Virus record (IMG/VR): IMGVR_UViG_3300003886_000004
Coordinates: 1-58,324 of that record
Length of the DNA stretch: 58,324 nucleotides
Direction: 5' to 3' (one strand)
From: a virus
Lineage: Duplodnaviria > Caudoviricetes
This document shows positions 1 through 58,324 of this stretch, in pieces; the stretch's first letter is position 1; each line of letters starts with the position of its first letter. The notes beneath the pieces were generated by a model. That model ran no database searches. It saw only the letters and a program-made list of their open reading frames with translations, and was not told the DNA's origin. Both the position numbers and the translations under genes were made by a program.

Positions 1-782
1 CCCACGATATGTCAGGACTTGCTGTTGTAGGTGTGGTAGTCAATCGATCAAACAATAGATCAATATCACCTTGACTTAGTGCAGATTGGAATAATTTGAT
101 TTCGGCTAGGTCTCCATTAAAGTAGCCTGATGGCGTTGAGTCGTTGTACCGACCTATCGCAAAAGTATTTGAGGCCGCTGGAAACAGAACGCTTGAGCTA
201 TTTGTGCCTTCCGGTACACCATCGACATATAGTTCACGGTCAGTAGCACTGCGCCACACACCAACCACATGATGCCAATTTCCGTCGTTGATTAACGTCG
301 TACCTGTTATGTTTTGACTAGATCCATTCCTGGCCAACACCATGGCCTCGCCGTCACCTCTGATTAACAAACCACAGTAAGATGATGGTGCATTATTCCG
401 ACCCAGAAATGCAGCTACACCCGAACTTGTCGATGTTGTCCGTACCCACGCCGATATTGAAAATGGGTAGCTGTAGCACCCACGCCGATATTGAAAATGG
501 GTAGCTGTAGCCCGATATTGGTGCATGGGCATAATCATTCGACCCATCAAAAGACAATATAGGCCTGTTAACAGCAACAGGGAAATTGTTATGGGGTAAT
601 AGTGATTCCAAAACAGGAATCCCATTCACCAAAGAGTTTTGATACTCGGTTTCATCAAGCACCCATTGAACAACTGATGGGATCTGATCGGGGTTGAATA
701 CTGGCGTGGATTCTTGATTTCCCCCAAATATGTGAGGTGAAGCAACTGATCTAGCTAACAGGTTTCCCAATAATTTAACCAT
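1..782 (-). pseudogene. LamG/concanavalin-A-like domain virion protein, frameshifted by a 34-bp duplication and truncated at the window edge
   Basis: Track ORF 393..782 reads ...LSFDGSNDYAHAPISGYSYPFSISAWV and then shifts frame. Removing one repeat copy gives SAWVRTT...INDGNWHHVVGVW...ELYVDG...FAIGRYN...YFNGDLAEIKLFQSALS, typical LamG motifs, open to position 1. Confidence 0.85.
444..511. repeat. Perfect 34-bp tandem duplication
   Basis: acccacgccgatattgaaaatgggtagctgtagc at 444-477 and again at 478-511. Confidence 0.95.
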
Positions 783-784
783 GG

Positions 785-1114
785 TTATTTTTTAACCTGT
801 GGTTCTATGATAGCTGTTATTTGATCTATCAATGAATCCAATCCTTTTTGTAAAGTTTTGTATTCAGCTAAAGCCATATTATGTCTTTCATCTTCAGTAT
901 CCCCAGTTGAAGGGTTGATCCCTCTTACTTGTGCATCATGAAGTAGAAATTGTTTTTGAAATCCAATTAGAATCAGAGACACTACTTGCATTTGAATTGC
1001 TACCAATCTCAAATCGGCTGAAAACTTATTCAGAATCCAATAAAGAACGAATACAAAACAAGCTGCAATCAATCCGTTTTCTAAAACTTGGGTCAGCATA
1101 ATATCGAAAGACAT
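785..1114 (-). CDS. Holin-like membrane protein
   Basis: N-terminal TM segment (GLIAACFVFVLYWIL) followed by a coiled-coil-like region, a BhlA/UviB-like layout; lies in the late operon. Confidence 0.5.
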   Translation of the reverse strand: MSFDIMLTQVLENGLIAACFVFVLYWILNKFSADLRLVAIQMQVVSLILIGFQKQFLLHDAQVRGINPSTGDTEDERHNMALAEYKTLQKGLDSLIDQITAIIEPQVKK

Positions 1115-1116
1115 TT

Positions 1117-2040
1117 TTAATTCCTGCTTAAAGAAGTAATTTCACTAGTTAAATTTTCCAAAGTTTGATAACCTTCCAAACTTGTAACCCCTCCAACTCC
1201 TGCAACCAAGAAGATGGGGTATTTTTCTCTGTGTGAAGAAGTAAAAATTTGAACAATCACACCGGAACTTAACAGTTTAGGTAACACTTGATCTTTCCAT
1301 TGATCACAAGGGACACAAGGAGAGTTAGATACAAAAGCTAACACAACTGGTTTACTTGACAATCCTGTAATAACAGATGAAATTACTGACATGTAATCTT
1401 TTGACGTAGTAATTTTGTATTGGTCTATTTCCTTGTTTACTGGAATTCTCCAAAGAGTTTTCCAATCATACCCACGTTGTTGACGTCCTCTGGAAAGTAG
1501 AACTTTTTCAATCTCAGAAAGAACTAGATATCGGGTCTCTGATAGATCTCCAGTATCTTTAATCTTGGCTAAAGCTTCAACTAACCTAACTGTAGTAATT
1601 TGATCACCTAATGTAACTTGACCTGACCTACTAGCTTTTTCTACTTCAATGAAATTATTTGTAGGAGGGTCAGGATTATCAGGGAGATCAGGATTATCAG
1701 GATTGGTTGGCGATGTCCCTGAAACCACAATTGTATGTGTTGCATGATTTATACTTTCAGCATCTACTGCTACATAGTCAAAATCGTAAACACCCGGAAT
1801 CATTATTGACGTAAAGAATGAAGTCCCACAATTAGCTCCTTGATCTTTCAGATTAGAAGGCATGATCCAGTGAAACCTATCACCAATAGAATCCATAGCA
1901 TTGAGAACTATGAATTGTCCTGGTACTACTTTCGTTGGTCCTGAGATGATCGCTTCTGCACTATGTACCTTCATGTTAGACAGAAGGATAAAAATCAAAA
2001 CACCTAAAACTATAACAAGCAGTTTGGGGGTTACAGCCAT
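1117..2040 (-). CDS. Exported/membrane-anchored protein with Ig/PKD-like domain, PDN-rich linker and C-terminal thioredoxin-like CxxC domain
   Basis: Hydrophobic N-terminus, (NPD)n linker, SPCVPCDQWK motif. Confidence 0.6.
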   Translation of the reverse strand: MAVTPKLLVIVLGVLIFILLSNMKVHSAEAIISGPTKVVPGQFIVLNAMDSIGDRFHWIMPSNLKDQGANCGTSFFTSIMIPGVYDFDYVAVDAESINHATHTIVVSGTSPTNPDNPDLPDNPDPPTNNFIEVEKASRSGQVTLGDQITTVRLVEALAKIKDTGDLSETRYLVLSEIEKVLLSRGRQQRGYDWKTLWRIPVNKEIDQYKITTSKDYMSVISSVITGLSSKPVVLAFVSNSPCVPCDQWKDQVLPKLLSSGVIVQIFTSSHREKYPIFLVAGVGGVTSLEGYQTLENLTSEITSLSRN

Positions 2041-2957
2041 TTTAGTTCCTTGTTCAAAAGGGTATTTATAATCTGGCCATAGATGGGGACACCATAACCG
2101 AATCTAGGGTCACGTCCAGGATCGCCTCGATCTTCAGCATTTAGTTTTATGAACTCTCGAAACGATTCGATTGCAGTCCATTGAACTCCTCCAGTACGTC
2201 TCATCAATTCTACTATCAAAGCTAGAACACCTGAACCGAAAGGGGTTGCCATACTTGTTCCTGACATTGAAGTGTAACCACCTCTATAAGAAGTAGACAC
2301 AATGTCTTGTCCAGGGGTTGCCCAGTCGATCTCTCGACCTCCTGAGGAGAAATTGGCAATTGATCCGTCCTTTCGAGTTGCACCGTTACAGATGCAATTA
2401 GGATACTTAGAAGGCCACCCAATAGTATTCCTACCATTGTATCCTGAGTTACCTGAAGCGGCGTTAACGATACAACCGTTTTCCCAAGCATAATCAATCC
2501 CTTCATTTGTAGGTCTGTAAGATGAACCCCCTCCAAGACTCATATTGATAATGTCTGCTCCTTCATCTACAGCCCAACGAATACCTTCAGCAATCCCCGA
2601 ACTACTACCTGATCCACTGTTTGAAAGAACCTTTCCAACTAATAGCTCAGCTTCCGGGGCTGTTCCAATTCCGTTACGTCCTAAAGCCGTACCTGCAACA
2701 TGTGTTCCGTGTCCGTTACCGTCATTGAAACTTTGACCCCTTATAAAGGATTTAGTTGATATCGGAGTAGGTAAATCAGTATGTGTATTCATTCCAGTAT
2801 CTAGGATAGCAATTTTGATTGTTTTTCCTGTGGCTACTTTCCATACATCCCCCCAGACATCTTTTGGTAGATGCCAGAGATTCGATACCATTGTAAATAT
2901 AATATCGTCTACAACTGTGTCTGGGGGAATTGAAATTGGGGGGTCAAAGTTATTCAT
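2031..2957 (-). CDS. Subtilisin-like serine peptidase (S8)
   Basis: Catalytic triad motifs IAILDTG, GHGTHVAG, SGTSMATP; oxyanion motif AASGN. Confidence 0.95.
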   Translation of the reverse strand: MNNFDPPISIPPDTVVDDIIFTMVSNLWHLPKDVWGDVWKVATGKTIKIAILDTGMNTHTDLPTPISTKSFIRGQSFNDGNGHGTHVAGTALGRNGIGTAPEAELLVGKVLSNSGSGSSSGIAEGIRWAVDEGADIINMSLGGGSSYRPTNEGIDYAWENGCIVNAASGNSGYNGRNTIGWPSKYPNCICNGATRKDGSIANFSSGGREIDWATPGQDIVSTSYRGGYTSMSGTSMATPFGSGVLALIVELMRRTGGVQWTAIESFREFIKLNAEDRGDPGRDPRFGYGVPIYGQIINTLLNKELKWL

Positions 2958-3217
2958 CCAAACAGTCCAATCAATTTGACGATCAAAGGGAGAAGTCTTT
3001 CCAAGAATTCAATCAGACCGTCCCAATCGATTCGAGGGTCTCCTTCTTGAATGGTGATTACATCACTGTGATAAGCTTGTGCAATCACTTCATCCAGAAC
3101 CAACTCACGAACACGGGAACGTTTCAATTTTCTCAACATTCTTCGTTTTTTACGATTACTGTAATCGGAAGATTTGATTGTTTGTTCAACTCGCTTTAGT
3201 AGTTTTGCCTGGTCCAT
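2954..3217 (-). CDS. Small protein with C-terminal amphipathic helix
   Basis: Ends IDWDGLIEFLERLLPLIVKLIGLFG; overlaps the peptidase start. Confidence 0.7.
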   Translation of the reverse strand: MDQAKLLKRVEQTIKSSDYSNRKKRRMLRKLKRSRVRELVLDEVIAQAYHSDVITIQEGDPRIDWDGLIEFLERLLPLIVKLIGLFG

Positions 3218-3226
3218 GTTAATTTA

Positions 3227-3565
3227 TCACTTCATCAAAAGGGAAAAGAGTCTAAACAACTTAATCAGCAACAAAGGATTGATTCCTTTAGTTGATACAT
3301 CTGAAGTTATTGATTCAAGTTGATTTTCACAAAGAACCAAAACTTCATTCGCTACAGAGGTTACAGTTTGGTTTTCAAGAATACCTACACTGCTTGTTGG
3401 TGGGGTGAATACTTCGATGGTTGATCCAGTAATCCAAAGAATCAATTTAATCGATTCAATCGATTCAGTTAGTATCTCACCGTTTTTAATGATTTCAATC
3501 AAACGTTTGACTGAATCCATCGGGAGTTCTACAGGAAAATTAGGTAAGGATGAATCGCTGTTCAT
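3227..3565 (-). CDS. Small protein with C-terminal amphipathic helix
   Basis: Ends GINPLLLIKLFRLFSLLMK; GGAG RBS upstream. Confidence 0.7.
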   Translation of the reverse strand: MNSDSSLPNFPVELPMDSVKRLIEIIKNGEILTESIESIKLILWITGSTIEVFTPPTSSVGILENQTVTSVANEVLVLCENQLESITSDVSTKGINPLLLIKLFRLFSLLMK

Positions 3566-3596
3566 GGGTTCTCCAATGTAAGAAGGGGGAAATTCA

Positions 3597-4019
3597 TTAT
3601 TCGGTTACAGTTACCGAGGAAATGATATTTTCTACGATTTCAGATTTAGTGTCCTCATCAGAAATTACAACTTCTAGCTCTTTTGCATAGGATTGCAAAT
3701 CTACAAAAGACATTGCATCAAGTTCTTTTTGCAGATTTCTATCATCTTCAGACAAAGATACAGGTTCAGATTTCAAATCTTTACGTCGATTCAATTCCTC
3801 TTCCAAAGCATCATCAGACATACTAGAGAGTATATCAGTTCTTGGAATACCATTTGAAATATCCCGAAACTTTTCCGGGTATAGTTCTGATAGGTTTGTA
3901 TCTGATTCAAAGATCGTACCTTTGGTCAGTGTTTTACTTTCTGTTAAAACCTTACCAGTCTTATCCGTAGTAGCACCTACTCGGTGACATCCTCGCATTA
4001 GCTGAAGTTTGAAGTTCAT
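3597..4019 (-). CDS. Capsid-adjacent protein with Rho-N/HeH-like C-terminal helices
   Basis: LDAMSFVDLQSYAKELEV...TKSEIVENI motif; lies directly after the capsid gene; start moved to MNFKL. Confidence 0.6.
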   Translation of the reverse strand: MNFKLQLMRGCHRVGATTDKTGKVLTESKTLTKGTIFESDTNLSELYPEKFRDISNGIPRTDILSSMSDDALEEELNRRKDLKSEPVSLSEDDRNLQKELDAMSFVDLQSYAKELEVVISDEDTKSEIVENIISSVTVTE

Positions 4020-4064
4020 TTTGTATCTTTCTGTGTGTAGTAAATAAGGGGGGTAAGGGATCAA

Positions 4065-5174
4065 CTAGGAAGTTGTTCCGTGTCCAATTCCAGTGTTACC
4101 GTTGTAATCAGAACGGAGTTGAGGGACTTGGATCGCCATAACCTTGAAATCCAAACGCATTCCACCCATCGTTGACCATTGTACAGTACGGATCTCCATA
4201 CCATTAACAGCCCGACAAACATCAGGAGTCATTTGAACCAACAGAATAGTAAACGTGTTAGGTAGAAAATCTAACCTAATAGGTTTGCCAATGATCTGGT
4301 CAAGTTTACCAATTCGATCACGTAAGGTGTTATCGCCTTTCTCAGCTGAATAGTCGATATCCATATGCTTCGACCAATCAGTACTGTGATAACATTTGAA
4401 TGGTCCGTAGAAATTGTTATCATTCAACGAATCAATCAGATCCAAGATATCATCAATTGCTTGTGCAGGGGTCCAACCCCCGGCAGTGGGTGCAGTGAAG
4501 TCAATCTTAGTAACTCGGTCAGGAAAGTTAGTGTAACCATAAACTTTAGGGACACTACCATACTCAGCTACCGAAGTAGGTGACAGAGAAGGACCAACAA
4601 GAGTCCCTAGAGTCATCTTCTCAATCTCCTCAGCTACTCTTCGTCCAGCAGATTCACCCATTGCAGTATCAATTGGGGTACCCAACTTCCTGGAGACAAG
4701 CAATCTACGACTTGAAAACCAAAAAGGTGAATGCACAATCGGAAGGGGTAACCCTTCTAGTTGGAACAGAGGGGCGTCCCTTCGTCCTTCAGTCATACCG
4801 TCAAAATCAACGAATGCTTCTCCTGGGTCACTCATAGTCTCATGTTCTAAGACCAGGGATGACATACCGTCGAATCCACCAAAGGTATTGGCGTTTCTCA
4901 AATCAGCATACGCCCTAAGACGTTGACGAGCCGCTCTAATGACTACCTTATCAAAAGAAGCCCATTCGTCTTTTCTTAGTGTAGCAGCGTTAGCAGTCAA
5001 TACAGCCTCTTCAATAGGTTTACCTTTAGCGTCGGTACCCGTATTGACAGAGATGTAGTTTTGATTGTCGTCCCCAATGTAAGGACGTAAAGCACGGTAG
5101 TCGCCTTCAGATTGTAGCAATCTACTTGCTACGTCTCCAAATGCTTGACCGTTATGGATAATGTCCAGTGGCAT
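4065..5174 (-). CDS. Major capsid protein, HK97 fold, encapsulin/Linocin-M18-like
   Basis: 369 aa; LRKDEWASFDKVVIRAARQRL, PLPIVHSPF, YGYTNFPDR and FKVMAIQVPQLRSD motifs; follows the scaffold and decoration genes. Confidence 0.85.
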   Translation of the reverse strand: MPLDIIHNGQAFGDVASRLLQSEGDYRALRPYIGDDNQNYISVNTGTDAKGKPIEEAVLTANAATLRKDEWASFDKVVIRAARQRLRAYADLRNANTFGGFDGMSSLVLEHETMSDPGEAFVDFDGMTEGRRDAPLFQLEGLPLPIVHSPFWFSSRRLLVSRKLGTPIDTAMGESAGRRVAEEIEKMTLGTLVGPSLSPTSVAEYGSVPKVYGYTNFPDRVTKIDFTAPTAGGWTPAQAIDDILDLIDSLNDNNFYGPFKCYHSTDWSKHMDIDYSAEKGDNTLRDRIGKLDQIIGKPIRLDFLPNTFTILLVQMTPDVCRAVNGMEIRTVQWSTMGGMRLDFKVMAIQVPQLRSDYNGNTGIGHGTTS

Positions 5175-5216
5175 TGTGATTTCCTTTTTGTGATTAAAAT
5201 GAAGTAGTTAAAGTTC

Positions 5217-5660
5217 TTATCGACCAGTACATTCGACAAGGACTAAAGTATCAGTAGTTAGTGCTCCGGGAGTTTCCAAAATTGTAAACCCTTCGGATTC
5301 AACAGCACCTGTAGTTTCGATGAAGTTACCTTCACTGACATCACAGATAAGTTTATCACCAACTACAAGTGTATCTGCCGTTTCATCAGCTAATACTTGA
5401 ATCTCGTCTCCAGCTACTGGACAATAGACTCTCACCCTTGCCCCGGCTGCATAAGCGGTTAGTGTAGTCATGGATAGATTCGCATCTTCTATGACAATCA
5501 ACCAGGTTCCCCTTTCTCCATCAACCGCAGAGTTACCAACGATAAGCTCCCCGGCAGCATTACGTTGTACAGCCATTCCAGGTAGCAATACCGTAGATGC
5601 TTCTGCCATCACTTCTTTGCAGTGTCCTCTACCTTTCAGGACAATTACATTTCTAGCCAT
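5217..5660 (-). CDS. Head decoration/cement protein
   Basis: LLPGMAV and AYAAGARVRVY motifs; immediately upstream of the capsid gene; GAGGA RBS before the ATG at 5660. Confidence 0.7.
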   Translation of the reverse strand: MARNVIVLKGRGHCKEVMAEASTVLLPGMAVQRNAAGELIVGNSAVDGERGTWLIVIEDANLSMTTLTAYAAGARVRVYCPVAGDEIQVLADETADTLVVGDKLICDVSEGNFIETTGAVESEGFTILETPGALTTDTLVLVECTGR

Positions 5661-5685
5661 TTCAGACATCCTCATAGTTACAGGT

Positions 5686-5731
5686 AAAAAACGGACCTCA
5701 GCCAAATCATTTCTAACCCAGCCGAGGTCCG
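5686..5731 (-). terminator. Intrinsic terminator-like hairpin
   Basis: Minus strand CGGACCTCGGC...GCTGAGGTCCG followed by T6. Confidence 0.6.
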
Positions 5732-5759
5732 CACCCCCCTCTGAGCAGAAAGTGTAAGA

Positions 5760-6458
5760 TTAGTCGTTAGTGTTGATTGTAGAATAATCCAAATCTTCAC
5801 TAACCAAAGCAGTCTCTTTCTTGTTTCCTGTCACACGAACCCCTGATCGACCTTGGTAGTTCGGGAAGGTTCTTGACAAGTCTTGTGATTCTTGAACTTT
5901 TTCAGACTCTTCACAAAGAGAGGTAATGCCAGTCAATTGATTGATTGTCATTTTTTGAAGTTGATCTTCAGTAAAGATGTTTTTGTCGTTGTCAGTGATC
6001 TTTGCAACCATTTGATCACGTTGTGCATTTTCCCTTTGAATTGCATTTACAACTACCGATCGAATCTCTTCCGGTGCAGAAGCTAGCCATTCTTCATTAT
6101 CAAGTTCTGTTTCTTGATTAGCTGTAACTTTCTTTGTCCGTTTGTCCAATTCTTTCTTTAAGTGACTGGTAGAGTATTCTTTCAGATCACCTTCTTCGTC
6201 TTTTTCTGTTTCTTTCTTTTTACTCTTCATCCCTTTCAGTTTCTTTTTACCCTTCATTCCTTTTTTGTCTTTGTATTCCATATTGACTCCGAGGGTTTCT
6301 GAAAACTCTTCTCCTGCTAGATTGACCAACATTACGTCATCCATCTTTTCCAGAGTATCGAAATCATTTTCACCAAACATTGGTTCAGTCTCACAATCGC
6401 AGTTACCCACAAGATGATCCACAAGGGTCTCTCGTTGGTCTTCAGTTAGTTCTTCCAC
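5760..6458 (-). CDS. Capsid scaffolding protein
   Basis: Highly charged; WLASAPEEIRSVV and FTEDQLQKMTINQL resemble the scaffold halves of DUF2213 proteins; GAGGAG RBS. Confidence 0.65.
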   Translation of the reverse strand: MEELTEDQRETLVDHLVGNCDCETEPMFGENDFDTLEKMDDVMLVNLAGEEFSETLGVNMEYKDKKGMKGKKKLKGMKSKKKETEKDEEGDLKEYSTSHLKKELDKRTKKVTANQETELDNEEWLASAPEEIRSVVVNAIQRENAQRDQMVAKITDNDKNIFTEDQLQKMTINQLTGITSLCEESEKVQESQDLSRTFPNYQGRSGVRVTGNKKETALVSEDLDYSTINTND

Positions 6459-6505
6459 AGTAATCTCCTCACAAGTAAAAATAGAAATTGTTCAACACAA
6501 ACAAT

Positions 6506-6910
6506 TCACGCAGTCGGGTCAAAGAGTGCTCTAATTTCTAATCGAGCTTCTCCAGTATTCGTAACGTACAAAGCTATAATATCTGTAGTTACGGGATTTG
6601 TAGGGCTATCTACCATTCCAGCACTCCAAATAATTGGTTTCCCATCAACCAAATCAAACACATTATCTGGAGTGATTGTATCATTAGTACCTACAGTCAT
6701 GTTCCCTCCAACACTCCAGATAGCAAATGATTTGCATTGACTTACATCCAGAGTAAACGCAACAAGTTGACTAAGGCTGTCAGTAATTGATTCACTGATT
6801 GATAACTCGCTTCCTGCAACTTGGGTATTCGTGGAAGCACGAGAAACATTTCCATTGCTATCTGTGTAGCTTGTGTTCTGTCTTACTGTGTGCGTGAACG
6901 ACATGGACAA
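6506..6910 (-). CDS. Small beta-rich putative virion protein
   Basis: 134 aa, Thr/Ser/Val-rich, ALYVTN motif; between protease and scaffold. Confidence 0.6.
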   Translation of the reverse strand: MSMSFTHTVRQNTSYTDSNGNVSRASTNTQVAGSELSISESITDSLSQLVAFTLDVSQCKSFAIWSVGGNMTVGTNDTITPDNVFDLVDGKPIIWSAGMVDSPTNPVTTDIIALYVTNTGEARLEIRALFDPTA

Positions 6911-7818
6911 ATACCTCTGTGATTAGATGAATGGAGAATAGAGTTTATGTTTAGTCTGGATCCAACACAAGTAGAATTGTTTGTATTCACTACAGGTTCG
7001 TAAGATATCTTTGATACAACCTCAACAGGTTCACCAGAGACTTTAACCTTGTCGCCTTTCTTAGTGTAACTCAGTTCGTAAGCTACTCCGTTTTTTTCAT
7101 ACACGACAGATTTGTCAAACACCTCACGTACCCAAAGATCTATATTTGGATATGTATCAGGTTGACCTTTGGTAAGGAATTTTTTGATTGCATCAGCTAA
7201 TCGAACTCTGATATCGTTATGAGAAATCTTGTTAACAGTGAGTTCTTTGGTTTCGCCATTTTCATTGACCAGAACACCACAGCCATCTTCAAGACTACAA
7301 GCTCCCTCATCGTCTAATAGAATAGCCAAATGATCTGGATCAAAACTATTGACTACGTGAGTGTATTTTTTACCTTTGTATTTTCCAGATCTTTTAGAAG
7401 CTTTTACAAAACTTCCAGTAGACAGTTCTATGTTTTCATTGGCTTCAAGTTTTTCAATGATTCTAGGGTCAACCTCATTAGATTTTTCAACATCAAACCA
7501 GGCTTCACCACTGAGGGTCTTTCCACCTTTAACATTGAATACAAACCCAATTCCTTGATTGTTCAAAATCTTAGGGTCACGGGCAGAGATATACTCACCA
7601 GAAGAATTTTTAGGGTGATTAACTACCAGAGGCATTTGATTCCAACGATTGACTCGTTCGTTGATTCTACTTTTTGTGTACAGAGCGTTACCTTCACTTC
7701 CAGGTAACACACCAGGCACAATCATAGAGACAGGAGCAACCAGATACTCCTTACCATTCAAGGTTTCGGTTTTCACCTTACCTTGGGAGTTGGCGATCAA
7801 AAGTTGTAGTTTAGACAT
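6883..7818 (-). CDS. Prohead maturation protease, DUF2213-like
   Basis: PLVVNHP, ELSTG and DHLAILLDDEGACSLEDGCGV motifs; position in the head module. Confidence 0.8.
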   Translation of the reverse strand: MSKLQLLIANSQGKVKTETLNGKEYLVAPVSMIVPGVLPGSEGNALYTKSRINERVNRWNQMPLVVNHPKNSSGEYISARDPKILNNQGIGFVFNVKGGKTLSGEAWFDVEKSNEVDPRIIEKLEANENIELSTGSFVKASKRSGKYKGKKYTHVVNSFDPDHLAILLDDEGACSLEDGCGVLVNENGETKELTVNKISHNDIRVRLADAIKKFLTKGQPDTYPNIDLWVREVFDKSVVYEKNGVAYELSYTKKGDKVKVSGEPVEVVSKISYEPVVNTNNSTCVGSRLNINSILHSSNHRGICPCRSRTQ

Positions 7819-7921
7819 AGACGGCCTAGGATCGTTTCTAAGGAGTATTTGGGGTTCACGGGTAAATGAAGCCTAACCACCTAGAAACGTCCGTTACAAG
7901 TCGTTCTAGGCCGTTCTAACG
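7819..7921. repeat. Helically phased quasi-palindromic element, copy 1
   Basis: Nested inverted repeats acggcctag/ctaggccgt and cgtttcta/tagaaacg; 7823-7841 matches 31542-31560 at 18 of 19 nt. Confidence 0.6.
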
Positions 7922-8167
7922 CTATTCCAAAGGATTCCCGATATTACGGGTTACCCGGTAGCGTGACTTGTACACCCCCAACCTTTCAGCATCTATTGAG
8001 TATCCAGAAGGGGCGATCTTCTTTCGGATATTCTTTATGTGGCACAGAACGGTATGCCAACTGTTAAAAGGTTGAGAAGCTTGAATCTCTGTTCTAAAAT
8101 GCCACTTACCATCTTCTAAAATAGCGTACACATCTTTTTCTGTTGCTGTCAATTCTACTTTAGTCAT
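7922..8167 (-). CDS. Winged-helix DNA-binding protein (OmpR/PhoB C-terminal-like)
   Basis: LTATEKDVYAIL...TVLCHIKNIRKKI pattern; no receiver domain. Confidence 0.6.
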   Translation of the reverse strand: MTKVELTATEKDVYAILEDGKWHFRTEIQASQPFNSWHTVLCHIKNIRKKIAPSGYSIDAERLGVYKSRYRVTRNIGNPLE

Positions 8168-8168
8168 T

Positions 8169-9017
8169 CTAGTTCCAAGTGTCTGATTTAGAGGATTTAG
8201 AGATTGATCGTTTGATTGATGCTTTCAGCTTCTTTCTATTGACCGCAGTAAATGCAGGAATAGGGCTACACCTACAGTTAGGATGTCTAGGAAATTTACC
8301 CCTAGCTTCCTGGAGTGGAAATACTAATCCTTCTAAGGGTTTACAGAGAGGGCAAACATGTGAGTCATTAGCAGTAGACCATTCAACCTCTACCCCGATG
8401 AATTCTACTCCCAGGTTCTCCATTGCATCTAATGCACCTTCAGCATGTGCTGTTATAATTGAAGTTCTGGCTAAAGTCTTTGCTCTTGTAATTCCGATCT
8501 TTTTGACTCTGTCTGATATGTTTTTTCCTATCTTGTTTGGTGATTGACCTTTTATCAGTCCCTCAGTCATTACCCTAAGTATTTGAGTTTCAGTTGCTTT
8601 AGTGATTCCCTCTAGGTCTGAGAATACTTGTTCTTGTAAGATCGCTAAAGTGTTTAAGTCAGTATTTCCAAATTGAGATTGGATAAATTCTTTCTTACTG
8701 ATGACAAAATCTTTCTGTTTCTTAATCCCTTTTCTCTTTGTCTGATCGTAAGCTTTTGAAACCCCGCTCAGGTATGCTTTCTCTACTGACTTAGGGATAT
8801 CAAGCTTACCTTGGGTTAACTGTTTCTTTAACCAAGATTGAACTCGACGTACTTTATCTGAGAATACTACATTTACCTGGACTTCATGGTCTGAATAATA
8901 ATCAACTTCTTTTTCAGTCAGTATTTCAATTAACTCTTTTTCTAAAATTTTGAAGGGTTTAGTCAAGTCCCTTACAAAAGCTCTTCTGAGTGTGGTTGTC
9001 CTGGTCGGATCATACAT
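8169..9017 (-). CDS. Minor head protein (SPP1 gp7/Mu gpF-like)
   Basis: RAKTLARTS, WSTANDSHVCPLC and PRHPNCRC motifs; start moved to MYDPTR. Confidence 0.88.
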   Translation of the reverse strand: MYDPTRTTTLRRAFVRDLTKPFKILEKELIEILTEKEVDYYSDHEVQVNVVFSDKVRRVQSWLKKQLTQGKLDIPKSVEKAYLSGVSKAYDQTKRKGIKKQKDFVISKKEFIQSQFGNTDLNTLAILQEQVFSDLEGITKATETQILRVMTEGLIKGQSPNKIGKNISDRVKKIGITRAKTLARTSIITAHAEGALDAMENLGVEFIGVEVEWSTANDSHVCPLCKPLEGLVFPLQEARGKFPRHPNCRCSPIPAFTAVNRKKLKASIKRSISKSSKSDTWN

Positions 9018-10632
9018 TAGATTTTCCTTTTGACTTTGTTGACTTCTTTTCTGAGTTGTCAGGAATCTTGTTTGTTGGTTTAGCTGTTCCGTCTTCTTTC
9101 TCAAAATCTAAAGATACTGAGGCTAAAATATCTTTTGCTGTATCTAAATCCATACCTAGAATTTTAGTAAGCCAATCTAAAGGATTGATGAAGTCTTGTA
9201 ACCCTCCTGATATGTACTTGACCATAGCATCAGTAATTGAATTAGCATAATTGACCTTTTCTTGTTTAGATCGATCATCTAAGTCAGGCCAGGTTACTTG
9301 GTACCCTTTATCACCTGGTTCTGGGAGTACACCTATTTGAATCAATCTGTCGATAAACGGGATAATTATTTTTGGGGTTATCTGTTTGTTTCTTCTAGCT
9401 ATTAACCGTTCATCCCAAGCTGACTTATCTTGTGCTGAAGAAAGTTCACCTCTTTCGGTTCCCATGAAGATTCGTTTAGGGCAACCTAAGAATATACAGA
9501 TAGCTTCGATCAGAGTATTAACCAGCGATGTAGGATCACTTACATTTGGGGCCAAGGTATCTATGTTCATTCCAGATAATGATAGATACTTTTGTAGAGA
9601 GTTGTGTAAATTACCTACAGCGTTACGTACCGAGTCTTGGTCTATCTTGACCCCTTTCTCGGTAGAGAACGTTAGAATTGGTGAGGCGGCTTGCCACAAC
9701 CCCTCAGCACCTCCCCCGTAAGCTTTGTAAAGATCCATCAACCGATTGACTACAACTTGCATTCTAGGCGTACCAAATATCTCAGAGGATCGAATGTTAT
9801 CAGCAATATGTATAATACGTGACCAATGAACAGTAGAGGTTGTTACGTCGGCTCCTGTACCTACTGCACTACTCGTTTGAATGTCATTCATAGTGATCGA
9901 GTAAGACAGAGGTGCCCCATACCTAGGTGAATTCATATCTGTATCGAATCTTTCGATTTCAATTGATGATTCATCGAATGCACGTAGGTAGATAAGTGTC
10001 CTGGTCTGTTTAGGTACTTCTTGTGTTGGTCCAGGTGAGGATACAATATCGGTTACTCTTGACTGTCCTGAGTTCAAGTATTCTTGTTCTGGGTCAACGT
10101 TTTCAAATCCGTCTATAGGTTCATTCAGAGGTTTACCGTCATCAACACCTAACAGAAGAACCCCAAAATGACCTACTCCTGATAACTTGTCAGCTAACTG
10201 TAGATGTTCCCAAATAGGGTTACCTTCGTTACCTTTGAACCAGGATTTACCTCTCAGGTTAGTAGATAAAGTTTCCCAAGCTTTTTCAAATTCCGATTTA
10301 CTCTCTTCTGGAGTCTCTTCAATTGTTGGGACTAACCCCCAACATTCTTCTGGGAATATCTCAACTACTCTAGCTGCTATAGGATCTCGATCATAATAGT
10401 CACGGTATTTTTCCGCAGTCAATTGATCTGTATGTATGTAACCACATTCTCCTGCAATATCCCTTCGAGGATCAAGGAGTTTTTCAAACATTGAATTACG
10501 AAACAGCATATTAGCTGTCATCGATTCAAGTAATTCTATTTGTTGATTTGCAGTTACGTTGTCTTGAGATTGTGAAGCTTCTACAGGATCGGATACTGGA
10601 GGTGTATCACGCATGGTAGGTTTATTTGTCAT
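9010..10632 (-). CDS. Portal protein (DUF1073-like)
   Basis: RDPIAARVVEIFPEECW, VHWSRIIH and CPKRIFMGTERG motifs; follows TerL. Confidence 0.85.
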   Translation of the reverse strand: MTNKPTMRDTPPVSDPVEASQSQDNVTANQQIELLESMTANMLFRNSMFEKLLDPRRDIAGECGYIHTDQLTAEKYRDYYDRDPIAARVVEIFPEECWGLVPTIEETPEESKSEFEKAWETLSTNLRGKSWFKGNEGNPIWEHLQLADKLSGVGHFGVLLLGVDDGKPLNEPIDGFENVDPEQEYLNSGQSRVTDIVSSPGPTQEVPKQTRTLIYLRAFDESSIEIERFDTDMNSPRYGAPLSYSITMNDIQTSSAVGTGADVTTSTVHWSRIIHIADNIRSSEIFGTPRMQVVVNRLMDLYKAYGGGAEGLWQAASPILTFSTEKGVKIDQDSVRNAVGNLHNSLQKYLSLSGMNIDTLAPNVSDPTSLVNTLIEAICIFLGCPKRIFMGTERGELSSAQDKSAWDERLIARRNKQITPKIIIPFIDRLIQIGVLPEPGDKGYQVTWPDLDDRSKQEKVNYANSITDAMVKYISGGLQDFINPLDWLTKILGMDLDTAKDILASVSLDFEKEDGTAKPTNKIPDNSEKKSTKSKGKSNV

Positions 10633-10861
10633 CTGTTGTAGTCCTTTTGATTAGTTTTCTTAGTTCACTAGGTTTGAAAAACGATCCGCATGTTGTCTTG
10701 TATAGAATTTGATCAGGTAAGATGCAAACAAATTCTACTCTGGTCTTTAACCTACATCCCCCTATTTTGGTTACAGTGATTACCTTATCACCAGGTTTAA
10801 GTGTTAACGTGGTTTTAATTCGATACAGGTCAAGTGATTCGATCTTTTTTGGTAGTGGCAT
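10622..10861 (-). CDS. Hypothetical protein
   Basis: 79-aa ORF tightly packed between TerL and portal. Confidence 0.55.
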   Translation of the reverse strand: MPLPKKIESLDLYRIKTTLTLKPGDKVITVTKIGGCRLKTRVEFVCILPDQILYKTTCGSFFKPSELRKLIKRTTTDDK

Positions 10862-10863
10862 TT

Positions 10864-12402
10864 TTAACTCGCTGTTGCAATGAATTCAGTGATTGGATGT
10901 TGTAATCCGTAAACACCTAATACAAAACTATCAGCTTCATCAGGAGAACAACCAATCATTCCTTGGATTGTTTCACCTTTGTAATTGTCTGAGGGCTTTG
11001 ACTTAGGCGGTAAGTATATTCTACCTTCTTGATCGTATAACAAAGGCATAACAGCTAATTGCCTTCTTAACTCTCTAAGATTGGGGGATATTCCGAATAC
11101 AGTATCCCCTTGTTCCTCTCTTGAAGGGTTGAATAACAAAGAGGCTTTGTGGTACATTTCAGCACGTAGGTTCACATAGGCACTAGAAAAGTCACCTTCA
11201 TCCTCAGGAGGGGTCGGAGACGATGCAAAGGATACGTTTCTTACTTCATACCCTTGTCGTCTAAGAATGTCTGCATGTTGCTTACCTCCTCCCCCACTAT
11301 CAAATACAGTATTCAAATGTGAGATACCGTGTTGATTCATAAGTGCAATAGTCTTATTGGGAATCACTGAAGTGTCTGTTGTTGATTCGGTGTATTGAGC
11401 AATGATCCCTTTTGTATCTACTACAGTCCAAACAGTATTGTCCCCTCCTTCAGCGGTATCGATACCTAAAGCTTTTCCTTTCCTAACAAACTTTTTATTC
11501 TTTCTTTTGATTTTCAGTAAAGCTCTGATTATCTCTCTATGTGCTTCCTCCCCTTTGTTTAACCAGTCTGGAGGAAACAATAAGACCTCGACTCCAGTAT
11601 AGAACTCTGCGTCTAACCCAATACATTGCCTTACAGGATCCCACAACTTTCTACGTTTCATATACTCGTTGTAAGTCAGCACTCCATCAATTATATTTTT
11701 CCCTGTAGGTTTCTTCCCTTTACCTATTTGTGATTCAGCGAATCTAACGTTAGGGGAATCAGAACCTTTTATCTGGATCACTTTAGTATGTAACCCGTTA
11801 CCTATTTCCTTTTTTATGTCCCCGTCTTTTGAAGATCGAAAAAAGAAGTTACTACAAGGCAGAGGGTTTCCAATGATTAGTTTTCTATGTGCCCAAGTTT
11901 CTACTGCATCGTTGAATTCATCATTGATCCCACTCGCTTCATCAAACAGGGCTAAAGTTCTAGGTTCTTCGTTTGGTCCTTCAGCTAAGTGATGACCTTG
12001 CAAGTTCTCAGGAGCGTTTGTAACTATTCCCCTTACGTAGGATTTAGGATCAAGGATACCTGGAGAGGTTTCTTTTCTTAACAGTAAGTCATTAACAGTG
12101 AATGGAAAAGGGTACAGTGAAGTCATTAAAAAGTTAGACATTTCTCCCCAAAGAACTGATCTCAATTGTGATTGACCTGCACTTGAAGTGATAATCCTAC
12201 ACGGAGTTCGACTAGCAAAGAACCATATAACTGCAAGAGCGGCAATAAAGTCCTTACCTAATTTGTTTCCAGCATACACTACTGTCTCATCATTGTCTCT
12301 AAGTGAGTACAGAATATCAACTTGTTTATCATACAGAAGTATTTGAGGCCAACAAAAGGATACAAATTTCATCGGATCTTTCAACAGTGATAACTCATCC
12401 AT
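10864..12402 (-). CDS. terL: Terminase large subunit
   Basis: Walker A AGNKLGKD, Walker B LFDEASG, RNase-H-like nuclease motifs GIDTAEGGD and SPDEADS. Confidence 0.92.
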   Translation of the reverse strand: MDELSLLKDPMKFVSFCWPQILLYDKQVDILYSLRDNDETVVYAGNKLGKDFIAALAVIWFFASRTPCRIITSSAGQSQLRSVLWGEMSNFLMTSLYPFPFTVNDLLLRKETSPGILDPKSYVRGIVTNAPENLQGHHLAEGPNEEPRTLALFDEASGINDEFNDAVETWAHRKLIIGNPLPCSNFFFRSSKDGDIKKEIGNGLHTKVIQIKGSDSPNVRFAESQIGKGKKPTGKNIIDGVLTYNEYMKRRKLWDPVRQCIGLDAEFYTGVEVLLFPPDWLNKGEEAHREIIRALLKIKRKNKKFVRKGKALGIDTAEGGDNTVWTVVDTKGIIAQYTESTTDTSVIPNKTIALMNQHGISHLNTVFDSGGGGKQHADILRRQGYEVRNVSFASSPTPPEDEGDFSSAYVNLRAEMYHKASLLFNPSREEQGDTVFGISPNLRELRRQLAVMPLLYDQEGRIYLPPKSKPSDNYKGETIQGMIGCSPDEADSFVLGVYGLQHPITEFIATAS

Positions 12403-12715
12403 AATTTTTCACTTTTAGTTTTATAATCTTTGCAGGTTTTTTACACGCTCTTAATTCATCCAGCATACCAGTTAAGTTAATATGGTAGTCTTGATCTGAT
12501 CCTTCAGTTAATTGAACCAAAGAACATCTAACTCTGAGATGAAAAACTACTAACTTTGATATTTCTTTTTTCAGATGAATCAGAAAAGTTTTAGTCTCTA
12601 AATCAACGTAAACTGTACTTGATTCATCTGGATAAATGAGAAGATTTGAGATACACTTGTTCAGGGTTGCTTGGATTGAATACATGTTTTGTCGTAGTTT
12701 ATCCAGATCACTCAT
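12395..12715 (-). CDS. Hypothetical protein
   Basis: Coupled ORF in the operon. Confidence 0.55.
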   Translation of the reverse strand: MSDLDKLRQNMYSIQATLNKCISNLLIYPDESSTVYVDLETKTFLIHLKKEISKLVVFHLRVRCSLVQLTEGSDQDYHINLTGMLDELRACKKPAKIIKLKVKNYG

Positions 12716-13002
12716 TAAATTTCTTTATCCTCTAATTCAGTAAGATCTAAAATATCTTGTTTCATCTTTCTCAAAACACGTAACTCTTTTTTAACTGTTA
12801 ATTGGAGTAACAGTAATTTTATAAAGTTGTATTTTGAGACTCTAACTACTGACCAAATATACCCCTCAGTAATTGATCCATCAGAGATGGAGATAAACAC
12901 TTCCACTTTACTGGTTTCTTGATTCAATCTATAATAGACTGATTCTCCATCCTCTAAGTTATATGTTGACCTGTGTGAAGATTTTTTAATCAAAGGAATC
13001 AT
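12715..13002 (-). CDS. Hypothetical protein
   Basis: Coupled ORF in the operon. Confidence 0.55.
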   Translation of the reverse strand: MIPLIKKSSHRSTYNLEDGESVYYRLNQETSKVEVFISISDGSITEGYIWSVVRVSKYNFIKLLLLQLTVKKELRVLRKMKQDILDLTELEDKEI

Positions 13003-13012
13003 ATTCAGTTCT

Positions 13013-13612
13013 CTAGGCTAGGGATTCGATTGTTTTTGTGTCGAGAATTTTTGCTTGTACATCCTGTGCTTTTTCCATTAAAACCTGCAACAACTTACTT
13101 GCAGCTAATCTAGCTTCCTCTTCTTTACTTTCAGGATTTGCGTCTACGTCTAATCCAACATGACGATACAAAAGTTGTAGTGCTGAAAACTTATCCCAAA
13201 AATCTATGTGTGTTGTTGTGTTTCCGTGTGTATCAGTAGTTACTGAAATGTTTCTAATTGATGCTGCTACGTTATCAGGAAGATCAACAATATCTAGCAT
13301 CATTCCTGTTTCGGGATCGAGAAGGTTTTTTGGATTTTGAAGAGCGAGGGCTGTTATCTCTTCTAAGACTCTTTCAGCAGTTAGTTCAAACTTTTGTGCC
13401 CTCTTGTATAGAGCGTGTCCTATGGCCTTACTTATGTTTGGGTGAGCTAATAGCTTTGGTCCCATGTTCTTAGCGTAACCAGCACACTCAGCGGCCTTAG
13501 AGGCGTTCATTTCATTTTGGGCTAGGTAAGCATGAACGAACAACCACTGTTTGTCATTCAGCTTATTTTTGGTGATACCTCTTTTCTTTGGTTTGATTAG
13601 GGAACTACTCAT
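13013..13612 (-). CDS. terS: Terminase small subunit
   Basis: LNDKQWLFVHAYL...NASKAAECAGY...LTAERVLEEI...DKFSALQLL. Confidence 0.9.
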   Translation of the reverse strand: MSSSLIKPKKRGITKNKLNDKQWLFVHAYLAQNEMNASKAAECAGYAKNMGPKLLAHPNISKAIGHALYKRAQKFELTAERVLEEITALALQNPKNLLDPETGMMLDIVDLPDNVAASIRNISVTTDTHGNTTTHIDFWDKFSALQLLYRHVGLDVDANPESKEEEARLAASKLLQVLMEKAQDVQAKILDTKTIESLA

Positions 13613-13983
13613 CCTGTTATCCTATCCTGATTATCTTGATTGAAGGTTTTGTTTTTACATTCAGCATTGTAGTCAGTAAATGTGGGAATAAAGAACCTCC
13701 AATGCTCTAACTGTTGTATGTCTCGAAAAGAGTTACCACTGTGTACGATGTGCATGTGACAGTTCATACATAAACAGATTCCATTTTTTAAGTCATAAGC
13801 AAGTTCAGGAAACTTACTCTTGGGAAATATGTGGTGTGCCTGTATTCGCCAAGAAGGGTGAGGAATACTACACATAGGACAGTAAGGGGATCTGATTGAT
13901 TTATCCCCTCTAACAATGAGAATTGAATCTCTGACTAACAGAAGTCTTCTCCATTTAGTTAACTTGTATCTGTTTAGTTTCAT
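13609..13983 (-). CDS. HNH endonuclease
   Basis: CPMC...AHHIFPK...NGICLCMNCH; adjacent to terS. Confidence 0.9.
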   Translation of the reverse strand: MKLNRYKLTKWRRLLLVRDSILIVRGDKSIRSPYCPMCSIPHPSWRIQAHHIFPKSKFPELAYDLKNGICLCMNCHMHIVHSGNSFRDIQQLEHWRFFIPTFTDYNAECKNKTFNQDNQDRITG

Positions 13984-14097
13984 CGTTTCTCCAAAATATA
14001 AAACAGGGGTAGTTGTGATGATCTCAACGTTTATCTACAGCTTGCAGCAATCTCAAGCTTACCCCAGATCCCACTACCAATAGGATAAGGTTGTGAA

Positions 14098-14301
14098 TCA
14101 TTTAGAGGCAGTCAACATATTGATGGGTTGACTTACTCCAATCATTCTGGTTTCTTTTCTAATTGTATTTTCGTAGCATTGATCACAAAACCAAAGGTTA
14201 ACAGGTCTACGTAAGTTGTGAAATGCCAGAGGGTAGTGGTACCCTTTATCAGTAGTACAAAAACACTCAGTACATACTAACTCTTGTTGTTCCTCTTCCA
14301 T
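14098..14301 (-). CDS. Small Zn-finger-like hypothetical protein
   Basis: CTEC...CDQC. Confidence 0.5.
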   Translation of the reverse strand: MEEEQQELVCTECFCTTDKGYHYPLAFHNLRRPVNLWFCDQCYENTIRKETRMIGVSQPINMLTASK

Positions 14302-14519
14302 TTTCTATTCCTTCCGTGTAACTCAGTAACAAACAAACGTGAATCCTCAGTTACCAGTTCCCATTGATAACCTAATAATTTTCTGTACCCTATTTTCAAT
14401 TGACAAAACCAGAGGTCTATTTCATCTAAGTAACCTTCTGAGGTTGAATCGAATTTTCTTTGATCAATTACAATTGTCTTCCCAGACGAGATAGAATGTT
14501 GCAGAACTTGATGATTCAT
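14277..14519 (-). CDS. Hypothetical protein
   Basis: ATGA-coupled to the upstream methyltransferase. Confidence 0.5.
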   Translation of the reverse strand: MNHQVLQHSISSGKTIVIDQRKFDSTSEGYLDEIDLWFCQLKIGYRKLLGYQWELVTEDSRLFVTELHGRNRKWKRNNKS

Positions 14520-15382
14520 TTGATTTCCCACAGGTAGTAAGTGTTTCCATCTTCATTATACTTGGTTTGATCAACCTCAGGAATCCTATGGTTGTAAGAC
14601 AGAATCTTTGTACCTACTTTCAACTTTTTCAGTTTAGGTATCACCTCAGCCATCACTTGTGGGTACAGGAACATTGTTACCATTGTAGCTCTTGAAAGAT
14701 CCTGATACTTAATGTCCCCAGTAATCACAAATACCTTCTTAGGGCTTTCAGCTTTAACTCTTGCTCTAGCTTTATCAGCAGTGATTGGGTTAATCTCAAT
14801 TCCTATTCCACGACAGCCGTACTTAGATGCAGCAGTGATTAGTATCCTACCGTCACCACATCCTAGATCATACAGATAATCCTTAGAAGTAGGATTCAGT
14901 ATTCTTAACATCGTATCAACAGCCTTCTGAGGGGAAGGATCTAATTGATTCAAAACGTTGTCTGGGATTATTTGTTGTACGGGTACTGAATTATCAACCA
15001 CCAAATTAGACCGAATATGGTTGCCCATGACAGAGCGTCTAGTACGATCTTCAGGATTAGTGATGTCATTTGAGTAAACCTTTTGAGGTTGGGCTAGTTG
15101 TGGTAAGGGAACTCGATGATTAAGTACAGGACTAGACATATTAGGGACAACATGAAAAGATCTGTTAGGATTTGACTGAGGAAATCGTACATTAGGTATT
15201 CTCCTTTGTGGAGGCTGTGAATACATTGAACCAAATAAACGGTTACACATTGCACAGTTAAGGTTGTTGCAATATCGACCGTTACTGTTTTTGGTGTACC
15301 CTCTTCCGTTACGTCGAAGCCATTGAGCGTCTACTACAGAAGGAGTTAAAAGTAACCAGAAGGCTAGTAGTAAGTATCTCAT
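14516..15382 (-). CDS. SAM-dependent methyltransferase (FAM173/DOT1-like protein-lysine MTase type) with N-terminal signal peptide and Cys motif
   Basis: YDLGCGDGRILI, GIGIEI and DLSRATMVTMFL motifs; N-terminus MRYLLLAFWLLLTPSVVDA followed by YCNNLNCAMC. Confidence 0.8.
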   Translation of the reverse strand: MRYLLLAFWLLLTPSVVDAQWLRRNGRGYTKNSNGRYCNNLNCAMCNRLFGSMYSQPPQRRIPNVRFPQSNPNRSFHVVPNMSSPVLNHRVPLPQLAQPQKVYSNDITNPEDRTRRSVMGNHIRSNLVVDNSVPVQQIIPDNVLNQLDPSPQKAVDTMLRILNPTSKDYLYDLGCGDGRILITAASKYGCRGIGIEINPITADKARARVKAESPKKVFVITGDIKYQDLSRATMVTMFLYPQVMAEVIPKLKKLKVGTKILSYNHRIPEVDQTKYNEDGNTYYLWEIK

Positions 15383-15390
15383 CGTTTTTC

Positions 15391-16038
15391 CTATTTGTAA
15401 TGGGCTGACCAAAACCAGGCATCATTGACACCACGTACTCTAGCTCTAGCCACAAGTTGTGATTCAGGAAGTTCACCATACCAACAGTGATTGGGACGAT
15501 TGAAATCCCAAGAATATCCTGTCCCTGAGTATGTTGTTCCAGGTGCATTACCTAGAGGATGACCACCGTCTCGATGAAGGTGATAATCAGCACCTCTTTC
15601 AGCAATGATTGTTGCTTCACGTAAAGCATGTTGATAGGTGTCAGTCCCCTTACCTACAATGACAGTTAGAGTTTGAGAGGGTTGGGGGAGAATGTGGTAT
15701 TCTGTACCTTGTACTGATTGTAAATGTGGATGTTCTCTCTGTAGTGTTGGATCAATTTCTATGTTAGGTATTTCCTGCATCTCACAGTATTCAGGATTGT
15801 TTGGGTTTTCATGGAGAACCTCAGACACTTTATTTGTATCACCTAAAAACTTTACCCACAGTCTTCGTAGTTCTGGTGGAACGTAGATTGTTGGTTTTTC
15901 TTCTTTTGGCATCCAAGGATCAGATCGAGTTTGAGTCCAATGAACAGAAAAGATTTCCTTGCTTCGGGTAACCCAGACTTGATTGTTGTAATCGCCATCA
16001 TCCTTTGTCGCTTTTCTATCTGTTATCCAATCGCTCAT
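15391..16038 (-). CDS. Hypothetical protein, C-terminus weakly CAP/SCP-like
   Basis: His-containing C-terminal domain (HALREA...GGHPLG...SGTGYS...NHCW); fold call is tentative. Confidence 0.5.
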   Translation of the reverse strand: MSDWITDRKATKDDGDYNNQVWVTRSKEIFSVHWTQTRSDPWMPKEEKPTIYVPPELRRLWVKFLGDTNKVSEVLHENPNNPEYCEMQEIPNIEIDPTLQREHPHLQSVQGTEYHILPQPSQTLTVIVGKGTDTYQHALREATIIAERGADYHLHRDGGHPLGNAPGTTYSGTGYSWDFNRPNHCWYGELPESQLVARARVRGVNDAWFWSAHYK

Positions 16039-16245
16039 AATTGTTTTGTTTGGTAAAGGGGGTTCAGGTTGGGTTAGTGTGGGTCAGTCATTTGTTAGAT
16101 ATTCCAAAACAAAAACAGAAAGTATCAAACAAAAAATAATTGTGAACATTCTAGTTTCTCTGAGATACACTCCTTGACTAAAAGAAAGGGCATTTCACCC
16201 TTATGCTGTTATCCGCAGTAGTACGGGTTACTTGTGTGGTTTGTG

Positions 16246-16602
16246 TTAACCTCGACAGCCACCACCAATAAGACCCCAACGAGTGCTACGTCTGGTATTC
16301 CAACGATCACGACGTCGTTCAATGCGGTCCCTACGTCGATCGTAACGAGCGTTTCGAGGAGTCGAGTAAATTACCCCCGAAGTATAGGAACCCCCACTAG
16401 AACCGTTGCTAGGGGCCACGTAACCACCTTGGCTACCGTAAGACACTACCGAGAGAGTAGGGTCAACTTGAACAGTTGTCTCAGTGATCACGGATTGAAC
16501 CTTCGTACAATTTGTACACTCTGCTTGAACATACCCTGTAGTCATCACAACTACAAACAGTGCAGCAATACCAAAACAGAGCCAATTGAAACGTTTAGAC
16601 AT
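16246..16602 (-). CDS. Secreted low-complexity Gly/Ser/Arg-rich small protein
   Basis: Signal peptide ending VQA, CTNC motif, GS-rich middle, Arg-rich tail; GAGG RBS. Confidence 0.7.
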   Translation of the reverse strand: MSKRFNWLCFGIAALFVVVMTTGYVQAECTNCTKVQSVITETTVQVDPTLSVVSYGSQGGYVAPSNGSSGGSYTSGVIYSTPRNARYDRRRDRIERRRDRWNTRRSTRWGLIGGGCRG

Positions 16603-16653
16603 TTTCTTTTCCTCAGTTACAAGTAAGTTTCTCAGGTACTTCCTGAGATAACA

Positions 16654-16760
16654 TGAACAGGGCAGGACTCGAACCTACAGTACCTTTGAGCACATGCCAG
16701 AAGAGGTGACGACACACCGCTTAAGCGTCTAATGCCAATTGCCAGCCTCTTCACCTGTTC
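16654..16760 (-). ncRNA. tRNA-like RNA with atypical interior
   Basis: Acceptor stem GAACAGG/CCTGTTC and T-arm GTAGG-TTCGAGT-CCTGC; 107 nt; no canonical anticodon arm found. Confidence 0.6.
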
Positions 16761-16762
16761 AT

Positions 16763-16898
16763 TAAGCAAGGTAGAGATTTGCACTCTACAGCTTTAAGCC
16801 CCGAAGGAAAGAATCCCCTACACTTCACAATCTTGTTGCCAAGATAATCGTGTAGTTAACCCGGAGAACTTTGCGTTTACCTATTCCGCCACTTGCTT
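16763..16898 (-). ncRNA. tRNA-like RNA with a large structured insert replacing the anticodon arm
   Basis: Acceptor AAGCAAG/CTTGCTT; Leu-type D-arm TGGCGGAATAGGTAAACGC; T-arm GTAGAG-TGCAAAT-CTCTAC; insert has CTACAC/GTGTAG and ATCTTG-GCAA-CAAGAT stems. Confidence 0.7.
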
Positions 16899-17023
16899 AC
16901 TATCAGTCATCTAACGTCTTCTGAAATGATGGAACTAGCACTGATATACCAGAGATACCATTTTTTATCTTCCGTCTACGTTAGTGCCCTTGTATAGCCG
17001 AAGGGTATGCTTACTTTATGTAA

Positions 17024-17072
17024 AGACCAGGAAAGGAATTGAACCTTTACTCTCAGCCACCAGGACTGGTCT
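17024..17072 (-). ncRNA. Minimal tRNA-like element (acceptor stem plus T-arm only)
   Basis: AGACCAG/CTGGTCT stem and AAAGG-TTCAATT-CCTTT arm, with only about 16 nt between them. Confidence 0.4.
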
Positions 17073-17090
17073 ACAACACCAAGAAACGAA

Positions 17091-17582
17091 TCAACAATCA
17101 GCAGTTTGTAAAGCACCCACTACCTTACCTTCTACTGATTCTTCACCGTTCTGGTATAACCAACTAGACTGAACCTTTTTCTTTGATGTAGGTTTACTGT
17201 ATTGAGACTTCTTTGTGTGTGCAGGTTTTGTACTTCTAGGGTACAGCAGTACGTTGGTTGCAAACCCGCAAAGAGTGATCACGTTCAAATGACTTGTGAT
17301 TTGAATATCTAACAGATCTTCAGAGAAATCTTCCTCTTCCAAAGTTTTCTCCCAATCACGTTGGGTCAGAGCTACCCCTTCATAGAATATTTTGTATACT
17401 AGGTGACCACGTCCAACCAGCATTTCTAGGAGAAACAGAGGGGCTACTTTGTTGCTTCCTTTCACGTGTCTAGGCTTCTGAGAACCCAGGGTTTTATCCC
17501 TGCATTCAAAGTACAATTCGTTGTGTTTTCTAATGATTCTGTATAACACAGTAATTTCCTCAGTAAAAACTAACCAAAACAT
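17091..17582 (-). CDS. Hypothetical protein
   Basis: Co-oriented ORF; start uncertain. Confidence 0.45.
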   Translation of the reverse strand: MFWLVFTEEITVLYRIIRKHNELYFECRDKTLGSQKPRHVKGSNKVAPLFLLEMLVGRGHLVYKIFYEGVALTQRDWEKTLEEEDFSEDLLDIQITSHLNVITLCGFATNVLLYPRSTKPAHTKKSQYSKPTSKKKVQSSWLYQNGEESVEGKVVGALQTADC

Positions 17583-17617
17583 TCAATATCTATCTCAAAG
17601 ACAATTCAAGATAAACA

Positions 17618-17866
17618 CTAATACCCGCAACGTTCATTATACACGGTACCCAGAGGATCAAAATTATCTACAAAATCGGATTCATAATCTTGTACCACAG
17701 TAAAGTAATCCCCAGTTGTTCTAAGTGTATCACTTGTCACCTCAGTTATCCATGTAGAGATAATTTTCAAACTTTTCAGGGAATCTAAAAACTCTCGTTC
17801 AGCCAACACTATTTTCAGATTAGTATCAGGAGTAACTAATTGAATCTGTAACCTAACTTTGTTCAT
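17618..17866 (-). CDS. Hypothetical protein
   Basis: ATGA-coupled to the PP-loop gene; GGAGG upstream. Confidence 0.55.
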   Translation of the reverse strand: MNKVRLQIQLVTPDTNLKIVLAEREFLDSLKSLKIISTWITEVTSDTLRTTGDYFTVVQDYESDFVDNFDPLGTVYNERCGY

Positions 17867-18678
17867 CCTCCAGGTCTCCCTAATTTCTTTTTGTTCAACA
17901 TAGGATCCCCAGATCTTTTAGCAGCATGAAGGAGTCTAAATTGATGACGAGCTAACTTAGCTTCAATCAGAGGAAAGAATAATTTTACCCGTTCATAATC
18001 CTGGGGGAAAAGTTCTTTCATTTTCAAGAGTGTGCCTACCAGAGGCAACCCTTCTAAACTTGTCTTGTCCAACAGGTAATCCAAACTCAATGAGATATCA
18101 AACCTAGATATGTATTCAGTTACTTGTGTGGGTTTCCAGTCCCAGATTGGGTAAAAGATTTGTTTGTCGTCTTCTTGACCGAGACAGCGATTCATTTGAG
18201 TAATACGATTGACATTGTCAAACATACAAATTCCCTTAGCCAACCACACAGTATCCTCAGCCATCCCCAATGCTTCACCATGTAGGTCAGCAACATTGTC
18301 AATCGTGTAGTCCCAAAAATCAAGAGCGTCCAGTAATTCAAGATCTTGAAAGGGTTGATAGATTCGATTAGCAAGATTGTATTGATTTTCCCCTTGCAGA
18401 TATCTGTGTATTGAGGTTTCAAACCATTGTTCATAATACGTCAACCCTTTATCAACATATTGAATACCTGGGATTGCAGAACAATGAAAAGGTCTTATTG
18501 TGTCAAACCCACAATCAAGAAGATATAGCCAACAGGCTAAAGAATCTTTACCTCCAGAAAAGGCTAGAAGAGTTACGCCACCTAAATACTCACAGAGAGA
18601 CTCGCAAGTTTTCTTAGACGCAACAGTACCAGAGAATAATCCATTCTCATCAGTTAGAGGTTTTGGAACGTGTTTCAT
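17863..18678 (-). CDS. PP-loop adenine nucleotide alpha-hydrolase (PAPS-reductase-like)
   Basis: LLAFSGGKDSLACW PP-loop and FYPIWDW motif; lacks the C-terminal ECG(L/I)H of CysH. Confidence 0.85.
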   Translation of the reverse strand: MKHVPKPLTDENGLFSGTVASKKTCESLCEYLGGVTLLAFSGGKDSLACWLYLLDCGFDTIRPFHCSAIPGIQYVDKGLTYYEQWFETSIHRYLQGENQYNLANRIYQPFQDLELLDALDFWDYTIDNVADLHGEALGMAEDTVWLAKGICMFDNVNRITQMNRCLGQEDDKQIFYPIWDWKPTQVTEYISRFDISLSLDYLLDKTSLEGLPLVGTLLKMKELFPQDYERVKLFFPLIEAKLARHQFRLLHAAKRSGDPMLNKKKLGRPGG

Positions 18679-18698
18679 TCATCAATTCCTGGTAGTGG

Positions 18699-18735
18699 AA
18701 AATAAAAGGGTATACAGCGGTTAAACTGTATACCC
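18699..18735 (-). terminator. Intrinsic terminator
   Basis: 10-bp stem GGGTATACAG/CTGTATACCC followed by TTTTATTTT on the minus strand. Confidence 0.8.
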
Positions 18736-18752
18736 CGTGTAAAAGAGTTAGA

Positions 18753-18872
18753 TCAACCAGAACCTTTTCCAGAAGATTTACCGCCTTTCTTCTTTGCTTT
18801 TCTTTTTGCTTTCTTAGCAGCTTTCTTTCTTGTTTTCTTCTTTGCTTTCTTAGCAGCTTTCTTCTTTGCCAC
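18753..18872 (-). CDS. 39-aa Lys/Ala-rich histone-H1-like peptide with Gly/Ser C-terminus (not in the ORF track)
   Basis: GTG start with GAGGTG RBS; MAKKKAAKKAKKKTRKKAAKKAKRKAKKKGGKSSGKGSG*; followed by a terminator. Confidence 0.8.
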   Translation of the reverse strand: MAKKKAAKKAKKKTRKKAAKKAKRKAKKKGGKSSGKGSG

Positions 18873-18921
18873 AATAACACCTCATGTTAATCGAGAAACA
18901 AACACAGTAAATTGATTTCAG

Positions 18922-19368
18922 TTAAAGTTGAACATCTACATCGTTAATCACCTCCCTATCAACCATATCAGCCAACTTCTGACTAAATCCTAGTTTGTGA
19001 GATGGTAACTCACAAGGGGTAACAGACAATCCAACCTTTTCCGCAAATCCTTCTCCATCGTAATAGTCACCGTAAGCATTTGCAATACCTTCGAGTTGTT
19101 CAGTGAATTCTAGCTTCTGAGAATAGGTTTGAAATACAACCACCACATAGTGATCTACTTCAATTTTATCGTTTTGCCTGTCAGCATCTACTTTCCTCTT
19201 GGCTCGAAGTCTTTCCTTTTCTAATTCTACCATACGTAGATTCTCGGCTAAAGCAACATCAGACAAGGTTATCTCACTTGCTTCAGGGATCTTGGGAATA
19301 CTTGCCCCCGTATGTGTTTTACGTGTTTTTGACTTAGGGCTAGAAGTTGTACTTTTCTTATTTGTCAC
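18922..19368 (-). CDS. Conserved phage protein resembling the C-terminal domain of ParB-like partners of PP-loop genes
   Basis: DHYVVVVFQTYSQKLEF...YYDGEGFAEKVG motif, recognised from memory. Confidence 0.55.
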   Translation of the reverse strand: MTNKKSTTSSPKSKTRKTHTGASIPKIPEASEITLSDVALAENLRMVELEKERLRAKRKVDADRQNDKIEVDHYVVVVFQTYSQKLEFTEQLEGIANAYGDYYDGEGFAEKVGLSVTPCELPSHKLGFSQKLADMVDREVINDVDVQL

Positions 19369-19404
19369 AGTAATCGTTCCTTTCTGTAAGTTAACTAAAT
19401 GGTA

Positions 19405-21582
19405 TCAGGTTTCGTATTCTTCCACGGATTGATAGAGGTTGTGTAGAGAATCTGAAAGAGTGTAGTATTTAACCTGAATCCTCCCACGTAGTATAGTTTT
19501 TGATTGAACTGCTTTCATTCCAACCAAGAAAGATATCAACATTTCAACCTCATTTATTGAATGGTTAGATCGTTTGGCTAATTCTTTTTCAGACAATCCC
19601 ACCTCAACATCAGATCGGTACAGAGTTCTCACTAGATCCAACGTAATCCCTTTGGCCGTATCTGAAGCTACTTTACTTGTACGTTGCATCACCTCTTGGG
19701 TTAATTTTGATTGATTCAATACAAGAGCAACAGACAGAGCCAGTTTTGTTATTTGCCCAGTTAGTCTTGGATTCATCTCTCGATCACCCCCACCCTTATC
19801 CTTTGGTCCCATACTAGGTCTAGCTCTAAGGTATGAAACAAACGTAGCAAAATCAATCAGTTTAGATTCTAGTCTTTTTGTTTCTCTTGGACGACGTTGT
19901 AAGTTTTTTTGTAAGGTTGTATATAGTTGATCTGAGTTATCACGTAAGTATTCTAAATACCCAGCAGTAGTCCCCATAGCTAAGACCATTTCAGGACTGT
20001 AATTTGAATTCATGTCCCCGTCTTTAGGTTTTCTGTGTATGTTTCCAATCACTCCTGATGCTTTTGTTTTTCCTATTTTACGTTCAATAGTATCGTCGAT
20101 ATCTTCCATGATCACACAATCTAAAAATCTCTCACCTAGTTCTGAACTATCAATTTCCCTAATTGTTTTAGTTCCTGCAATTATCCAAGTCATACGTTTC
20201 CCAGTATAGTTGTGGGCTTTGCCTGTTCTATATTGAGTACGTGATACCGTATCGTAAATATCTCTTGCTTCAGAAAATATCTGAGAACAGTGAGGGGATT
20301 TCATTAGTGTGTCAGCGTCTTTAGTGATTAACGTTTTACCACCAGCTTGTGCTATCAATGATCTATCTTCATCGTTACTACCCGAACCACTATGGAATCC
20401 AGTAATCACTGATCTAGCTAAAACGTATTTTGAAGAGACAGACAGAGCTTCACATAATGTACTCTTTCCTGATGAAGGAGGGGATATGATTTTTATCCAC
20501 AATTGATCATCTACTGTTTGTGTGCTAACACAACAGGCAAGCATAACACACAACGCTTGTTCAAGTCCGTCAGTCCATTCTAAAGCAAACCCCCAAACTT
20601 CTATCAGATCTTTCCAATTATCGCAATGAACGATTGGGATATCCGTACCATTGCTACGAAGCCCCCTAACCCGGTCTAACGTCCATTCTTGGGGTACGGG
20701 CGTAATCCGTCCTAGAATACGTGAAATCGCCTTAGATCGATTGTGAGACGTCCTTAGAGAAGAACCGCTAGGTAAGTGTAGTCCCCCTAAATAATCCCGC
20801 AAATCCATCTTGTGTGGAAGAGTCTTGTCATAACCTTCTGGACCCCACATCAAATAGCTGATAGATTTAGGAGAATCACCGAGAGTAGCTGAAATTGTTT
20901 TTGTGTTTTCATATCCGGCTGAAGGTTTTGTTTTCTTAGTCCCTTTTACTCTTTTCGGATGATCATTGTCGAACAAGATGGCAATATCACGATTAGCAAA
21001 CAAGGTCAACCAATCGTCAAAAAATACACTACACCCAGGAAGAGAGATTATGGAACCTTCAACTACTTCATCTAAAGCTACACCGTCCCAAAATCCTTCA
21101 GTGATAAAAATGGTATCATTTTCGTTAATCATTTGCAAACCTTGCAAATAATGTCCGATCCCTGGAGTAGGGAATAATTTATCCCCCCACAAATATAGAG
21201 TTTTCAATTCACCTTGAACATTGTATCCAGGGATTAACCAATTTCCAGTGATCATTGATTTAGCAGGTGCCCATTTTTTTAACGTCAAATGAGATCTGTA
21301 ACCTCTTTGACGTGCAAGAGATTTATAATCACGATCAGTTGTTTCTTGTAAACTCTCACTGTAAAGGAGTTTTACAAATTGAGAAGCATTTCCTGTTTCG
21401 GTACAAACAAAACAACGGTACTTTCCAGTTGATATTTGAATAGAGAATTTTCTTTCTCGATTACAAAATGGACATTCTCCTGTTGCATCTTTTGATCTTT
21501 CACTGTAGGTTAAATCTATACCGTGAATCAAGTAAGGCCTTAAAAATTCAGGCTCGTTTACAGTTGTCTTAACTCTCATCAA
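19405..21582 (-). CDS. Primase-helicase fusion (Zn finger, TOPRIM, AAA+/MCM-like ATPase)
   Basis: CPFC...CFVC; ITEGFWD and LFDND; SPPSSGKST; ELGERF. Confidence 0.85.
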   Translation of the reverse strand: MMRVKTTVNEPEFLRPYLIHGIDLTYSERSKDATGECPFCNRERKFSIQISTGKYRCFVCTETGNASQFVKLLYSESLQETTDRDYKSLARQRGYRSHLTLKKWAPAKSMITGNWLIPGYNVQGELKTLYLWGDKLFPTPGIGHYLQGLQMINENDTIFITEGFWDGVALDEVVEGSIISLPGCSVFFDDWLTLFANRDIAILFDNDHPKRVKGTKKTKPSAGYENTKTISATLGDSPKSISYLMWGPEGYDKTLPHKMDLRDYLGGLHLPSGSSLRTSHNRSKAISRILGRITPVPQEWTLDRVRGLRSNGTDIPIVHCDNWKDLIEVWGFALEWTDGLEQALCVMLACCVSTQTVDDQLWIKIISPPSSGKSTLCEALSVSSKYVLARSVITGFHSGSGSNDEDRSLIAQAGGKTLITKDADTLMKSPHCSQIFSEARDIYDTVSRTQYRTGKAHNYTGKRMTWIIAGTKTIREIDSSELGERFLDCVIMEDIDDTIERKIGKTKASGVIGNIHRKPKDGDMNSNYSPEMVLAMGTTAGYLEYLRDNSDQLYTTLQKNLQRRPRETKRLESKLIDFATFVSYLRARPSMGPKDKGGGDREMNPRLTGQITKLALSVALVLNQSKLTQEVMQRTSKVASDTAKGITLDLVRTLYRSDVEVGLSEKELAKRSNHSINEVEMLISFLVGMKAVQSKTILRGRIQVKYYTLSDSLHNLYQSVEEYET
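20650..20765. repeat. Helically phased element, copy 2 (in the primase-helicase linker)
   Basis: 20675-20689 tctaacgtccattct is the exact reverse complement of 43093-43107. Confidence 0.55.
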
Positions 21583-21643
21583 TAATCTAACAGTCTTTCA
21601 AGAATGTTGCTTTGTAAGGTTACACACTTCAACGTTGGTAATA

Positions 21644-22201
21644 TCAATCTTCATTCATTGCATCAGCTTCAGATTGTCGATCTCTATTTGATTCGTCTTC
21701 TTGTGTGAATTTGTGAGGGTATCTAATTTTCAACTTATCAATGTTGCACGTTAATACATCACTGACAGAAAAACCATTTAGATTACAAAGATCACCGAGA
21801 CTATGGTAGATTCTGATTAAAGAACCTACAATTTCCTTATCAGTAAATTCTTTATCGTGCCCATAATAATATCTTTTTTCAATGAGAGAAGAGAATAAAG
21901 AAATCTCTTTAATCAATCTAAAGCTCGGGTCTCCTGGTTGATACGTCCTAAGTATCGACCCTCGAAAATTCATTGCATTCATTGCTTCAGCAACATACCA
22001 AAACATATCACCTAATTCCTCTTTTTTATTTGTAACAGAAGTAGCACTTTGTAATTCAAATAAATCACCCTGCATCCCAATACAAGCATGTAACAACCTT
22101 ACCCCTCTGAATGGAAAATCAACATCTGTTATTCTCGATAATGAATCTACTTGGTTACATTCAGTACGTTGAACCAAAAATTGGTATTCTAAATGATTCA
22201 T
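21644..22201 (-). CDS. MazG-like dNTP pyrophosphohydrolase
   Basis: RLLHACIGM, KEELGDMFWY and NIDKLKIRYP motifs; start moved to MNHLEY. Confidence 0.85.
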   Translation of the reverse strand: MNHLEYQFLVQRTECNQVDSLSRITDVDFPFRGVRLLHACIGMQGDLFELQSATSVTNKKEELGDMFWYVAEAMNAMNFRGSILRTYQPGDPSFRLIKEISLFSSLIEKRYYYGHDKEFTDKEIVGSLIRIYHSLGDLCNLNGFSVSDVLTCNIDKLKIRYPHKFTQEDESNRDRQSEADAMNED

Positions 22202-22202
22202 C

Positions 22203-22391
22203 TTAATTCTTTCTTTGTACAGGACATAGATCAGGGTTAGGTAGTAAAGCGATAACTGGAATGATCGAGTACAATTTTGGTCCTGCACTACTAACCATGA
22301 TTCTGGAAATCACTACATTTTGTCCGATTGAATACGAACTATTTTCTATTGCTTCTTCTGGTGTATCAGCTTCAACTAATTCATAAATCAT
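22203..22391 (-). CDS. Hypothetical protein
   Basis: GAGG RBS; VEADTPEEAIE motif. Confidence 0.5.
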   Translation of the reverse strand: MIYELVEADTPEEAIENSSYSIGQNVVISRIMVSSAGPKLYSIIPVIALLPNPDLCPVQRKN

Positions 22392-22445
22392 AACTACCTC
22401 TTTGGTAACATTGAAAATGGTAACGTGTAAAAATGGTATCTGTAT

Positions 22446-23009
22446 CTAGTACATTCTAACCTCCCAGAATACTGTATTGAAATTTGGTAAAGTTCCCCAG
22501 TAACTCGAATAGGTTGAAAATTCAATTACATGATCTGGATAACGATCTAACAATTCACGTAACCAATCTTGTGAATTCGGACACAGGTAGGTATCTAACA
22601 AACACCTTGCAAAGATACCATGAACATAGTTAGACTGTTTTGCTAAAGCATCCCGCATAGGTAGAGCAATCGAACTATACGTAACCAACAATCCTTTAGA
22701 AGACAAAGCAACCTCACCTTGAATGAGTGTATCTTTTGTCGGAGCCATTTCTGAAACATAAAAAGTCTCTAGTGATTCTTCTGAATATCTAAGCCTGATC
22801 GATTCAAATGTTTGATTGTAATGAGTATCCCCACCAATTATTTTGTTTCTCAGATGAAATAAAGATTTTGAAGGTGGGAATTCAAATTTGAAATCATCTA
22901 AAAATACAGAAACAGATTCCCAAGTAGGTCCAGCATTCCCAAATTCACCTAGATTGTACCTACGAACAAAATCCAATTTAGTGGTTACTGGCGGAAAAGA
23001 TTCATTCAT
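22446..23009 (-). CDS. Putative ATP-grasp-like protein
   Basis: Motif order FHLR...YVSEM...IQGEV...VIEFS...VFWEVRMY resembles ATP-grasp/PPDK-N folds; coupled to the hydroxymethylase. Confidence 0.45.
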   Translation of the reverse strand: MNESFPPVTTKLDFVRRYNLGEFGNAGPTWESVSVFLDDFKFEFPPSKSLFHLRNKIIGGDTHYNQTFESIRLRYSEESLETFYVSEMAPTKDTLIQGEVALSSKGLLVTYSSIALPMRDALAKQSNYVHGIFARCLLDTYLCPNSQDWLRELLDRYPDHVIEFSTYSSYWGTLPNFNTVFWEVRMY

Positions 23010-24126
23010 CAGTATATCCTGTTTGTTTACGTTCGTGGGATAATCTTCTTTTTTCCATCCAGGTTACCCCTACATATTTCAGATCACACCAATCAGGTAA
23101 TTTATACAAGTGCTCAAAAGCTGTTGGGAATACTTTTCTTTTGTAAGCGAGATAAGCTAAACACATTGGAGCAGCTACCTCACGTAAAAATTTTGAATCC
23201 CAATTTTGGTGCATTCTCCAATGATCTGTATTTACAAACCTTGTACATTCATCAAGAAAACTTAGATAGCTTGAATTTACACAGATTGGGCGTAAATAAA
23301 TTCCTGTTTTATCAGAAATATAAAGATCTCTACTTGGATCTGAATATATTTTAGTCGGTGTTAAGTATTCTAACCCTTTATCTTTTTCTGTGTAGATATG
23401 TAGATTGTTAGTTATCTGGTGATAAACACCTAAATCAACTTTCAACATATCAGCTATAAATTCCTGGAGAAAAGAAAAATGGAATACATTGGCTCCCAGC
23501 ATCCCCCAGATTAGGTCATTGCTCCTATTGAATACAGTCATGTTCAATTTGTTGTCTAGGATTTCAAACACTGCACTTAGGTTACAAGGTATGTCTTTTC
23601 CTCCTCGGTATCCGGTTTCCAGATCATTAAACCCGTATTCGTTTCTTTCTTCTTGTTGTTCATCTGTTAACTTACCAAATTCTTCAATCGAATGACGGTT
23701 TGAACTATCCCACATTTGTAATACTGCTCTTCGATCATTTTTATTTTCACGTAAAACATCTACAATTCCTGAGATCTGGTCAAACCCTAAACCAGTCCTC
23801 CAACGATGGCCATAAGCCCCGTGAAAAGTTTTTCCATCGTCACTGTAATTCTGGATATTACTATTGTAGTAGCTTAATGCTCTTACATCGTTACTACCTG
23901 CCAACATCCAAAGAGACTCAAAGAGGTGAAAGAAAGGATTACAGTCTCGAATAGGATTAAACAGTACTCTCTCTCTAGGTTTTTCAAACGTAACGATCAC
24001 TGGACCATTAACACGTATAACAGAACCATTCCTAGAATCACTTTTTGTTGTTGGAATATCCCCGTCAGCAATCCTTTGGATTAGACCGTTGAAAGCTTGA
24101 TTGACATTTCTGTAGGTTAAGTGCAT
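23002..24126 (-). CDS. dUMP hydroxymethylase (thymidylate synthase superfamily)
   Basis: NPFFHLFESLWMLAG, DIPCN, NRSNDLIWGMLGAN (Asn at the dUMP-specificity position) and NLHIY; clustered with 5-hmU kinase and transferase genes. Confidence 0.88.
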   Translation of the reverse strand: MHLTYRNVNQAFNGLIQRIADGDIPTTKSDSRNGSVIRVNGPVIVTFEKPRERVLFNPIRDCNPFFHLFESLWMLAGSNDVRALSYYNSNIQNYSDDGKTFHGAYGHRWRTGLGFDQISGIVDVLRENKNDRRAVLQMWDSSNRHSIEEFGKLTDEQQEERNEYGFNDLETGYRGGKDIPCNLSAVFEILDNKLNMTVFNRSNDLIWGMLGANVFHFSFLQEFIADMLKVDLGVYHQITNNLHIYTEKDKGLEYLTPTKIYSDPSRDLYISDKTGIYLRPICVNSSYLSFLDECTRFVNTDHWRMHQNWDSKFLREVAAPMCLAYLAYKRKVFPTAFEHLYKLPDWCDLKYVGVTWMEKRRLSHERKQTGYTDE

Positions 24127-24127
24127 C

Positions 24128-24715
24128 TTAATTTTCCTTGACGATTTCAGTTAATTCTTGTTTCAGTATTTCAAAAGATTTTGATGCTAATTCATATCTG
24201 TGATTTCCTTGGTGAGGGAGTAAAATACTTTTACCTGGTGATTGGGTTCCTAAAAACGCAGAAGTGTTAGAGATTGAATCATCGATCAACACCGTACCTG
24301 GCTTTGAAAACAAGTATTTATGTTCCGTGATTATCAATCGTCTAGTAAAGTCTGAATCAATGTTTCTTTTGTACCACTCTATTTTTCCTTGGAAACAATC
24401 AACAGTAGGAAAAGGTTTAGTCAGAATAAACCAGTCATGCCCTAACTCAGTTATTAAAGAAAGGATCTTATCACAATCAGGAAGAGGATTCAGATTACGC
24501 CAAAATCCATTTCCTAGATCATTGATAACAGATATCATTTCTTCTCTCGTATATCTATCATCTGTTCTCCCAAACAAACTATCTAAAGCCTCAACAATAC
24601 TCCAGGTTCCTAGGGATCTAAATGTTTCCAAAGTTTTTCGGTTGATACCATAAAGATCACAAACCCCCCCGGTAAAATCACAAATCACCTCGTCCATATC
24701 CACATAGATAATCAT
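24128..24715 (-). CDS. HAD 5'(3')-deoxyribonucleotidase (NT5C-like)
   Basis: YVDMDEVICDF, ILTKP and VLIDD motifs. Confidence 0.88.
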   Translation of the reverse strand: MIIYVDMDEVICDFTGGVCDLYGINRKTLETFRSLGTWSIVEALDSLFGRTDDRYTREEMISVINDLGNGFWRNLNPLPDCDKILSLITELGHDWFILTKPFPTVDCFQGKIEWYKRNIDSDFTRRLIITEHKYLFSKPGTVLIDDSISNTSAFLGTQSPGKSILLPHQGNHRYELASKSFEILKQELTEIVKEN

Positions 24716-24812
24716 TACACTCTCTCCTTTTACGAACAATTTTAGGGTATCGGTTGGAAGTTGTATTTGTTAGAATACCTCACCTCTCAAATTATACCCA
24801 CTGGAAAAACAA

Positions 24813-25130
24813 ATGAAATTGAGAAAACCGCAACATCGAATCCTACAGTTTATGGTTCGCCATTATCAGGTAACAAGAAAACAGATATCGACCAACGCAA
24901 AAGTTGATTATGCAATGTTGACAGAATATCTTGGGGGTCAGGATAAAGAGAAAAGATTGTCGGTTGCCAAAAAGATTGGATTTGAATCATTGATTGATCT
25001 TGATCTAATAGTTGCTGAAAGATTAGAAATTAAAAATCGTTATGTTGTCCATTACAGTTTGTCTAAGTCTGGGAAAGATCTAGCAACTTCCCTTTTCGAC
25101 AAGCAGACAACAAATGTTGAGCAGTCTTAG
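24813..25130 (+). CDS. Winged-helix (MarR-like) protein on the opposite strand
   Basis: LRKPQHRILQFM...TRKQIS...SLIDLDLI...YSLSKSGKDLA; fills a gap with no minus-strand ORF. Confidence 0.6.
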   Translation: MKLRKPQHRILQFMVRHYQVTRKQISTNAKVDYAMLTEYLGGQDKEKRLSVAKKIGFESLIDLDLIVAERLEIKNRYVVHYSLSKSGKDLATSLFDKQTTNVEQS

Positions 25131-25860
25131 ACGTTTTGAATCTTTTGAGACTTTTGTACAGTTTGTTTGTGTCATCACCAATTTGATATCTCTCGTTCAA
25201 ATGTGATTTCCATTTACATAAAACTGTTTCCACTTCTTGGACCCCCACCATTCTTTTGTATCCAGGGGGAGCATAGTAACGATTCAATTCTTCTGAGATT
25301 GTTTCAACTGCCCACTCACTCAACTCTACATTGTTATACACAGGAACGTCTAATTCTTCAGCTAGTCGTCTAGCCCCTTCTAAAGGTGAACTAAATAAGA
25401 ATACGTTCTCAACTGAAAATTCGATATTGACTATTTGTAAACACTCTAGCATATCTGCGATCTTGAATCCGATCCAAGGTCCAAACCCAACCCAACCTAC
25501 TACAGTATTCATAACCTGTTGATAAGTTAACCTATCATTTTCAATGAAAGGAGAAACCAATCTATCTAGTCCTACCGAGGTCAAGTAGTCGATTGAGTTA
25601 GTAGCTAGGTCACCCCGAAAGTGTCTACGTTCGACCCCACGGGGCACCCACGTTGTTTGTGCAGCCCTTTTCATGGTCTCCCAATACTTTGGAGAGTCTA
25701 CTATCCAACAAGCCGTACCAGAGTCGTAGAAACACCAATAAGCAAGCAACCAACGGTACAACTTGAACCCTTTCAAATTTGATTCAAACAGCATTACATA
25801 GATTGGATCTAAATCGTTTGAATCTAATAAATCTTTTCCAAATTCACCACAACTAGACAT
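25063..25860 (-). CDS. Amino acid:DNA transferase (aGPT-Pplase2)
   Basis: DLDPIY, WLLAYWCFYD, RGVERRHFRG, GFGPWIGFKIADM and QEVETVLCKWKSH motifs. Confidence 0.88.
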   Translation of the reverse strand: MSSCGEFGKDLLDSNDLDPIYVMLFESNLKGFKLYRWLLAYWCFYDSGTACWIVDSPKYWETMKRAAQTTWVPRGVERRHFRGDLATNSIDYLTSVGLDRLVSPFIENDRLTYQQVMNTVVGWVGFGPWIGFKIADMLECLQIVNIEFSVENVFLFSSPLEGARRLAEELDVPVYNNVELSEWAVETISEELNRYYAPPGYKRMVGVQEVETVLCKWKSHLNERYQIGDDTNKLYKSLKRFKTSKTAQHLLSACRKGKLLDLSQT

Positions 25861-26704
25861 GTTCTGTTTCGATCCTTATTTTATTTGCTGACCATCCGGC
25901 AGCAATCGTTCCAAGTTTTCCAGAACCGGTAGCTACCCAGATATTCTTATGCAGTTCAACACACAAACAAGGATCGTCACCAGTTGGACAATATGGGCGT
26001 AAGCCGACCTTAGTTTTCTTTGGTGGATTTTTGAATCCTAAAGCTGTTTTACATCTGTCTTCACATTCTCTGGTTTTTGCTCTCGTCCAATTTGCCTCTA
26101 AGATAGCTGTACCGTCTCCGATCCAAATATCTCTACCTTGTTGGTGAGCTACAATCTGTTTGTAAGGTGCCCAATGTTTAATGAATGCTGATTTTATTTT
26201 TCCCCGAAAACGAAAACTTACTCCCTTTTTTTGTTTAATGATTACAGGTAAATCAAGAATACTTGGACTCCATACCCCCGCTGCAACAATAACTAATTTT
26301 GTACGTACCTCTTTGATTATTCCTTGATCGCTGTACAAAACAACAGGACAATTAGAATCTCTTGCTACAACATCAGTAACCTTGCCAGAGGTGATATATT
26401 TTGAGAGGTTTCTTTTTATTGAATCAGGATTAACTCTGGATACGTAAGTAGTCCCACCTAAAGGTTTTAATCTGTGTTCTTCTTCAACTACTCCCCATAG
26501 ATCATTTAAGGTTTCCACAGAATCCTCATAATCATCAGAACGCATACTGCTAACCCAAGAAGGTTTGAAGTGGCCACCACTAGCGTTAGATCCTGATTGC
26601 TCTTGTTGATCATCTAACAGTAAAACTTTTCTACCTTGGGTTAACAAGGATTTGAAAATCGTACCTCCAACTATTCCAGCACCAACTACTACTGCATCAT
26701 ACAT
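25853..26704 (-). CDS. FAD-dependent oxidoreductase (DAO/ThiO-like) of the thymidine-modification cluster
   Basis: VVVGAGIVG Rossmann motif, GSNASGG, VAAGVW, GLRPY. Confidence 0.88.
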   Translation of the reverse strand: MYDAVVVGAGIVGGTIFKSLLTQGRKVLLLDDQQEQSGSNASGGHFKPSWVSSMRSDDYEDSVETLNDLWGVVEEEHRLKPLGGTTYVSRVNPDSIKRNLSKYITSGKVTDVVARDSNCPVVLYSDQGIIKEVRTKLVIVAAGVWSPSILDLPVIIKQKKGVSFRFRGKIKSAFIKHWAPYKQIVAHQQGRDIWIGDGTAILEANWTRAKTRECEDRCKTALGFKNPPKKTKVGLRPYCPTGDDPCLCVELHKNIWVATGSGKLGTIAAGWSANKIRIETEHV

Positions 26705-27263
26705 TGTGATTCCCTAATAATCGACGTACTATTTTTTTAGTTGCTTGATTCTGTGATACACGATAACAATGTACAGGTGTAAATTCAAATTTAGTTCTGG
26801 TTCTTTCTATCACACCAAACCTACGACGTGTGTTTCCTTCATCTAAAGGTTTATCATTTCCCTTTTCCTCTCTTCTTTTTTTGATTCTGTCAATACACAC
26901 TTCAATATCTGTTGTGAGATAATAAAGGTGTGTGATGGTTTCAGTTAATTTAGAAGTCCATTTCACATCTTCAGAAAGCATCAATCCTTCACAGAGAATA
27001 TCATACTTTCTCAGATCTAACATTTCGAGAATCTCATAAACTATTCGAGAACTACCTAGAACATCACAACCAGCACAAGGGGATTCGTAGTGAGACAACA
27101 CCACGATAGGTCGGGTTCCTTCTAAAGAAGGTCTGAGATACCAAACAGGATTTTTACGTCCTTTGAAATATCTTGGTTCAAATTCCCCTAGTTTCTCCAT
27201 TACTGATTTCATTACAGTGGATTTCCCTGCTCCACTTGTTCCTCTGATTTGTACAATCATCAA
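26697..27263 (-). CDS. P-loop 5-hydroxymethyluracil DNA kinase
   Basis: QIRGTSGAGKST, AGCD, LCEGL and CIDRIKKRR motifs; cluster context. Confidence 0.82.
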   Translation of the reverse strand: MMIVQIRGTSGAGKSTVMKSVMEKLGEFEPRYFKGRKNPVWYLRPSLEGTRPIVVLSHYESPCAGCDVLGSSRIVYEILEMLDLRKYDILCEGLMLSEDVKWTSKLTETITHLYYLTTDIEVCIDRIKKRREEKGNDKPLDEGNTRRRFGVIERTRTKFEFTPVHCYRVSQNQATKKIVRRLLGNHNV

Positions 27264-28154
27264 TCAAACCCCTTTGTATTTTCGTTTCGATCTACCTTGA
27301 TCCCAGAGAACCCTTTCATATTTATCCCACTCACACAGAGAATGTTCAATTTCTCTTAGCTCAAAGATTGGAAGATCCCACAGTGACTTAGACGAATTAG
27401 CTTGATCTAATAAATCTGTGATAAAATCTAATTCATTTTCCAGAGGAGGAAGTTGGTATGAATTTGAGTCAGTATCGAAAGGAACTTCATGAATCCTATA
27501 CAACCCTCTCGTTGCTCCTGGTCCAACATTGCACCACGTATTGACATCATAAGCATCTTTCAAAATATCAGTATGCCTCAGGTCACATACAATTTCGTAA
27601 GCCATGAAAGATCCGAGACCGTCAAATTGTACAAACGTATCTTGGAAATTTTCAAGAGAACAATCAGCACCTAATTCTCCCATCATCCAGTGTCTATTGT
27701 TCCACACTTCAGTCAATCTATCACAGATGTTAACGTACTTAGGAACTCCCTGGGAAGAAGCAATCATGTATGCCCCTGTAAACAGTCTATCCCCTCGATC
27801 TTTGAGACTCTTCAGCAATTGCTTAGCGTTAGCCTCATTCCATTTTACAGTTAACCCTTCACATACTAGCATTTCACCAGTAGGATGAGGTAGGTTAAAC
27901 CAACGAAAACAGATTGTAGCAAATACAACTTTAGGACTATCTTTCAGTGGATCACGTATGTACTTGCGAAACCACTGAGTAGTCTTATCGTTCTCTCGGT
28001 ATGGGTTAGTGAAAAAGTTATTCTGTAAAACTTCATCGTCAGTCCAAGGTTTGATTATCCCTTTCTTTCTTTTCAGATAGATCTTGTTCCTTTCCTTTAT
28101 CCAATAAAAGAACCTGTCAATAGGTTTCATCTTTTTGACTTTGCTAGTTAACAT
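27264..28154 (-). CDS. aGPT-Pplase1 family protein (HhH-glycosylase-like base-modification protein)
   Basis: WIKER, WTDDEVLQ..FFTNPYRENDK, FRWFN, FTGAYMI, FMAYEIVCDL, GPGATRGL and EIEHSLCEWDKY motifs. Confidence 0.88.
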   Translation of the reverse strand: MLTSKVKKMKPIDRFFYWIKERNKIYLKRKKGIIKPWTDDEVLQNNFFTNPYRENDKTTQWFRKYIRDPLKDSPKVVFATICFRWFNLPHPTGEMLVCEGLTVKWNEANAKQLLKSLKDRGDRLFTGAYMIASSQGVPKYVNICDRLTEVWNNRHWMMGELGADCSLENFQDTFVQFDGLGSFMAYEIVCDLRHTDILKDAYDVNTWCNVGPGATRGLYRIHEVPFDTDSNSYQLPPLENELDFITDLLDQANSSKSLWDLPIFELREIEHSLCEWDKYERVLWDQGRSKRKYKGV

Positions 28155-28380
28155 CAGTAGTCTCCAATCCTTGTGCGTACTTCACATGGTGGGGATAATT
28201 TTTACTCCACGATTGTTGAAGGAGCCAGAACCAATAAGTGTCAGGGATATCTTTTAACTTATAACCTTTGTAAGTTCCCCAGGTCATAATTGATTGATCA
28301 TGTAACAGAATAACGTTACTCTGTTTGATGGTTTCGTTTTGTTCAAGTAGTTTGTTTCGATTTAGATTACAGTGTGGCAT
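28144..28380 (-). CDS. DUF3820-like small protein
   Basis: MTWGTYKGYKLKDIPDTYWFWL motif. Confidence 0.65.
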   Translation of the reverse strand: MPHCNLNRNKLLEQNETIKQSNVILLHDQSIMTWGTYKGYKLKDIPDTYWFWLLQQSWSKNYPHHVKYAQGLETTDVN

Positions 28381-30472
28381 TTTCTCCCCAACTAGTTTCG
28401 TGGTAGTCAATTCCTACAGTTAAAGGAACATTGATATCGTTCCCTATATTTTCCATTATACTCTGAATCATTTTTACCTTTCCTAAGTTACGTTTGTTAG
28501 GTCGATACGGAAAATCTAAAACAAGTTCATCGTGTACCTGCATAACAATGTGGTAGTCGAGCAGATCTTTAAGATACTCATACACGTCTACCATAGCTCG
28601 AACCATGACCCAACATGCTGTACCTTGAACGTGATAGTTCAAAGGGATTGTAGGTGATATTTTCCCCCAAGAAGTTGTAGCACAGTAGAGAGGGTATCCT
28701 TGATCCCCTACAGATGAATCAGGAATAGTTTCTACGTAACCGTGTTCATTGGCAAAGTTTATCCAATACTGGTTTAACTTCTCTTGTTTCTTGAATCTGG
28801 CTTTTAATAATCTGTAACACCCTAATCTACGGAAAGTAGCATTTGCTGTAGCTTCTTGTGCCCCGTATTGAATAGCAAACCCTCCATTTTTACACCACTG
28901 ATACCAAGTAGATTTGTATAGATCTTTTATCAGAGTACCTATTTGTTGGGGTCCAACGTCTTGTAAATGTTTGTTCCAAATATCAGGATAGATTGTAGAA
29001 AAGTTCAAAAGATGAACAGAACCAAAATAAGGAGGTTTGTCGGAATATTCAAATAAGTCTACTAATTCAGATTCTTTTGATTCGTAAGCAGGAATACGTA
29101 ACTCGATGTTGTTGTAATCTAATGACCACCACTCTCTACCTGGACTAGGTCCAAATGCGTATCTAAGATTTTTACCCTGTTCATCTTTTTGTTTTGAAAT
29201 AACCTGTTGACTGGGGTTCTTAGATGACCAACGAAGTGTACTTGTTCCTGTCGGGTTTAATGACGGATGCAGACAAAACCAACCTTTATCAGAAGTTTCT
29301 TTCCAAAATCTTACATAACTTTCCATGTAGTTACAAGAGACGTCTAATTTTCGTTTGATCTCTAGGCCAGTAAAAAACGTTTTTGCCAGTGATCGAGTTC
29401 GTGAAGTATCTTTGTACTTGCTTACTACTTCTTTAGTTAAAGATGGGTTACCAGTAGGTGTGTATTCCAGTGGTACCATATTGAGTAGATCGTGATGTGT
29501 TTCAGAACTATCTGTATACCCAAAAACAAAATTTAAGAGAGAATTGTTATTCCCTGATTTTGGTAATTCTAAATCGTACCCAAATGAAGCTGCTAGGTTT
29601 TTACATATTCTACCTTGTTTGTTTGATTCTTTCTGATACGTGTAATACAGTTCATCTAACTTATCTCTAGACAAAGTTATTCCATAATTCTGCATATCTG
29701 AAACTATATGCAGTAACTTGTTTCTGTATAAATACAAATCAGTTAAGTTTAATTCCTCTAATTTTTTACAGACCAATTGATAGAGGATCATTGTAGAAGC
29801 TGAATCAACGTTTGCATACGTAGAACAAAGATTGTACCAGGGGTGAAGTTTAGAAGACATTCCCTGTGTCCAATTTTTGTCTTGATCCGTATCCTCTTCA
29901 TCAATTTCAGGTAATAATTCAGGAGCTAATTTACACAAAGCTCGAAGCAACCACATATCCGATTTCCAAGGTTTCCCCTTTAATGAGGGCATCTGTGGAT
30001 CTGTTATAGTTGATATCCACCAATCAGGTAAAGAACGTCTAACAATGTTTCTTGCTTTTTTTGTTGCCTCTTTCAACACAGTCTCATACTGACGTATATT
30101 GATTCCAAGGTGGACCAAAACCATTGTAGCCAGATCTTTTGGCTGAGAAGAATTTAATAAATGTCCCCCTAACATCGTGTCTCTAGTTTTTCCCCAATCC
30201 CAATTATCTGTCCATCTTCTGTACTTCAAAGTTTTCAACATCGTTACATCAAATACAACATTGTGACCTACGGTAGTTTTAGCTTTTCTAAACTGTCTGT
30301 CTATTTGGGTTAAATGATGGTTTGGAATTTTAGGTATTCTTGTCAAAGGGTCAACATCCCATTCCCAAATATACTGGTTTTCCTGGTCATCACAAATTGT
30401 TACGATATAAGGCATTGAATTATGGTAAGGATCTAATCCAGTACATTCAGTATCAAAAGCTATATCAACCAT
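28367..30472 (-). CDS. polA: DNA polymerase family A with 3'-5' exonuclease
   Basis: FDTECTG and GHNVVFD (exonuclease); SLDYNNIELR (motif A), KNGGFAIQYG (motif B), QVHDELV (motif C). Confidence 0.93.
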   Translation of the reverse strand: MVDIAFDTECTGLDPYHNSMPYIVTICDDQENQYIWEWDVDPLTRIPKIPNHHLTQIDRQFRKAKTTVGHNVVFDVTMLKTLKYRRWTDNWDWGKTRDTMLGGHLLNSSQPKDLATMVLVHLGINIRQYETVLKEATKKARNIVRRSLPDWWISTITDPQMPSLKGKPWKSDMWLLRALCKLAPELLPEIDEEDTDQDKNWTQGMSSKLHPWYNLCSTYANVDSASTMILYQLVCKKLEELNLTDLYLYRNKLLHIVSDMQNYGITLSRDKLDELYYTYQKESNKQGRICKNLAASFGYDLELPKSGNNNSLLNFVFGYTDSSETHHDLLNMVPLEYTPTGNPSLTKEVVSKYKDTSRTRSLAKTFFTGLEIKRKLDVSCNYMESYVRFWKETSDKGWFCLHPSLNPTGTSTLRWSSKNPSQQVISKQKDEQGKNLRYAFGPSPGREWWSLDYNNIELRIPAYESKESELVDLFEYSDKPPYFGSVHLLNFSTIYPDIWNKHLQDVGPQQIGTLIKDLYKSTWYQWCKNGGFAIQYGAQEATANATFRRLGCYRLLKARFKKQEKLNQYWINFANEHGYVETIPDSSVGDQGYPLYCATTSWGKISPTIPLNYHVQGTACWVMVRAMVDVYEYLKDLLDYHIVMQVHDELVLDFPYRPNKRNLGKVKMIQSIMENIGNDINVPLTVGIDYHETSWGENATL

Positions 30473-31056
30473 TAAAGACTTTTCCAAATTGAAGACAGTT
30501 CAGTATTCCAACGATCAATGTAATCTTGTGCTGTGGTGTAAGGTGAAGAGTATTCTGTGCCTTGGATGGATAATTTCCAATCTGTCCAAGAAGCGTATTC
30601 ACCTAGAATGATTTTAGTTTCAACAAACTTATCCCTTTCTAATTTTGATTTCCTAACTAACCTGGCCTGGGACAAAACTTGATCCCCATGATCGATAATT
30701 GCAGCATACCTAGAGTGACTTAACTCATTCTTGGTCAATTGTGCCCGCAACCTACCATCGTGAATATAGCAATGACAGGCATGACAGAGAGGAACAGTCT
30801 CTAGGTATTCCATTATCCCTAGTTCATAATCAATTTGGTAGAGTTCATGACCTTCCAGATGATGATGAAATTTAGCCTTTAATTTATGTACACCACAGGA
30901 TGCACATCTGTAATTAGTTGAAGCGTATGCTTCTCCTCTGGTTTTATTCCACCACTTAGAACCTAATACTGTTCTAGGATTCATCCCGTGTAAAGGGAGA
31001 GGAATGTTTTCACTCAACAATACAGAAGGATTTAATTTCCAATCAGACATAGACAT
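30472..31056 (-). CDS. HNH-family nuclease
   Basis: CASCG...LEGHE...LCHACHCYIH. Confidence 0.8.
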   Translation of the reverse strand: MSMSDWKLNPSVLLSENIPLPLHGMNPRTVLGSKWWNKTRGEAYASTNYRCASCGVHKLKAKFHHHLEGHELYQIDYELGIMEYLETVPLCHACHCYIHDGRLRAQLTKNELSHSRYAAIIDHGDQVLSQARLVRKSKLERDKFVETKIILGEYASWTDWKLSIQGTEYSSPYTTAQDYIDRWNTELSSIWKSL

Positions 31057-31059
31057 TAG

Positions 31060-31503
31060 TTACTCATCAACTCCGTCAAGTCTGTTTAAGTCTAATCTCC
31101 AACCTCTATTTCCTGAACCAAGAGTACAATGAAAAACTTGACATGTTTCAGGTCTATCCTTGTAAATTTTACATGATCGAGTTGTCCGATCTAAACAAGC
31201 ACACCAAGAATCAGAAGATCTGACCATTTCCAACCCCTCCTCTTCATCATCTTTGACAACGACCGGAAGTTGTAGTTTCGGTTTAACCTTTCTAGCTGCT
31301 TTCTCTATTCCTTCTCTTTCGTTTTCCTTTACGGAAATGTCTGAAAGACTACAACAAGCTGATTTACAAAAAGGGAGAGCGTCTTTACAATCACATTCGT
31401 ATCTGAGATATACTCCATCAGATCCGGTTTCAATTACAATTGGACCTGAAGGGGTAATCTTCAATACTGAACGATTCGGAACGCTTGGAAAACTTTCATT
31501 CAT
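31060..31503 (-). CDS. YkgJ-family Cys-cluster (Zn/Fe-S) protein
   Basis: CKSACC...CACLD...CKIYKDRPETCQVFHC. Confidence 0.85.
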   Translation of the reverse strand: MNESFPSVPNRSVLKITPSGPIVIETGSDGVYLRYECDCKDALPFCKSACCSLSDISVKENEREGIEKAARKVKPKLQLPVVVKDDEEEGLEMVRSSDSWCACLDRTTRSCKIYKDRPETCQVFHCTLGSGNRGWRLDLNRLDGVDE

Positions 31504-31708
31504 TCGGAAAACCTTTAACGTAGCTAGGGAGGGAAATAAGAGGCCTAGGATCGATTCTAACGCACTTTTTGAGGATTGGCCTAGACTTTACCCTTTTTTG
31601 TGTCAAACGCTTCCCCGTACCCTTACACGGGACGCATGGGAAACCTTTTGTAGATGTACCACTACCAAGGCAAGCGATACAAAGTATTTTAGGTTTGAAA
31701 ACAGGCAA
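31496..31708 (-). CDS. Small DnaJ-type Zn-finger protein
   Basis: CIACLGSG...CVPCKGTG. Confidence 0.55.
   Translation of the reverse strand: MPVFKPKILCIACLGSGTSTKGFPCVPCKGTGKRLTQKRVKSRPILKKCVRIDPRPLISLPSYVKGFPNE
31515..31640. repeat. Helically phased element, copy 3
   Basis: ggcctaggatcgattctaa at 31542-31560 matches copy 1. Confidence 0.55.
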
Positions 31709-31723
31709 GGATTATCCAAAGGT

Positions 31724-31758
31724 AAAAAATAAACCTACCCTATATTTCAAGGGTAGGT
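31724..31758 (-). terminator. Intrinsic terminator
   Basis: ACCTACCC/GGGTAGGT stem followed by TTATTTTTT. Confidence 0.7.
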
Positions 31759-31786
31759 CTGGTTAAAGAAAAAACAGGAACGTAAT

Positions 31787-32929
31787 CTAGCCTTCCAGAT
31801 CATCCCAGGAAACAGACTTGTAAACTTCTGCATTGTCGAGATTTTTGAGATTACAAGTTTCTTTGGTTTTGAATACCGCAGTTACTTGACACTCAACTGC
31901 TTTTTTCTTACTTGGTGCTTTGTACAAAACCACGTCATCTTTTTCAGGGATGTATGATTCTTCATCATCCTCTTCACCCTCTTCATCTTCACTATCCTCT
32001 GATTCCCCTTCATCCAGGAACCCACCTAAAGAAACCCAATCTTCATAATCGTTAGGATCGATTCCACGAGACTCAGATTCATCAGTCAAAGAGGTGATTG
32101 CATCTTCATCGTCCAAATCAGCATCAACTCCTAGAGCAGCGAATGTTGCCTCTTCCTCTTCCTCTTCCTCTTCCTCTTCCTCTTCCTCTTCCTCTTCAGA
32201 CAAAACTTCAACTAAGTCTGCCCAAGTTTCATATTCATCAGGATCCAAATCTGATTCAAGAGCGAGTTTGGTCAACTCAGCTTGTGATTCTTCATCTTCT
32301 CCATCCGCTGATTCTCCCAAAGCGACCAAATCAACATCGTCACTTTCTTCCTCTGCTTCTTCAACATCGTCACTTTCTTCGGGTTCGTAACCTTCAGCTA
32401 CCCCATACCAAACACTCTGTACTCTTGGATTAGGGTACTCTTTAGTTCCTTCTCCTATCCAGGTTCGGAAACTAAAACAAGGAGCTTCTTCAAGCAGTTC
32501 CTTACAAGCTGTTTCCAAATCATCAAATTCCAACTCAGAAGTATCTAATCCTAGAAGTTGAAGATTGTTCACCATCGATTTCAAGTGTTCATCAAGAGTC
32601 TTCTTTTTACCTCCTGAATTTGGGGTATCACAAAGAGGTTCTCGAACAAGGAAAACACTTTCCCCGGCTGTTTGAACTTCAACTCCATCGACTTCAACTG
32701 AGGTTGGTTCAAGACACGTACCACGAGCAAAGAAGTAAACTTCCCCTTTCAAGTCACCATCTTCGTAGGTATCGAACCCACAATCAACCAGTTGTGCCAC
32801 ACCGTTACGAATACCAGGAGGAAGACCTCCGCCACCAGGTAATTCAGTATCGTTGTCTTTATTGGAGTTAAATGACTTCTTTCCTTTTGCAGACAATTTA
32901 GACAACACACTTTTCGATCTTCTTACCAT
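31787..32929 (-). CDS. Putative ssDNA-binding protein with a very acidic repeated region
   Basis: Beta-rich N-terminal domain downstream of the Sak4-like ATPase (usual SSB position); poly-Glu; two ~45-aa acidic repeats; small C-terminal beta domain. Confidence 0.55.
   Translation of the reverse strand: MVRRSKSVLSKLSAKGKKSFNSNKDNDTELPGGGGLPPGIRNGVAQLVDCGFDTYEDGDLKGEVYFFARGTCLEPTSVEVDGVEVQTAGESVFLVREPLCDTPNSGGKKKTLDEHLKSMVNNLQLLGLDTSELEFDDLETACKELLEEAPCFSFRTWIGEGTKEYPNPRVQSVWYGVAEGYEPEESDDVEEAEEESDDVDLVALGESADGEDEESQAELTKLALESDLDPDEYETWADLVEVLSEEEEEEEEEEEEEEEEATFAALGVDADLDDEDAITSLTDESESRGIDPNDYEDWVSLGGFLDEGESEDSEDEEGEEDDEESYIPEKDDVVLYKAPSKKKAVECQVTAVFKTKETCNLKNLDNAEVYKSVSWDDLEG
32149..32197. 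repeat. (CCTCTT)n microsatellite encoding poly-Glu
   Basis: About 8 hexamer units, in frame. Confidence 0.9.
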
Positions 32930-32972
32930 TACAAAACTTTCAAAACTGAGAAACTAATTAACAAAACTACAA

Positions 32973-33167
32973 CTACACAGAATCTTTTTCTATTTCAGAA
33001 CCTCCAATCAATTTATCACGTAAGATCAATTTTTCACGTAAAATGATCTTGTCCTTCGGTGCTTCTATTCCAATTTTAGCACGACCCCTTGAATAACCTA
33101 AAATCTGAATTTTGATTTCATTATCGATCATCACTGACTCACCCTTTTTTACAGTCAAAACTAACAC
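32973..33167 (-). CDS. csrA: CsrA/RsmA-like translational regulator
   Basis: (M)LVLTVKKGESVMIDNEIKIQIL...AKIGIEAPKDKIILRE; GGAGG RBS before a GTG start. Confidence 0.88.
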   Translation of the reverse strand: MLVLTVKKGESVMIDNEIKIQILGYSRGRAKIGIEAPKDKIILREKLILRDKLIGGSEIEKDSV

Positions 33168-33168
33168 G

Positions 33169-33987
33169 TCAATTTCCTCCAATCAAATGAACTATTTTTT
33201 TGTATGTTGGATCAACAATAACTTCTGGAAGATCTTGAGAAGATCTAGGACGACGGAACTTTGTTTTGTATACTGCATTCGGTCCAATCCTCAAACAGTA
33301 ATCAACTCCCGGAACTGATTTGATTTTAGTTTTCAATTTTCCCCTGATCTTAACCTTCACCTCTTTTGTTTTTGTACGTAGGAAAGTATGCCCTATGTAA
33401 TCAGCTTCTGGGTTTAACCAACTAGCTATAGAAGGACTTACCGCAGGACCAACAAAAGGTACTACAATTTCACTATCTTCAGTCACATCGAATTCACGCT
33501 CTTGGGCAATAATAACTCTGTGTGCATGTTTTTGACCCATGATCAATCTCAAATACTCTTTGACTTGGATACCAACTTGCATCCAATCAGAACGGGTCGC
33601 CATACCCCAAGTATTTTGAATAGGTATTTCATCTAATCCCAGAATCTCTTTTAACACTAAAGACTGAAGACTTGAAACACCGTCAAGAATTATGGTTTCA
33701 TACTCAGAGAATTTTGGAGCGAGGTCTGTAACTATTTGAATTGATTTATCGATCTCTGCATAATAAAGACCTTTAGTATCAAACACACTCAGAGTACCAT
33801 CTTCAACACAGACGATCAAAGCTTTCTTGGGAAACGTACTAGCTAAGGTAGTTTTACCACTCGCACTACTCCCGTAAAGCACCATTGAGATTTTCCGGTT
33901 ACCACGACTAACAGGACGAATAACAGCAGAGCTAAAACTTTTTCTCACTTTTGCAGGTTTTCTTCTTTTCTTTTTGACAACAACCAT
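33169..33987 (-). CDS. AAA_24/Sak4-like ATPase (recombinase)
   Basis: VLYGSSASGKTTLASTFP, IILDGVS and IIAQE motifs. Confidence 0.85.
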   Translation of the reverse strand: MVVVKKKRRKPAKVRKSFSSAVIRPVSRGNRKISMVLYGSSASGKTTLASTFPKKALIVCVEDGTLSVFDTKGLYYAEIDKSIQIVTDLAPKFSEYETIILDGVSSLQSLVLKEILGLDEIPIQNTWGMATRSDWMQVGIQVKEYLRLIMGQKHAHRVIIAQEREFDVTEDSEIVVPFVGPAVSPSIASWLNPEADYIGHTFLRTKTKEVKVKIRGKLKTKIKSVPGVDYCLRIGPNAVYKTKFRRPRSSQDLPEVIVDPTYKKIVHLIGGN

Positions 33988-34067
33988 AAACTACAACTTT
34001 TGATTCAAAGTAAATTTGACCTTATTCACATGTATTCAACTACACCGCCGATCCAATACCTAGTATA

Positions 34068-35210
34068 TCACACGTTTGAAAGTTCAGGAAACATCTCAGT
34101 AGTTCTCACTAACCCAGTAGAATTGTTTGTAGCTAAGTAGTGATCAAGATCACCTGTAACTTTCTGAGAGATAGTATTCCAAATACCATAAGGGGTTCGA
34201 TAATGTCTTCTCTGGTGTTCAGGAAACTCTTTAGCTCGAACACTAAAATCGAAAGGACTGATTCCTTTGTTTTTTATACAGTATTCCCACCAAACAAAAT
34301 CATCACATAAGTTTCCCAAAATAGGATTTAGACATTGTTCTTCAAACTTATCTAAATCTGAATCAGTGATTCCCATATCCCAACGCATAAAAAAATAATC
34401 CTTATCATCTTCTATGATCTTTCTCAATCGATCGTGGTATTCCTTTTCGGTTTCAGGAGGTACATTTTTTGATCCTTTCAATTGTCTGATCGATCCTCGT
34501 CCACCTGATAAAGGACGTCTGACAACATTGTAATTGACCCCTTTTATTTTAGCTGTATTAGGTACCCCCTTAATCTGATTAGTCTTCATGTACTTTCTCA
34601 ATGCAACCAGATACGTACCTACTTGTAAATCAAACGATAAATTCAAAGATATTGAATCTTCGTCAATTGTTCCTTTGCTTTTGTTTTCAGTTAAGTAGAC
34701 TCCATCCCGTTTCCAATAATCAACCGCGTCCCATTTTCCCCGAAGTACAACTTCCAATCCCCCGATCGGATAATCAATTTTGAACTCCTTTTCTTGAAAC
34801 ATCGGAACCCTAGATTTTGAAGTATCTTCTTTCCAAACAGTTTCATAGATCGAAAATTGTAGTGTGCAGATCTTGAACCATTTATCAATCTGTTCTTGTT
34901 GATAAGGGTACTCAGTACATAACTCTGTGACAAACTTTTTTAGTTGTGGTTTCCAACTTTCACTACGTTTCAAACATTCTTCACAAAGATGCCACATCTG
35001 CCCGTATTCAATAGCATGATTGAATCCTCCTTGCTCTTTCAAGCCTTCAACAAACGTGATTCTAAATCTTTCAGGACAAACAAAATACTGACCTAGAATC
35101 GATTGAGTTACACCGTCTGTCAACGGACCTTTCCAAGCAGGAGTAAGGTATTCAGGGAGTAACTTGGCCCTTTTTGTTTTCTTCTTTAGTAGTTTAGACA
35201 GCTTTGACAT
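34068..35210 (-). CDS. PD-(D/E)XK exonuclease (Cas4/RecB-like)
   Basis: CPERF, GQMWH, RGKWDAV...ENKSK and QVGTY motifs. Confidence 0.82.
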   Translation of the reverse strand: MSKLSKLLKKKTKRAKLLPEYLTPAWKGPLTDGVTQSILGQYFVCPERFRITFVEGLKEQGGFNHAIEYGQMWHLCEECLKRSESWKPQLKKFVTELCTEYPYQQEQIDKWFKICTLQFSIYETVWKEDTSKSRVPMFQEKEFKIDYPIGGLEVVLRGKWDAVDYWKRDGVYLTENKSKGTIDEDSISLNLSFDLQVGTYLVALRKYMKTNQIKGVPNTAKIKGVNYNVVRRPLSGGRGSIRQLKGSKNVPPETEKEYHDRLRKIIEDDKDYFFMRWDMGITDSDLDKFEEQCLNPILGNLCDDFVWWEYCIKNKGISPFDFSVRAKEFPEHQRRHYRTPYGIWNTISQKVTGDLDHYLATNNSTGLVRTTEMFPELSNV

Positions 35211-35745
35211 GTGTGACCAGTTCACTTAGAGATTCGATTGTTTCTTGCACGTAGGTACCTTGGTTCATTTTATCCATTCTCAATAGTGAGGCAGGATGAA
35301 TCAAGTTACACCAAATATATCTGTCTTTTGAACACTGTAAAGATTTTTGAGTTAATTTTTGAGAAAGCTTACCCACACAAACAATAACTGTTGGATCTGC
35401 CATATCAACAAGTTCTCTGAGTCTAGGCGAACACGACAAAACATCTTCTTCATCAGGTTTGTGTATTCCTTGATCTTTGTTATCCTTTGGGATACAGGCA
35501 ACTAGATTAGTAAACAGTAATTTGTACTTGTTCAATCCGCTCAGATTGATTAGTTTAGTCAAAAGATTACCAGCGGGACCAACAAAAGGCTTACCAATCA
35601 CATTTTCAGATAAACCAGGAGCTTCACCAACAAATAACACGTCGCAGGGGATCGAACCTCTAGCAAGTACAACTTTCATTCTTTGTTTGTACAACTTACA
35701 AAGTTTACAGGATTTCCAGTTATTCTTGTGTTGAATGTATTTCAT
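35194..35745 (-). CDS. Uracil-DNA glycosylase family 4-like (Fe-S)
   Basis: CKLCKL, FVGEAPG, PFVGPAG, TNLVACIP and IHPA motifs. Confidence 0.9.
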   Translation of the reverse strand: MKYIQHKNNWKSCKLCKLYKQRMKVVLARGSIPCDVLFVGEAPGLSENVIGKPFVGPAGNLLTKLINLSGLNKYKLLFTNLVACIPKDNKDQGIHKPDEEDVLSCSPRLRELVDMADPTVIVCVGKLSQKLTQKSLQCSKDRYIWCNLIHPASLLRMDKMNQGTYVQETIESLSELVTHVKAV

Positions 35746-36293
35746 TTTCTTTTTCGTTTGGGTATCTTGGCAGGTTTTGATTGGTTCATTCTTCTAATAT
35801 ACTCTGCAATCAAAAGAGCGTCACAAAGTTGTAGTTGTGAATTTACAGAAAGATTCCACATTTCCAGATTAGGGAATAAAATCTCAGCAACATCACGTAA
35901 CCTCAATTTATATTCAGAAGAAGTTTCAATAAATTTCCTACCTTGTTTCATCCTGGGAGGAATGTTCAACCCTTTTTGCCACTCTTTAGGTTGTACCTTT
36001 GTGTGATCGATTCCCTGAATACACAAACAGCCTTCGAGGATACCTACTTGTTTACCAAAATTGAAGGTGCCTTTTGCTGAACTACCATAAATAGCGTGAA
36101 CATCTTCCATATAAACAAAAAATTGAGTGTTCCATTTTGGCAATCCCTTTATTAAACTTCTAACTGTGAGTTTTGTTTCCTTAAAAAATACAAATCCTTC
36201 AACAGTCAACTCACCTTCAGACCTCGCCAATTTAACTATTGCACCCTTTTGACCAGGATCAATACCAATAAAATACTCAGTAACAACAGTCAT
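35742..36293 (-). CDS. RuvC-like Holliday junction resolvase
   Basis: IGIDPG, MEDVH, PKEWQK and DALLIA motifs. Confidence 0.85.
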   Translation of the reverse strand: MTVVTEYFIGIDPGQKGAIVKLARSEGELTVEGFVFFKETKLTVRSLIKGLPKWNTQFFVYMEDVHAIYGSSAKGTFNFGKQVGILEGCLCIQGIDHTKVQPKEWQKGLNIPPRMKQGRKFIETSSEYKLRLRDVAEILFPNLEMWNLSVNSQLQLCDALLIAEYIRRMNQSKPAKIPKRKRK

Positions 36294-36595
36294 ATATATC
36301 TCTCCTCAGGGGTACAGTAAGTGTGTATACAGTAACAGTAGAACTTTACCTTTGGTAGACTGAGTATCCCCAGTACTGCTTAATAATAAAACAGTACTCA
36401 GGGTCTACGGTAAATTTTACCTTTAGCTACTTATCTTTAGACAGCAACCTTGTCCTCTACTATCGAGCCTTACTAAAGCGACCCCGTACCACCCTTAGGA
36501 CTTTGACCTAGGTTGTCGGTTTGGTACGTTCCCCCTTGTACCGACGTTGTGTGATCATACCAAGCGATTCATTGGACGCCATACGATCTATATCT

Positions 36596-36604
36596 AGTAT
36601 ACCA
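36596..36604 (-). promoter_or_regulatory. Possible leftward extended -10 promoter
   Basis: TGG-TATACT on the minus strand in the divergent intergenic region. Confidence 0.35.
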
Positions 36605-36656
36605 TTCGATGGAGAAACTCTTTTTTAATTGTGGTAGGGAGTGGTCATTTATGGGG

Positions 36657-36685
36657 TTTACACGTAAGTTGATGAGAGGTATAAC
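36657..36685 (+). promoter_or_regulatory. Sigma70-like rightward promoter
   Basis: TTTACA-17 nt-TATAAC upstream of the plus-strand operon. Confidence 0.6.
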
Positions 36686-36756
36686 CTTGCATCGATTCGA
36701 CCTTTGACGTTGTGTTAAAGGTCAAACATCCCTCAGTTGTTGAAAGGATTATCCAA

Positions 36757-36981
36757 ATGAGTTTACATGTTTACACGTTTGTTGGTGAAGGGGTAGCTTT
36801 ACCTTCAGTAGTCGTAATCGTAGCACCTACTGTATCTTTAGCCTTAGCTAGGGCTGTAACTTGGTACCTTGCTCACGACCTTAATTCTGAGTCCATAAAG
36901 TTGAAAGAATCACAAGTTTTGGCTATTGAGTCATCTGTTGATGGTTCAACAGTAATTTACGGTTGGAACGGTGACTACTAA
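36757..36981 (+). CDS. Hypothetical early protein
   Basis: AAGGA RBS before the ATG at 36757; ends YGWNGDY. Confidence 0.6.
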   Translation: MSLHVYTFVGEGVALPSVVVIVAPTVSLALARAVTWYLAHDLNSESIKLKESQVLAIESSVDGSTVIYGWNGDY

Positions 36982-36999
36982 TAATCAGGGAAGATTGAC

Positions 37000-37188
37000 A
37001 TGTGTAAAATTATCTCTACAGAAATGTTATCGAAAGACTCTTTTTCTTTTGGTGAATTAGCTGACGGAATCGTGTTAGATCGTGATTCTTCTCGATTGGA
37101 TTATTTTGAAGTTGCTCCTGATCCTCTTGTTTCAGTAGCTTCTAAAATCGTTTTCAAATCTCTCTTAACCCTCAAATCAGGAAACTAA
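37000..37188 (+). CDS. Hypothetical early protein
   Basis: Co-oriented and tightly packed. Confidence 0.45.
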   Translation: MCKIISTEMLSKDSFSFGELADGIVLDRDSSRLDYFEVAPDPLVSVASKIVFKSLLTLKSGN

Positions 37189-37190
37189 CA

Positions 37191-38486
37191 ATGGTCAAAG
37201 TACCAAACACAACAGAATCTGTTCCAACAAAAAAGAAAGCAACCAAAAAAAGATCGACTAAAAAGAAAGCAACTAAAAAGAAATCTGTGAAAAGCAAAAA
37301 GAAAGAGGTACAGGAAGAAAAAGTTGAAGAGTTGAAAAGTGATCCTAGTCGGGATGCTGTTTCCGAGGCTGGATCAAAACGTCCTATCGTTTACCCTAAA
37401 GTAGACGCAATGATCTTTAACTTTGACGATGGTAGTGGATTGACTGAAGAGACTGCTAAGAAGTTTTTAGGTTGGACGGTACCAAAGAATAAAGACAAAC
37501 CTTTCAAAGATCCTACGTTTGTTGATCGGGAGGGGGTGACTGTAGTTTGTACTAACAATGCTGCAAACCGATTCTTTTATACTCGGTTAGCTGAACGTTG
37601 GATGTGGGAAATGCTTCTCAACAACTGGAAACAAAACGGTCAAACTTTTACGATCGGTAAAACTGGTTTAACTATCGACTGTCAACATCGATTGGTTGGA
37701 TTAGTTTGGGCTTGTCAAGAATACCGTCTAAATCCTGATAAATATCCTAACCTTGAAGCCCCTCCCAACATTGAAGCAATCGTGGTTGTTGGAATTGATG
37801 AAACCAGAGAAGTTGTCAATACAATCAACACCGGGAAAGAAAGGACTGTATCTGATGCAATATATTCTAGTGGATTGTTTTCAGGAGAAACCAAGAAAAC
37901 GATTAAAACGTTGTCTAGGTTTACTGCACAAGCAACTCAATTGATTTGGAAACGGGTTGAAGAATCTGAATCTTCTCTTTGTCCTAACATTGAGAATCAT
38001 AATATCATTGAGTTCATCGAAAGGCATCCAAGAATTTTAGACTCTGTTAAGTTTATCTATGAAGAGGATTCAGAAAGTTCTTTATCTTCTTTACACCCTG
38101 CCGGATATTGTGCCGGGCTTCACTACTTGATGAGTGTTTCAACCTCAAATCCTAGTAAGTACCTCGAAACACGAACTGAAGGATGTTTGTCTTTTGCCAA
38201 TGACGAAAGAGCTAACAGGTATTGGATCAACTTAGCTGACAATCATCAATGGTTTATTCCTTTGGTGACCAAGTTTAACAAATTCAATGCAAGGGATGGA
38301 GGTTCTACTATTCAAGAAAGAGAAGCTGTGATCTGTAAGTCCTGGAAAGTTTGGGCTGCAAAAGGTTCACGTTCGCTTAGCAATAAGGATATCTCTCTTC
38401 AGTATTACACCATGGAAGATGGGATTCGAGAGTTGAGCCAATACCCTCGAATCAGAGGGATTGACACGTTCAACCCGTTAGCTTGA
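37191..38486 (+). CDS. ParB/DGQHR-like domain protein with Lys-rich N-terminus
   Basis: NNAANR...IDCQHRL...TINTGKERT motifs; KKKATKK repeats. Confidence 0.7.
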   Translation: MVKVPNTTESVPTKKKATKKRSTKKKATKKKSVKSKKKEVQEEKVEELKSDPSRDAVSEAGSKRPIVYPKVDAMIFNFDDGSGLTEETAKKFLGWTVPKNKDKPFKDPTFVDREGVTVVCTNNAANRFFYTRLAERWMWEMLLNNWKQNGQTFTIGKTGLTIDCQHRLVGLVWACQEYRLNPDKYPNLEAPPNIEAIVVVGIDETREVVNTINTGKERTVSDAIYSSGLFSGETKKTIKTLSRFTAQATQLIWKRVEESESSLCPNIENHNIIEFIERHPRILDSVKFIYEEDSESSLSSLHPAGYCAGLHYLMSVSTSNPSKYLETRTEGCLSFANDERANRYWINLADNHQWFIPLVTKFNKFNARDGGSTIQEREAVICKSWKVWAAKGSRSLSNKDISLQYYTMEDGIRELSQYPRIRGIDTFNPLA

Positions 38487-38610
38487 CTCATTCTCGGTCT
38501 TAGAAGCCCCTAGACCTCTTCTAGTCGCTTTGGATAACGTAGCCGCTTCGTTTACCCTTATTCTCGGTTCTCTCGTTAGAGGGAATTGTGGGGGATATTG
38601 AGCGGTTACG
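38487..38610. repeat. Helically phased element, copy 4
   Basis: TAG at 38501, 38511 and 38522; right arm cgttagagggaattgtg resembles copies 5 and 6. Confidence 0.5.
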
Positions 38611-38651
38611 TTTTATTTTGGTGTTTTTGGTCTAGGGGGGCGTATTGGGTA

Positions 38652-38680
38652 TTGCTTGGGGGGCTTATTGACGATACAAT
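38652..38680 (+). promoter_or_regulatory. Sigma70-like promoter
   Basis: TTGCTT-17 nt-TACAAT followed by the hairpin ATCACC-TTCG-GGTGAT. Confidence 0.55.
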
Positions 38681-38827
38681 TTGGGTATCACCTTCGGGTG
38701 ATGTTGATCTTTCTCACTTCGGTAAAACCACCCCTACACTTTGTAGCGTACGCTCGGTGAACGGTTAGGGACTAATGAGTAGGTTGAAACGGATTTTCGT
38801 TTCACTACCTTTATGGAGACTAACACA

Positions 38828-39112
38828 ATGTCAAAATTCCCTAAAATCGATCAAGGTTCGATTTCCGATTGTCTATCACACTACAACGAAGCCAAAACCA
38901 AATTGGCGGTGATGCAAGATTGCTTATTGAATTGCTTTAATTTTACCGACATCGAAGAGTACAACGGGCAAATTGCCGTACTCGGTGCGGCGGAGCAAGA
39001 ATTCCTTTTCGCTTTTCATTGTTACAAAAAGAAAGGGGAATCCCCTAAGCTATCGCCGATCAAGACAAGAGGGACGATCGAGTTTGATGCGTTGATTGTG
39101 ATTATCGACTAA
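38828..39112 (+). CDS. Hypothetical early protein flanked by inverted repeats
   Basis: GGAG RBS before MSKFPK. Confidence 0.6.
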   Translation: MSKFPKIDQGSISDCLSHYNEAKTKLAVMQDCLLNCFNFTDIEEYNGQIAVLGAAEQEFLFAFHCYKKKGESPKLSPIKTRGTIEFDALIVIID

Positions 39113-39151
39113 CCCTAGTGACCTTTGCAAATTGCGAAGGTCCGTTTCATC

Positions 39152-39297
39152 CTACTTAATTCGATTCAATGGAAAAGCTCTACACAGTCCTAATCCACGA
39201 ATGAACGTTTCGATATAGCTCTGGGTGCGTAGGTCACCGCTATATGCTAAAGAGAGTACCAAGCCTGTATACAGGCGATTGAATCAACTCTAAGTAG
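39152..39297 (+). ncRNA. Candidate structured RNA
   Basis: Nested stems CTACTTA/TAAGTAG, GATTCAAT/ATTGAATC, ATATAGC/GCTATAT and GCCTGT/ACAGGC in non-coding DNA. Confidence 0.4.
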
Positions 39298-39378
39298 TTC
39301 CAGTACTTAGTGGGTTACACGGCATTGGTAGCCGTGTCTGAAGAGTTACCACGAAACCCATGTAAGGAGAAACTGAAA

Positions 39379-39591
39379 ATGAGTGAGTACAGAAAGTCAC
39401 AAAAGAAAGGTAAAAACCTTTCCAAGGAAATTGATAAGTATCTGACTTTGGGAATATCCCCTGAGCACGCTTTATCCGATTTGAGTAGTCAGTGTTTGAA
39501 AGACCTGTGTGGGTTTTTTGATATCACTGTACCAAATACTAAATCTGGTCAATACGAACGATTAGTCCACTACTATAGAACTGGAGAGTGA
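39379..39591 (+). CDS. Small protein with SAP-like C-terminus
   Basis: AAGGAG RBS; LSSQCLKDLCGFFDITVPNTKSGQYERL. Confidence 0.55.
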   Translation: MSEYRKSQKKGKNLSKEIDKYLTLGISPEHALSDLSSQCLKDLCGFFDITVPNTKSGQYERLVHYYRTGE

Positions 39592-40862
39592 TAATGATTA
39601 CTGGAATCTGGAAAGATAAAATTTCAAAGTTGTGTCTGTACTATCTTAAAACCGATCCTGATAATTGGTGGGAATTGTCTAGGTTGTCTGAATTGATTCT
39701 TCCTGAAATCCAAAATGATGGGTTCATAGGGGACACCCCTGAGATTAAAAAGTTTCTGAAGCAAATAGCCTCTCTCTCTGATAAGTTAGAAGTGTCATCT
39801 GAAGATGATGATTACATAAGTCTTTCTGAAAGTGAACAAGATGGAACGAATAACTTAAACTCTAAAGTAAAGCTGTTGAATATCCAAATCAAAACGTTAC
39901 AGAAATCAATAACCAATTTGAAAGAGGATTCTGAGCAATCGATCAAAATGATTAAGGTTGCAACTGACGAAGCTAAAAAGTACAAAAAGTTATCCGAAAC
40001 TGCTAAAGGGAGAATCATTGAGGTTCGGGTAAAAAAGGGAGCTAAGATTGTCCGACGTATGAAAGAATCGTTTCATCATACGTTCCCTAAACTTTTGTCA
40101 TTGATCCAAGAACGAAAACATACAATGCTGTATGGCCCTACTGGATCTGGAAAGACACATATCTGTATGTCTCTAGCAAAAGCCATCGATTCAAGAAAGT
40201 TTGGGTTTCTATCTTGTTCTGCAGGAATGAGTGAATCCAAAATTCTCGGAACAACAGGGATTGCCAAGAGCGGTGAATTTGAATACCGTATTTCAGACTT
40301 CATTGACATATTTGAGAATGGAGGATTATTCCTGTTTGACGAAATGGACAGGGCTGATTCCAATGTTCTTATGGTTATCAATGCTGCATTAGCAAATGGA
40401 ATCATTCCTGTTTCATCACGTACTGATCAACCTTACGCTACCAAGCATTCCAATTTTGTTTGTGTCTGTGCAACTAATACCGTTGGATCGGGTGGGGATC
40501 GAACCTATACGGCAGCCAATCGATTAGATATGAGTACGTTGAATCGGTTTTGGAAAATCAAGATAGGGTATGATCTTGCAGTTGAAAAAGTTCTATGTCC
40601 TGACGAAGAACTCCAATCGTACTGTTGGGCTATTCGTCACGGAATCGAAGTGAACCGACTTGAACAGGTTATGTCTACCCGAACGATGAAAGAGGCATAC
40701 GAGTTGAAGTTTGGAAAGTCCGACTTTTCTTGGACACAGAAAGAGATTGACCTATCTTACTTCTCTGGTTGGCCGCAAGACCAATTTGAGAAAGTGAAAT
40801 CGTCCTGCTACGGAAAAGGGGTAACTCTTTCACTAGACTGGAATGAACTGCAAGCCGTTTGA
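39588..40862 (+). CDS. MoxR/CobS-like AAA+ ATPase
   Basis: YGPTGSGKT, LFDEMDRA, ATNT and LDMSTLNRF motifs. Confidence 0.88.
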   Translation: MIMITGIWKDKISKLCLYYLKTDPDNWWELSRLSELILPEIQNDGFIGDTPEIKKFLKQIASLSDKLEVSSEDDDYISLSESEQDGTNNLNSKVKLLNIQIKTLQKSITNLKEDSEQSIKMIKVATDEAKKYKKLSETAKGRIIEVRVKKGAKIVRRMKESFHHTFPKLLSLIQERKHTMLYGPTGSGKTHICMSLAKAIDSRKFGFLSCSAGMSESKILGTTGIAKSGEFEYRISDFIDIFENGGLFLFDEMDRADSNVLMVINAALANGIIPVSSRTDQPYATKHSNFVCVCATNTVGSGGDRTYTAANRLDMSTLNRFWKIKIGYDLAVEKVLCPDEELQSYCWAIRHGIEVNRLEQVMSTRTMKEAYELKFGKSDFSWTQKEIDLSYFSGWPQDQFEKVKSSCYGKGVTLSLDWNELQAV

Positions 40863-40913
40863 ACCTGTTGAAGATTAATCACTACCACTACCATCATTAC
40901 TGAGGAACTAATT

Positions 40914-41771
40914 ATGACTATGCGAACTGATCTCTCGTTAGAAGACAACTTACTGTACATCTTTGACTCGATGACTGAAATGGTTGAGTTTACTGACTCT
41001 AAATTTTTCTCATCTCGATCAGGAGAATGGGTAGGTGAAGAATTCCAGTCTTGGGAAGATGTTGAAACCAGATGTAAGAAAAATTGGGACTACGGAACAG
41101 ACGTAGTCGATTCCTTTGTTGACCGTCTGTACAAAGAAGAGGTGATTGTTACCAAACACCTGAAATCAAAAAAGAGAAAATCGTCTTACAACGATGAAGG
41201 GGAGGGGGAAATGGAATGGGAAAGAATGATGAACGGTGAAGCTTTCTGGAGGGAAACAAAGAAAGAGTCTACTGAAGGACCAGGAGAGATGACAATCATC
41301 GTTGACACCTCTACCTCTTACGATAAGGAATCTGAAGATATCCTATGGCGTGGTGGGGCCGCTCTTGCGTTGGTCAAGATTCTTGAAGAACGATCTTACA
41401 AAGTTGAATTGTGGGCAACCAACGGATCTCAATTGTTTTCTGGTTCCACTAATTCGGTGATAACTGCTTGTTGTTTGAAACGAGCTTCTGACCCGTTGGA
41501 TATGACCACGTTGACCAACACTCTAGCTGGATGGTTTTACCGTTCTTCAACGTTCGCATTGCTAGACACAATTTGTGAACATGCTCACCGTACAGCAAGA
41601 TCTGGATACGGAAATGTCTGTCCTCCTAACCAAGTGGATTTGGATTGCCTGACAACCGATCAGCATCGAATCTACGTATCGGGGGTGTACTCATTCTCGG
41701 CGGCAGCTTCCGTAGTCATGCGTGAGATTGAACGAGTTGCGGTATCCGCTGGGTGGTCAAAAGGTAAATAG
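40914..41771 (+). CDS. vWA/CobT-like partner of the AAA+ ATPase
   Basis: IIVDTSTS MIDAS-like motif and LVKILEERSYKVELW; adjacent to the AAA+ gene. Confidence 0.72.
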   Translation: MTMRTDLSLEDNLLYIFDSMTEMVEFTDSKFFSSRSGEWVGEEFQSWEDVETRCKKNWDYGTDVVDSFVDRLYKEEVIVTKHLKSKKRKSSYNDEGEGEMEWERMMNGEAFWRETKKESTEGPGEMTIIVDTSTSYDKESEDILWRGGAALALVKILEERSYKVELWATNGSQLFSGSTNSVITACCLKRASDPLDMTTLTNTLAGWFYRSSTFALLDTICEHAHRTARSGYGNVCPPNQVDLDCLTTDQHRIYVSGVYSFSAAASVVMREIERVAVSAGWSKGK

Positions 41772-41801
41772 TCGTTTCTATAAGACTCACAAGCTAGGTT
41801 T

Positions 41802-41825
41802 GGTCCCCTACTTTTCTAGGGGACC
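41802..41825 (+). terminator. Hairpin, possible terminator
   Basis: GGTCCCCTA/TAGGGGACC stem; weak U-tract. Confidence 0.4.
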
Positions 41826-41847
41826 GTTACGTTGATAAAGGAATCCT

Positions 41848-42060
41848 ATGGGACGATTAAATACAAGAGAAGCAGCTAAAGTGATCGGGTGTAGTATCTC
41901 GAATGTTCGTTATCTTTGCAGAACCAATAAAATGAGAAGCAAACTGCACACACGACCAGACAAAACAAATTACTACACAATCCTTGACAGTGAAGTAACC
42001 CGATACAGAGACATCCAATCGTCTAAGGGGGGTTGGCCAAGAGGAAAACCTAGAAGATGA
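41848..42060 (+). CDS. Excisionase/MerR-like HTH protein
   Basis: LNTREAAKVIGCSISNVRYLC; C-terminal GWPRGKPR. Confidence 0.75.
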   Translation: MGRLNTREAAKVIGCSISNVRYLCRTNKMRSKLHTRPDKTNYYTILDSEVTRYRDIQSSKGGWPRGKPRR

Positions 42061-42100
42061 TCAAGCAGTACCAACCACATCAACCAGTTGAAAGTATAAC

Positions 42101-42370
42101 ATGACTACACTCACAGGACCAAGTGACTCACACGAACCAATACCTAAACCTAGTAAAAGGAAAACCAGGAAACCCAAAGTTACGATTGAAAAGTCATCGA
42201 GGGAATACCCTTTACCTGGAAAGAACCCACTTATGGTTCAGGCTAAGATCTGGACACGTGAGAAGTGGGCGACTCACAAAGGGAAAAAGGTTAACTTCGA
42301 TAATATCCTGGATGCGAGAGAGTTTTCCCTCCAGAATGGTTATGATGGAATCAGGATTGAATTGAATTAA
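42101..42370 (+). CDS. Hypothetical basic protein
   Basis: Co-oriented ORF. Confidence 0.5.
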   Translation: MTTLTGPSDSHEPIPKPSKRKTRKPKVTIEKSSREYPLPGKNPLMVQAKIWTREKWATHKGKKVNFDNILDAREFSLQNGYDGIRIELN

Positions 42371-42415
42371 CCCTGACTTAACTACATACTTACTGTTTCA
42401 ATAAAGGATAAAGCT

Positions 42416-42769
42416 GTGACTGATTTTCAACTCGACCAAAATAGACCAAGTGATTCAGATTTGTTTTCCATTCTAGTCAGTGTTCATTTGGAGAAGATAA
42501 CTACTGGTAATTACATAACTGAAGAGTTCATGTTTTTAGGGATGAAGAGTATAGGATTTTCAAAGGATGATTCTGTAGCCTTGTACAAATACTGTTTGGA
42601 TGCTCTGTATTTACTCCGTAAAGATGAAAAGGTTATCCTGACAAATGTTGGTGTTGATGCTACAATTGATATTTACACTGACCCTAAAAATGATTTTGAT
42701 CTTTCTACTGGGGTAGTAGTTCAAGATGCTTCTTCAATTGACCCTTACCCAAAACCGTCAATGAACTAG
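42416..42769 (+). CDS. Hypothetical protein
   Basis: AAGGA RBS, GTG start. Confidence 0.55.
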   Translation: MTDFQLDQNRPSDSDLFSILVSVHLEKITTGNYITEEFMFLGMKSIGFSKDDSVALYKYCLDALYLLRKDEKVILTNVGVDATIDIYTDPKNDFDLSTGVVVQDASSIDPYPKPSMN

Positions 42770-42778
42770 GTGATCATA

Positions 42779-42943
42779 ATGAGAAGAAAAATGACTCTGA
42801 ATAAAACCAGGGGGTTTCTTTACACGTTGGCTAAACTCCTCGGTGATGTTCAAGCGGTACGGAAGGGAAGAATGGGTCGTCGTATTGGACGTCGGTTAGC
42901 CGGGAAGGTGACCGGACGTTGGCTAGGCCGACTCTTCAAGTAA
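42779..42943 (+). CDS. 54-aa cationic amphipathic protein (not in the ORF track)
   Basis: MRRKMTLNKTRGFLYTLAKLLGDVQAVRKGRMGRRIGRRLAGKVTGRWLGRLFK*; AGGTGA RBS; followed by a terminator. Confidence 0.7.
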   Translation: MRRKMTLNKTRGFLYTLAKLLGDVQAVRKGRMGRRIGRRLAGKVTGRWLGRLFK

Positions 42944-42975
42944 CCCCTCCATGACCCCCTACGGTTCCCCTTATT

Positions 42976-43014
42976 GCCCCCTACGGTCTCAATCGAGATT
43001 GTGGGGGGTTTCTT
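42976..43014 (+). terminator. Intrinsic terminator ending the early operon
   Basis: CCCCCTACGGTCTC-AATC-GAGATTGTGGGGGG stem followed by TTTCTT. Confidence 0.7.
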
Positions 43015-43019
43015 CGTGT

Positions 43020-43160
43020 TCAAATTTAGAGGCTCTAGGGAGGCTTGTAAGGGGGTTTATAGGGTTAGGCTTGTGATCACACTCAAATGTAGAGAATGGA
43101 CGTTAGAAGGGTTGTGAGAGGGTTTAGAAGGGACTCACTAGGATAACGTTAGGTATTGGG
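43020..43160. repeat. Helically phased element, copy 5
   Basis: TAG/TAA/TGA about every 10-11 bp (43027, 43036, 43048, 43058; 43104, 43115, 43125); shares a 15-mer with copy 2. Confidence 0.55.
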
Positions 43161-43163
43161 TAA

Positions 43164-45644
43164 TCAAAGGGTTGAAGGTGGGATTGGTTCGATAAGAGTG
43201 TCAGGGGGATGAGGTAGCCCGCTTTTATTGGGGTCGGCTGGGACCAGGTTTACGACAAAATCTTTAACATCCAAGACTTTCTCAGTAACGTCTGTATTGA
43301 TTTGAGCAGTACTAGAGATTTTGTAACCAGCCCCAGAGGTTAGTATAGTCTCTTCATTAAGAGCATCGTACCCTTCATACTCAGCAAGGGGTTGAGCAGG
43401 AGGAATGATCCCCGCTGAGATAATAGCTAGTTGGTCACCCACAGTATTGTGTACTACGTCAATAGCCATAGAGATGGAACCGCTTGGGGTTAATTTAATT
43501 GAGGTGAATAGGGGACGATCTTTGAATTCTTGGATTGGGTCATCCCAGTCGTTAGTGTCCTCTCTTTGGTATATTCTGTCTTCAAGAAAGCTAGAAGTTA
43601 CACGAATTGATTGTAAATCATCTTTGTCTACAGTTATGTTAGGTGGTTCTCCTACCCACTCAGGCAATGTAACTTCGTAAGTTAATATTACTGAGGTCCA
43701 AGTTATTTTAGGGGCTGCTCCTATCAGATTGATAATTAAACAAGCAGATGACAAAGGAAAATCATCAGGTAATGGGTATAATCCTATCCCCTGATTATTG
43801 ACGGTAGATGACCCAAGATAACTATAGAGATACGTTTCCCCTGAAGCATGTGTAGCAGCTATTCCTGGGAGAAACCCAAAGCCAATAACATTGTTAACAA
43901 ACGTATTGTTAAGATTATTGAGAGATCCTGAGTAAGGATTCAAGATGGAACCGTATTCAAATTCAACCTTAACCTGATATCTATTCTCTAAAGGAACTGA
44001 TAAAAATGAGTGTATATTCTGTACTCTGACATTTACCTGTTGGTAGTGTTCAGTATTTTGTAGGGTTCCTCCTCCTTGTAATGAGTGGGACTTAACCAAA
44101 CTTGTGGTTTCAGATAGCCAAGCATTGTATCCTGGATCTAATGCGGGTTCGATCCAAATTGCTCTATTGCCTGGAAAACCACCGGTTCTGAGTCTGTTTT
44201 TTCTTCCTCCCATAGTTCTAGATATAAAGCTGAGATCAGACCAGATCCTAAAAGAAGAGGGGGCTTCGTCATCGTTATAGTCTCCTTGAAGCGAACCACC
44301 TGAAAGACTACCGTACCCACGGTAGACATTTATTGGTTGATTAGTTCCTGCGTCAATCCAGTACATAGATAACTTACGTAACTCATCATTGTGAAGTTTT
44401 TTAGTGTTGTAGTAAGTCGATACGTGAGATGAACAACTTCCTGTAGCTCGATTAAAACCTTCTGGGCTAATATTATTTATTCCTTCAGCAACCTCAGCTG
44501 CCCAAACAAGTTCATCAAATTTAATATCATAAGGGAAATTAGTATTTGCAGGTGGACCTACTCTGATTCGATCTATATTTCCATATACTGGAGTAGCGTC
44601 AAAAACGTCGAGTGCTGTAAAGTTAATTACTTTGAAGGTATACGAGGTAGTTGAAGTATTGATACCTACTAAGTCCCACCTGGCTACGTCGTAGTAGGGA
44701 TAGTTTAATACACAGGATCGGCCCCATTGACAGCCGGGTCTAACTCGTTTATAAAATTCTCCAGGTTCTCCGAGAGGTTCAGCAATATATTGAGCACGAC
44801 CAACTTGGACTCTGAGTCTATGGTTTGGTGAAGTGTTGAAGTTAGGAGTAAATTTTAATGAGGCCCATTCATGTGCTGGGAATAAACTTCTCGGAATCAT
44901 TGGAGAATAGTACATGTCCGAAGACATCCATTTGTAACTGTTATGTAAGTAAATCCCATTCACTGTCCCAGGTCTACCAGTTGTAATGTTACCTGGATTT
45001 TTTAGAGTTTGTCTTGCTTGTGTAGCTTGAGTATAATAATCATACGAAATTGGGTTTAATCCTAGATTATGTGAAAAGACCCCGTAATTTGATATTGACA
45101 GAAAAAATGTTGTTTCATCTGGAAATTCTCTATCTTGAGTACCCAGTAATCTTTCAGTATTTCCTGTACGAATAAAATCATAAACAGGTTCTGCTTCATG
45201 GGTTTGAATACTAGCTAACATTGAATTATCATGTAACCAAACAGGATGTTTATAAATGGGATATGTGACTGTTCCCATTGCTAAGGTTTGAGCAGGTACC
45301 GCTACTGGTAGAGTTTTAACTTTGTAATTGACTGAGATGACGTCAGTATTATCGTTAGGTAAGTGATCGTAATTAAACAGATTTTTAGGGTTAAGCTCTC
45401 GGAAGTAAAAATAAGAAGTGTTTGAAGAGATCTTAGATTTTACTGTTATCTCCCCTGTGTCTTCATCTACTGTAAGTTTACTTCTTATCTCATTTCGATT
45501 CAATAGATCGAAGTCAGCAACGGGATCTGGATCTTCGGGTTCTGGTTCCATTGGGGAAGTGATGATATCTATGTAATCGTCGTCTAAGATTACGTCCAGA
45601 ATCACACAACCACAACAACATCTTGATAAGGTATCACCCATCAC
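43164..45644 (-). CDS. Large tail-tip/receptor-binding protein
   Basis: 826 aa; last gene of the tail operon; N-terminal RCCCGC motif. Confidence 0.6.
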   Translation of the reverse strand: MMGDTLSRCCCGCVILDVILDDDYIDIITSPMEPEPEDPDPVADFDLLNRNEIRSKLTVDEDTGEITVKSKISSNTSYFYFRELNPKNLFNYDHLPNDNTDVISVNYKVKTLPVAVPAQTLAMGTVTYPIYKHPVWLHDNSMLASIQTHEAEPVYDFIRTGNTERLLGTQDREFPDETTFFLSISNYGVFSHNLGLNPISYDYYTQATQARQTLKNPGNITTGRPGTVNGIYLHNSYKWMSSDMYYSPMIPRSLFPAHEWASLKFTPNFNTSPNHRLRVQVGRAQYIAEPLGEPGEFYKRVRPGCQWGRSCVLNYPYYDVARWDLVGINTSTTSYTFKVINFTALDVFDATPVYGNIDRIRVGPPANTNFPYDIKFDELVWAAEVAEGINNISPEGFNRATGSCSSHVSTYYNTKKLHNDELRKLSMYWIDAGTNQPINVYRGYGSLSGGSLQGDYNDDEAPSSFRIWSDLSFISRTMGGRKNRLRTGGFPGNRAIWIEPALDPGYNAWLSETTSLVKSHSLQGGGTLQNTEHYQQVNVRVQNIHSFLSVPLENRYQVKVEFEYGSILNPYSGSLNNLNNTFVNNVIGFGFLPGIAATHASGETYLYSYLGSSTVNNQGIGLYPLPDDFPLSSACLIINLIGAAPKITWTSVILTYEVTLPEWVGEPPNITVDKDDLQSIRVTSSFLEDRIYQREDTNDWDDPIQEFKDRPLFTSIKLTPSGSISMAIDVVHNTVGDQLAIISAGIIPPAQPLAEYEGYDALNEETILTSGAGYKISSTAQINTDVTEKVLDVKDFVVNLVPADPNKSGLPHPPDTLIEPIPPSTL

Positions 45645-46353
45645 ATTGCACTACAATCAAACCCCACGAGCCGTCAGGTTTAAGGAGGATAGAAACTTCA
45701 TCACCTGTTGAGATAGTAAATGCTAACCGCTGAATTACTTCGACTATCTCTCCACTGGGCATCAGTTTAGGCGGATCAATGCGTTTAGAGATATCTTCAT
45801 CTTCAGTATGACTGCCTTCTTCTTGTAATTCTTCCATGTACAGTTCAACTTTGAAAGTCAGATACTTGACTCTTTTACTAGATCCTGATCCAGTTATCAC
45901 TGCTCCTGTACATCCTTGAGTTACAAATCCTTCAGCATATCTGATAACTGGTTCAATGAAATAAGTGTTACCAATCGGTATGAGACGTACAATCGTTTCT
46001 TTAGGAAGTAATCCCATAGGTTTGTAGAGTATCCCTAGTACGACTACAGGAGGATCAGATACTTCAAATTCTAAGTCTTGTTTTCCTGGGGTTAAGTGTG
46101 CGATATGCAGATCTTCGCCTATTTTGAATTTACCGATGGCTATTTCGTAAACATTTGATTCTTTGTCTGTGGGGTATTCATTCTCTTCTGTTTTCGTGGT
46201 CCATCCCCATTTGATTGAGTTGTCCCAAGTTCTGATTGAAGGTTGAGATACTATCTTTCTCGTTTCTATCACATTTAGAGTAGCCCTACGATGCTGAGAA
46301 AGTTCTTCAGCTAATTCAGGACTAAGGGTAGTTAGTTTATTTTTGTCAGGCAT
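45634..46353 (-). CDS. Tail-tip/baseplate protein
   Basis: Position after the Dit-like gene; ends WGLIVVQC. Confidence 0.5.
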   Translation of the reverse strand: MPDKNKLTTLSPELAEELSQHRRATLNVIETRKIVSQPSIRTWDNSIKWGWTTKTEENEYPTDKESNVYEIAIGKFKIGEDLHIAHLTPGKQDLEFEVSDPPVVVLGILYKPMGLLPKETIVRLIPIGNTYFIEPVIRYAEGFVTQGCTGAVITGSGSSKRVKYLTFKVELYMEELQEEGSHTEDEDISKRIDPPKLMPSGEIVEVIQRLAFTISTGDEVSILLKPDGSWGLIVVQCDG

Positions 46354-46363
46354 AGGAGATCAA

Positions 46364-47344
46364 TCAGAAGGTAAATGGTCCAGATAGATTTCTAGGAACC
46401 CCTGGAATAGATCTGAGGTTAGCTTCTTCTTCTAAAGCAAATCTGATATGGGTTGGATTCTTAGATACTTTTCCATCTTTATCCAAGTATACGGGTTCCG
46501 GTTCGGCTATCCCGCCAATGGACCCAATAGGTACTCGTGTGGCTCCGCTGGGCACGCCTACGGCGTTTCTTTCACCGGAGGGTAAATCCCCTTCGGGGTC
46601 GGTTGGGATCAATTCGTGAAGGCTCTTGTTCGGGATAGTGGTATACCAACCAATCACAGGGCCATCGTTAAACACGTCTGGTTTGTGTTCTTCGTAACTG
46701 ATGACAAAATCAAGGGTGTTTTTAACGTACTCTAAATCACCAGCATACCCTATTTGCCATCTCCAGGTATCCAGTTTCAATTGTCTTTTAGCTAATCCCC
46801 ACATCGGAAACTGATTAACCTTTTTACGCATTCTAGCACGATAACTTAGATTGATAGTTGCTGTATTAACTTCAATGCTGAGTGTATCATATTGATCTGA
46901 AACTGGTTGACTGGGTAACTCACTAAATGCTGTATTGACTAAGGGGCGTCCGTCTTTGTCTCTTGAAACGTTTTTGGACACACTTGTAAATGATCCAGTT
47001 ATCTTTGCCGGAATGTCTAAAGGGTTGTCGAGATCTTCTTGTGCTTGATTAGAGTTAAAGTCAGTTGAAAAAATAACAGTGACAAAATACCTAAAACAAG
47101 CTATTCCTCTGTATTTACAAGATACTGGGGAGCCAACAGTATACTTTCTTGAAAAGGCCCAAAAATCTGTAAAAGTTCCCCATTTATAACTTGTGTTGTA
47201 AAAAGGTAAATTTCCTGCACTTCCTACGTCATAAGGGCTTTCATCTTGGGTAGCGATAACCTGATACACATTGGTATATGTCCGGTTGAATTTTTCATCT
47301 ACACTAAGAATGGTTGTTTTTTCTTCTGCATTGTAAACAGTCAT
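46364..47344 (-). CDS. Distal tail/hub-like protein
   Basis: Directly follows the tape measure gene; NPLDIPA, PLVNTAF and PVYLDKDG motifs. Confidence 0.55.
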   Translation of the reverse strand: MTVYNAEEKTTILSVDEKFNRTYTNVYQVIATQDESPYDVGSAGNLPFYNTSYKWGTFTDFWAFSRKYTVGSPVSCKYRGIACFRYFVTVIFSTDFNSNQAQEDLDNPLDIPAKITGSFTSVSKNVSRDKDGRPLVNTAFSELPSQPVSDQYDTLSIEVNTATINLSYRARMRKKVNQFPMWGLAKRQLKLDTWRWQIGYAGDLEYVKNTLDFVISYEEHKPDVFNDGPVIGWYTTIPNKSLHELIPTDPEGDLPSGERNAVGVPSGATRVPIGSIGGIAEPEPVYLDKDGKVSKNPTHIRFALEEEANLRSIPGVPRNLSGPFTF

Positions 47345-50028
47345 TATGCTCCAGTAACCTCATTAGTTTCTAAGACGATAGTTGGTTGCATATTACCAGA
47401 TAACCAAGTTTCAATAAACCCTGATAAAGTGGTCATACTGTCGGATAACTCTTCAACCCCTTTATTCAAAATCTCTTTATTTTGTTTAGGTGGTGCTATG
47501 TTACCGCCGATGGTCACCGATCCTTCTTGACTGAGATCTATTGGGACAGTTCCGATTTCATTTTGCATTCGAGCTATGTCTTCAGCTAAGTTGAATTGGG
47601 TAGAGTCATAAGCTTCTCCAGATAATACATCTTTCAATTCTCTGGTTGCTTTAGTTACTGCTTGGATATTTCCTTTTGCATCTTTCATAGCGTCATTGAA
47701 AGTGGTTTGATTGATGTAACCTTTGTTTAACAGTGTAGTCAATTCTTTTTCAACTCTCAGTAATTTTTCTTTATCACTTATGTATTGTTCTGTGATTGAT
47801 TTTCCACGTTCTAACAGAGAGTTTTCTTTTTTCAGTGTTTCAAGAAGCCCAACTTTTTTGGTTAGATCTTTGAATTCAGTTGAATCCTTTTTTAATCCTT
47901 GATCATTTAATCCAGATAAAAGTTTTTCTCCTTCTGTCTGTGAAGCAATTGATTCTTTGTTGTCAATCGAATCTTGGTAAAGTTTTATCTGTTTATCAAG
48001 ATCTATATTAGTTTCTTTGATGGTTGAAGCTAGTTTCTTTTCTTCATTAGCAGCTTTTGCCATTGCAACTGACTTAGCTTCTAAAGCGTCGATCGATTCT
48101 AACGTAGCTTTTGTTTCTTCGATGATTGCATCTGATACGAATTTGTTTTCTAGTGCTTCAATTGTCAGATCATTGTTAGTCATTTTTAGATTGACTTGTT
48201 TGTCTAACAGAGTAAGTTGATCTCTCAGTACTTTCAATGATGCTTCAGCTTCCTCAGTATCTTCTTGTTTAGCAATTGGAGAACCTTTTTCATCTAACAG
48301 GGAAGAGAGAGATTTGTATTGTTCAAAAAGTCTGTCTCTCTCTTTTATCGCAGCTTCCAATTTTTGATTAGATTTTGCTAATGCCCCACCAGTTCCAAGT
48401 GCATTTTCAGTGAAACCTAAAAAGTTTAATAGTCCTGCTTTAGAGTCACTAAGAAAATTATTGAAGCCAGTATTTTTTCCTTCAATAGAATTGATTTCTT
48501 TATTGAGAGCAGATACTTGAAGGGAAGCTGATCTGAATTGTTTTTTGTATTCATCCATTTTAGATGAAATTCTATCATTATTATTCTGGTTAGTTTCTTT
48601 TGTTCCTTGTCCTCTTGCACCAGTTACTTCAGTTAAAAATTTGTTAGCTACTTTTGTTCGTCGGTCAGAAACTGCATCCAATCTGATTTTTGTTTCTTGT
48701 AATTCTCTGTTGACTTTTTTCCAATGTAATTGGTAAAGTGCTATAGCAGCTAGTATTGGGGCAGCAATATTCATCGACATAGCTGCATTGACAGCGGTCC
48801 AAGCTGCTACGTTGCTCCAAAGAGTTACTGTCATTGTTTTTATCCCTAACACTAGACCCCCGTGAGAAACAATCAATGCTGCATAACTTGAGGTCAAAGT
48901 TCCAGCTACAATCACTAATGTACCTAGAACGGTTAATACAGTACCTGAAGCTATACCTAAAAAGATCATTCCTGCAGCTAGATTTTTTACCCAAGCAGGA
49001 GAACTTCTAATCCACTCGGCTGTTTCTATTGCGATACCTAAAAATACTTTAGCTGTAGGGAGTAATTTTTCACCTATCGCTCTTGCAGTTAATCCCACGG
49101 TATCAGTAAAAGTGGACCACATACCTTGGTAAGTTTTAGCTTGTTTCTCCATCATGTTAGCAAACTTACCTCCATCACTGGTCATATTTTTTAGGATAGC
49201 TCTGACATCTTTGAATCCAACTTTACCACTACTGATGAATTCCTGTGCTTGACTCGTAGCTATTCCAAAGTGTTTAGCGATGTCTTGTAAAGAGAGTACA
49301 CCACGGGTAGACAATTGTCTAAAGTCCTGAGTGAGTAATTTACCTACTCCTCGAATCTGATTGTAGATGAGTCCAATCATACCTAAACTGGAAGATGTGG
49401 CACTAGCTGCATCACCTAAAATCTTCAAAGTGTCTAAAACCTCTTCTTGGGATTCCCCAAATTGAATCAACCCTCTAGCGGTTTGTTGGAGTTCAGGCAT
49501 CTCGAAAGGAGTTAATGCTGCAAAGGTTGTCAAGTCCTCTAGTAGACTTTTTGCTTTAGTAGCTGATCCAAGCATTGTTTCAAACGCTACTGTAGTTTGT
49601 TCAAACTCTCCTGCCGAACGTAATGCACCAATTCCTATAGCTGTTGAAGAAGCTAAAAGAATACTTCCTGCTAAAGCTAATCGTTTACCTGTTGTGATTA
49701 GTTTAGTTCCTAAAGTAGCATAACTTTCTGAAGATCTCACATTAGCTTTGATAGCTGCTTCGGTATTCCGAATATACTTATCAACCGATTTAGCAGCTTT
49801 ATCATACCCAGGTGAAGTTTTATCTAAACTGTTTCTCAAAGTTTCAAGTGAAGTTTTTGTAGATGCTGATCCAACCTTTGTCGATTTTACTATCTTATCA
49901 GCTGCTTTCTCAACTCTGGTTAATTCTTTCTCGGCGATGTTTGCTTGTTTGATAGCATTTTTTATCATCCCCTCAAACTGTCCAGCATCACCAACTAGTT
50001 TTACCAGTAACTCATCTACTTCAGACAT
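47344..50028 (-). CDS. Tape measure protein
   Basis: 894 aa, helical; FETMLGS...FAALTPFE tape-measure motif; hydrophobic segment; follows the chaperone pair. Confidence 0.92.
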   Translation of the reverse strand: MSEVDELLVKLVGDAGQFEGMIKNAIKQANIAEKELTRVEKAADKIVKSTKVGSASTKTSLETLRNSLDKTSPGYDKAAKSVDKYIRNTEAAIKANVRSSESYATLGTKLITTGKRLALAGSILLASSTAIGIGALRSAGEFEQTTVAFETMLGSATKAKSLLEDLTTFAALTPFEMPELQQTARGLIQFGESQEEVLDTLKILGDAASATSSSLGMIGLIYNQIRGVGKLLTQDFRQLSTRGVLSLQDIAKHFGIATSQAQEFISSGKVGFKDVRAILKNMTSDGGKFANMMEKQAKTYQGMWSTFTDTVGLTARAIGEKLLPTAKVFLGIAIETAEWIRSSPAWVKNLAAGMIFLGIASGTVLTVLGTLVIVAGTLTSSYAALIVSHGGLVLGIKTMTVTLWSNVAAWTAVNAAMSMNIAAPILAAIALYQLHWKKVNRELQETKIRLDAVSDRRTKVANKFLTEVTGARGQGTKETNQNNNDRISSKMDEYKKQFRSASLQVSALNKEINSIEGKNTGFNNFLSDSKAGLLNFLGFTENALGTGGALAKSNQKLEAAIKERDRLFEQYKSLSSLLDEKGSPIAKQEDTEEAEASLKVLRDQLTLLDKQVNLKMTNNDLTIEALENKFVSDAIIEETKATLESIDALEAKSVAMAKAANEEKKLASTIKETNIDLDKQIKLYQDSIDNKESIASQTEGEKLLSGLNDQGLKKDSTEFKDLTKKVGLLETLKKENSLLERGKSITEQYISDKEKLLRVEKELTTLLNKGYINQTTFNDAMKDAKGNIQAVTKATRELKDVLSGEAYDSTQFNLAEDIARMQNEIGTVPIDLSQEGSVTIGGNIAPPKQNKEILNKGVEELSDSMTTLSGFIETWLSGNMQPTIVLETNEVTGA

Positions 50029-50029
50029 C

Positions 50030-50422
50030 TTATTTACCCTTGGGTATTTTTGCAGGCTTCACAATCTTTTCTTTTGGTGCAGTTTTTAACCAACCTAACA
50101 AAGAACCTAACATGTGTTTTGAAGCTTTCTTCTTTTCCTCTTCAATAGTTTTCTTGTTCTTTTGTTTTTCAAACAGTCCAAATTTAAGTTTGAAATCAGA
50201 AAGTTTTATTCTTTTCGGTTCCTTACTTAATACTCTGGCTACTTGTTGGGCAATTTGCATCAAGTAGTAATCAGATCGATTAGGAACATCATACTGTTGA
50301 TTTATCCAAATGAACCAAGCAAGTATTTCATCCTCTGTATGTGTTTCTGTTAGAGATACAATAGACACTTTCAATCTATCAGCTACAGTAAAGTAGATAT
50401 TGAATCTCTTGATTAGTTTTTT
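50030..50422 (-). CDS. Tail assembly chaperone, frameshift extension (gpT-like)
   Basis: The -1 frame is open from the slippery site through KKLIKRFNIYFTVADRLKVS... into track ORF 50030..50374. Confidence 0.75.
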   Translation of the reverse strand, partial: KKLIKRFNIYFTVADRLKVSIVSLTETHTEDEILAWFIWINQQYDVPNRSDYYLMQIAQQVARVLSKEPKRIKLSDFKLKFGLFEKQKNKKTIEEEKKKASKHMLGSLLGWLKTAPKEKIVKPAKIPKGK

Positions 50423-50919
50423 GCTCGTTCCTCAGCAACTTCCTGGAAGAAAGATAAGAATGATTCAGGTAACTCCTTCTTTACTGATTCTTCATTGACC
50501 CAAGATTTCAATACTTCAAAGTCAACAGGAGAACTATGATCATTGAAAACCTCTTCAACCTTCTTGAGTGTCTGTTCGTCGTTGTCAGTATCAATGTTAC
50601 AAAGGATCTTGGCTTCCTCAAACAGTGTATCAATCATTTCAGAAGGCCAAGACTTTAGTACCGAGTTGGCTACTGACTTATTTGTCTTTTGAAGAGTTAG
50701 ACATGATTCAAGTAAAATGAATGGTAGTTCTCCTGAGTCTAAGATTCTTTTTGATCCGTCTGAATTAAATTGAATCGATTTCAATCGTGCATCATTGAAT
50801 CGAGAGATTGGTCCAGCGGTTGACTTTTTCAATGTGTACTTGTTGTTCTCGTAATTGACTTCGATTTCAGGGCGAGTACAGGATTCAAAGTCTAAAGTTT
50901 TGATTGTGTTGTTTGGCAT
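50413..50919 (-). CDS. Tail assembly chaperone (gpG-like)
   Basis: Between tail tube and tape measure genes; ends ...RAKN*. Confidence 0.8.
   Translation of the reverse strand: MPNNTIKTLDFESCTRPEIEVNYENNKYTLKKSTAGPISRFNDARLKSIQFNSDGSKRILDSGELPFILLESCLTLQKTNKSVANSVLKSWPSEMIDTLFEEAKILCNIDTDNDEQTLKKVEEVFNDHSSPVDFEVLKSWVNEESVKKELPESFLSFFQEVAEERAKN
50416..50422 (-). promoter_or_regulatory. -1 programmed ribosomal frameshift site
   Basis: A-AAA-AAC heptamer immediately before the stop; frame arithmetic links it to the downstream ORF. Confidence 0.8.
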
Positions 50920-50972
50920 CGTACGTATCTCAGTAAATGTATGTAAGAAATAGGGGGGTAATCGATTTGTAG

Positions 50973-51395
50973 TTATGCTACTACAGGAGCGGTTTCAACT
51001 GGTGGATCAGCGTCATTCAAATTGGTAGGTGAAAAAACTATATCCGCTTCAGGACGTTCACCCATTGTAAAGTCTCCTGGTTCAAAGATTTTTAGAAATC
51101 CCCAAAAGGTTACAGTTGATTCATCTGGTAACGTAAATACAATTTCTTGATTTACATTTATTTGACTTTGGATAGATCCTATAAGAGCTGAATCATATGC
51201 AACCCGAAGAGTAGCATCTGTAGTATCAACTAGAGTCTGAGAAGCGTAAGTCTTCAACAGTGTATTTCTCATTGTTGATAGATCAATCTTGTCTCCTCCG
51301 TCAAATCCTCCTGGTTTACCGGAAACTTCATGAAAAGTTACTCCAGACCCTGGAAAAGTAATTAAGAGCTTAAACCCATCTTGCAGTAGTGCCAT
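50973..51395 (-). CDS. Major tail (tube) protein
   Basis: PGGFDGGDKIDLSTM...FTLPDESTVTFWGFL; position in the operon. Confidence 0.75.
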   Translation of the reverse strand: MALLQDGFKLLITFPGSGVTFHEVSGKPGGFDGGDKIDLSTMRNTLLKTYASQTLVDTTDATLRVAYDSALIGSIQSQINVNQEIVFTLPDESTVTFWGFLKIFEPGDFTMGERPEADIVFSPTNLNDADPPVETAPVVA

Positions 51396-51406
51396 TGTTA
51401 TGGTCC

Positions 51407-51859
51407 TTATACCCTGTTAAGGGTTACGAGAAAGTTGCAAGTAAAAACATGGACGTCGTATTCAGGAGGTTTTCTACCTAACCTGATAACCGTAGTTGTA
51501 TTCACAATACTGTGTACGGTGTAACTAGTTAAAGAGAGAGTTACCTGAGTTAAATTGGTTGGAGTCAGTGATTCTAAAATTCGAGTACATAGATCAAGTG
51601 CTGTTGTAGGGTTTGGTCCTTCTACCCTTAATTGGACTCCGTGCTTAGTGAATCCTGTTCCGGTTCTCATACTCCTTGAACCCACTGTACCGGTTGTATC
51701 GAATAAAGAGACTTGTTCCTTTACCTGAGTTGAAACATAGTTGTAGAAGAGTGGCCAAGGTGAAACTACTGGAGGTGTTTCAGGAACTTGCATAGGGTTA
51801 CGTCCTAGATTGGCAGTCTCTAAGATCGCACCTAATATGTGGACAGGGGAGTAGATCAT
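51407..51859 (-). CDS. Tail terminator-like protein
   Basis: LFDTTG...GVQLRVEG...FTCNF; position in the operon. Confidence 0.65.
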   Translation of the reverse strand: MIYSPVHILGAILETANLGRNPMQVPETPPVVSPWPLFYNYVSTQVKEQVSLFDTTGTVGSRSMRTGTGFTKHGVQLRVEGPNPTTALDLCTRILESLTPTNLTQVTLSLTSYTVHSIVNTTTVIRLGRKPPEYDVHVFTCNFLVTLNRV

Positions 51860-52203
51860 CGTTTGGCCTCATTCTTAATGATTTGGGCAATCTCTTTCTT
51901 TTTTGTTCTTGCAGGTTCCTCTAAAAACTTAGCTTGTCCACCGTTAGGGTGATTTGCTGTAAGATCTTCATGAACATAGATTGCATACTCAGTTCCGTAG
52001 GACACCTCTACTTTTGGGTGTGTATCGTTTGTAGTTACGTCAGTTGTTCTTGCACTAGCTTTCAAGGTACCTAGATCAACTGGTACAAGTTTTTGACTTT
52101 CTCTTTGTAGGTAAAGTCCTGCTTTGACTAATCCTCTACGCATTGATTCTTTGTGTTTCTTTTCTTTTCTTTTCAGAGTGGCTACTAATTTGTCTACTTT
52201 CAT
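51856..52203 (-). CDS. HK97 gp10-like neck protein
   Basis: SQKLVPVDLGTLKAS...YGTEYAIYVHE...QAKFLE. Confidence 0.85.
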   Translation of the reverse strand: MKVDKLVATLKRKEKKHKESMRRGLVKAGLYLQRESQKLVPVDLGTLKASARTTDVTTNDTHPKVEVSYGTEYAIYVHEDLTANHPNGGQAKFLEEPARTKKKEIAQIIKNEAKR

Positions 52204-52523
52204 TAGAATACTCCTCTATATAGAGTTTCTTTAGTAGATACTGAATCACCACGTTCTGAAACTAGAATTCTTTTTGTATCTATTCTAGGGATACTGATAT
52301 CTATTCCCTGAGTGACACAAGAGTTTCTTTTCAATTCTTGGGTAGTTAGAATAGTTCCGTTAGTTCCAGTTTGTTGTCCGTCAGCATCGACTATGACGTT
52401 GTTTGATTCTTGAATTCGACAGTTAAGAACAATAGGATTTTCATAGATTGGATTACCTTCTCGATCTTCACTTTTGAATTCCCAATAAACACATTTTTGA
52501 TTCAGTAATCTTTTAAGCATCAT
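52203..52523 (-). CDS. Head-closure (stopper)-like protein
   Basis: NQKCVYW...DREGNP...LNCR; position in the operon. Confidence 0.6.
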   Translation of the reverse strand: MMLKRLLNQKCVYWEFKSEDREGNPIYENPIVLNCRIQESNNVIVDADGQQTGTNGTILTTQELKRNSCVTQGIDISIPRIDTKRILVSERGDSVSTKETLYRGVF

Positions 52524-54822
52524 GATTACCCATTGATTTAAGGACAGTACAGGTACCATTGAGGAACGTTCTAACTCTACTTCCTGGGAATAGGGCTTCT
52601 ACGTCCCATCCGTACAGACCATGCTCTACGACTAATTCTTCATTGGTGATTTCTATGACAACGTTATATTCATTGAGAGTGCCTGTAGGTGTGGCGGTTG
52701 CTGTTCCCTCGAAAGCTATGTTATCTTTAAACCTATCTGTTCCGGTATTCCTTGTGGCTCCAAAGCGTATAGATACAGCTTCAGTTAGGTCTATCTCGGT
52801 GATGACTATGATTGGTCCGATTGGTCCTGCTTCCGAACCCACACTGTAGTCATCGCTTTGGGTTATCTCAAAGTATGGTCCTGTTTCAATTTCGGGAAAT
52901 TGAGACGACAACACAACAACATCGTTCGTAGGTGTGTTTGTCAGTGAATCACTTGTAAAGACATACACAGAAGCGACTAGATCAGTTAAATCATCGAGAA
53001 TTGTATTTGAGATAATGAGATTAGTTAACACTTCACCTACTGTAGATGCCCCTAAAATTTGGGTTAAGTCCAGTCCCATTGTTCCTTGTGCTGACACGTC
53101 TAAGTCTTCAAAATTAACAGGCAATGAAGCTGCATACGCTACACTGGTTAAAAGAGATGATATGTCGGTTTGAGAAGCAATTCTCGAAGGTGTGTCAGTT
53201 TCTACTTCTTCAGTTAATCCTCTAGTTGAGTATTCCCAAATTGCTTGAGGAGTTAATGCAGCTCCAGCAACTCCAACATCTTCTATAGTTTTGGTTGGGG
53301 TAACTACATCAAAGAAGTAGTCAAATCCAGAAGGTACATTATTTGACAGTGTAGTTCCTCCAATAGCTATGAGGTTTACATCTAACCCATTAGCAGTGTA
53401 AGACATTTGATCAGTATTGACTTTAATCGCGTTTATATCAATTGTGTGGTCTATGTATCCAATGGTGGGTAGTCGAGTAGATACAGCTACGTCTAAGAAA
53501 TTCAGCGTAGAGGCCATATTTACAGGGATTCTATTTTCTAAGTCATCGACAAAATTGATGACCATATCCAATTTACTCACAGCAACATTTTCAGTGTAGT
53601 CTCGGTGAGCTTCTTGTGAATCGTTTGATTCTGAGTAAGCTCCCCCACTGATGTTTATCTCTGTTAGTGCGGTTGCATTTGCTGTATCCTTTCTTACGAA
53701 TGAACGAAGCCAAGAGGCTAGGCTAGTGATACCTGAAAGGATCGTTTCGATTGCTGTTACTCTTGTGAGTGTAGTAGCTGGATTCGTTTGAAACTTGATG
53801 TCTGTTAGAGATCCGTTAGTGATTGCACTGCTTGTGATTGAGTTGGTGGCAAACGAGGCGGAAACGATCCCATCAGCAATGATTGTTACCCCAGTAGATG
53901 ATGGATCAAACGTAGATGTGTTGCTTAGGACTTCGTCTATTGATCCAGCCGACGGCGGTCCTGCCGAAGGTGCTAGCTTCATTGCGTCACGCAATTGTTG
54001 ATCAGTTAAACCCCCTCCGCTTGAAGGAGCTTCATTCAACGCAGCCGCTGTGAAACGATACGTCCCAGCATTGTCTTCCAGTGTGTCGTCTAGTTTTTCA
54101 CTTGTAGTGGTGAGTGTATCCATGTCAGTGATCAACGAATCAATGAGTAAATCTATTCGCCCTCCGTCTTCTAAATCATCTTGTACTAGACTGATAGAAG
54201 TTAGAGATACTTGCAAAAGGGTACTATGGCCACTCACTATGGTTTCCGTACTATCTAATTGCGTAGCTATAACTGTTAGGTCAGACCATTCGGGATCGGC
54301 TTTCAATGCTGTGATGATGGCAGTGAAGAAGGCAGGTGAAAAATGTGTGTCAGTAATACCTAAGTTGGCAATCGTATCGAAATCAATTATACCAGGATTC
54401 ATGGATCCAACAGTTACTGGATCATTATCCGGGTCAAATTGAGATACGGCAGACAATCCAAGTACAGTGTTGTCTGTAGGATCATAAGCGATTACTGGAT
54501 GAGGCACCCCCTCAATTACTCCTCCTGTGTAACTGCCTTTGACACTTATCGATGGTACTTGTGTAGTGGTAACTGAATCAGGTAGATCGAGTGTGTATAG
54601 ATTGCCGGACACCTGACGTATTGCACCGTTGGAGTGCGGGGAGTTATCTGCTACCTTAGCTGATAATGTGATGCCTGAGATTTCAACGGCACCAACTCGA
54701 AACACTGTGATTGCAATACCTGCTTCGTTGAAAACCAAGTTGGTCTTTGCTGTACCGTCATCCTCGAAAGCTCGGAAAAAAGCTATTTGATCTGGAACGG
54801 ATACTCGTAATGCGTGGCTCAT
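52513..54822 (-). CDS. Large acidic virion structural/fibre protein
   Basis: 769 aa, Thr/Asp-rich; FLDVAVSTR and AIWEYSTRGLT motifs; C-terminal BppU-like segment (IDLT...YGWDVEA...FLNGT). Confidence 0.6.
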   Translation of the reverse strand: MSHALRVSVPDQIAFFRAFEDDGTAKTNLVFNEAGIAITVFRVGAVEISGITLSAKVADNSPHSNGAIRQVSGNLYTLDLPDSVTTTQVPSISVKGSYTGGVIEGVPHPVIAYDPTDNTVLGLSAVSQFDPDNDPVTVGSMNPGIIDFDTIANLGITDTHFSPAFFTAIITALKADPEWSDLTVIATQLDSTETIVSGHSTLLQVSLTSISLVQDDLEDGGRIDLLIDSLITDMDTLTTTSEKLDDTLEDNAGTYRFTAAALNEAPSSGGGLTDQQLRDAMKLAPSAGPPSAGSIDEVLSNTSTFDPSSTGVTIIADGIVSASFATNSITSSAITNGSLTDIKFQTNPATTLTRVTAIETILSGITSLASWLRSFVRKDTANATALTEINISGGAYSESNDSQEAHRDYTENVAVSKLDMVINFVDDLENRIPVNMASTLNFLDVAVSTRLPTIGYIDHTIDINAIKVNTDQMSYTANGLDVNLIAIGGTTLSNNVPSGFDYFFDVVTPTKTIEDVGVAGAALTPQAIWEYSTRGLTEEVETDTPSRIASQTDISSLLTSVAYAASLPVNFEDLDVSAQGTMGLDLTQILGASTVGEVLTNLIISNTILDDLTDLVASVYVFTSDSLTNTPTNDVVVLSSQFPEIETGPYFEITQSDDYSVGSEAGPIGPIIVITEIDLTEAVSIRFGATRNTGTDRFKDNIAFEGTATATPTGTLNEYNVVIEITNEELVVEHGLYGWDVEALFPGSRVRTFLNGTCTVLKSMGNHDA

Positions 54823-55355
54823 AGCACTCCTCCTGCTTGTGATTGACGACGTCGCCGAGAATCAGTAGATGGTGGTCTGTAATAGAAGTTGGCTCGAATA
54901 GAACTGACAAAAGCGGTGACTTCTTCTTTGATTTCTGAGTTAGCAATTATCTCAACGGTTAGCAATGCGAGAGAAGCCTCTGTTAGCCCGACGAGTCCTG
55001 CTGTGTTTGTGGGTCCGCCATAAATAATGACTTCACTACTGGTTCCCCAATCAGGTACTTTGGCCATGTTTAAGGAAAACGTACCTCCAATCCTCAATCG
55101 GATTGTGTTGTCTACTACCCCGATTACTGATGCGTATCGAATGACTTCGATTTCAACACCAATAACGGATGACTCTTCTACAATGGGATTTCCGTAGTCG
55201 CTGGCCCATAATCGATCTGATGCAACTACTTTATCGAAAAACGATGTGGATTCACCACTGACTTGCCCAACATTTTCGGGATTGGCCCATGGATCTACAA
55301 ATCCATTATCCTCGGAAGTTTGAGACAGCGAGTATAGATAACCAGTGTTAGGCAT
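54819..55355 (-). CDS. Putative virion protein
   Basis: WANPEN, VIGVEIEV and YGGPTN motifs; coupled in the operon. Confidence 0.55.
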   Translation of the reverse strand: MPNTGYLYSLSQTSEDNGFVDPWANPENVGQVSGESTSFFDKVVASDRLWASDYGNPIVEESSVIGVEIEVIRYASVIGVVDNTIRLRIGGTFSLNMAKVPDWGTSSEVIIYGGPTNTAGLVGLTEASLALLTVEIIANSEIKEEVTAFVSSIRANFYYRPPSTDSRRRRQSQAGGVL

Positions 55356-55788
55356 CTTTGTCCCTCGTTATTGATTGCAAATCAAAATCAGGAACTTCAC
55401 TCGCAGCCTCGATTAAAATTGAATCTTCTTTGGGGGTTAAAGTAGTACATCGTAAGTACAGCCGTGCCGACTGTCGTGGACATAGTGCAGTTACGTTCCG
55501 TGTTAATATGTCATTCAATTTCTGATTCATGAATTCTCCACATACAACACGTAGGATACAAGACCAGAGAGGTGGGTGATCTCTCAGGTTTGTCCAAGCA
55601 TCAATAAGTGATAAGTTTCGTTTCTGACCACCCCACGAAGCGAATTGACAGGGTTTTACTAAGCAATTTTCGTACGCCGTTCCAGAGGTTAGTGCATCTA
55701 AATCAAGGTTGTTTTCATATAATTCAGCGGAAAACCTATCGTCGCGAATGAATGTACCTAGTATATCAGTTTGAACGTAGATTTTCAT
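55348..55788 (-). CDS. Hypothetical protein
   Basis: Coupled ORF. Confidence 0.5.
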   Translation of the reverse strand: MKIYVQTDILGTFIRDDRFSAELYENNLDLDALTSGTAYENCLVKPCQFASWGGQKRNLSLIDAWTNLRDHPPLWSCILRVVCGEFMNQKLNDILTRNVTALCPRQSARLYLRCTTLTPKEDSILIEAASEVPDFDLQSITRDKDA

Positions 55789-56180
55789 ATTGATCCTGAC
55801 TTGTAATTGTTAGTTTTAGGTGAAGTGCCAACCCAATCGATCGTTGATGCTCCTTTAGCTTGGTTAGCTAGAGACCCCGTAGAATCCAATATAAGGGCTT
55901 GTTGACCGTATAGGGTTGCTTCTAGTCCCGTTCCCACGGAACCCGTTAGAAGGCTTTGTGAAGCCCCTAAAACGCTTTCACTAGATACTTGTGGGTTCCG
56001 TATGGTGTAAAAGTGAGCGGATAGCCATCGTTCGATTAATTCCAAGGTTATACTGTCATCCTTTGATCCTCCAGTTACTAACCTGGTAACTAATACATTT
56101 GCAGTAGCTATAGCAGTTGATACACTAGCTTCAGGATCTTCCAAGAGATCTTTGACTTGGGATTCAGTAGTTCTCGACAT
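55785..56180 (-). CDS. Head-tail adaptor (DUF4054/gp15-like)
   Basis: LELIERWLSAHF...GLEATLYGQQALILD; start moved to MSRTTE. Confidence 0.75.
   Translation of the reverse strand: MSRTTESQVKDLLEDPEASVSTAIATANVLVTRLVTGGSKDDSITLELIERWLSAHFYTIRNPQVSSESVLGASQSLLTGSVGTGLEATLYGQQALILDSTGSLANQAKGASTIDWVGTSPKTNNYKSGSI
55870..55990. repeat. Helically phased element, copy 6
   Basis: cgttagaaggctttgtga at 55944 versus cgttagaagggttgtga at 43101; gaagcccct shared with copy 4. Confidence 0.5.
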
Positions 56181-56184
56181 CAAA

Positions 56185-56493
56185 CTATCCTGTAAAAAGT
56201 TGAAAGAGTAAATTTGAACTACCTGAGAAACTAGACGTAACTGCTCGATACAATAACCCTGAAGAAACTTGAACTCCTCCATTAGCTGTAAATACAACTT
56301 GGGTAGTTTGATTTCCTATAGTGACAGGGAACCAATTTATTCCATCTAAAGAAGCCTCTAATAATACTTGCGTTGAACCTCCCCATACAGTAGCAACTAC
56401 TACTGCGTTCAAAAGTTTAGAGGTTCTGTTTTTCTCAACCTCTCCAAGAGAAGTTGAATTGCCGGCAGTTAAAATTGTTTGTTCATATCTCAT
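56185..56493 (-). CDS. Small beta-sandwich virion protein
   Basis: VLLEASLDGINWF motif. Confidence 0.6.
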   Translation of the reverse strand: MRYEQTILTAGNSTSLGEVEKNRTSKLLNAVVVATVWGGSTQVLLEASLDGINWFPVTIGNQTTQVVFTANGGVQVSSGLLYRAVTSSFSGSSNLLFQLFTG

Positions 56494-56579
56494 CAGGTAT
56501 CTTTCGTTGTTACTACTGTTACGTTTTTCACATCAACATATCTTGGTGGGTTAGTACCTTGTACATCAGTGTTGCTCAT
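56493..56579 (-). CDS. Possible 28-aa ORF
   Basis: MSNTDVQGTNPPRYVDVKNVTVVTTKDT*; TGATG-coupled to the next gene. Confidence 0.3.
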   Translation of the reverse strand: MSNTDVQGTNPPRYVDVKNVTVVTTKDT

Positions 56580-56590
56580 TTTGGTCTGTT

Positions 56591-56800
56591 TTATCTAGCA
56601 GCAATTATCGCAATAATCATAGCAACAATAGCAACGGAGACCGAAAAAATTGAAATTATCATCTACAAGTTATCCTGTTTTGTTTTTTCGTTGCGTTCGA
56701 GAATACTTACCTTAGTCAGCAATCCGTTTTTTCCATTTCCATAGACAGCCTCTGTATTACGGGAAACTCTTTTTGATATCGATTCAATCGAGTCTGTCAT
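56591..56800 (-). pseudogene. Holin/XhlA-like membrane protein interrupted by an in-frame TAG
   Basis: GGAG RBS; MTDS...VYGNGKNGLLTKVSILERNEKTKQDNL-TAG(56663-56665)-MIISIFSVSVAIVAMIIAIIAAR*. Confidence 0.6.
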
Positions 56801-56894
56801 CCCGTTACTCCGTTTCTGTAGTAACATTTTTCCCGTCAATATAGTCAGGCAAATCGTTGTTTATCACTTTGATACTTATCCCTGTTCATTAGTT

Positions 56895-58324
56895 TCACGA
56901 GGATGAAATAACCGACTGCGTATCGCTCCGCAACCAGCTTACCCCATCACAAAATGCCAATATTGGTGACCCCGCTGCCCCGTCCTGGACATACTTTGTG
57001 TCGCCCCGGTGTCCAATTGGATCAGGCAGGTCGGCAACGAGCACACCCGCCACTTGAGTGATCGTTCCGCCTCCAACAATTGATTTGAATCCAGGTAAGT
57101 CGTTACCCGATGCAGACAGTGTTTGCATGCTACCAGAATCAGCATAAATCAAGGCATGATCCTCGCCACCAACCAAGGGTAATGAACCCGGTTCGATCCA
57201 AAACTCACGACCCACATACACGTTGGCAATGTTTTCAAAAACAGTTACCCGCTGGTAGACGTCTTCTCCGCCGTCATCTATGAGCACGCTTTTCTCGTGG
57301 TCACCATCCACTGTTAATACTTCACTATTGTTTCCGTCAGTCAATATGATTTTGGCACCATCAAGAAGTCGATGCACCAATCCACGAAACTCTGGATGTT
57401 CCCACCCATCTAGGTCGATGAATTGATCGTTGATTGAAATGTCATGATCGATCCTTCCCCAGCCAATTCGCTTGTTCGATCCTAGATCGCAGTTGCGGAT
57501 GTTGATCTCCGCAGGATTGGCTGTGTCGGAAGTTTTATTGCTAATGATGACGCCAATGTTTTCGTTGAACTTGCAGTGATCTAGATTTACTTGATTAGTT
57601 CCAACCGAGACAGGGAATGTCTTGCGTAGACGGATAGCCGCATTGTCGCCGATATTAGTTCCCCCAGTACGACTGCATTTGAACTGGTCATTTTGGAAAT
57701 CAACTTGGCTGTTAATCACACTCACAAATGACCCGATTAGAGTGTTGTCTGAAAACCTAACGTTTGTAGAGTTTTCAATTTCCGCCATTTGACGAGGTTG
57801 ACCATCTTCGTCGTAGCACATGATGGTGTTATTGCTAATAATTACACCGTCGGCACTACGAATTCGGAGACCTTCGGGTGATGCTCCGTTGTAGTAATTG
57901 GAGATCGTGTAGATTGTGTTTCCATTGATCAGAGTATCTTGTACGGCACCATGGCGATTCTCATATCCGTTATTCTGCCAATCCATTCCGGCAGCTGATT
58001 GCAATGCTATTGCGTTGTAGCAGTTGTAAAATGTATTTGCTGAAATCGTAACACTCTGTCCGTGGCATTTAATTCCACTAGCTCTTGTTACTCCTGTGGC
58101 TCCACATCTGACAAATACATTTCCGGTTATCGTACTTCCGTAAGCAAATGCGTTCAGAGCAATTCCATCATCACCACTGTCCTCGCAATAGTTACCAATG
58201 TAACTGGTCAGTCTGTTTCCATTGCCTGAACAACAACCACGACCTGTTCTTTTGAATACATTATCTCGGAACATCATATGATTCGTTCCGGCGAAGGTAG
58301 CAATCCCAACAGTCGGGGAATCGT
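56895..58324 (-). CDS. Right-handed beta-helix (pectin-lyase-like) tailspike/fibre, 5' truncated
   Basis: Repeated I-x-x-N-x-F/I beta-helix motifs and GDDGIAL; frame stays open to the window end upstream of the track start. Confidence 0.8.
   Translation of the reverse strand, partial: DSPTVGIATFAGTNHMMFRDNVFKRTGRGCCSGNGNRLTSYIGNYCEDSGDDGIALNAFAYGSTITGNVFVRCGATGVTRASGIKCHGQSVTISANTFYNCYNAIALQSAAGMDWQNNGYENRHGAVQDTLINGNTIYTISNYYNGASPEGLRIRSADGVIISNNTIMCYDEDGQPRQMAEIENSTNVRFSDNTLIGSFVSVINSQVDFQNDQFKCSRTGGTNIGDNAAIRLRKTFPVSVGTNQVNLDHCKFNENIGVIISNKTSDTANPAEINIRNCDLGSNKRIGWGRIDHDISINDQFIDLDGWEHPEFRGLVHRLLDGAKIILTDGNNSEVLTVDGDHEKSVLIDDGGEDVYQRVTVFENIANVYVGREFWIEPGSLPLVGGEDHALIYADSGSMQTLSASGNDLPGFKSIVGGGTITQVAGVLVADLPDPIGHRGDTKYVQDGAAGSPILAFCDGVSWLRSDTQSVISSS

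Follow-up and report, generated by a model that had tools for sequence, protein, structure and literature searches.

The stretch of DNA studied here, referred to below as the window, is the 58,324-nucleotide IMG/VR record IMGVR_UViG_3300003886_000004, from a virus of the Caudoviricetes. On its minus strand the genes for a partner protein, a polycationic peptide and a PP-loop enzyme follow one another, and a terminator-like hairpin lies between the last two (Table 1).

Table 1. Features at the locus, in order of transcription, with positions counted from the first letter of the window
Feature	Positions	Strand	Basis or location
Partner protein, 148 aa, GTG start	18922..19368	-	ORF list, hhalign, profile search
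Shine-Dalgarno-like GAGGTG	18878..18883	-	5 nt upstream of the peptide GTG
39-aa polycationic peptide gene	18753..18872	-	ORF list and codon use
Intrinsic-terminator-like hairpin and T-run	18697..18736	-	Between peptide and enzyme
PP-loop ATP pyrophosphatase-fold enzyme, PAPS reductase-like group, 271 aa	17863..18678	-	phrog_2302, fold matches

The peptide is rich in Lys and Ala, carries a net charge of +21 and ends in ...GGKSSGKGSG. Its ORF was found on the minus strand where the original prediction had placed it, with an identical sequence, starting 49 nt past the partner stop and ending 74 nt short of the enzyme start. The strong ribosome-binding site that had been claimed for it is borne out by the element preceding its GTG start codon, which is similar to the GGA/GAGG-type sites in front of many other genes of the window, and its Ala, Ser and Gly codons are those common in this genome. 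A rival frame of 76 aa (18650-18880) was discarded, because it crosses the terminator into the enzyme gene and no counterpart of it was found.

Given its Lys/Ala-rich composition, the peptide is likely to bind DNA. In composition it is like the bacterial H1-like proteins Hc1/Hc2, with their AKKA-repeat tails, but it differs from them in being just 39 aa long, in its conserved small-residue tail and in its fixed linkage to the enzyme and the partner. HC2 (PF07382) was not matched in the peptide by Pfam at E<=0.1, and the nearest Atlas cluster having a Pfam family is HC2, with a weak 0.81. When the peptide was used as a query against a collection of 5.8 billion proteins, none of 402 candidates reached E<=10, itself included, a 40-residue low-complexity query being too short for significance. 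Both the enzyme and the partner are present as called proteins in that collection.

Being of low complexity, with an internal direct repeat and no database homolog by sequence search, the 39-aa ORF might be taken not for a gene but for a frame left open by chance in a spacer rich in A and G. We hold this to be hardly credible in view of the Shine-Dalgarno site, the terminator and the genome-typical codons, and also of the equivalent ORFs, by position and composition, which recur in distant loci far above controls and two of which, BS-TP2 gp53 and Aleemily gp164, are annotated genes.

The stem-loop downstream of the peptide gene (18707-18736) has 12 pairs and a 6-nt loop, followed by TTTATTTT. 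Its stem is the longest among 11 terminator-like sites in 12000-31000, and its folding (-18.6 kcal/mol, z = -3.7, with 0 of 200 shuffles folding as well) agrees with the strong terminator hairpin announced for this position. Transcription of the primase, partner and peptide genes would then stop at this terminator, so that the unit would end with the peptide gene and the enzyme would open the next one.

The PP-loop enzyme and its partner protein

The PP-loop motif SGGKDS occupies residues 41-46 of the enzyme, and four of these residues (S41, G43, K44 and D45) do not vary in a set of 11 sequences and vary hardly or not at all in a set of 63. Of the 'PAPS reductase' PHROG families, phrog_2302 matches the enzyme at 9.8e-11, whereas PF01507 reaches 16.7 bits (E 0.0077), below its gathering cut-off of 22.5 bits, and no NCBIfam family matches either the enzyme or the partner of the window. 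From its predicted model (pLDDT 89.6) the enzyme can be assigned a PP-loop fold with high confidence, since it matches many PP-loop enzymes at Z 8-14 in VIA-align, among them the PAPS domain of human FAD synthase at Z 14.1 (rmsd 3.6, 175 aligned), APS reductase at 13.3, CysD at 12.5, yeast Fad1 at 12.3 and TtuA at 10.1. The nearest solved folds thus come from the PAPS reductase-like group of PF01507, which comprises CysH, CysD, FAD synthase and DndC. The best Foldseek match is the TtuA-TtuB complex, with E 1.6e-5. In the tree of the family the enzyme forms a long branch (2.65) within clade C, and it does not have the near-invariant Pro-His pair at alignment positions 94-95. The median pI of the family is 9.0 (59 sequences); the enzyme of the window is acidic, with a net charge of -7.

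CysH carries its catalytic Cys in a C-terminal ECGLH motif. The original prediction described a PP-loop enzyme without this motif and was right in this respect: no ECGLH-type motif is present in the 271 aa, and no Cys is invariant or near-invariant among 63 aligned homologs. Without a conserved Cys, the family is expected to have no Fe-S site.

The partner is formed by a basic disordered N-terminus, a long helix (approximately residues 35-68) and a conserved C-terminal domain (DHYVVVVFQTYSQKLEFTEQL...GDYYDGEGFAEKVGL). This partner domain is recognized by the motif D-x-x-[FY][WY]-x-x-V-x-F...QK..F...GDKY.DG..LA..LG and by being encoded beside the enzyme, and the protein of the window has both traits. 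It aligns with partners whose genes show translational coupling to those of clade-C enzymes (hhalign 92.7%, E 4.1e-7, 69 columns), and at E<=1e-3 a profile search retrieved 1,743 representatives of its family, among which the window partner scores 127 bits, being itself among the eight sequences of the profile. The earlier description of the partner gene as conserved is thus confirmed. Pfam gave no match for this protein or for 10 scanned members of its family. The predicted model has a mean pLDDT of 69, and the best match in a fold search reached Z 4.0, every match lying on the long helix. An 82-aa ORF (17618-17866) coupled to the enzyme stop was considered as a second partner domain and rejected (hhalign 0.1%).

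The partner domain occurs either alone, as in the window, or fused to a ParB-like (IbrB-like) protein, since it also forms the C-terminus of the ParB-like proteins that adjoin the enzyme in other clades. The homolog loci are in this respect like the IbrA/IbrB-type pairs of prophages and phages, having a PAPS reductase-like PP-loop protein beside a ParB-like protein, often near terminase genes, and the window partner has the same domain with which these ParB-like proteins end. It differs in aligning to that domain only; the N-terminal ParB part (GGHQR), found in loci of clades A and B, is absent from it. As for IbrA proper, the window enzyme has no NCBIfam match, and the distant PAPS-like group, mostly of about 350 aa, lacks a convincing peptide in the 11 loci compared.

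Recurrence of the three genes in homolog loci

The window is an orphan phage contig: comparison of the DNA with 50,697 phage records gave no match, scanning IMG/VR with one protein at a time (the enzyme, the primase and P0002, a 55% identical enzyme encoded on a 6.8-kb contig) found nothing, and a scan of genome contigs yielded 2 weak loci. For this reason distant homolog loci were compared, the set comprising 59 non-identical loci that encode a 210-270-aa enzyme of this family. Tail peptides were defined as ORFs of 20-100 aa with a charge of at least +4 and last residues mostly Gly/Ser/Thr/Ala, on the same strand and adjoining the enzyme or the partner. The peptide of the window, with its charge of +21 and its tail GKGSG, fits this class.

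By the union criterion, the module contains a small basic ORF whose C-terminus is rich in Gly/Ser in 40 of the 59 loci (9/15 in clade A, 19/22 in clade B and 12/20 in clade C), in line with the expectation that such ORFs would be found beside homologous enzymes. In block-shuffled sequence the mean is 12.6 and the maximum 18 of 59 loci, a background that is not small, as GC-rich loci often contain Arg/Gly-rich ORFs by chance. The module has 0.368 hits per kb, the remainder of its strand 0.121 and the opposite strand 0.054. By a stricter test, a basic G-tail ORF has its stop between -12 and +110 nt of the enzyme start in 22/70 non-identical loci, against 5/428 for other ORFs of at least 150 aa in the same loci. 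No peptide meeting the criteria was found in 19 of the 59 loci, some of them truncated and some with basic peptides of other tails (...KANGAI in RAP44, ...RRRPT in VanLee and ...DDDIPF in L044), nor was a convincing one seen in 11 distant PAPS-like loci, mostly encoding enzymes of about 350 aa.

The association of peptide, partner and enzyme is repeated in three deep clades of the enzyme and in phages whose hosts are Actinobacteria, Firmicutes, Bacteroidetes or Proteobacteria, and their adjacency is kept in three gene orders (peptide-enzyme, enzyme-partner-peptide and partner-peptide-enzyme). Each peptide combines a basic body, which evolves very fast, with a few small residues that form its C-terminal end, and the type of this tail goes with the clade of the enzyme. 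The peptide gene of clades A and B immediately precedes the enzyme gene, 0-5 nt separating its stop from the start of the enzyme, and the tail is ...GGxGG*; here the module adjoins terminase genes. In clade C the peptide follows directly after the partner gene, with a consensus tail (G/S)R(S/T)SGS, a type into which the ...GGKSSGKGSG* of the window fits; the ...RSSGS/...RTSGS peptides of this clade include those of cultured phage Pm86 and of Gordonia phage Aleemily (gp164). K/A-rich analogs of the peptide are found in loci L041 and L118, and sites of the GGAGGTG/GGGGGTG type precede the homologous peptides in other loci. Annotated peptide genes exist in cultured phages BS-TP2 (gp53) and Aleemily (gp164), and the peptide is unannotated in 3 of the 5 cultured-phage records examined. 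Neither Pfam nor PHROG gave a family match for any of 19 tail peptides.

Chance alone does not account for the peptide, given that comparable ORFs occupy set positions in distant homolog loci, and the claim that it is a real gene stands. The gene triad of peptide, partner and PP-loop enzyme is well supported, and the peptide is a member of an overlooked class of small basic Gly/Ser-tailed peptides that accompany the enzyme and the partner in many phages. What did not generalize is the precursor-hairpin-enzyme layout that had been likened to RiPP-type operons. A terminator-like site lies 3' of the candidate peptide ORF in just 6/45 cases, and in clades A and B the peptide stop lies as close to the enzyme start as given above; the hairpin of the window is not conserved across homologs, which sets the module apart from RiPP-type operons. 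L027 and L118 have their peptide gene 3' of both enzyme and partner, and there, too, a terminator-like site comes after the peptide.

These patterns also bear on whether the peptide might be an independent histone-H1-like condenser or charge neutraliser of DNA, a counter-ion for the nucleoid or for packaging, that stays near the enzyme by conserved synteny alone. Its composition, like that of bacterial H1-like proteins, and the nearest Pfam-bearing cluster agree with such a role; other short K-rich peptide families occur in viral contigs with no tblastn match to the enzyme at E<=0.01 in the stretches compared (24 loci); and DNA charge management is plausible in this phage, since one of its pathways would be expected to put amines on thymidine. 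Synteny alone is nevertheless insufficient to explain an adjacency kept through three gene orders and hosts of four phyla, tail types that follow the enzyme clade and the absence of the peptide from the distant PAPS-like group, so that we regard an independent condenser as improbable.

Possible mechanism and comparison with known systems

The explanation that we think best, although it is put forward tentatively and on the basis of sequence, is that a conserved phage module of three genes has the 39-aa ORF as its third, and that in this module the tail would be activated by ATP and the peptide passed to a nucleophile. The polycationic body would keep the peptide on nucleic acid, while the flexible Gly/Ser tail would thread into the pocket where the PP-loop enzyme binds its nucleotide. 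In this pocket, ATP would turn the terminal carboxylate into an acyl-adenylate or, less likely, a Ser/Thr of the tail would be activated. With the partner domain as adaptor, the activated peptide would be handed to a nucleophile, for which phage DNA is the most plausible site. A DNA target fits with the partner-fused ParB-like DNA binders, with the mostly basic enzymes and with the position of the module beside terminase genes in clades A and B. We only infer both the activation of the tail by ATP and DNA as the target. A more specific version, in which the enzyme and the partner or ParB-like adaptor adenylate the tail and couple the peptide covalently to phage DNA or to packaging DNA ends, thereby shielding the genome from host nucleases, would amount to a peptide-type DNA modification made by a peptide-ligation system not seen before and present in many tailed phages, and we consider it unlikely. 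As to the acceptor, the original prediction had pointed to the amine on modified thymidine. This does not hold as a general acceptor, as the 5-hmdU DNA kinase family was found in 0/5 complete module-carrying phage genomes; the same search found it in the genome of the window.

C-terminal adenylation is known from E1 with ubiquitin-like proteins, from MccB with the microcin C precursor and from Pup ligation. The module is like these systems in having a small product with a conserved flexible C-terminal tail beside an ATP-using enzyme. Their enzymes have other folds (E1-like, glutamine synthetase-like), and no enzyme of either kind was found in the module parts inspected. To our knowledge, solved PAPS reductase-like enzymes move AMP to sulfate or phosphate and not to carboxylates, so the adenylation of a carboxylate is an idea borrowed from other PP-loop families. 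When enzyme, partner, ATP and peptide were co-folded, the run gave no answer for or against an interaction (score 0.00), and the peptide and partner chains had pLDDT under 50 in at least one run.

Instead of being a substrate, the peptide could be an obligate subunit of an enzyme that acts on DNA or a nucleotide, serving as a regulator or as a tether to DNA and docking by its tail on either enzyme or partner. This seems possible to us, if somewhat unlikely. The co-occurrence of peptide, enzyme and partner fits it equally well, and so does the co-variation of tail type with enzyme clade. Moreover, the L044 peptide, at the same position, ends in DDDIPF, which we take to be the protein-docking tip of bacterial SSB, and this suggests that tails can be docking motifs. 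On the other hand, an extra DNA tether seems less needed because most enzymes of the family are already basic, and the very fast evolution of the peptide body also speaks against a subunit. Several loci (L019, L029, L119) have two candidate peptide genes each, and precursor genes are often present in duplicate; together with the very strong ribosome-binding sites, this suits a consumed substrate better than a catalytic subunit.

In favour of a subunit role, a pairing of ParB and PAPS reductase-like proteins is already known from DndB/DndC of DNA phosphorothioation (PMC10853773), and action on DNA is proposed for DndC. For DndC/DndB, SspD and BrxP of BREX type 4, the accessible parts of PMC10853773 and PMC12839542 describe a PAPS reductase-like ATP pyrophosphatase that acts on DNA and is paired with a ParB-superfamily protein. 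The enzyme and ParB-type protein of our loci resemble these pairs, but the Cys dyad and Fe-S features of DndC/SspD are absent from the window enzyme family. Those portions of the two papers describe no peptide component for DndC/DndB, SspD or BrxP (PMC10853773, PMC12839542). Among 28 window ORFs scanned, Pfam matched no DndA/D/E-like genes.

TtuA-TtuB and Ncs6-Urm1 offer another comparison, as they too combine a PP-loop fold with a small Gly-rich-tailed partner encoded nearby. TtuB is a folded ubiquitin-like sulfur carrier whose Gly-Gly tail enters the active site of TtuA, which has an Fe-S cluster. By analogy with TtuB, ThiS or MoaD, the peptide could be a carrier of sulfur or another group that is thiocarboxylated at its C-terminus and donates to a substrate adenylated by the PP-loop enzyme. 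The Foldseek match to TtuA in complex with TtuB and the many clade A and B peptides ending in GG agree with this. However, TtuA gives a lower Z in VIA-align than FAD synthase, APS reductase and CysD (Z 12-14), the peptide of the window is a low-complexity polycation ending in GSG, and the enzyme family, lacking a conserved Cys, has no Fe-S site. Furthermore, no E1-like activating enzyme or cysteine desulfurase was found among the neighbouring ORFs inspected, the peptides in general are of low complexity with no match to known domain families, and the fold of the partner chain is uncertain in co-folding, as noted above. A carrier role is therefore very improbable in our judgement.

Meaning for phage PAPS reductase genes

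Phage 'PAPS reductase' genes are commonly reported auxiliary metabolic genes and are usually read as sulfur metabolism, according to the accessible parts of PMC12323421 and PMC11437467, and the accessible part of PMC13551039 cites evidence that a phage copy of PAPS reductase helps to evade the Dnd defence of the host. For the family studied here, the lack of a conserved Cys, the unnamed partner family of 1,743 representatives and the small basic tail peptide without family match lead us to argue, from these sequence features, for a dedicated and still undescribed pathway that would act on or with the peptide, rather than for sulfate assimilation. No mention of the small basic peptide was found in the literature searched, and the evidence is pointing to a three-gene system that is undescribed so far.

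Cultured phages that carry the module and grow on harmless hosts, such as Lactobacillus reuteri phage LR1, Bacteroides phage BS-TP2 (gp53-55) and the Gordonia phages VanLee and Aleemily (gp162-164), provide testable handles on it. The case also illustrates that what a known gene pair lacks may be a gene of fewer than 50 codons. If peptide ligation turned out to be true, the widespread annotations of the type 'phage PAPS reductase, sulfur-metabolism AMG' would be mis-assigned.

Gene layout of the window locus

The window, an IMG/VR virus record of 58,324 bases with a completeness estimate of 82% and a G+C content of about 39%, carries nearly all of its genes on the minus strand, and no tRNA genes were found in it. 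Around the PAPS reductase-like PP-loop enzyme, every checkable part of the layout agreed with the original prediction: the ORFs, the ribosome-binding site of the 39-aa peptide, the hairpin, and a PP-loop enzyme (here with SGGKDS) that has no CysH-type Cys motif. The codons for Ala, Ser and Gly in the peptide ORF are those usual in the genome. The hairpin has the longest stem among 11 terminator-like sites in 19 kb, with a folding energy of -18.6 kcal/mol (z = -3.7). Because the ribosome-binding site and codons of the peptide, the stem and fold of the hairpin and the motifs of the enzyme all check out, we regard this layout as confirmed.

Features of the window and of homolog loci (L-numbers denote loci of enzyme homologs or other contigs)
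Feature	Locus	Position	Strand	Remarks
Methyltransferase-domain protein	window	14516-15412	minus	SAM type; hydrophobic N-terminus
118-aa protein	window	16246-16602	minus	hydrophobic N-terminus; Arg-rich C-terminal part ending ...GGGCRG
82-aa ORF	window	17618-17866	minus	ATG overlaps enzyme stop (ATGA); no family match; not a partner domain
PP-loop enzyme	window	17863-18678	minus	SGGKDS motif
Enzyme C-terminus	window	17863-17890	minus	basic, ends ...KKKLGRPGG
Hairpin and T-run	window	18697-18736	minus	terminator-like
39-aa peptide	window	18753-18872	minus	GTG start; GAGGTG 5 nt before
Partner	window	18922-19368	minus	ORF
Primase-type protein	window	19405-21582	minus	CHC2 zinc finger
Thymidine-hypermodification gene set	window	23002-28154	minus	upstream; thymidylate synthase-like, NT5C, amino acid:DNA transferase PF18724, FAD oxidoreductase (DAO), 5-hmdU DNA kinase parts
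(KR)n run	window	32131-32211	minus	in short ORF overlapping 380-aa ORF 31787-32929; points to an AAG/AGA-type simple repeat
50-aa basic peptide	L044	4028-4180		ends DDDIPF; at clade-C tail-peptide position
Two candidate tail-peptide genes	L019	5058-5165, 5184-5339		tandem
Two candidate tail-peptide genes	L029	3786-3944, 4623-4841		tandem or flanking enzyme
Two candidate tail-peptide genes	L119	2711-2839, 2843-2968		tandem or flanking enzyme
Two partner domains	L150	3241-3936		tandem; Gordonia phage Aleemily gp163

Two elements of the original prediction are not general. One is the hairpin between peptide and enzyme: of 45 candidate peptide ORFs, 6 have a terminator-like site after them, in some cases inside the enzyme gene. 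The hairpin of the window more probably closes a unit of primase, partner and peptide, as similar sites do in L027 and L118. The other is the amine of a modified thymidine, suggested as acceptor for the peptide with reference to the thymidine-hypermodification set of the window. The kinase parts of the window set match PF18748 weakly and PF18723 strongly, and the transferase-oxidase pair recalls gp46/gp47 of phage PaMx11, described in PMC11472151 as a route to N-alpha-GlyT and 5-NmdU. Such an acceptor is not general, since PF18723 was found in none of five complete phage genomes with the enzyme-partner-peptide module, by the same search that finds it in the window genome.

Enzyme and partner families

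The window phage is an orphan: its DNA had no match in the phage collection searched, and no close relatives turned up when IMG/VR was scanned with single proteins. Protein search returned one enzyme homolog at 55% identity (P0002) and all others at 36% or less, and word search with the partner recovered only the partner itself. Therefore, the test of the peptide rests on distant homolog loci, which were drawn from IMG/VR, metagenomes and cultured phages. After removal of identical enzymes, 70 loci were kept in which the enzyme ORF is complete and preceded by 150 nt or more; 59 have an enzyme of at most 300 aa scoring at least 80 bits, and the remaining 11 are distant, mostly of about 350 aa.

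The enzyme model (pLDDT 89.6) was closest by VIA-align to the PAPS domain of FAD synthase (Z 14.1), APS reductase (13.3), CysD (12.5) and yeast Fad1 (12.3), followed by TilS, LarE, NcsA and others. Because of these fold matches and the lack of any conserved Cys in the homolog alignments, the modeled protein is a nucleotide-binding PP-loop enzyme belonging to the PAPS reductase-like group; a PAPS reductase proper and a protein DndC-like in its cysteines were both rejected, no Cys being conserved. Foldseek gave the TtuA-TtuB complex as first match (E 1.6e-5); a sulfur-carrier role of the peptide is among the less likely readings. The homologs are mostly basic (median pI 9.0) and the window enzyme is acidic (net charge -7). 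A near-invariant Pro-His at alignment positions 94-95 is absent from the window enzyme and P0002. Both have a basic C-terminal extension, and the other homologs stop earlier.

A quick maximum-likelihood tree of 59 enzymes gave three groups: clade A (15, L031-like, including Bacteroides phage BS-TP2 and Riemerella phage RAP44), clade B (22, L020-like, including Lactobacillus phage LR1) and clade C (20, support 100), with Pasteurella phage Pm86, Bifidobacterium phage BigBern1, Gordonia phage VanLee and, on a long branch, the window enzyme. The usual order in clades A and B is peptide, enzyme, sometimes an ORF of about 155 aa whose ends are Cys-rich and which matches no family, and a ParB-like protein, after which the small and large terminase genes come next in several loci. 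In clade C, the gene after the enzyme is translationally coupled to it and encodes a protein of 120-250 aa that carries a conserved motif.

The partner had been predicted to be a conserved gene, and it indeed belongs to this clade-C coupled family (hhalign 92.7%, E 4.1e-7), whose domain also makes up the C-terminal end of the ParB-like proteins in clades A and B. At E<=1e-3 the family has 1,743 representatives, of which 1,145 pass E<=1e-10. Most of the matches listed are 115-180 aa long, and tandem duplicates occur among them. Two copies of the partner domain in tandem are present in Gordonia phage Aleemily gp163 (L150) and in the partner proteins P0017, P0056, P0090 and P0133. Pfam gave no match for the window partner or for 10 members scanned, and its Atlas neighbours are viral hypothetical proteins. 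The partner model, a long helix with a small domain, is of medium confidence, and a fold search with it gave no informative match.

Tail peptides in homolog loci

In L031 and L034, where the partner match is weak, basic ORFs ending in Gly runs lie shortly before the enzyme. Systematic inspection of the homolog loci found short basic ORFs ending in ...RRKSxGGxGG, ...GGGGG, ...GTG or similar, preceded by GGAGGTG-type ribosome-binding sites; the upstream ones stop 0-5 nt, at times up to 64 nt, before the enzyme start. With fixed criteria (20-100 aa, net charge of at least +4, at least three Gly in the last eight residues, stop codon between -12 and +110 nt relative to the enzyme start), such ORFs occur at 22 of 70 loci, against 5 of 428 other ORFs of at least 150 aa in the same loci.

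In clade C the peptide lies directly 3' of the partner and ends in ...RSSGS, ...RTSGS or ...SSSGS (L004 of Pm86, L008, L027, L019, L024, L041, L042 and L046), with two such peptides in tandem in L019 and tail variants ...SSGT or Gly runs in L005, L006 and L012. Sixteen aligned clade-C peptides share the consensus MR...RR.AA..(G/S)R(S/T)SGS, to which the window tail ...KRKAKKKGGKSSGKGSG aligns with Lys for Arg, as expected because the genome is 39% G+C; Lys/Ala-rich bodies like that of the window peptide are found in L041 and L118. The window order, partner-peptide-enzyme, retains the partner-peptide adjacency typical of the clade. Thus, the proposed link of the peptide to the PP-loop enzyme is found again across homolog loci, and the Gly/Ser C-terminus is the conserved feature, as had been anticipated.

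A single union test, run from 260 nt before the enzyme to 2,700 nt beyond it, gave at least one match in 40 of 59 loci (clade A 9/15, B 19/22, C 12/20, two unplaced enzymes 0/2), against a mean of 12.6 and a maximum of 18 loci in 20 block-shuffles of the same spans. Matches per kb were 0.368 in the module, 0.121 on the same strand outside it and 0.054 on the opposite strand. The shuffle background is sizeable because GC-rich loci yield Arg/Gly-rich chance ORFs, and the fixed positions, Shine-Dalgarno sites and common motifs outweigh the raw count. The 39-aa ORF is a real gene, as predicted; a chance frame is the less likely account.

The misses include three truncated loci (L010, L045, L048) and four with basic peptides of other tails: RAP44 (...KANGAI), VanLee (...RRRPT), BigBern1 (...GSIHR) and L044 (...DDDIPF). 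No tail peptide was found in LR1, though its close relatives L093, L096, L099 and L105 have one, and the 11 distant PAPS-like loci gave no convincing peptide. Pfam and PHROGs had no match to 19 scanned peptides. Among cultured phages, two such peptides, BS-TP2 gp53 and Gordonia phage Aleemily gp164, carry the annotation of a hypothetical protein; those of Pm86, RAP44 and VanLee lack annotation. A separate family of 27-37 aa, of the form M-P-x-V-x-G-K-K-Y-P-Y-T-x-x-G-K-K-A-A-K-K-A-K-K-K, occurs in viral contigs L058, L060, L066, L068, L069, L070 and L073, where the flanking stretches searched had no tblastn match to the PAPS-like enzyme at E<=0.01.

A possible role for the peptide

The gene linkage is shown by the loci, and the chemistry is an inference. 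Tentatively, we favour the peptide as substrate: its small-residue tail would reach the nucleotide pocket of the enzyme and be activated there by ATP, the partner would act as adaptor, and DNA would be the likely destination. We lean this way because the conservation sits at the extreme C-terminus and the tail type follows the enzyme clade, because candidate peptide genes are duplicated in some loci and the ribosome-binding sites of the peptides are strong, because the partner occurs fused to ParB-like DNA binders and the enzymes are basic, and because the module adjoins packaging genes in clades A and B. An independent histone-like function of the peptide is less likely. The main rival, which we hold to be somewhat less probable, is a DNA tether or regulator that is not a substrate and that docks through its tail. 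The tail of the L044 peptide hints at it: DDDIPF is the tip by which bacterial SSB docks proteins at its C-terminus, and this peptide may be an SSB-tip mimic.

In the literature on phage PAPS reductase and DNA modification, IbrA/IbrB/ParB, ParB-like nuclease and terminase, C-terminal glycine and phage histone-like peptides, searches that covered passages of PMC11437467, PMC13551039, PMC4490671, PMC8813620, PMC10853773, PMC12323421 and PMC12839542 found no reference to a small peptide as a partner. The finding is real and reaches well past this locus: a small gene that had been overlooked completes a module widespread among phages.

Follow-up and report, generated by a model that had tools for sequence, protein, structure and literature searches.

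Based on all comparisons, it was concluded with moderate confidence that the region at positions 21644-28154 of the window was a thymidine-hypermodification operon of the glycine/flavin-lyase (PaMx11-type) branch in a minimal form, and that 5-aminomethyl-2'-deoxyuridine (5-NmdU) was its most likely final base. The window was the whole 58,324-nucleotide stretch of the virus record IMGVR_UViG_3300003886_000004.

Organization of the gene cluster

Eight genes were located on the minus strand downstream of polA, and all eight were confirmed as real open reading frames (ORFs). A single 88-aa ORF separated them from polA, which shared 40% identity with the polA of a related IMG/VR genome, G001 (locus L005). 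The features were as follows:

21644..22288, minus strand, MazG-like nucleotide pyrophosphohydrolase (phrog_229, E 3.8e-16)
22446..23009, minus strand, 187-aa member of a large uncharacterised family, ATP-grasp-like predicted fold, no Pfam or PHROG family
23002..24126, minus strand, thymidylate-synthase-like (TS-like) enzyme (PF00303, E 4.5e-19; phrog_5131, E 7e-101)
24128..24739, minus strand, NT5C-type (HAD) 5'-deoxyribonucleotidase (PF06941, E 1.5e-12; phrog_2643, E 1.3e-11)
24740..25062, no strand, 323-bp spacer, the site of an amidoligase-like gene and a GNAT in relative L005
24813-25130, plus strand, 105-aa ORF in the spacer region, no Pfam family
25063..25860, minus strand, amino acid:DNA transferase, aGPT-Pplase2/PUGT (PF18724 ADDT, E 3.9e-18)
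25853..26704, minus strand, flavin-dependent N-alpha-glycinylthymidine lyase/oxidase, NGTO, PaMx11 gp47 type (PF01266 DAO, E 2e-18)
26697..27263, minus strand, P-loop kinase (phrog_800, E 2.6e-16; PaMx11 gp49, 33% identity, E 1.2e-24)
27264..28154, minus strand, aGPT-Pplase1, clade-1 paralogue, Pfam name HMUDK_hel (PF18723, E 1.3e-45; phrog_2396, E 1.8e-55)
28367..30487, minus strand, polA, DNA polymerase A, context (PF00476, E 1.1e-28; PF01612, E 5e-5)

Most gene junctions had 8-nt overlaps or abutting ends, and the cluster also contained the spacer and one 157-bp gap. The 105-aa ORF did not resemble the ORF that L005 carries on the opposite strand. Orthologues of five PaMx11 proteins (gp46, gp47, gp49, gp50 and gp51) were found with 32-39% identity and E-values of 1e-24 to 7e-77. 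The contiguous cluster and the gene identities proposed in the first-pass annotation were borne out by Pfam, PHROG and PaMx11 homology.

DNA-level enzymes

The aGPT-Pplase1 was 36% identical to PaMx11 gp50 (E 5e-49). According to the available text of PMC8989533, N-alpha-glycinylthymidine (N-alpha-GlyT) was formed without M6 gp55, the homologue of this protein. The P-loop kinase scored 23.6 bits against PF18748, under the cut-off of 27, and shared only 23% identity with YuA gp13; judged by its sequence matches, it was probably a 5-hmdU DNA kinase (5-HMUDK).

The transferase matched the solved structures PDB 8z2m, 'Glycinyltransferase' (E 4.8e-39), and 25qc (E 1.9e-39). The catalytic Cys215 and the neighbouring metal ligands Glu211 and Thr212 were present in the window protein, as were K216 and Y225, whereas among the 20 PUGT residues listed by the paper on the PaMx11 structures, 5 differed. 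All six residues of the YuA Pplase2 glycine pocket (D24, E96, K159, K248, Y257 and D262), as defined in the accessible part of PMC13458397, were conserved. The same part of that paper describes K248 and Y257 as donor determinants, the exchange of both having switched the donor choice. The conserved residues pointed to a transferase of the glycine type.

Residues 3-276 of the flavin enzyme aligned with PDB 8z2o, 'Flavin-dependent lyase', the solved PaMx11 NGTO, with an E-value of 2.2e-38, and a FAD-binding GxGxxG motif was located at the N-terminus. Out of 13 structure-defined NGTO residues, nine were identical and four differed in all, two of these by conservative changes. The identical set included the base cage (W51, Y180, Q182 and K268 in PaMx11 numbering), Y244 and the glycine carboxylate binder R242. 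The flavin and transferase genes overlapped by 8 nt and were found together in most loci examined. The match to NGTO and the retained cage and carboxylate-binding residues upheld the earlier proposal of a PaMx11-like flavin branch.

Nucleotide-pool genes and the 187-aa protein

The TS-like enzyme shared 39% identity with PaMx11 gp51 and, over the full length, 38% with YuA gp17, annotated as a putative deoxyuridylate hydroxymethyltransferase. The best solved relative was the CMP 5-hydroxymethylase 5b6d (78 bits), whereas any thymidylate synthase reached at most 42 bits; an Asn of the uracil type stood at the site of the Asp in the CMP enzyme. It was considered a probable dUMP hydroxymethylase, given that a hydroxymethylase and a methylase cannot be separated by sequence alone. 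The NT5C-type enzyme was presumed to deplete dTMP by analogy with hmU phages, as outlined in the introduction of PMC8989533. The MazG-like protein, presumed to clear dTTP and dUTP, scored 19.9 bits against Pfam MazG, under the cut-off of 22, and its L005 orthologue matched PF03819 with an E-value of 1.8e-9.

The 187-aa protein had 597 homologues, none of which carried a Pfam domain. An AF2 model was obtained with a pLDDT of 94.5, and its best matches in three structure libraries were mostly ATP-grasp proteins, all of them weak: E about 1e-3 and TM 0.33-0.51 by Foldseek, Z 7.1 in VIA (rmsd 4.5, 148 residues aligned, nothing at Z of at least 8) and E 4e-3 in BFVD. The best E-value of the family profile against PDB sequences was 0.055, to unrelated proteins. 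In 38 of 52 homologue loci the TS-like gene was directly upstream, and the flavin gene was present in none of the 52. Judged from the model and this gene context, the protein is probably ATP-grasp-like and was assigned to the operon's nucleotide-pool half, coupled to the hydroxymethylase. An ATP-dependent step, e.g., phosphorylation of 5-hm-dUMP, was the best guess for its role. The same locus counts argued against this ORF being a branch-specific finishing enzyme.

Proposed pathway and final base

The demonstrated part of the pathway was homology together with conservation of active-site residues, and the chemistry of the steps was modeled on the enzymology of PaMx11, M6 and YuA. The NT5C and MazG enzymes would lower thymidine nucleotides, the TS-like enzyme would produce 5-hm-dUMP, and the phage polymerase would incorporate it. 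The P-loop kinase would then phosphorylate 5-hmdU on the DNA, and the Pplase2 transferase would replace the phosphate by glycine, giving N-alpha-GlyT. Finally, NGTO would cleave the glycine oxidatively, resulting in 5-NmdU at a fraction of T positions as the final base, a free primary amine like those in which the M6 and ViI pathways end.

Free 5-NmdU was predicted because the searches showed no gene for an acetyltransferase, amidoligase, PLP enzyme or radical-SAM enzyme. On this absence of tailoring genes from the window, the end base was probably the free amine, and this part of the first-pass annotation was kept as the best guess. The description of it as possibly a new base was too strong: the available text of PMC8989533 gives 5-NmdU as an in vitro product of PaMx11 gp47, and one chemistry paper (PMC11550810, in the part available) already lists it among phage bases. 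PMC8989533 indicates that PaMx11 virion DNA was never analysed, and gives nucleoside masses of 257 u (5-NmdU), 299 u (its acetylated derivative) and 315 u (N-alpha-GlyT).

A planctomycete host, also suggested earlier, was unsupported, the sole host-like gene (a methyltransferase domain) showing ~36-47% identity to many phyla. No tRNA genes were found in the window.

Search for tailoring genes

The earlier report of no GNAT, PLP or radical-SAM gene in the window held in each of the searches performed. None of these, and no amidoligase gene, was detectable with Pfam on 71 window ORFs. Six-frame searches of the window with PF00583, PF13673, PF04055, PF00291 and PF05430, the last being the MnmC2-type SAM methyltransferase, gave no matches at E<=1. 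The best E-value in a tblastn search of the window with the PaMx11 gp48 acetyltransferase was 1.8, and purpose-built HMMs (phage GNAT, amidoligase-like and LMWPc-like) run against 503 six-frame pieces gave best E-values of 0.21-0.98.

Several window ORFs of 80-215 aa belonged to no detectable family, and a divergent tailoring enzyme could be among them. The sole methyltransferase in the window, a class I enzyme at 14516-15412, matched solved domains of the protein-lysine methyltransferase type (E about 1e-50 to 1e-55); its N-terminus was signal-peptide-like as judged by eye, and it was found in none of the 48 flavin-bearing records searched.

Recurrence of clusters without an acetyltransferase

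Among 54 flavin-bearing loci, 38 carried a GNAT and/or an amidoligase-like gene and 16 had no recognised tailoring gene, including those of the isolates Sonora and RHph_TM26 and of three near-complete genomes. Of the 16, seven were compact clusters with 2.5 kb or more of flanking sequence on each side. PF00583 was absent genome-wide from G018, G028 and G033 (96-100% complete) and from the isolates Sonora and RHph_TM26, the PaMx11 control being positive. Thus, the acetyltransferase-less arrangement is not unique to the window and recurs in cultured phages and in several near-complete IMG/VR genomes. In a quick tree of the flavin enzyme, four tailoring-less genomes formed one clade (SH-aLRT 100), suggesting that the absence is a stable condition and not a product of gaps in the assemblies. 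However, the two nearest relatives by flavin enzyme (47% identity) both carried an amidoligase-like gene, and one of them a GNAT, so the window could have lost such a gene recently or be degenerate.

Alternative readings

It was considered unlikely that the final base was acylated (5-AcNmdU or another amide) by an enzyme supplied by the host or encoded in DNA missing from the contig. The record was linear with an estimated completeness of 82%, so a tailoring gene could sit in unsequenced DNA, and such genes occurred in most flavin-bearing loci, L005 having both kinds beside its flavin gene. However, tailoring genes of the loci examined lay inside or beside the cluster, whereas the window cluster was uninterrupted with only the spacer at that site, and near-complete genomes without any GNAT exist. 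By synteny with the complete relative G001, all genome modules were present in the window. Moreover, the ORFs truncated at the two contig ends could be joined in a single reading frame through a sense codon, consistent with a complete, circularly permuted genome; such an in-frame junction would arise by chance in ~1/3 of cases. About equally unlikely was the conversion of 5-NmdU into an undescribed base by an unrecognised window enzyme, for which the candidates were the 187-aa protein as an amide ligase and the family-less ORFs in 15391-19368. An ATP-grasp fold is commonly found in carboxylate-amine ligases, and amidoligase-type tailoring is common in the flavin branch. Yet the 187-aa protein followed the TS-like gene and not the flavin gene, and it was also present in L005 alongside that locus's own amidoligase-like gene and GNAT. 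A phage GNAT profile gave hhalign probabilities of <1% against ORFs 17091-17582, 15391-16038 and 18922-19368 and the 187-aa family, and the features of the methyltransferase described above also spoke against such a role.

Rather improbable was an earlier stop or another route, in which the flavin enzyme was inactive or used another substrate, or the donor was another one, leaving N-alpha-GlyT or something else as the base. The identity to characterised enzymes was only 32-36% and several named NGTO and PUGT residues differed, whereas the base cage, R242 and the glycine-pocket residues were all identical, and the overlapping flavin and transferase genes co-occurred in most loci. That the TS-like enzyme was an ordinary thymidylate synthase, the DNA plain T and the cluster a relic was very improbable: the limit on separating methylase from hydroxymethylase by sequence would allow it, but every gene was intact and tightly packed, the enzyme was closest to hydroxymethylase-type relatives, NT5C and MazG fit thymidine exclusion, and the 5-hmdU DNA kinase and the transferase would be left without a substrate.

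Comparison with known systems

The 5-AcNmdU pathway of the Pseudomonas phage PaMx11 (gp46-gp51) was described by Lee et al. 2021 (PMC8989533, in the text available), with structures in PMC11472151. Like PaMx11, the window encoded a glycine:DNA transferase, NGTO, a P-loop kinase, aGPT-Pplase1 and a TS-like hydroxymethylase, with catalytic and substrate-binding residues kept, but no counterpart of the gp48-type acetyltransferase was found in it. The gene order was Pplase1-kinase-flavin-transferase in the window and transferase-flavin-AT-kinase-Pplase1 in PaMx11; the pool genes were NT5C, the 187-aa protein and MazG versus an HD-domain protein and gp53, and the virus backbones also differed.

The M6/YuA 5-NedU pathway shared the kinase, glycine transferase, Pplase1 and hydroxymethylase with the window. 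There, N-alpha-GlyT is tailored by a radical-SAM isomerase and a PLP decarboxylase, neither of which was found in the window; the pathway ends, as predicted here, in a free primary amine (PMC8989533). The FAD domain of the tRNA enzyme MnmC (cmnm5U to nm5U) performs the same chemistry with the RNA counterpart as its substrate, whereas the predicted substrate in the window is DNA, and the MnmC-type methyltransferase domain (PF05430) had no match there. PaMx11 gp47 is noted to resemble this FAD domain in the available part of PMC8989533.

The Stenotrophomonas phage Sonora and the Rhizobium phage RHph_TM26, both GenBank isolates, encoded the flavin lyase, transferase, kinase, Pplase1 and TS-like enzyme as the window did and, lacking PF00583 genome-wide, represented the same minimal variant. 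No description of their clusters was found in the searchable literature. Their hosts are proteobacterial and their proteins were only 29-39% identical to those of the window. In addition, Sonora carried Nmad5, and in RHph_TM26 the flavin and transferase genes flanked a gene with a polynucleotide kinase/phosphatase annotation.

The nearest relative found was G001, with a flavin enzyme 47% identical to that of the window. Where the window had the spacer, the flavin gene of G001 was followed by an amidoligase-like gene (315 aa) and a GNAT (176 aa), and its transferase and flavin genes stood in the reverse order. Nevertheless, backbone and synteny were shared, including polA, Pplase1, kinase, transferase, flavin enzyme, NT5C, TS-like enzyme, a 187-aa homologue, MazG and primase.

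Gene Cluster and Predicted Pathway

An eight-gene cluster for thymidine hypermodification had been described in the first-pass annotation, and the Pfam and PHROG assignments agreed with it. Eight tightly packed ORFs on the minus strand occupied positions 21644-28154, after the family-A DNA polymerase gene and one ORF of 88 aa:

28367-30487, family-A DNA polymerase
27264-28154, minus strand, aGPT-Pplase1 (PF18723, E 1.3e-45)
26697-27263, minus strand, P-loop kinase (phrog_800, E 2.6e-16; PF18748 at 23.6 bits, under the cut-off of 27)
25853-26704, minus strand, FAD oxidoreductase (PF01266, E 2e-18)
25063-25860, minus strand, aGPT-Pplase2, the amino acid:DNA transferase (PF18724, E 4e-18)
24128-24739, minus strand, NT5C nucleotidase (E 1.5e-12 in the Pfam/PHROG scans)
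23002-24126, minus strand, thymidylate-synthase (TS) homologue (phrog_5131, E 7e-101)
22446-23009, minus strand, 187-aa protein without a family in Pfam or PHROG
21644-22288, minus strand, MazG-like protein (phrog_229, E 4e-16)

It was concluded that the cluster is a real thymidine-hypermodification operon. A promoter and terminator scan returned fewer sites than were counted in shuffled sequence.

Orthologues of five proteins of the Pseudomonas phage PaMx11 were located in the window by tblastn, namely gp46 (35% identity, E 1e-42), gp47 (32%, E 3e-35), gp49 (33%, E 1e-24), gp50 (36%, E 5e-49) and gp51 (39%, E 7e-77). The acetyltransferase gp48 had no match there (best E 1.8). According to PMC8989533, glycine is attached to phosphorylated 5-hmdU by gp46, the cleavage product of gp47 is 5-aminomethyl-2'-deoxyuridine (5-NmdU, 257 u), and gp48 acetylates the latter to 5-AcNmdU (299 u). 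In the same paper the pathway is described as reconstituted in vitro throughout, the virion DNA of PaMx11 as never obtained and the product as never checked in virions (PMC8989533).

The flavin enzyme of the window matched the solved gp47 (PDB 8z2o) over its full length with an E value of 2e-38 and possessed a dinucleotide-binding motif at its N-terminus. Nine of the 13 residues singled out in PMC11472151 were identical; the kept residues comprised the cage W51/Y180/Q182/K268, Y244 and R242, the last of which is proposed there to bind the carboxylate in the flavin lyase. The PaMx11-like flavin branch proposed earlier was thus upheld by the five orthologues and by the gp47 match. The transferase matched the solved PaMx11 and YuA-type enzymes (E about 1e-39) and contained the catalytic Cys and the Glu/Thr metal ligands. 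All six glycine-pocket residues, as defined in PMC13458397, were found in it, including K248 and Y257, which turned a diamine transferase into a glycine transferase when put into it (PMC13458397).

The TS homologue shared 38% identity with gp17 of phage YuA across the whole length. Among solved structures it scored 78 bits against CMP hydroxymethylase versus at most 42 bits against any thymidylate synthase. Asn was found at the position of Asp in the solved CMP hydroxymethylase, a position which we take to be the determinant of the preference for uracil versus cytosine. By these sequence comparisons, the predicted pathway is well supported as far as 5-NmdU.

Search for a Finishing Enzyme

In total, 71 ORFs of the window were scanned with Pfam, and further ORFs at 47344-50028 and 56185-56493 were covered by the six-frame searches only. 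No match to two GNAT families, Radical_SAM, PALP or the MnmC methyltransferase family was recorded in any of the six frames of the window. Custom HMMs were built from the GNAT, amidoligase-like and phosphatase-like proteins adjoining flavin genes in other loci, and they returned nothing from 503 stop-to-stop pieces of the window (best E 0.21 to 0.98). It was also considered that a GNAT might be hidden among the family-less ORFs; the hhalign probabilities were below 1% and the custom HMMs gave no match, so this candidate was rejected. The earlier remark that the window lacks GNAT, PLP and radical-SAM genes was confirmed by Pfam, six-frame, tblastn and custom HMM searches. A GNAT acetyltransferase, named in the first-pass annotation as grounds for abandoning its reading, was looked for in the window with the six-frame GNAT families, gp48 tblastn and the custom HMMs, and none was found.

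A class I methyltransferase at 14516-15412 (minus strand) was considered as the finishing enzyme of an MnmC-like route leading to a methylaminomethyl base. The protein has a hydrophobic, signal-peptide-like N-terminus (judged by eye), a short motif rich in Cys and a disordered linker. Its methyltransferase domain is C-terminal and matched solved small methyltransferases, including a protein-lysine N-methyltransferase, with E values of 1e-50 to 1e-55. The protein was absent from all 48 flavin-bearing records searched. A methyltransferase adjoins the 187-aa homologue in locus L105, and its likeness to that of the window was limited to the generic core (35% over 109 residues). This candidate was rejected as unsupported.

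Distribution and Classes of Flavin-Bearing Loci

A single flavin protein used as the query retrieved no relative; with four aligned flavin enzymes as the query, 52 IMG/VR loci were found. Together with three GenBank loci, 55 were examined, and the flavin gene was detectable in 54 of them. By gene content, the flavin-bearing loci fell into at least four classes. Of the 54, 12 had a GNAT gene, 24 an amidoligase-like gene, accompanied or not by an LMW-phosphatase-like one, and two both GNAT and amidoligase-like genes. The remaining 16 carried neither of these nor an LMW-phosphatase-like gene; seven of these tailoring-free loci were compact clusters flanked on each side by 2.5 kb or more.

The amidoligase-like proteins were roughly 300-375 aa long, matched Pfam Amidoligase_2 weakly and were mostly followed by the LMW-phosphatase-like protein, to which they were fused in L011 and L039. 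For this class, which includes L010, L012, L014, L018, L023, L026, L028, L030, L038, L040 and L114, an uncharacterised base is predicted in which 5-NmdU carries an amide link.

Whole-record searches were performed over 48 IMG/VR records, with the short loci L042, L047, L049 and L051 set aside, and PF00583 exceeded the cut-off in 13 of them. It was absent, over the whole record, from G018, G028 and G033, which are 96-100% complete and carry the minimal cluster, and from two isolates with complete genomes, Sonora (a Stenotrophomonas phage with the host S. maltophilia ATCC 51331) and RHph_TM26 (a Rhizobium phage); the PaMx11 control was positive. PF00583 was likewise absent from phage Simon, a member of the amidoligase class. 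A quick maximum-likelihood tree built from the flavin enzymes placed four tailoring-free genomes, RHph_TM26 among them, in one clade with a support of 100, and the classes were scattered over the tree (19 changes versus a minimum of three). Since the tailoring-free class recurred in 16 of 54 loci, in near-complete genomes and isolates and as a clade in the tree, the arrangement of the window is a recurrent and apparently stable variant rather than a singular case.

Nearest Relative and Completeness of the Window

The nearest relative, locus L005, lies in record G001, a complete genome of 72.9 kb. Its backbone and gene order were shared with the window: polA, Pplase1, kinase, transferase and flavin genes, NT5C, the TS-like gene, the 187-aa homologue, MazG and primase. 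In G001 the flavin gene is followed by a 315-aa amidoligase-like protein and a 176-aa GNAT (PF13673, E 7e-8), whereas a 323-bp spacer occupies this position in the window, with an ORF of 105 aa (no family) on the opposite strand. The operon has no other sizeable spacer, and the ORF (24813-25130, plus strand) extends 68 bp into the 3' end of the transferase gene. It belonged to no Pfam family and did not resemble the ORF that L005 carries there on its opposite strand. An amidoligase-like gene is likewise present in L006, the second nearest locus. Because both nearest loci carry such a gene, the state of the window probably arose by loss or by a cassette swap in a lineage that usually tailors further.

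It was also observed that L006 (record G002, 137 kb, 79% complete) has flavin, transferase and amidoligase-like genes and that no TS homologue or HMUDK was detectable in its 137 kb; this phage may obtain 5-hmdU by another route.

The window is an IMG/VR virus record of 58,324 bp, which is classified as linear and estimated to be 82% complete; every module of G001 had a counterpart in it. The contig break lies inside an ORF. Its two cut pieces (2-625 and 56895-58322, minus strand) share a reading frame when the contig ends are joined, and the codon between them is a sense codon; the N-terminal piece carries a Laminin_G_3 domain. The window may therefore be a complete circularly permuted genome, although about a third of such breaks would match in frame by chance. 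An exact search of metagenome contigs with the last 50 bases of the window found no spanning contig.

Several further genes were recorded. About 6 kb of window genes (1-4064 and 56298-58324), lying between the major capsid gene and the head-tail connector genes, were absent from G001, among them an S8 subtilase gene (2031-2957; PF00082, E 6e-47). A PAPS-reductase-like protein (17863-18678, minus strand; phrog_2302, E 1e-10, weak in Pfam) is encoded within a stretch between primase and small terminase without a counterpart in G001. The window also encodes a UDG-superfamily protein (35194-35745, minus strand; PF03167, E 1.2e-24) that is 41% identical to its G001 counterpart; replication with 5-hmdU is predicted for this phage. 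Genes for an AAA_5 (MoxR-like) ATPase and then a DUF7192 protein (39588-41771, plus strand) lie in the one block of plus-strand genes that the window has.

The 187-aa Protein, Its Phage Clade and the Host

Homologues of the 187-aa protein numbered 597 (about 50% identity) and carried no Pfam domain; across the family some 30 residues, including many charged ones, were invariant. The AlphaFold model of the protein, obtained from 32 sequences, was confident (pLDDT 94.5). The best structural matches were predominantly ATP-grasp proteins and all weak, whether from Foldseek against PDB (E about 1e-3), from BFVD (E 4e-3) or from VIA-align against PDB representatives (Z at most 7.1, with 148 residues aligned at an rmsd of 4.5). 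The ESM Atlas gave no usable match and the profile search against PDB sequences nothing meaningful.

A TS-like gene was directly upstream of the 187-aa homologue in 38 of 52 IMG/VR loci. Of these 52 loci, 31 had Pplase1, 11 had the transferase and none had the flavin gene. Given the upstream TS-like gene and the lack of a flavin gene in these loci, it was concluded that the protein goes with the hydroxymethylase rather than with the flavin branch. Our best guess at its function, a doubtful one, is an ATP-dependent step at the nucleotide level, such as that of a 5-hm-dUMP kinase.

These 52 loci represent a clade of 50-80-kb phages, to which the window also belongs, with polA, Pplase1, a variable cassette, NT5C, the TS-like gene, the 187-aa protein, MazG and primase. 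In L057-L103 the cassette lies between aGPT-Pplase1 and the NT5C/TS-like (hydroxymethylase) genes. Among 114 cassette ORFs without an assignment, 60 representatives were scanned with Pfam, and matches were obtained to Radical_SAM, SPASM, PALP, further transferases, TET-associated glycosyltransferase, FkbM methyltransferase, aldo-keto reductase, asparagine synthase with glutamine amidotransferase, inositol-1-phosphate synthase, carbamoyltransferase, Mom, DAO and Amidoligase_2. As the cassette is highly variable, the clade is a natural library of DNA-modifying enzymes, and it extends the combinatorial picture drawn in PMC8989533.

A planctomycete host had been considered probable, and this could not be sustained, as the relatives of the methyltransferase domain of 14516-15412 are spread over many phyla and no tRNA genes were found in the window. 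One Thermoguttaceae protein was among the named matches to this domain, and 'bacterium HR36' is unclassified. The 80 best genomic relatives (small cellular methyltransferases, 36-47% identity) came from Acidobacteriota, Planctomycetota, Verrucomicrobiota, Proteobacteria, Cyanobacteria and Bacteroidota.

Predicted End Product

The cluster is a minimal variant of the PaMx11 branch, and 5-NmdU is, somewhat more probably than not, its end product. No report of 5-NmdU as the end product of any phage or from any virion was found in the full-text literature searched, and modification is not mentioned in the announcement of Sonora. In one chemistry paper, 5-aminomethyluracil is loosely placed among phage bases (PMC11550810).

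The gene-content classes yield concrete, testable predictions on which natural bases exist. To our knowledge, only a few phages have had the enzymology of their thymidine hypermodification worked out. The minimal class, to which two cultured phages belong, predicts DNA bearing free aminomethyl groups, and the amidoligase-like class, the largest one, predicts a still unknown base.

We consider it unlikely that two things hold together, namely that free 5-aminomethyl-dU is the natural end product in the virions of this and the other minimal-variant phages and that the 187-aa protein founds a new ATP-grasp-like enzyme family. If they did, every 5-hmdU hypermodification cassette of the phage clade would share one ATP-dependent step, carried out by this family, for which the candidates are phosphorylation of 5-hm-dUMP and, on DNA, a second phosphorylation of 5-PmdU; 5-aminomethyl-dU in virion DNA would be the DNA twin of nm5U in tRNA.
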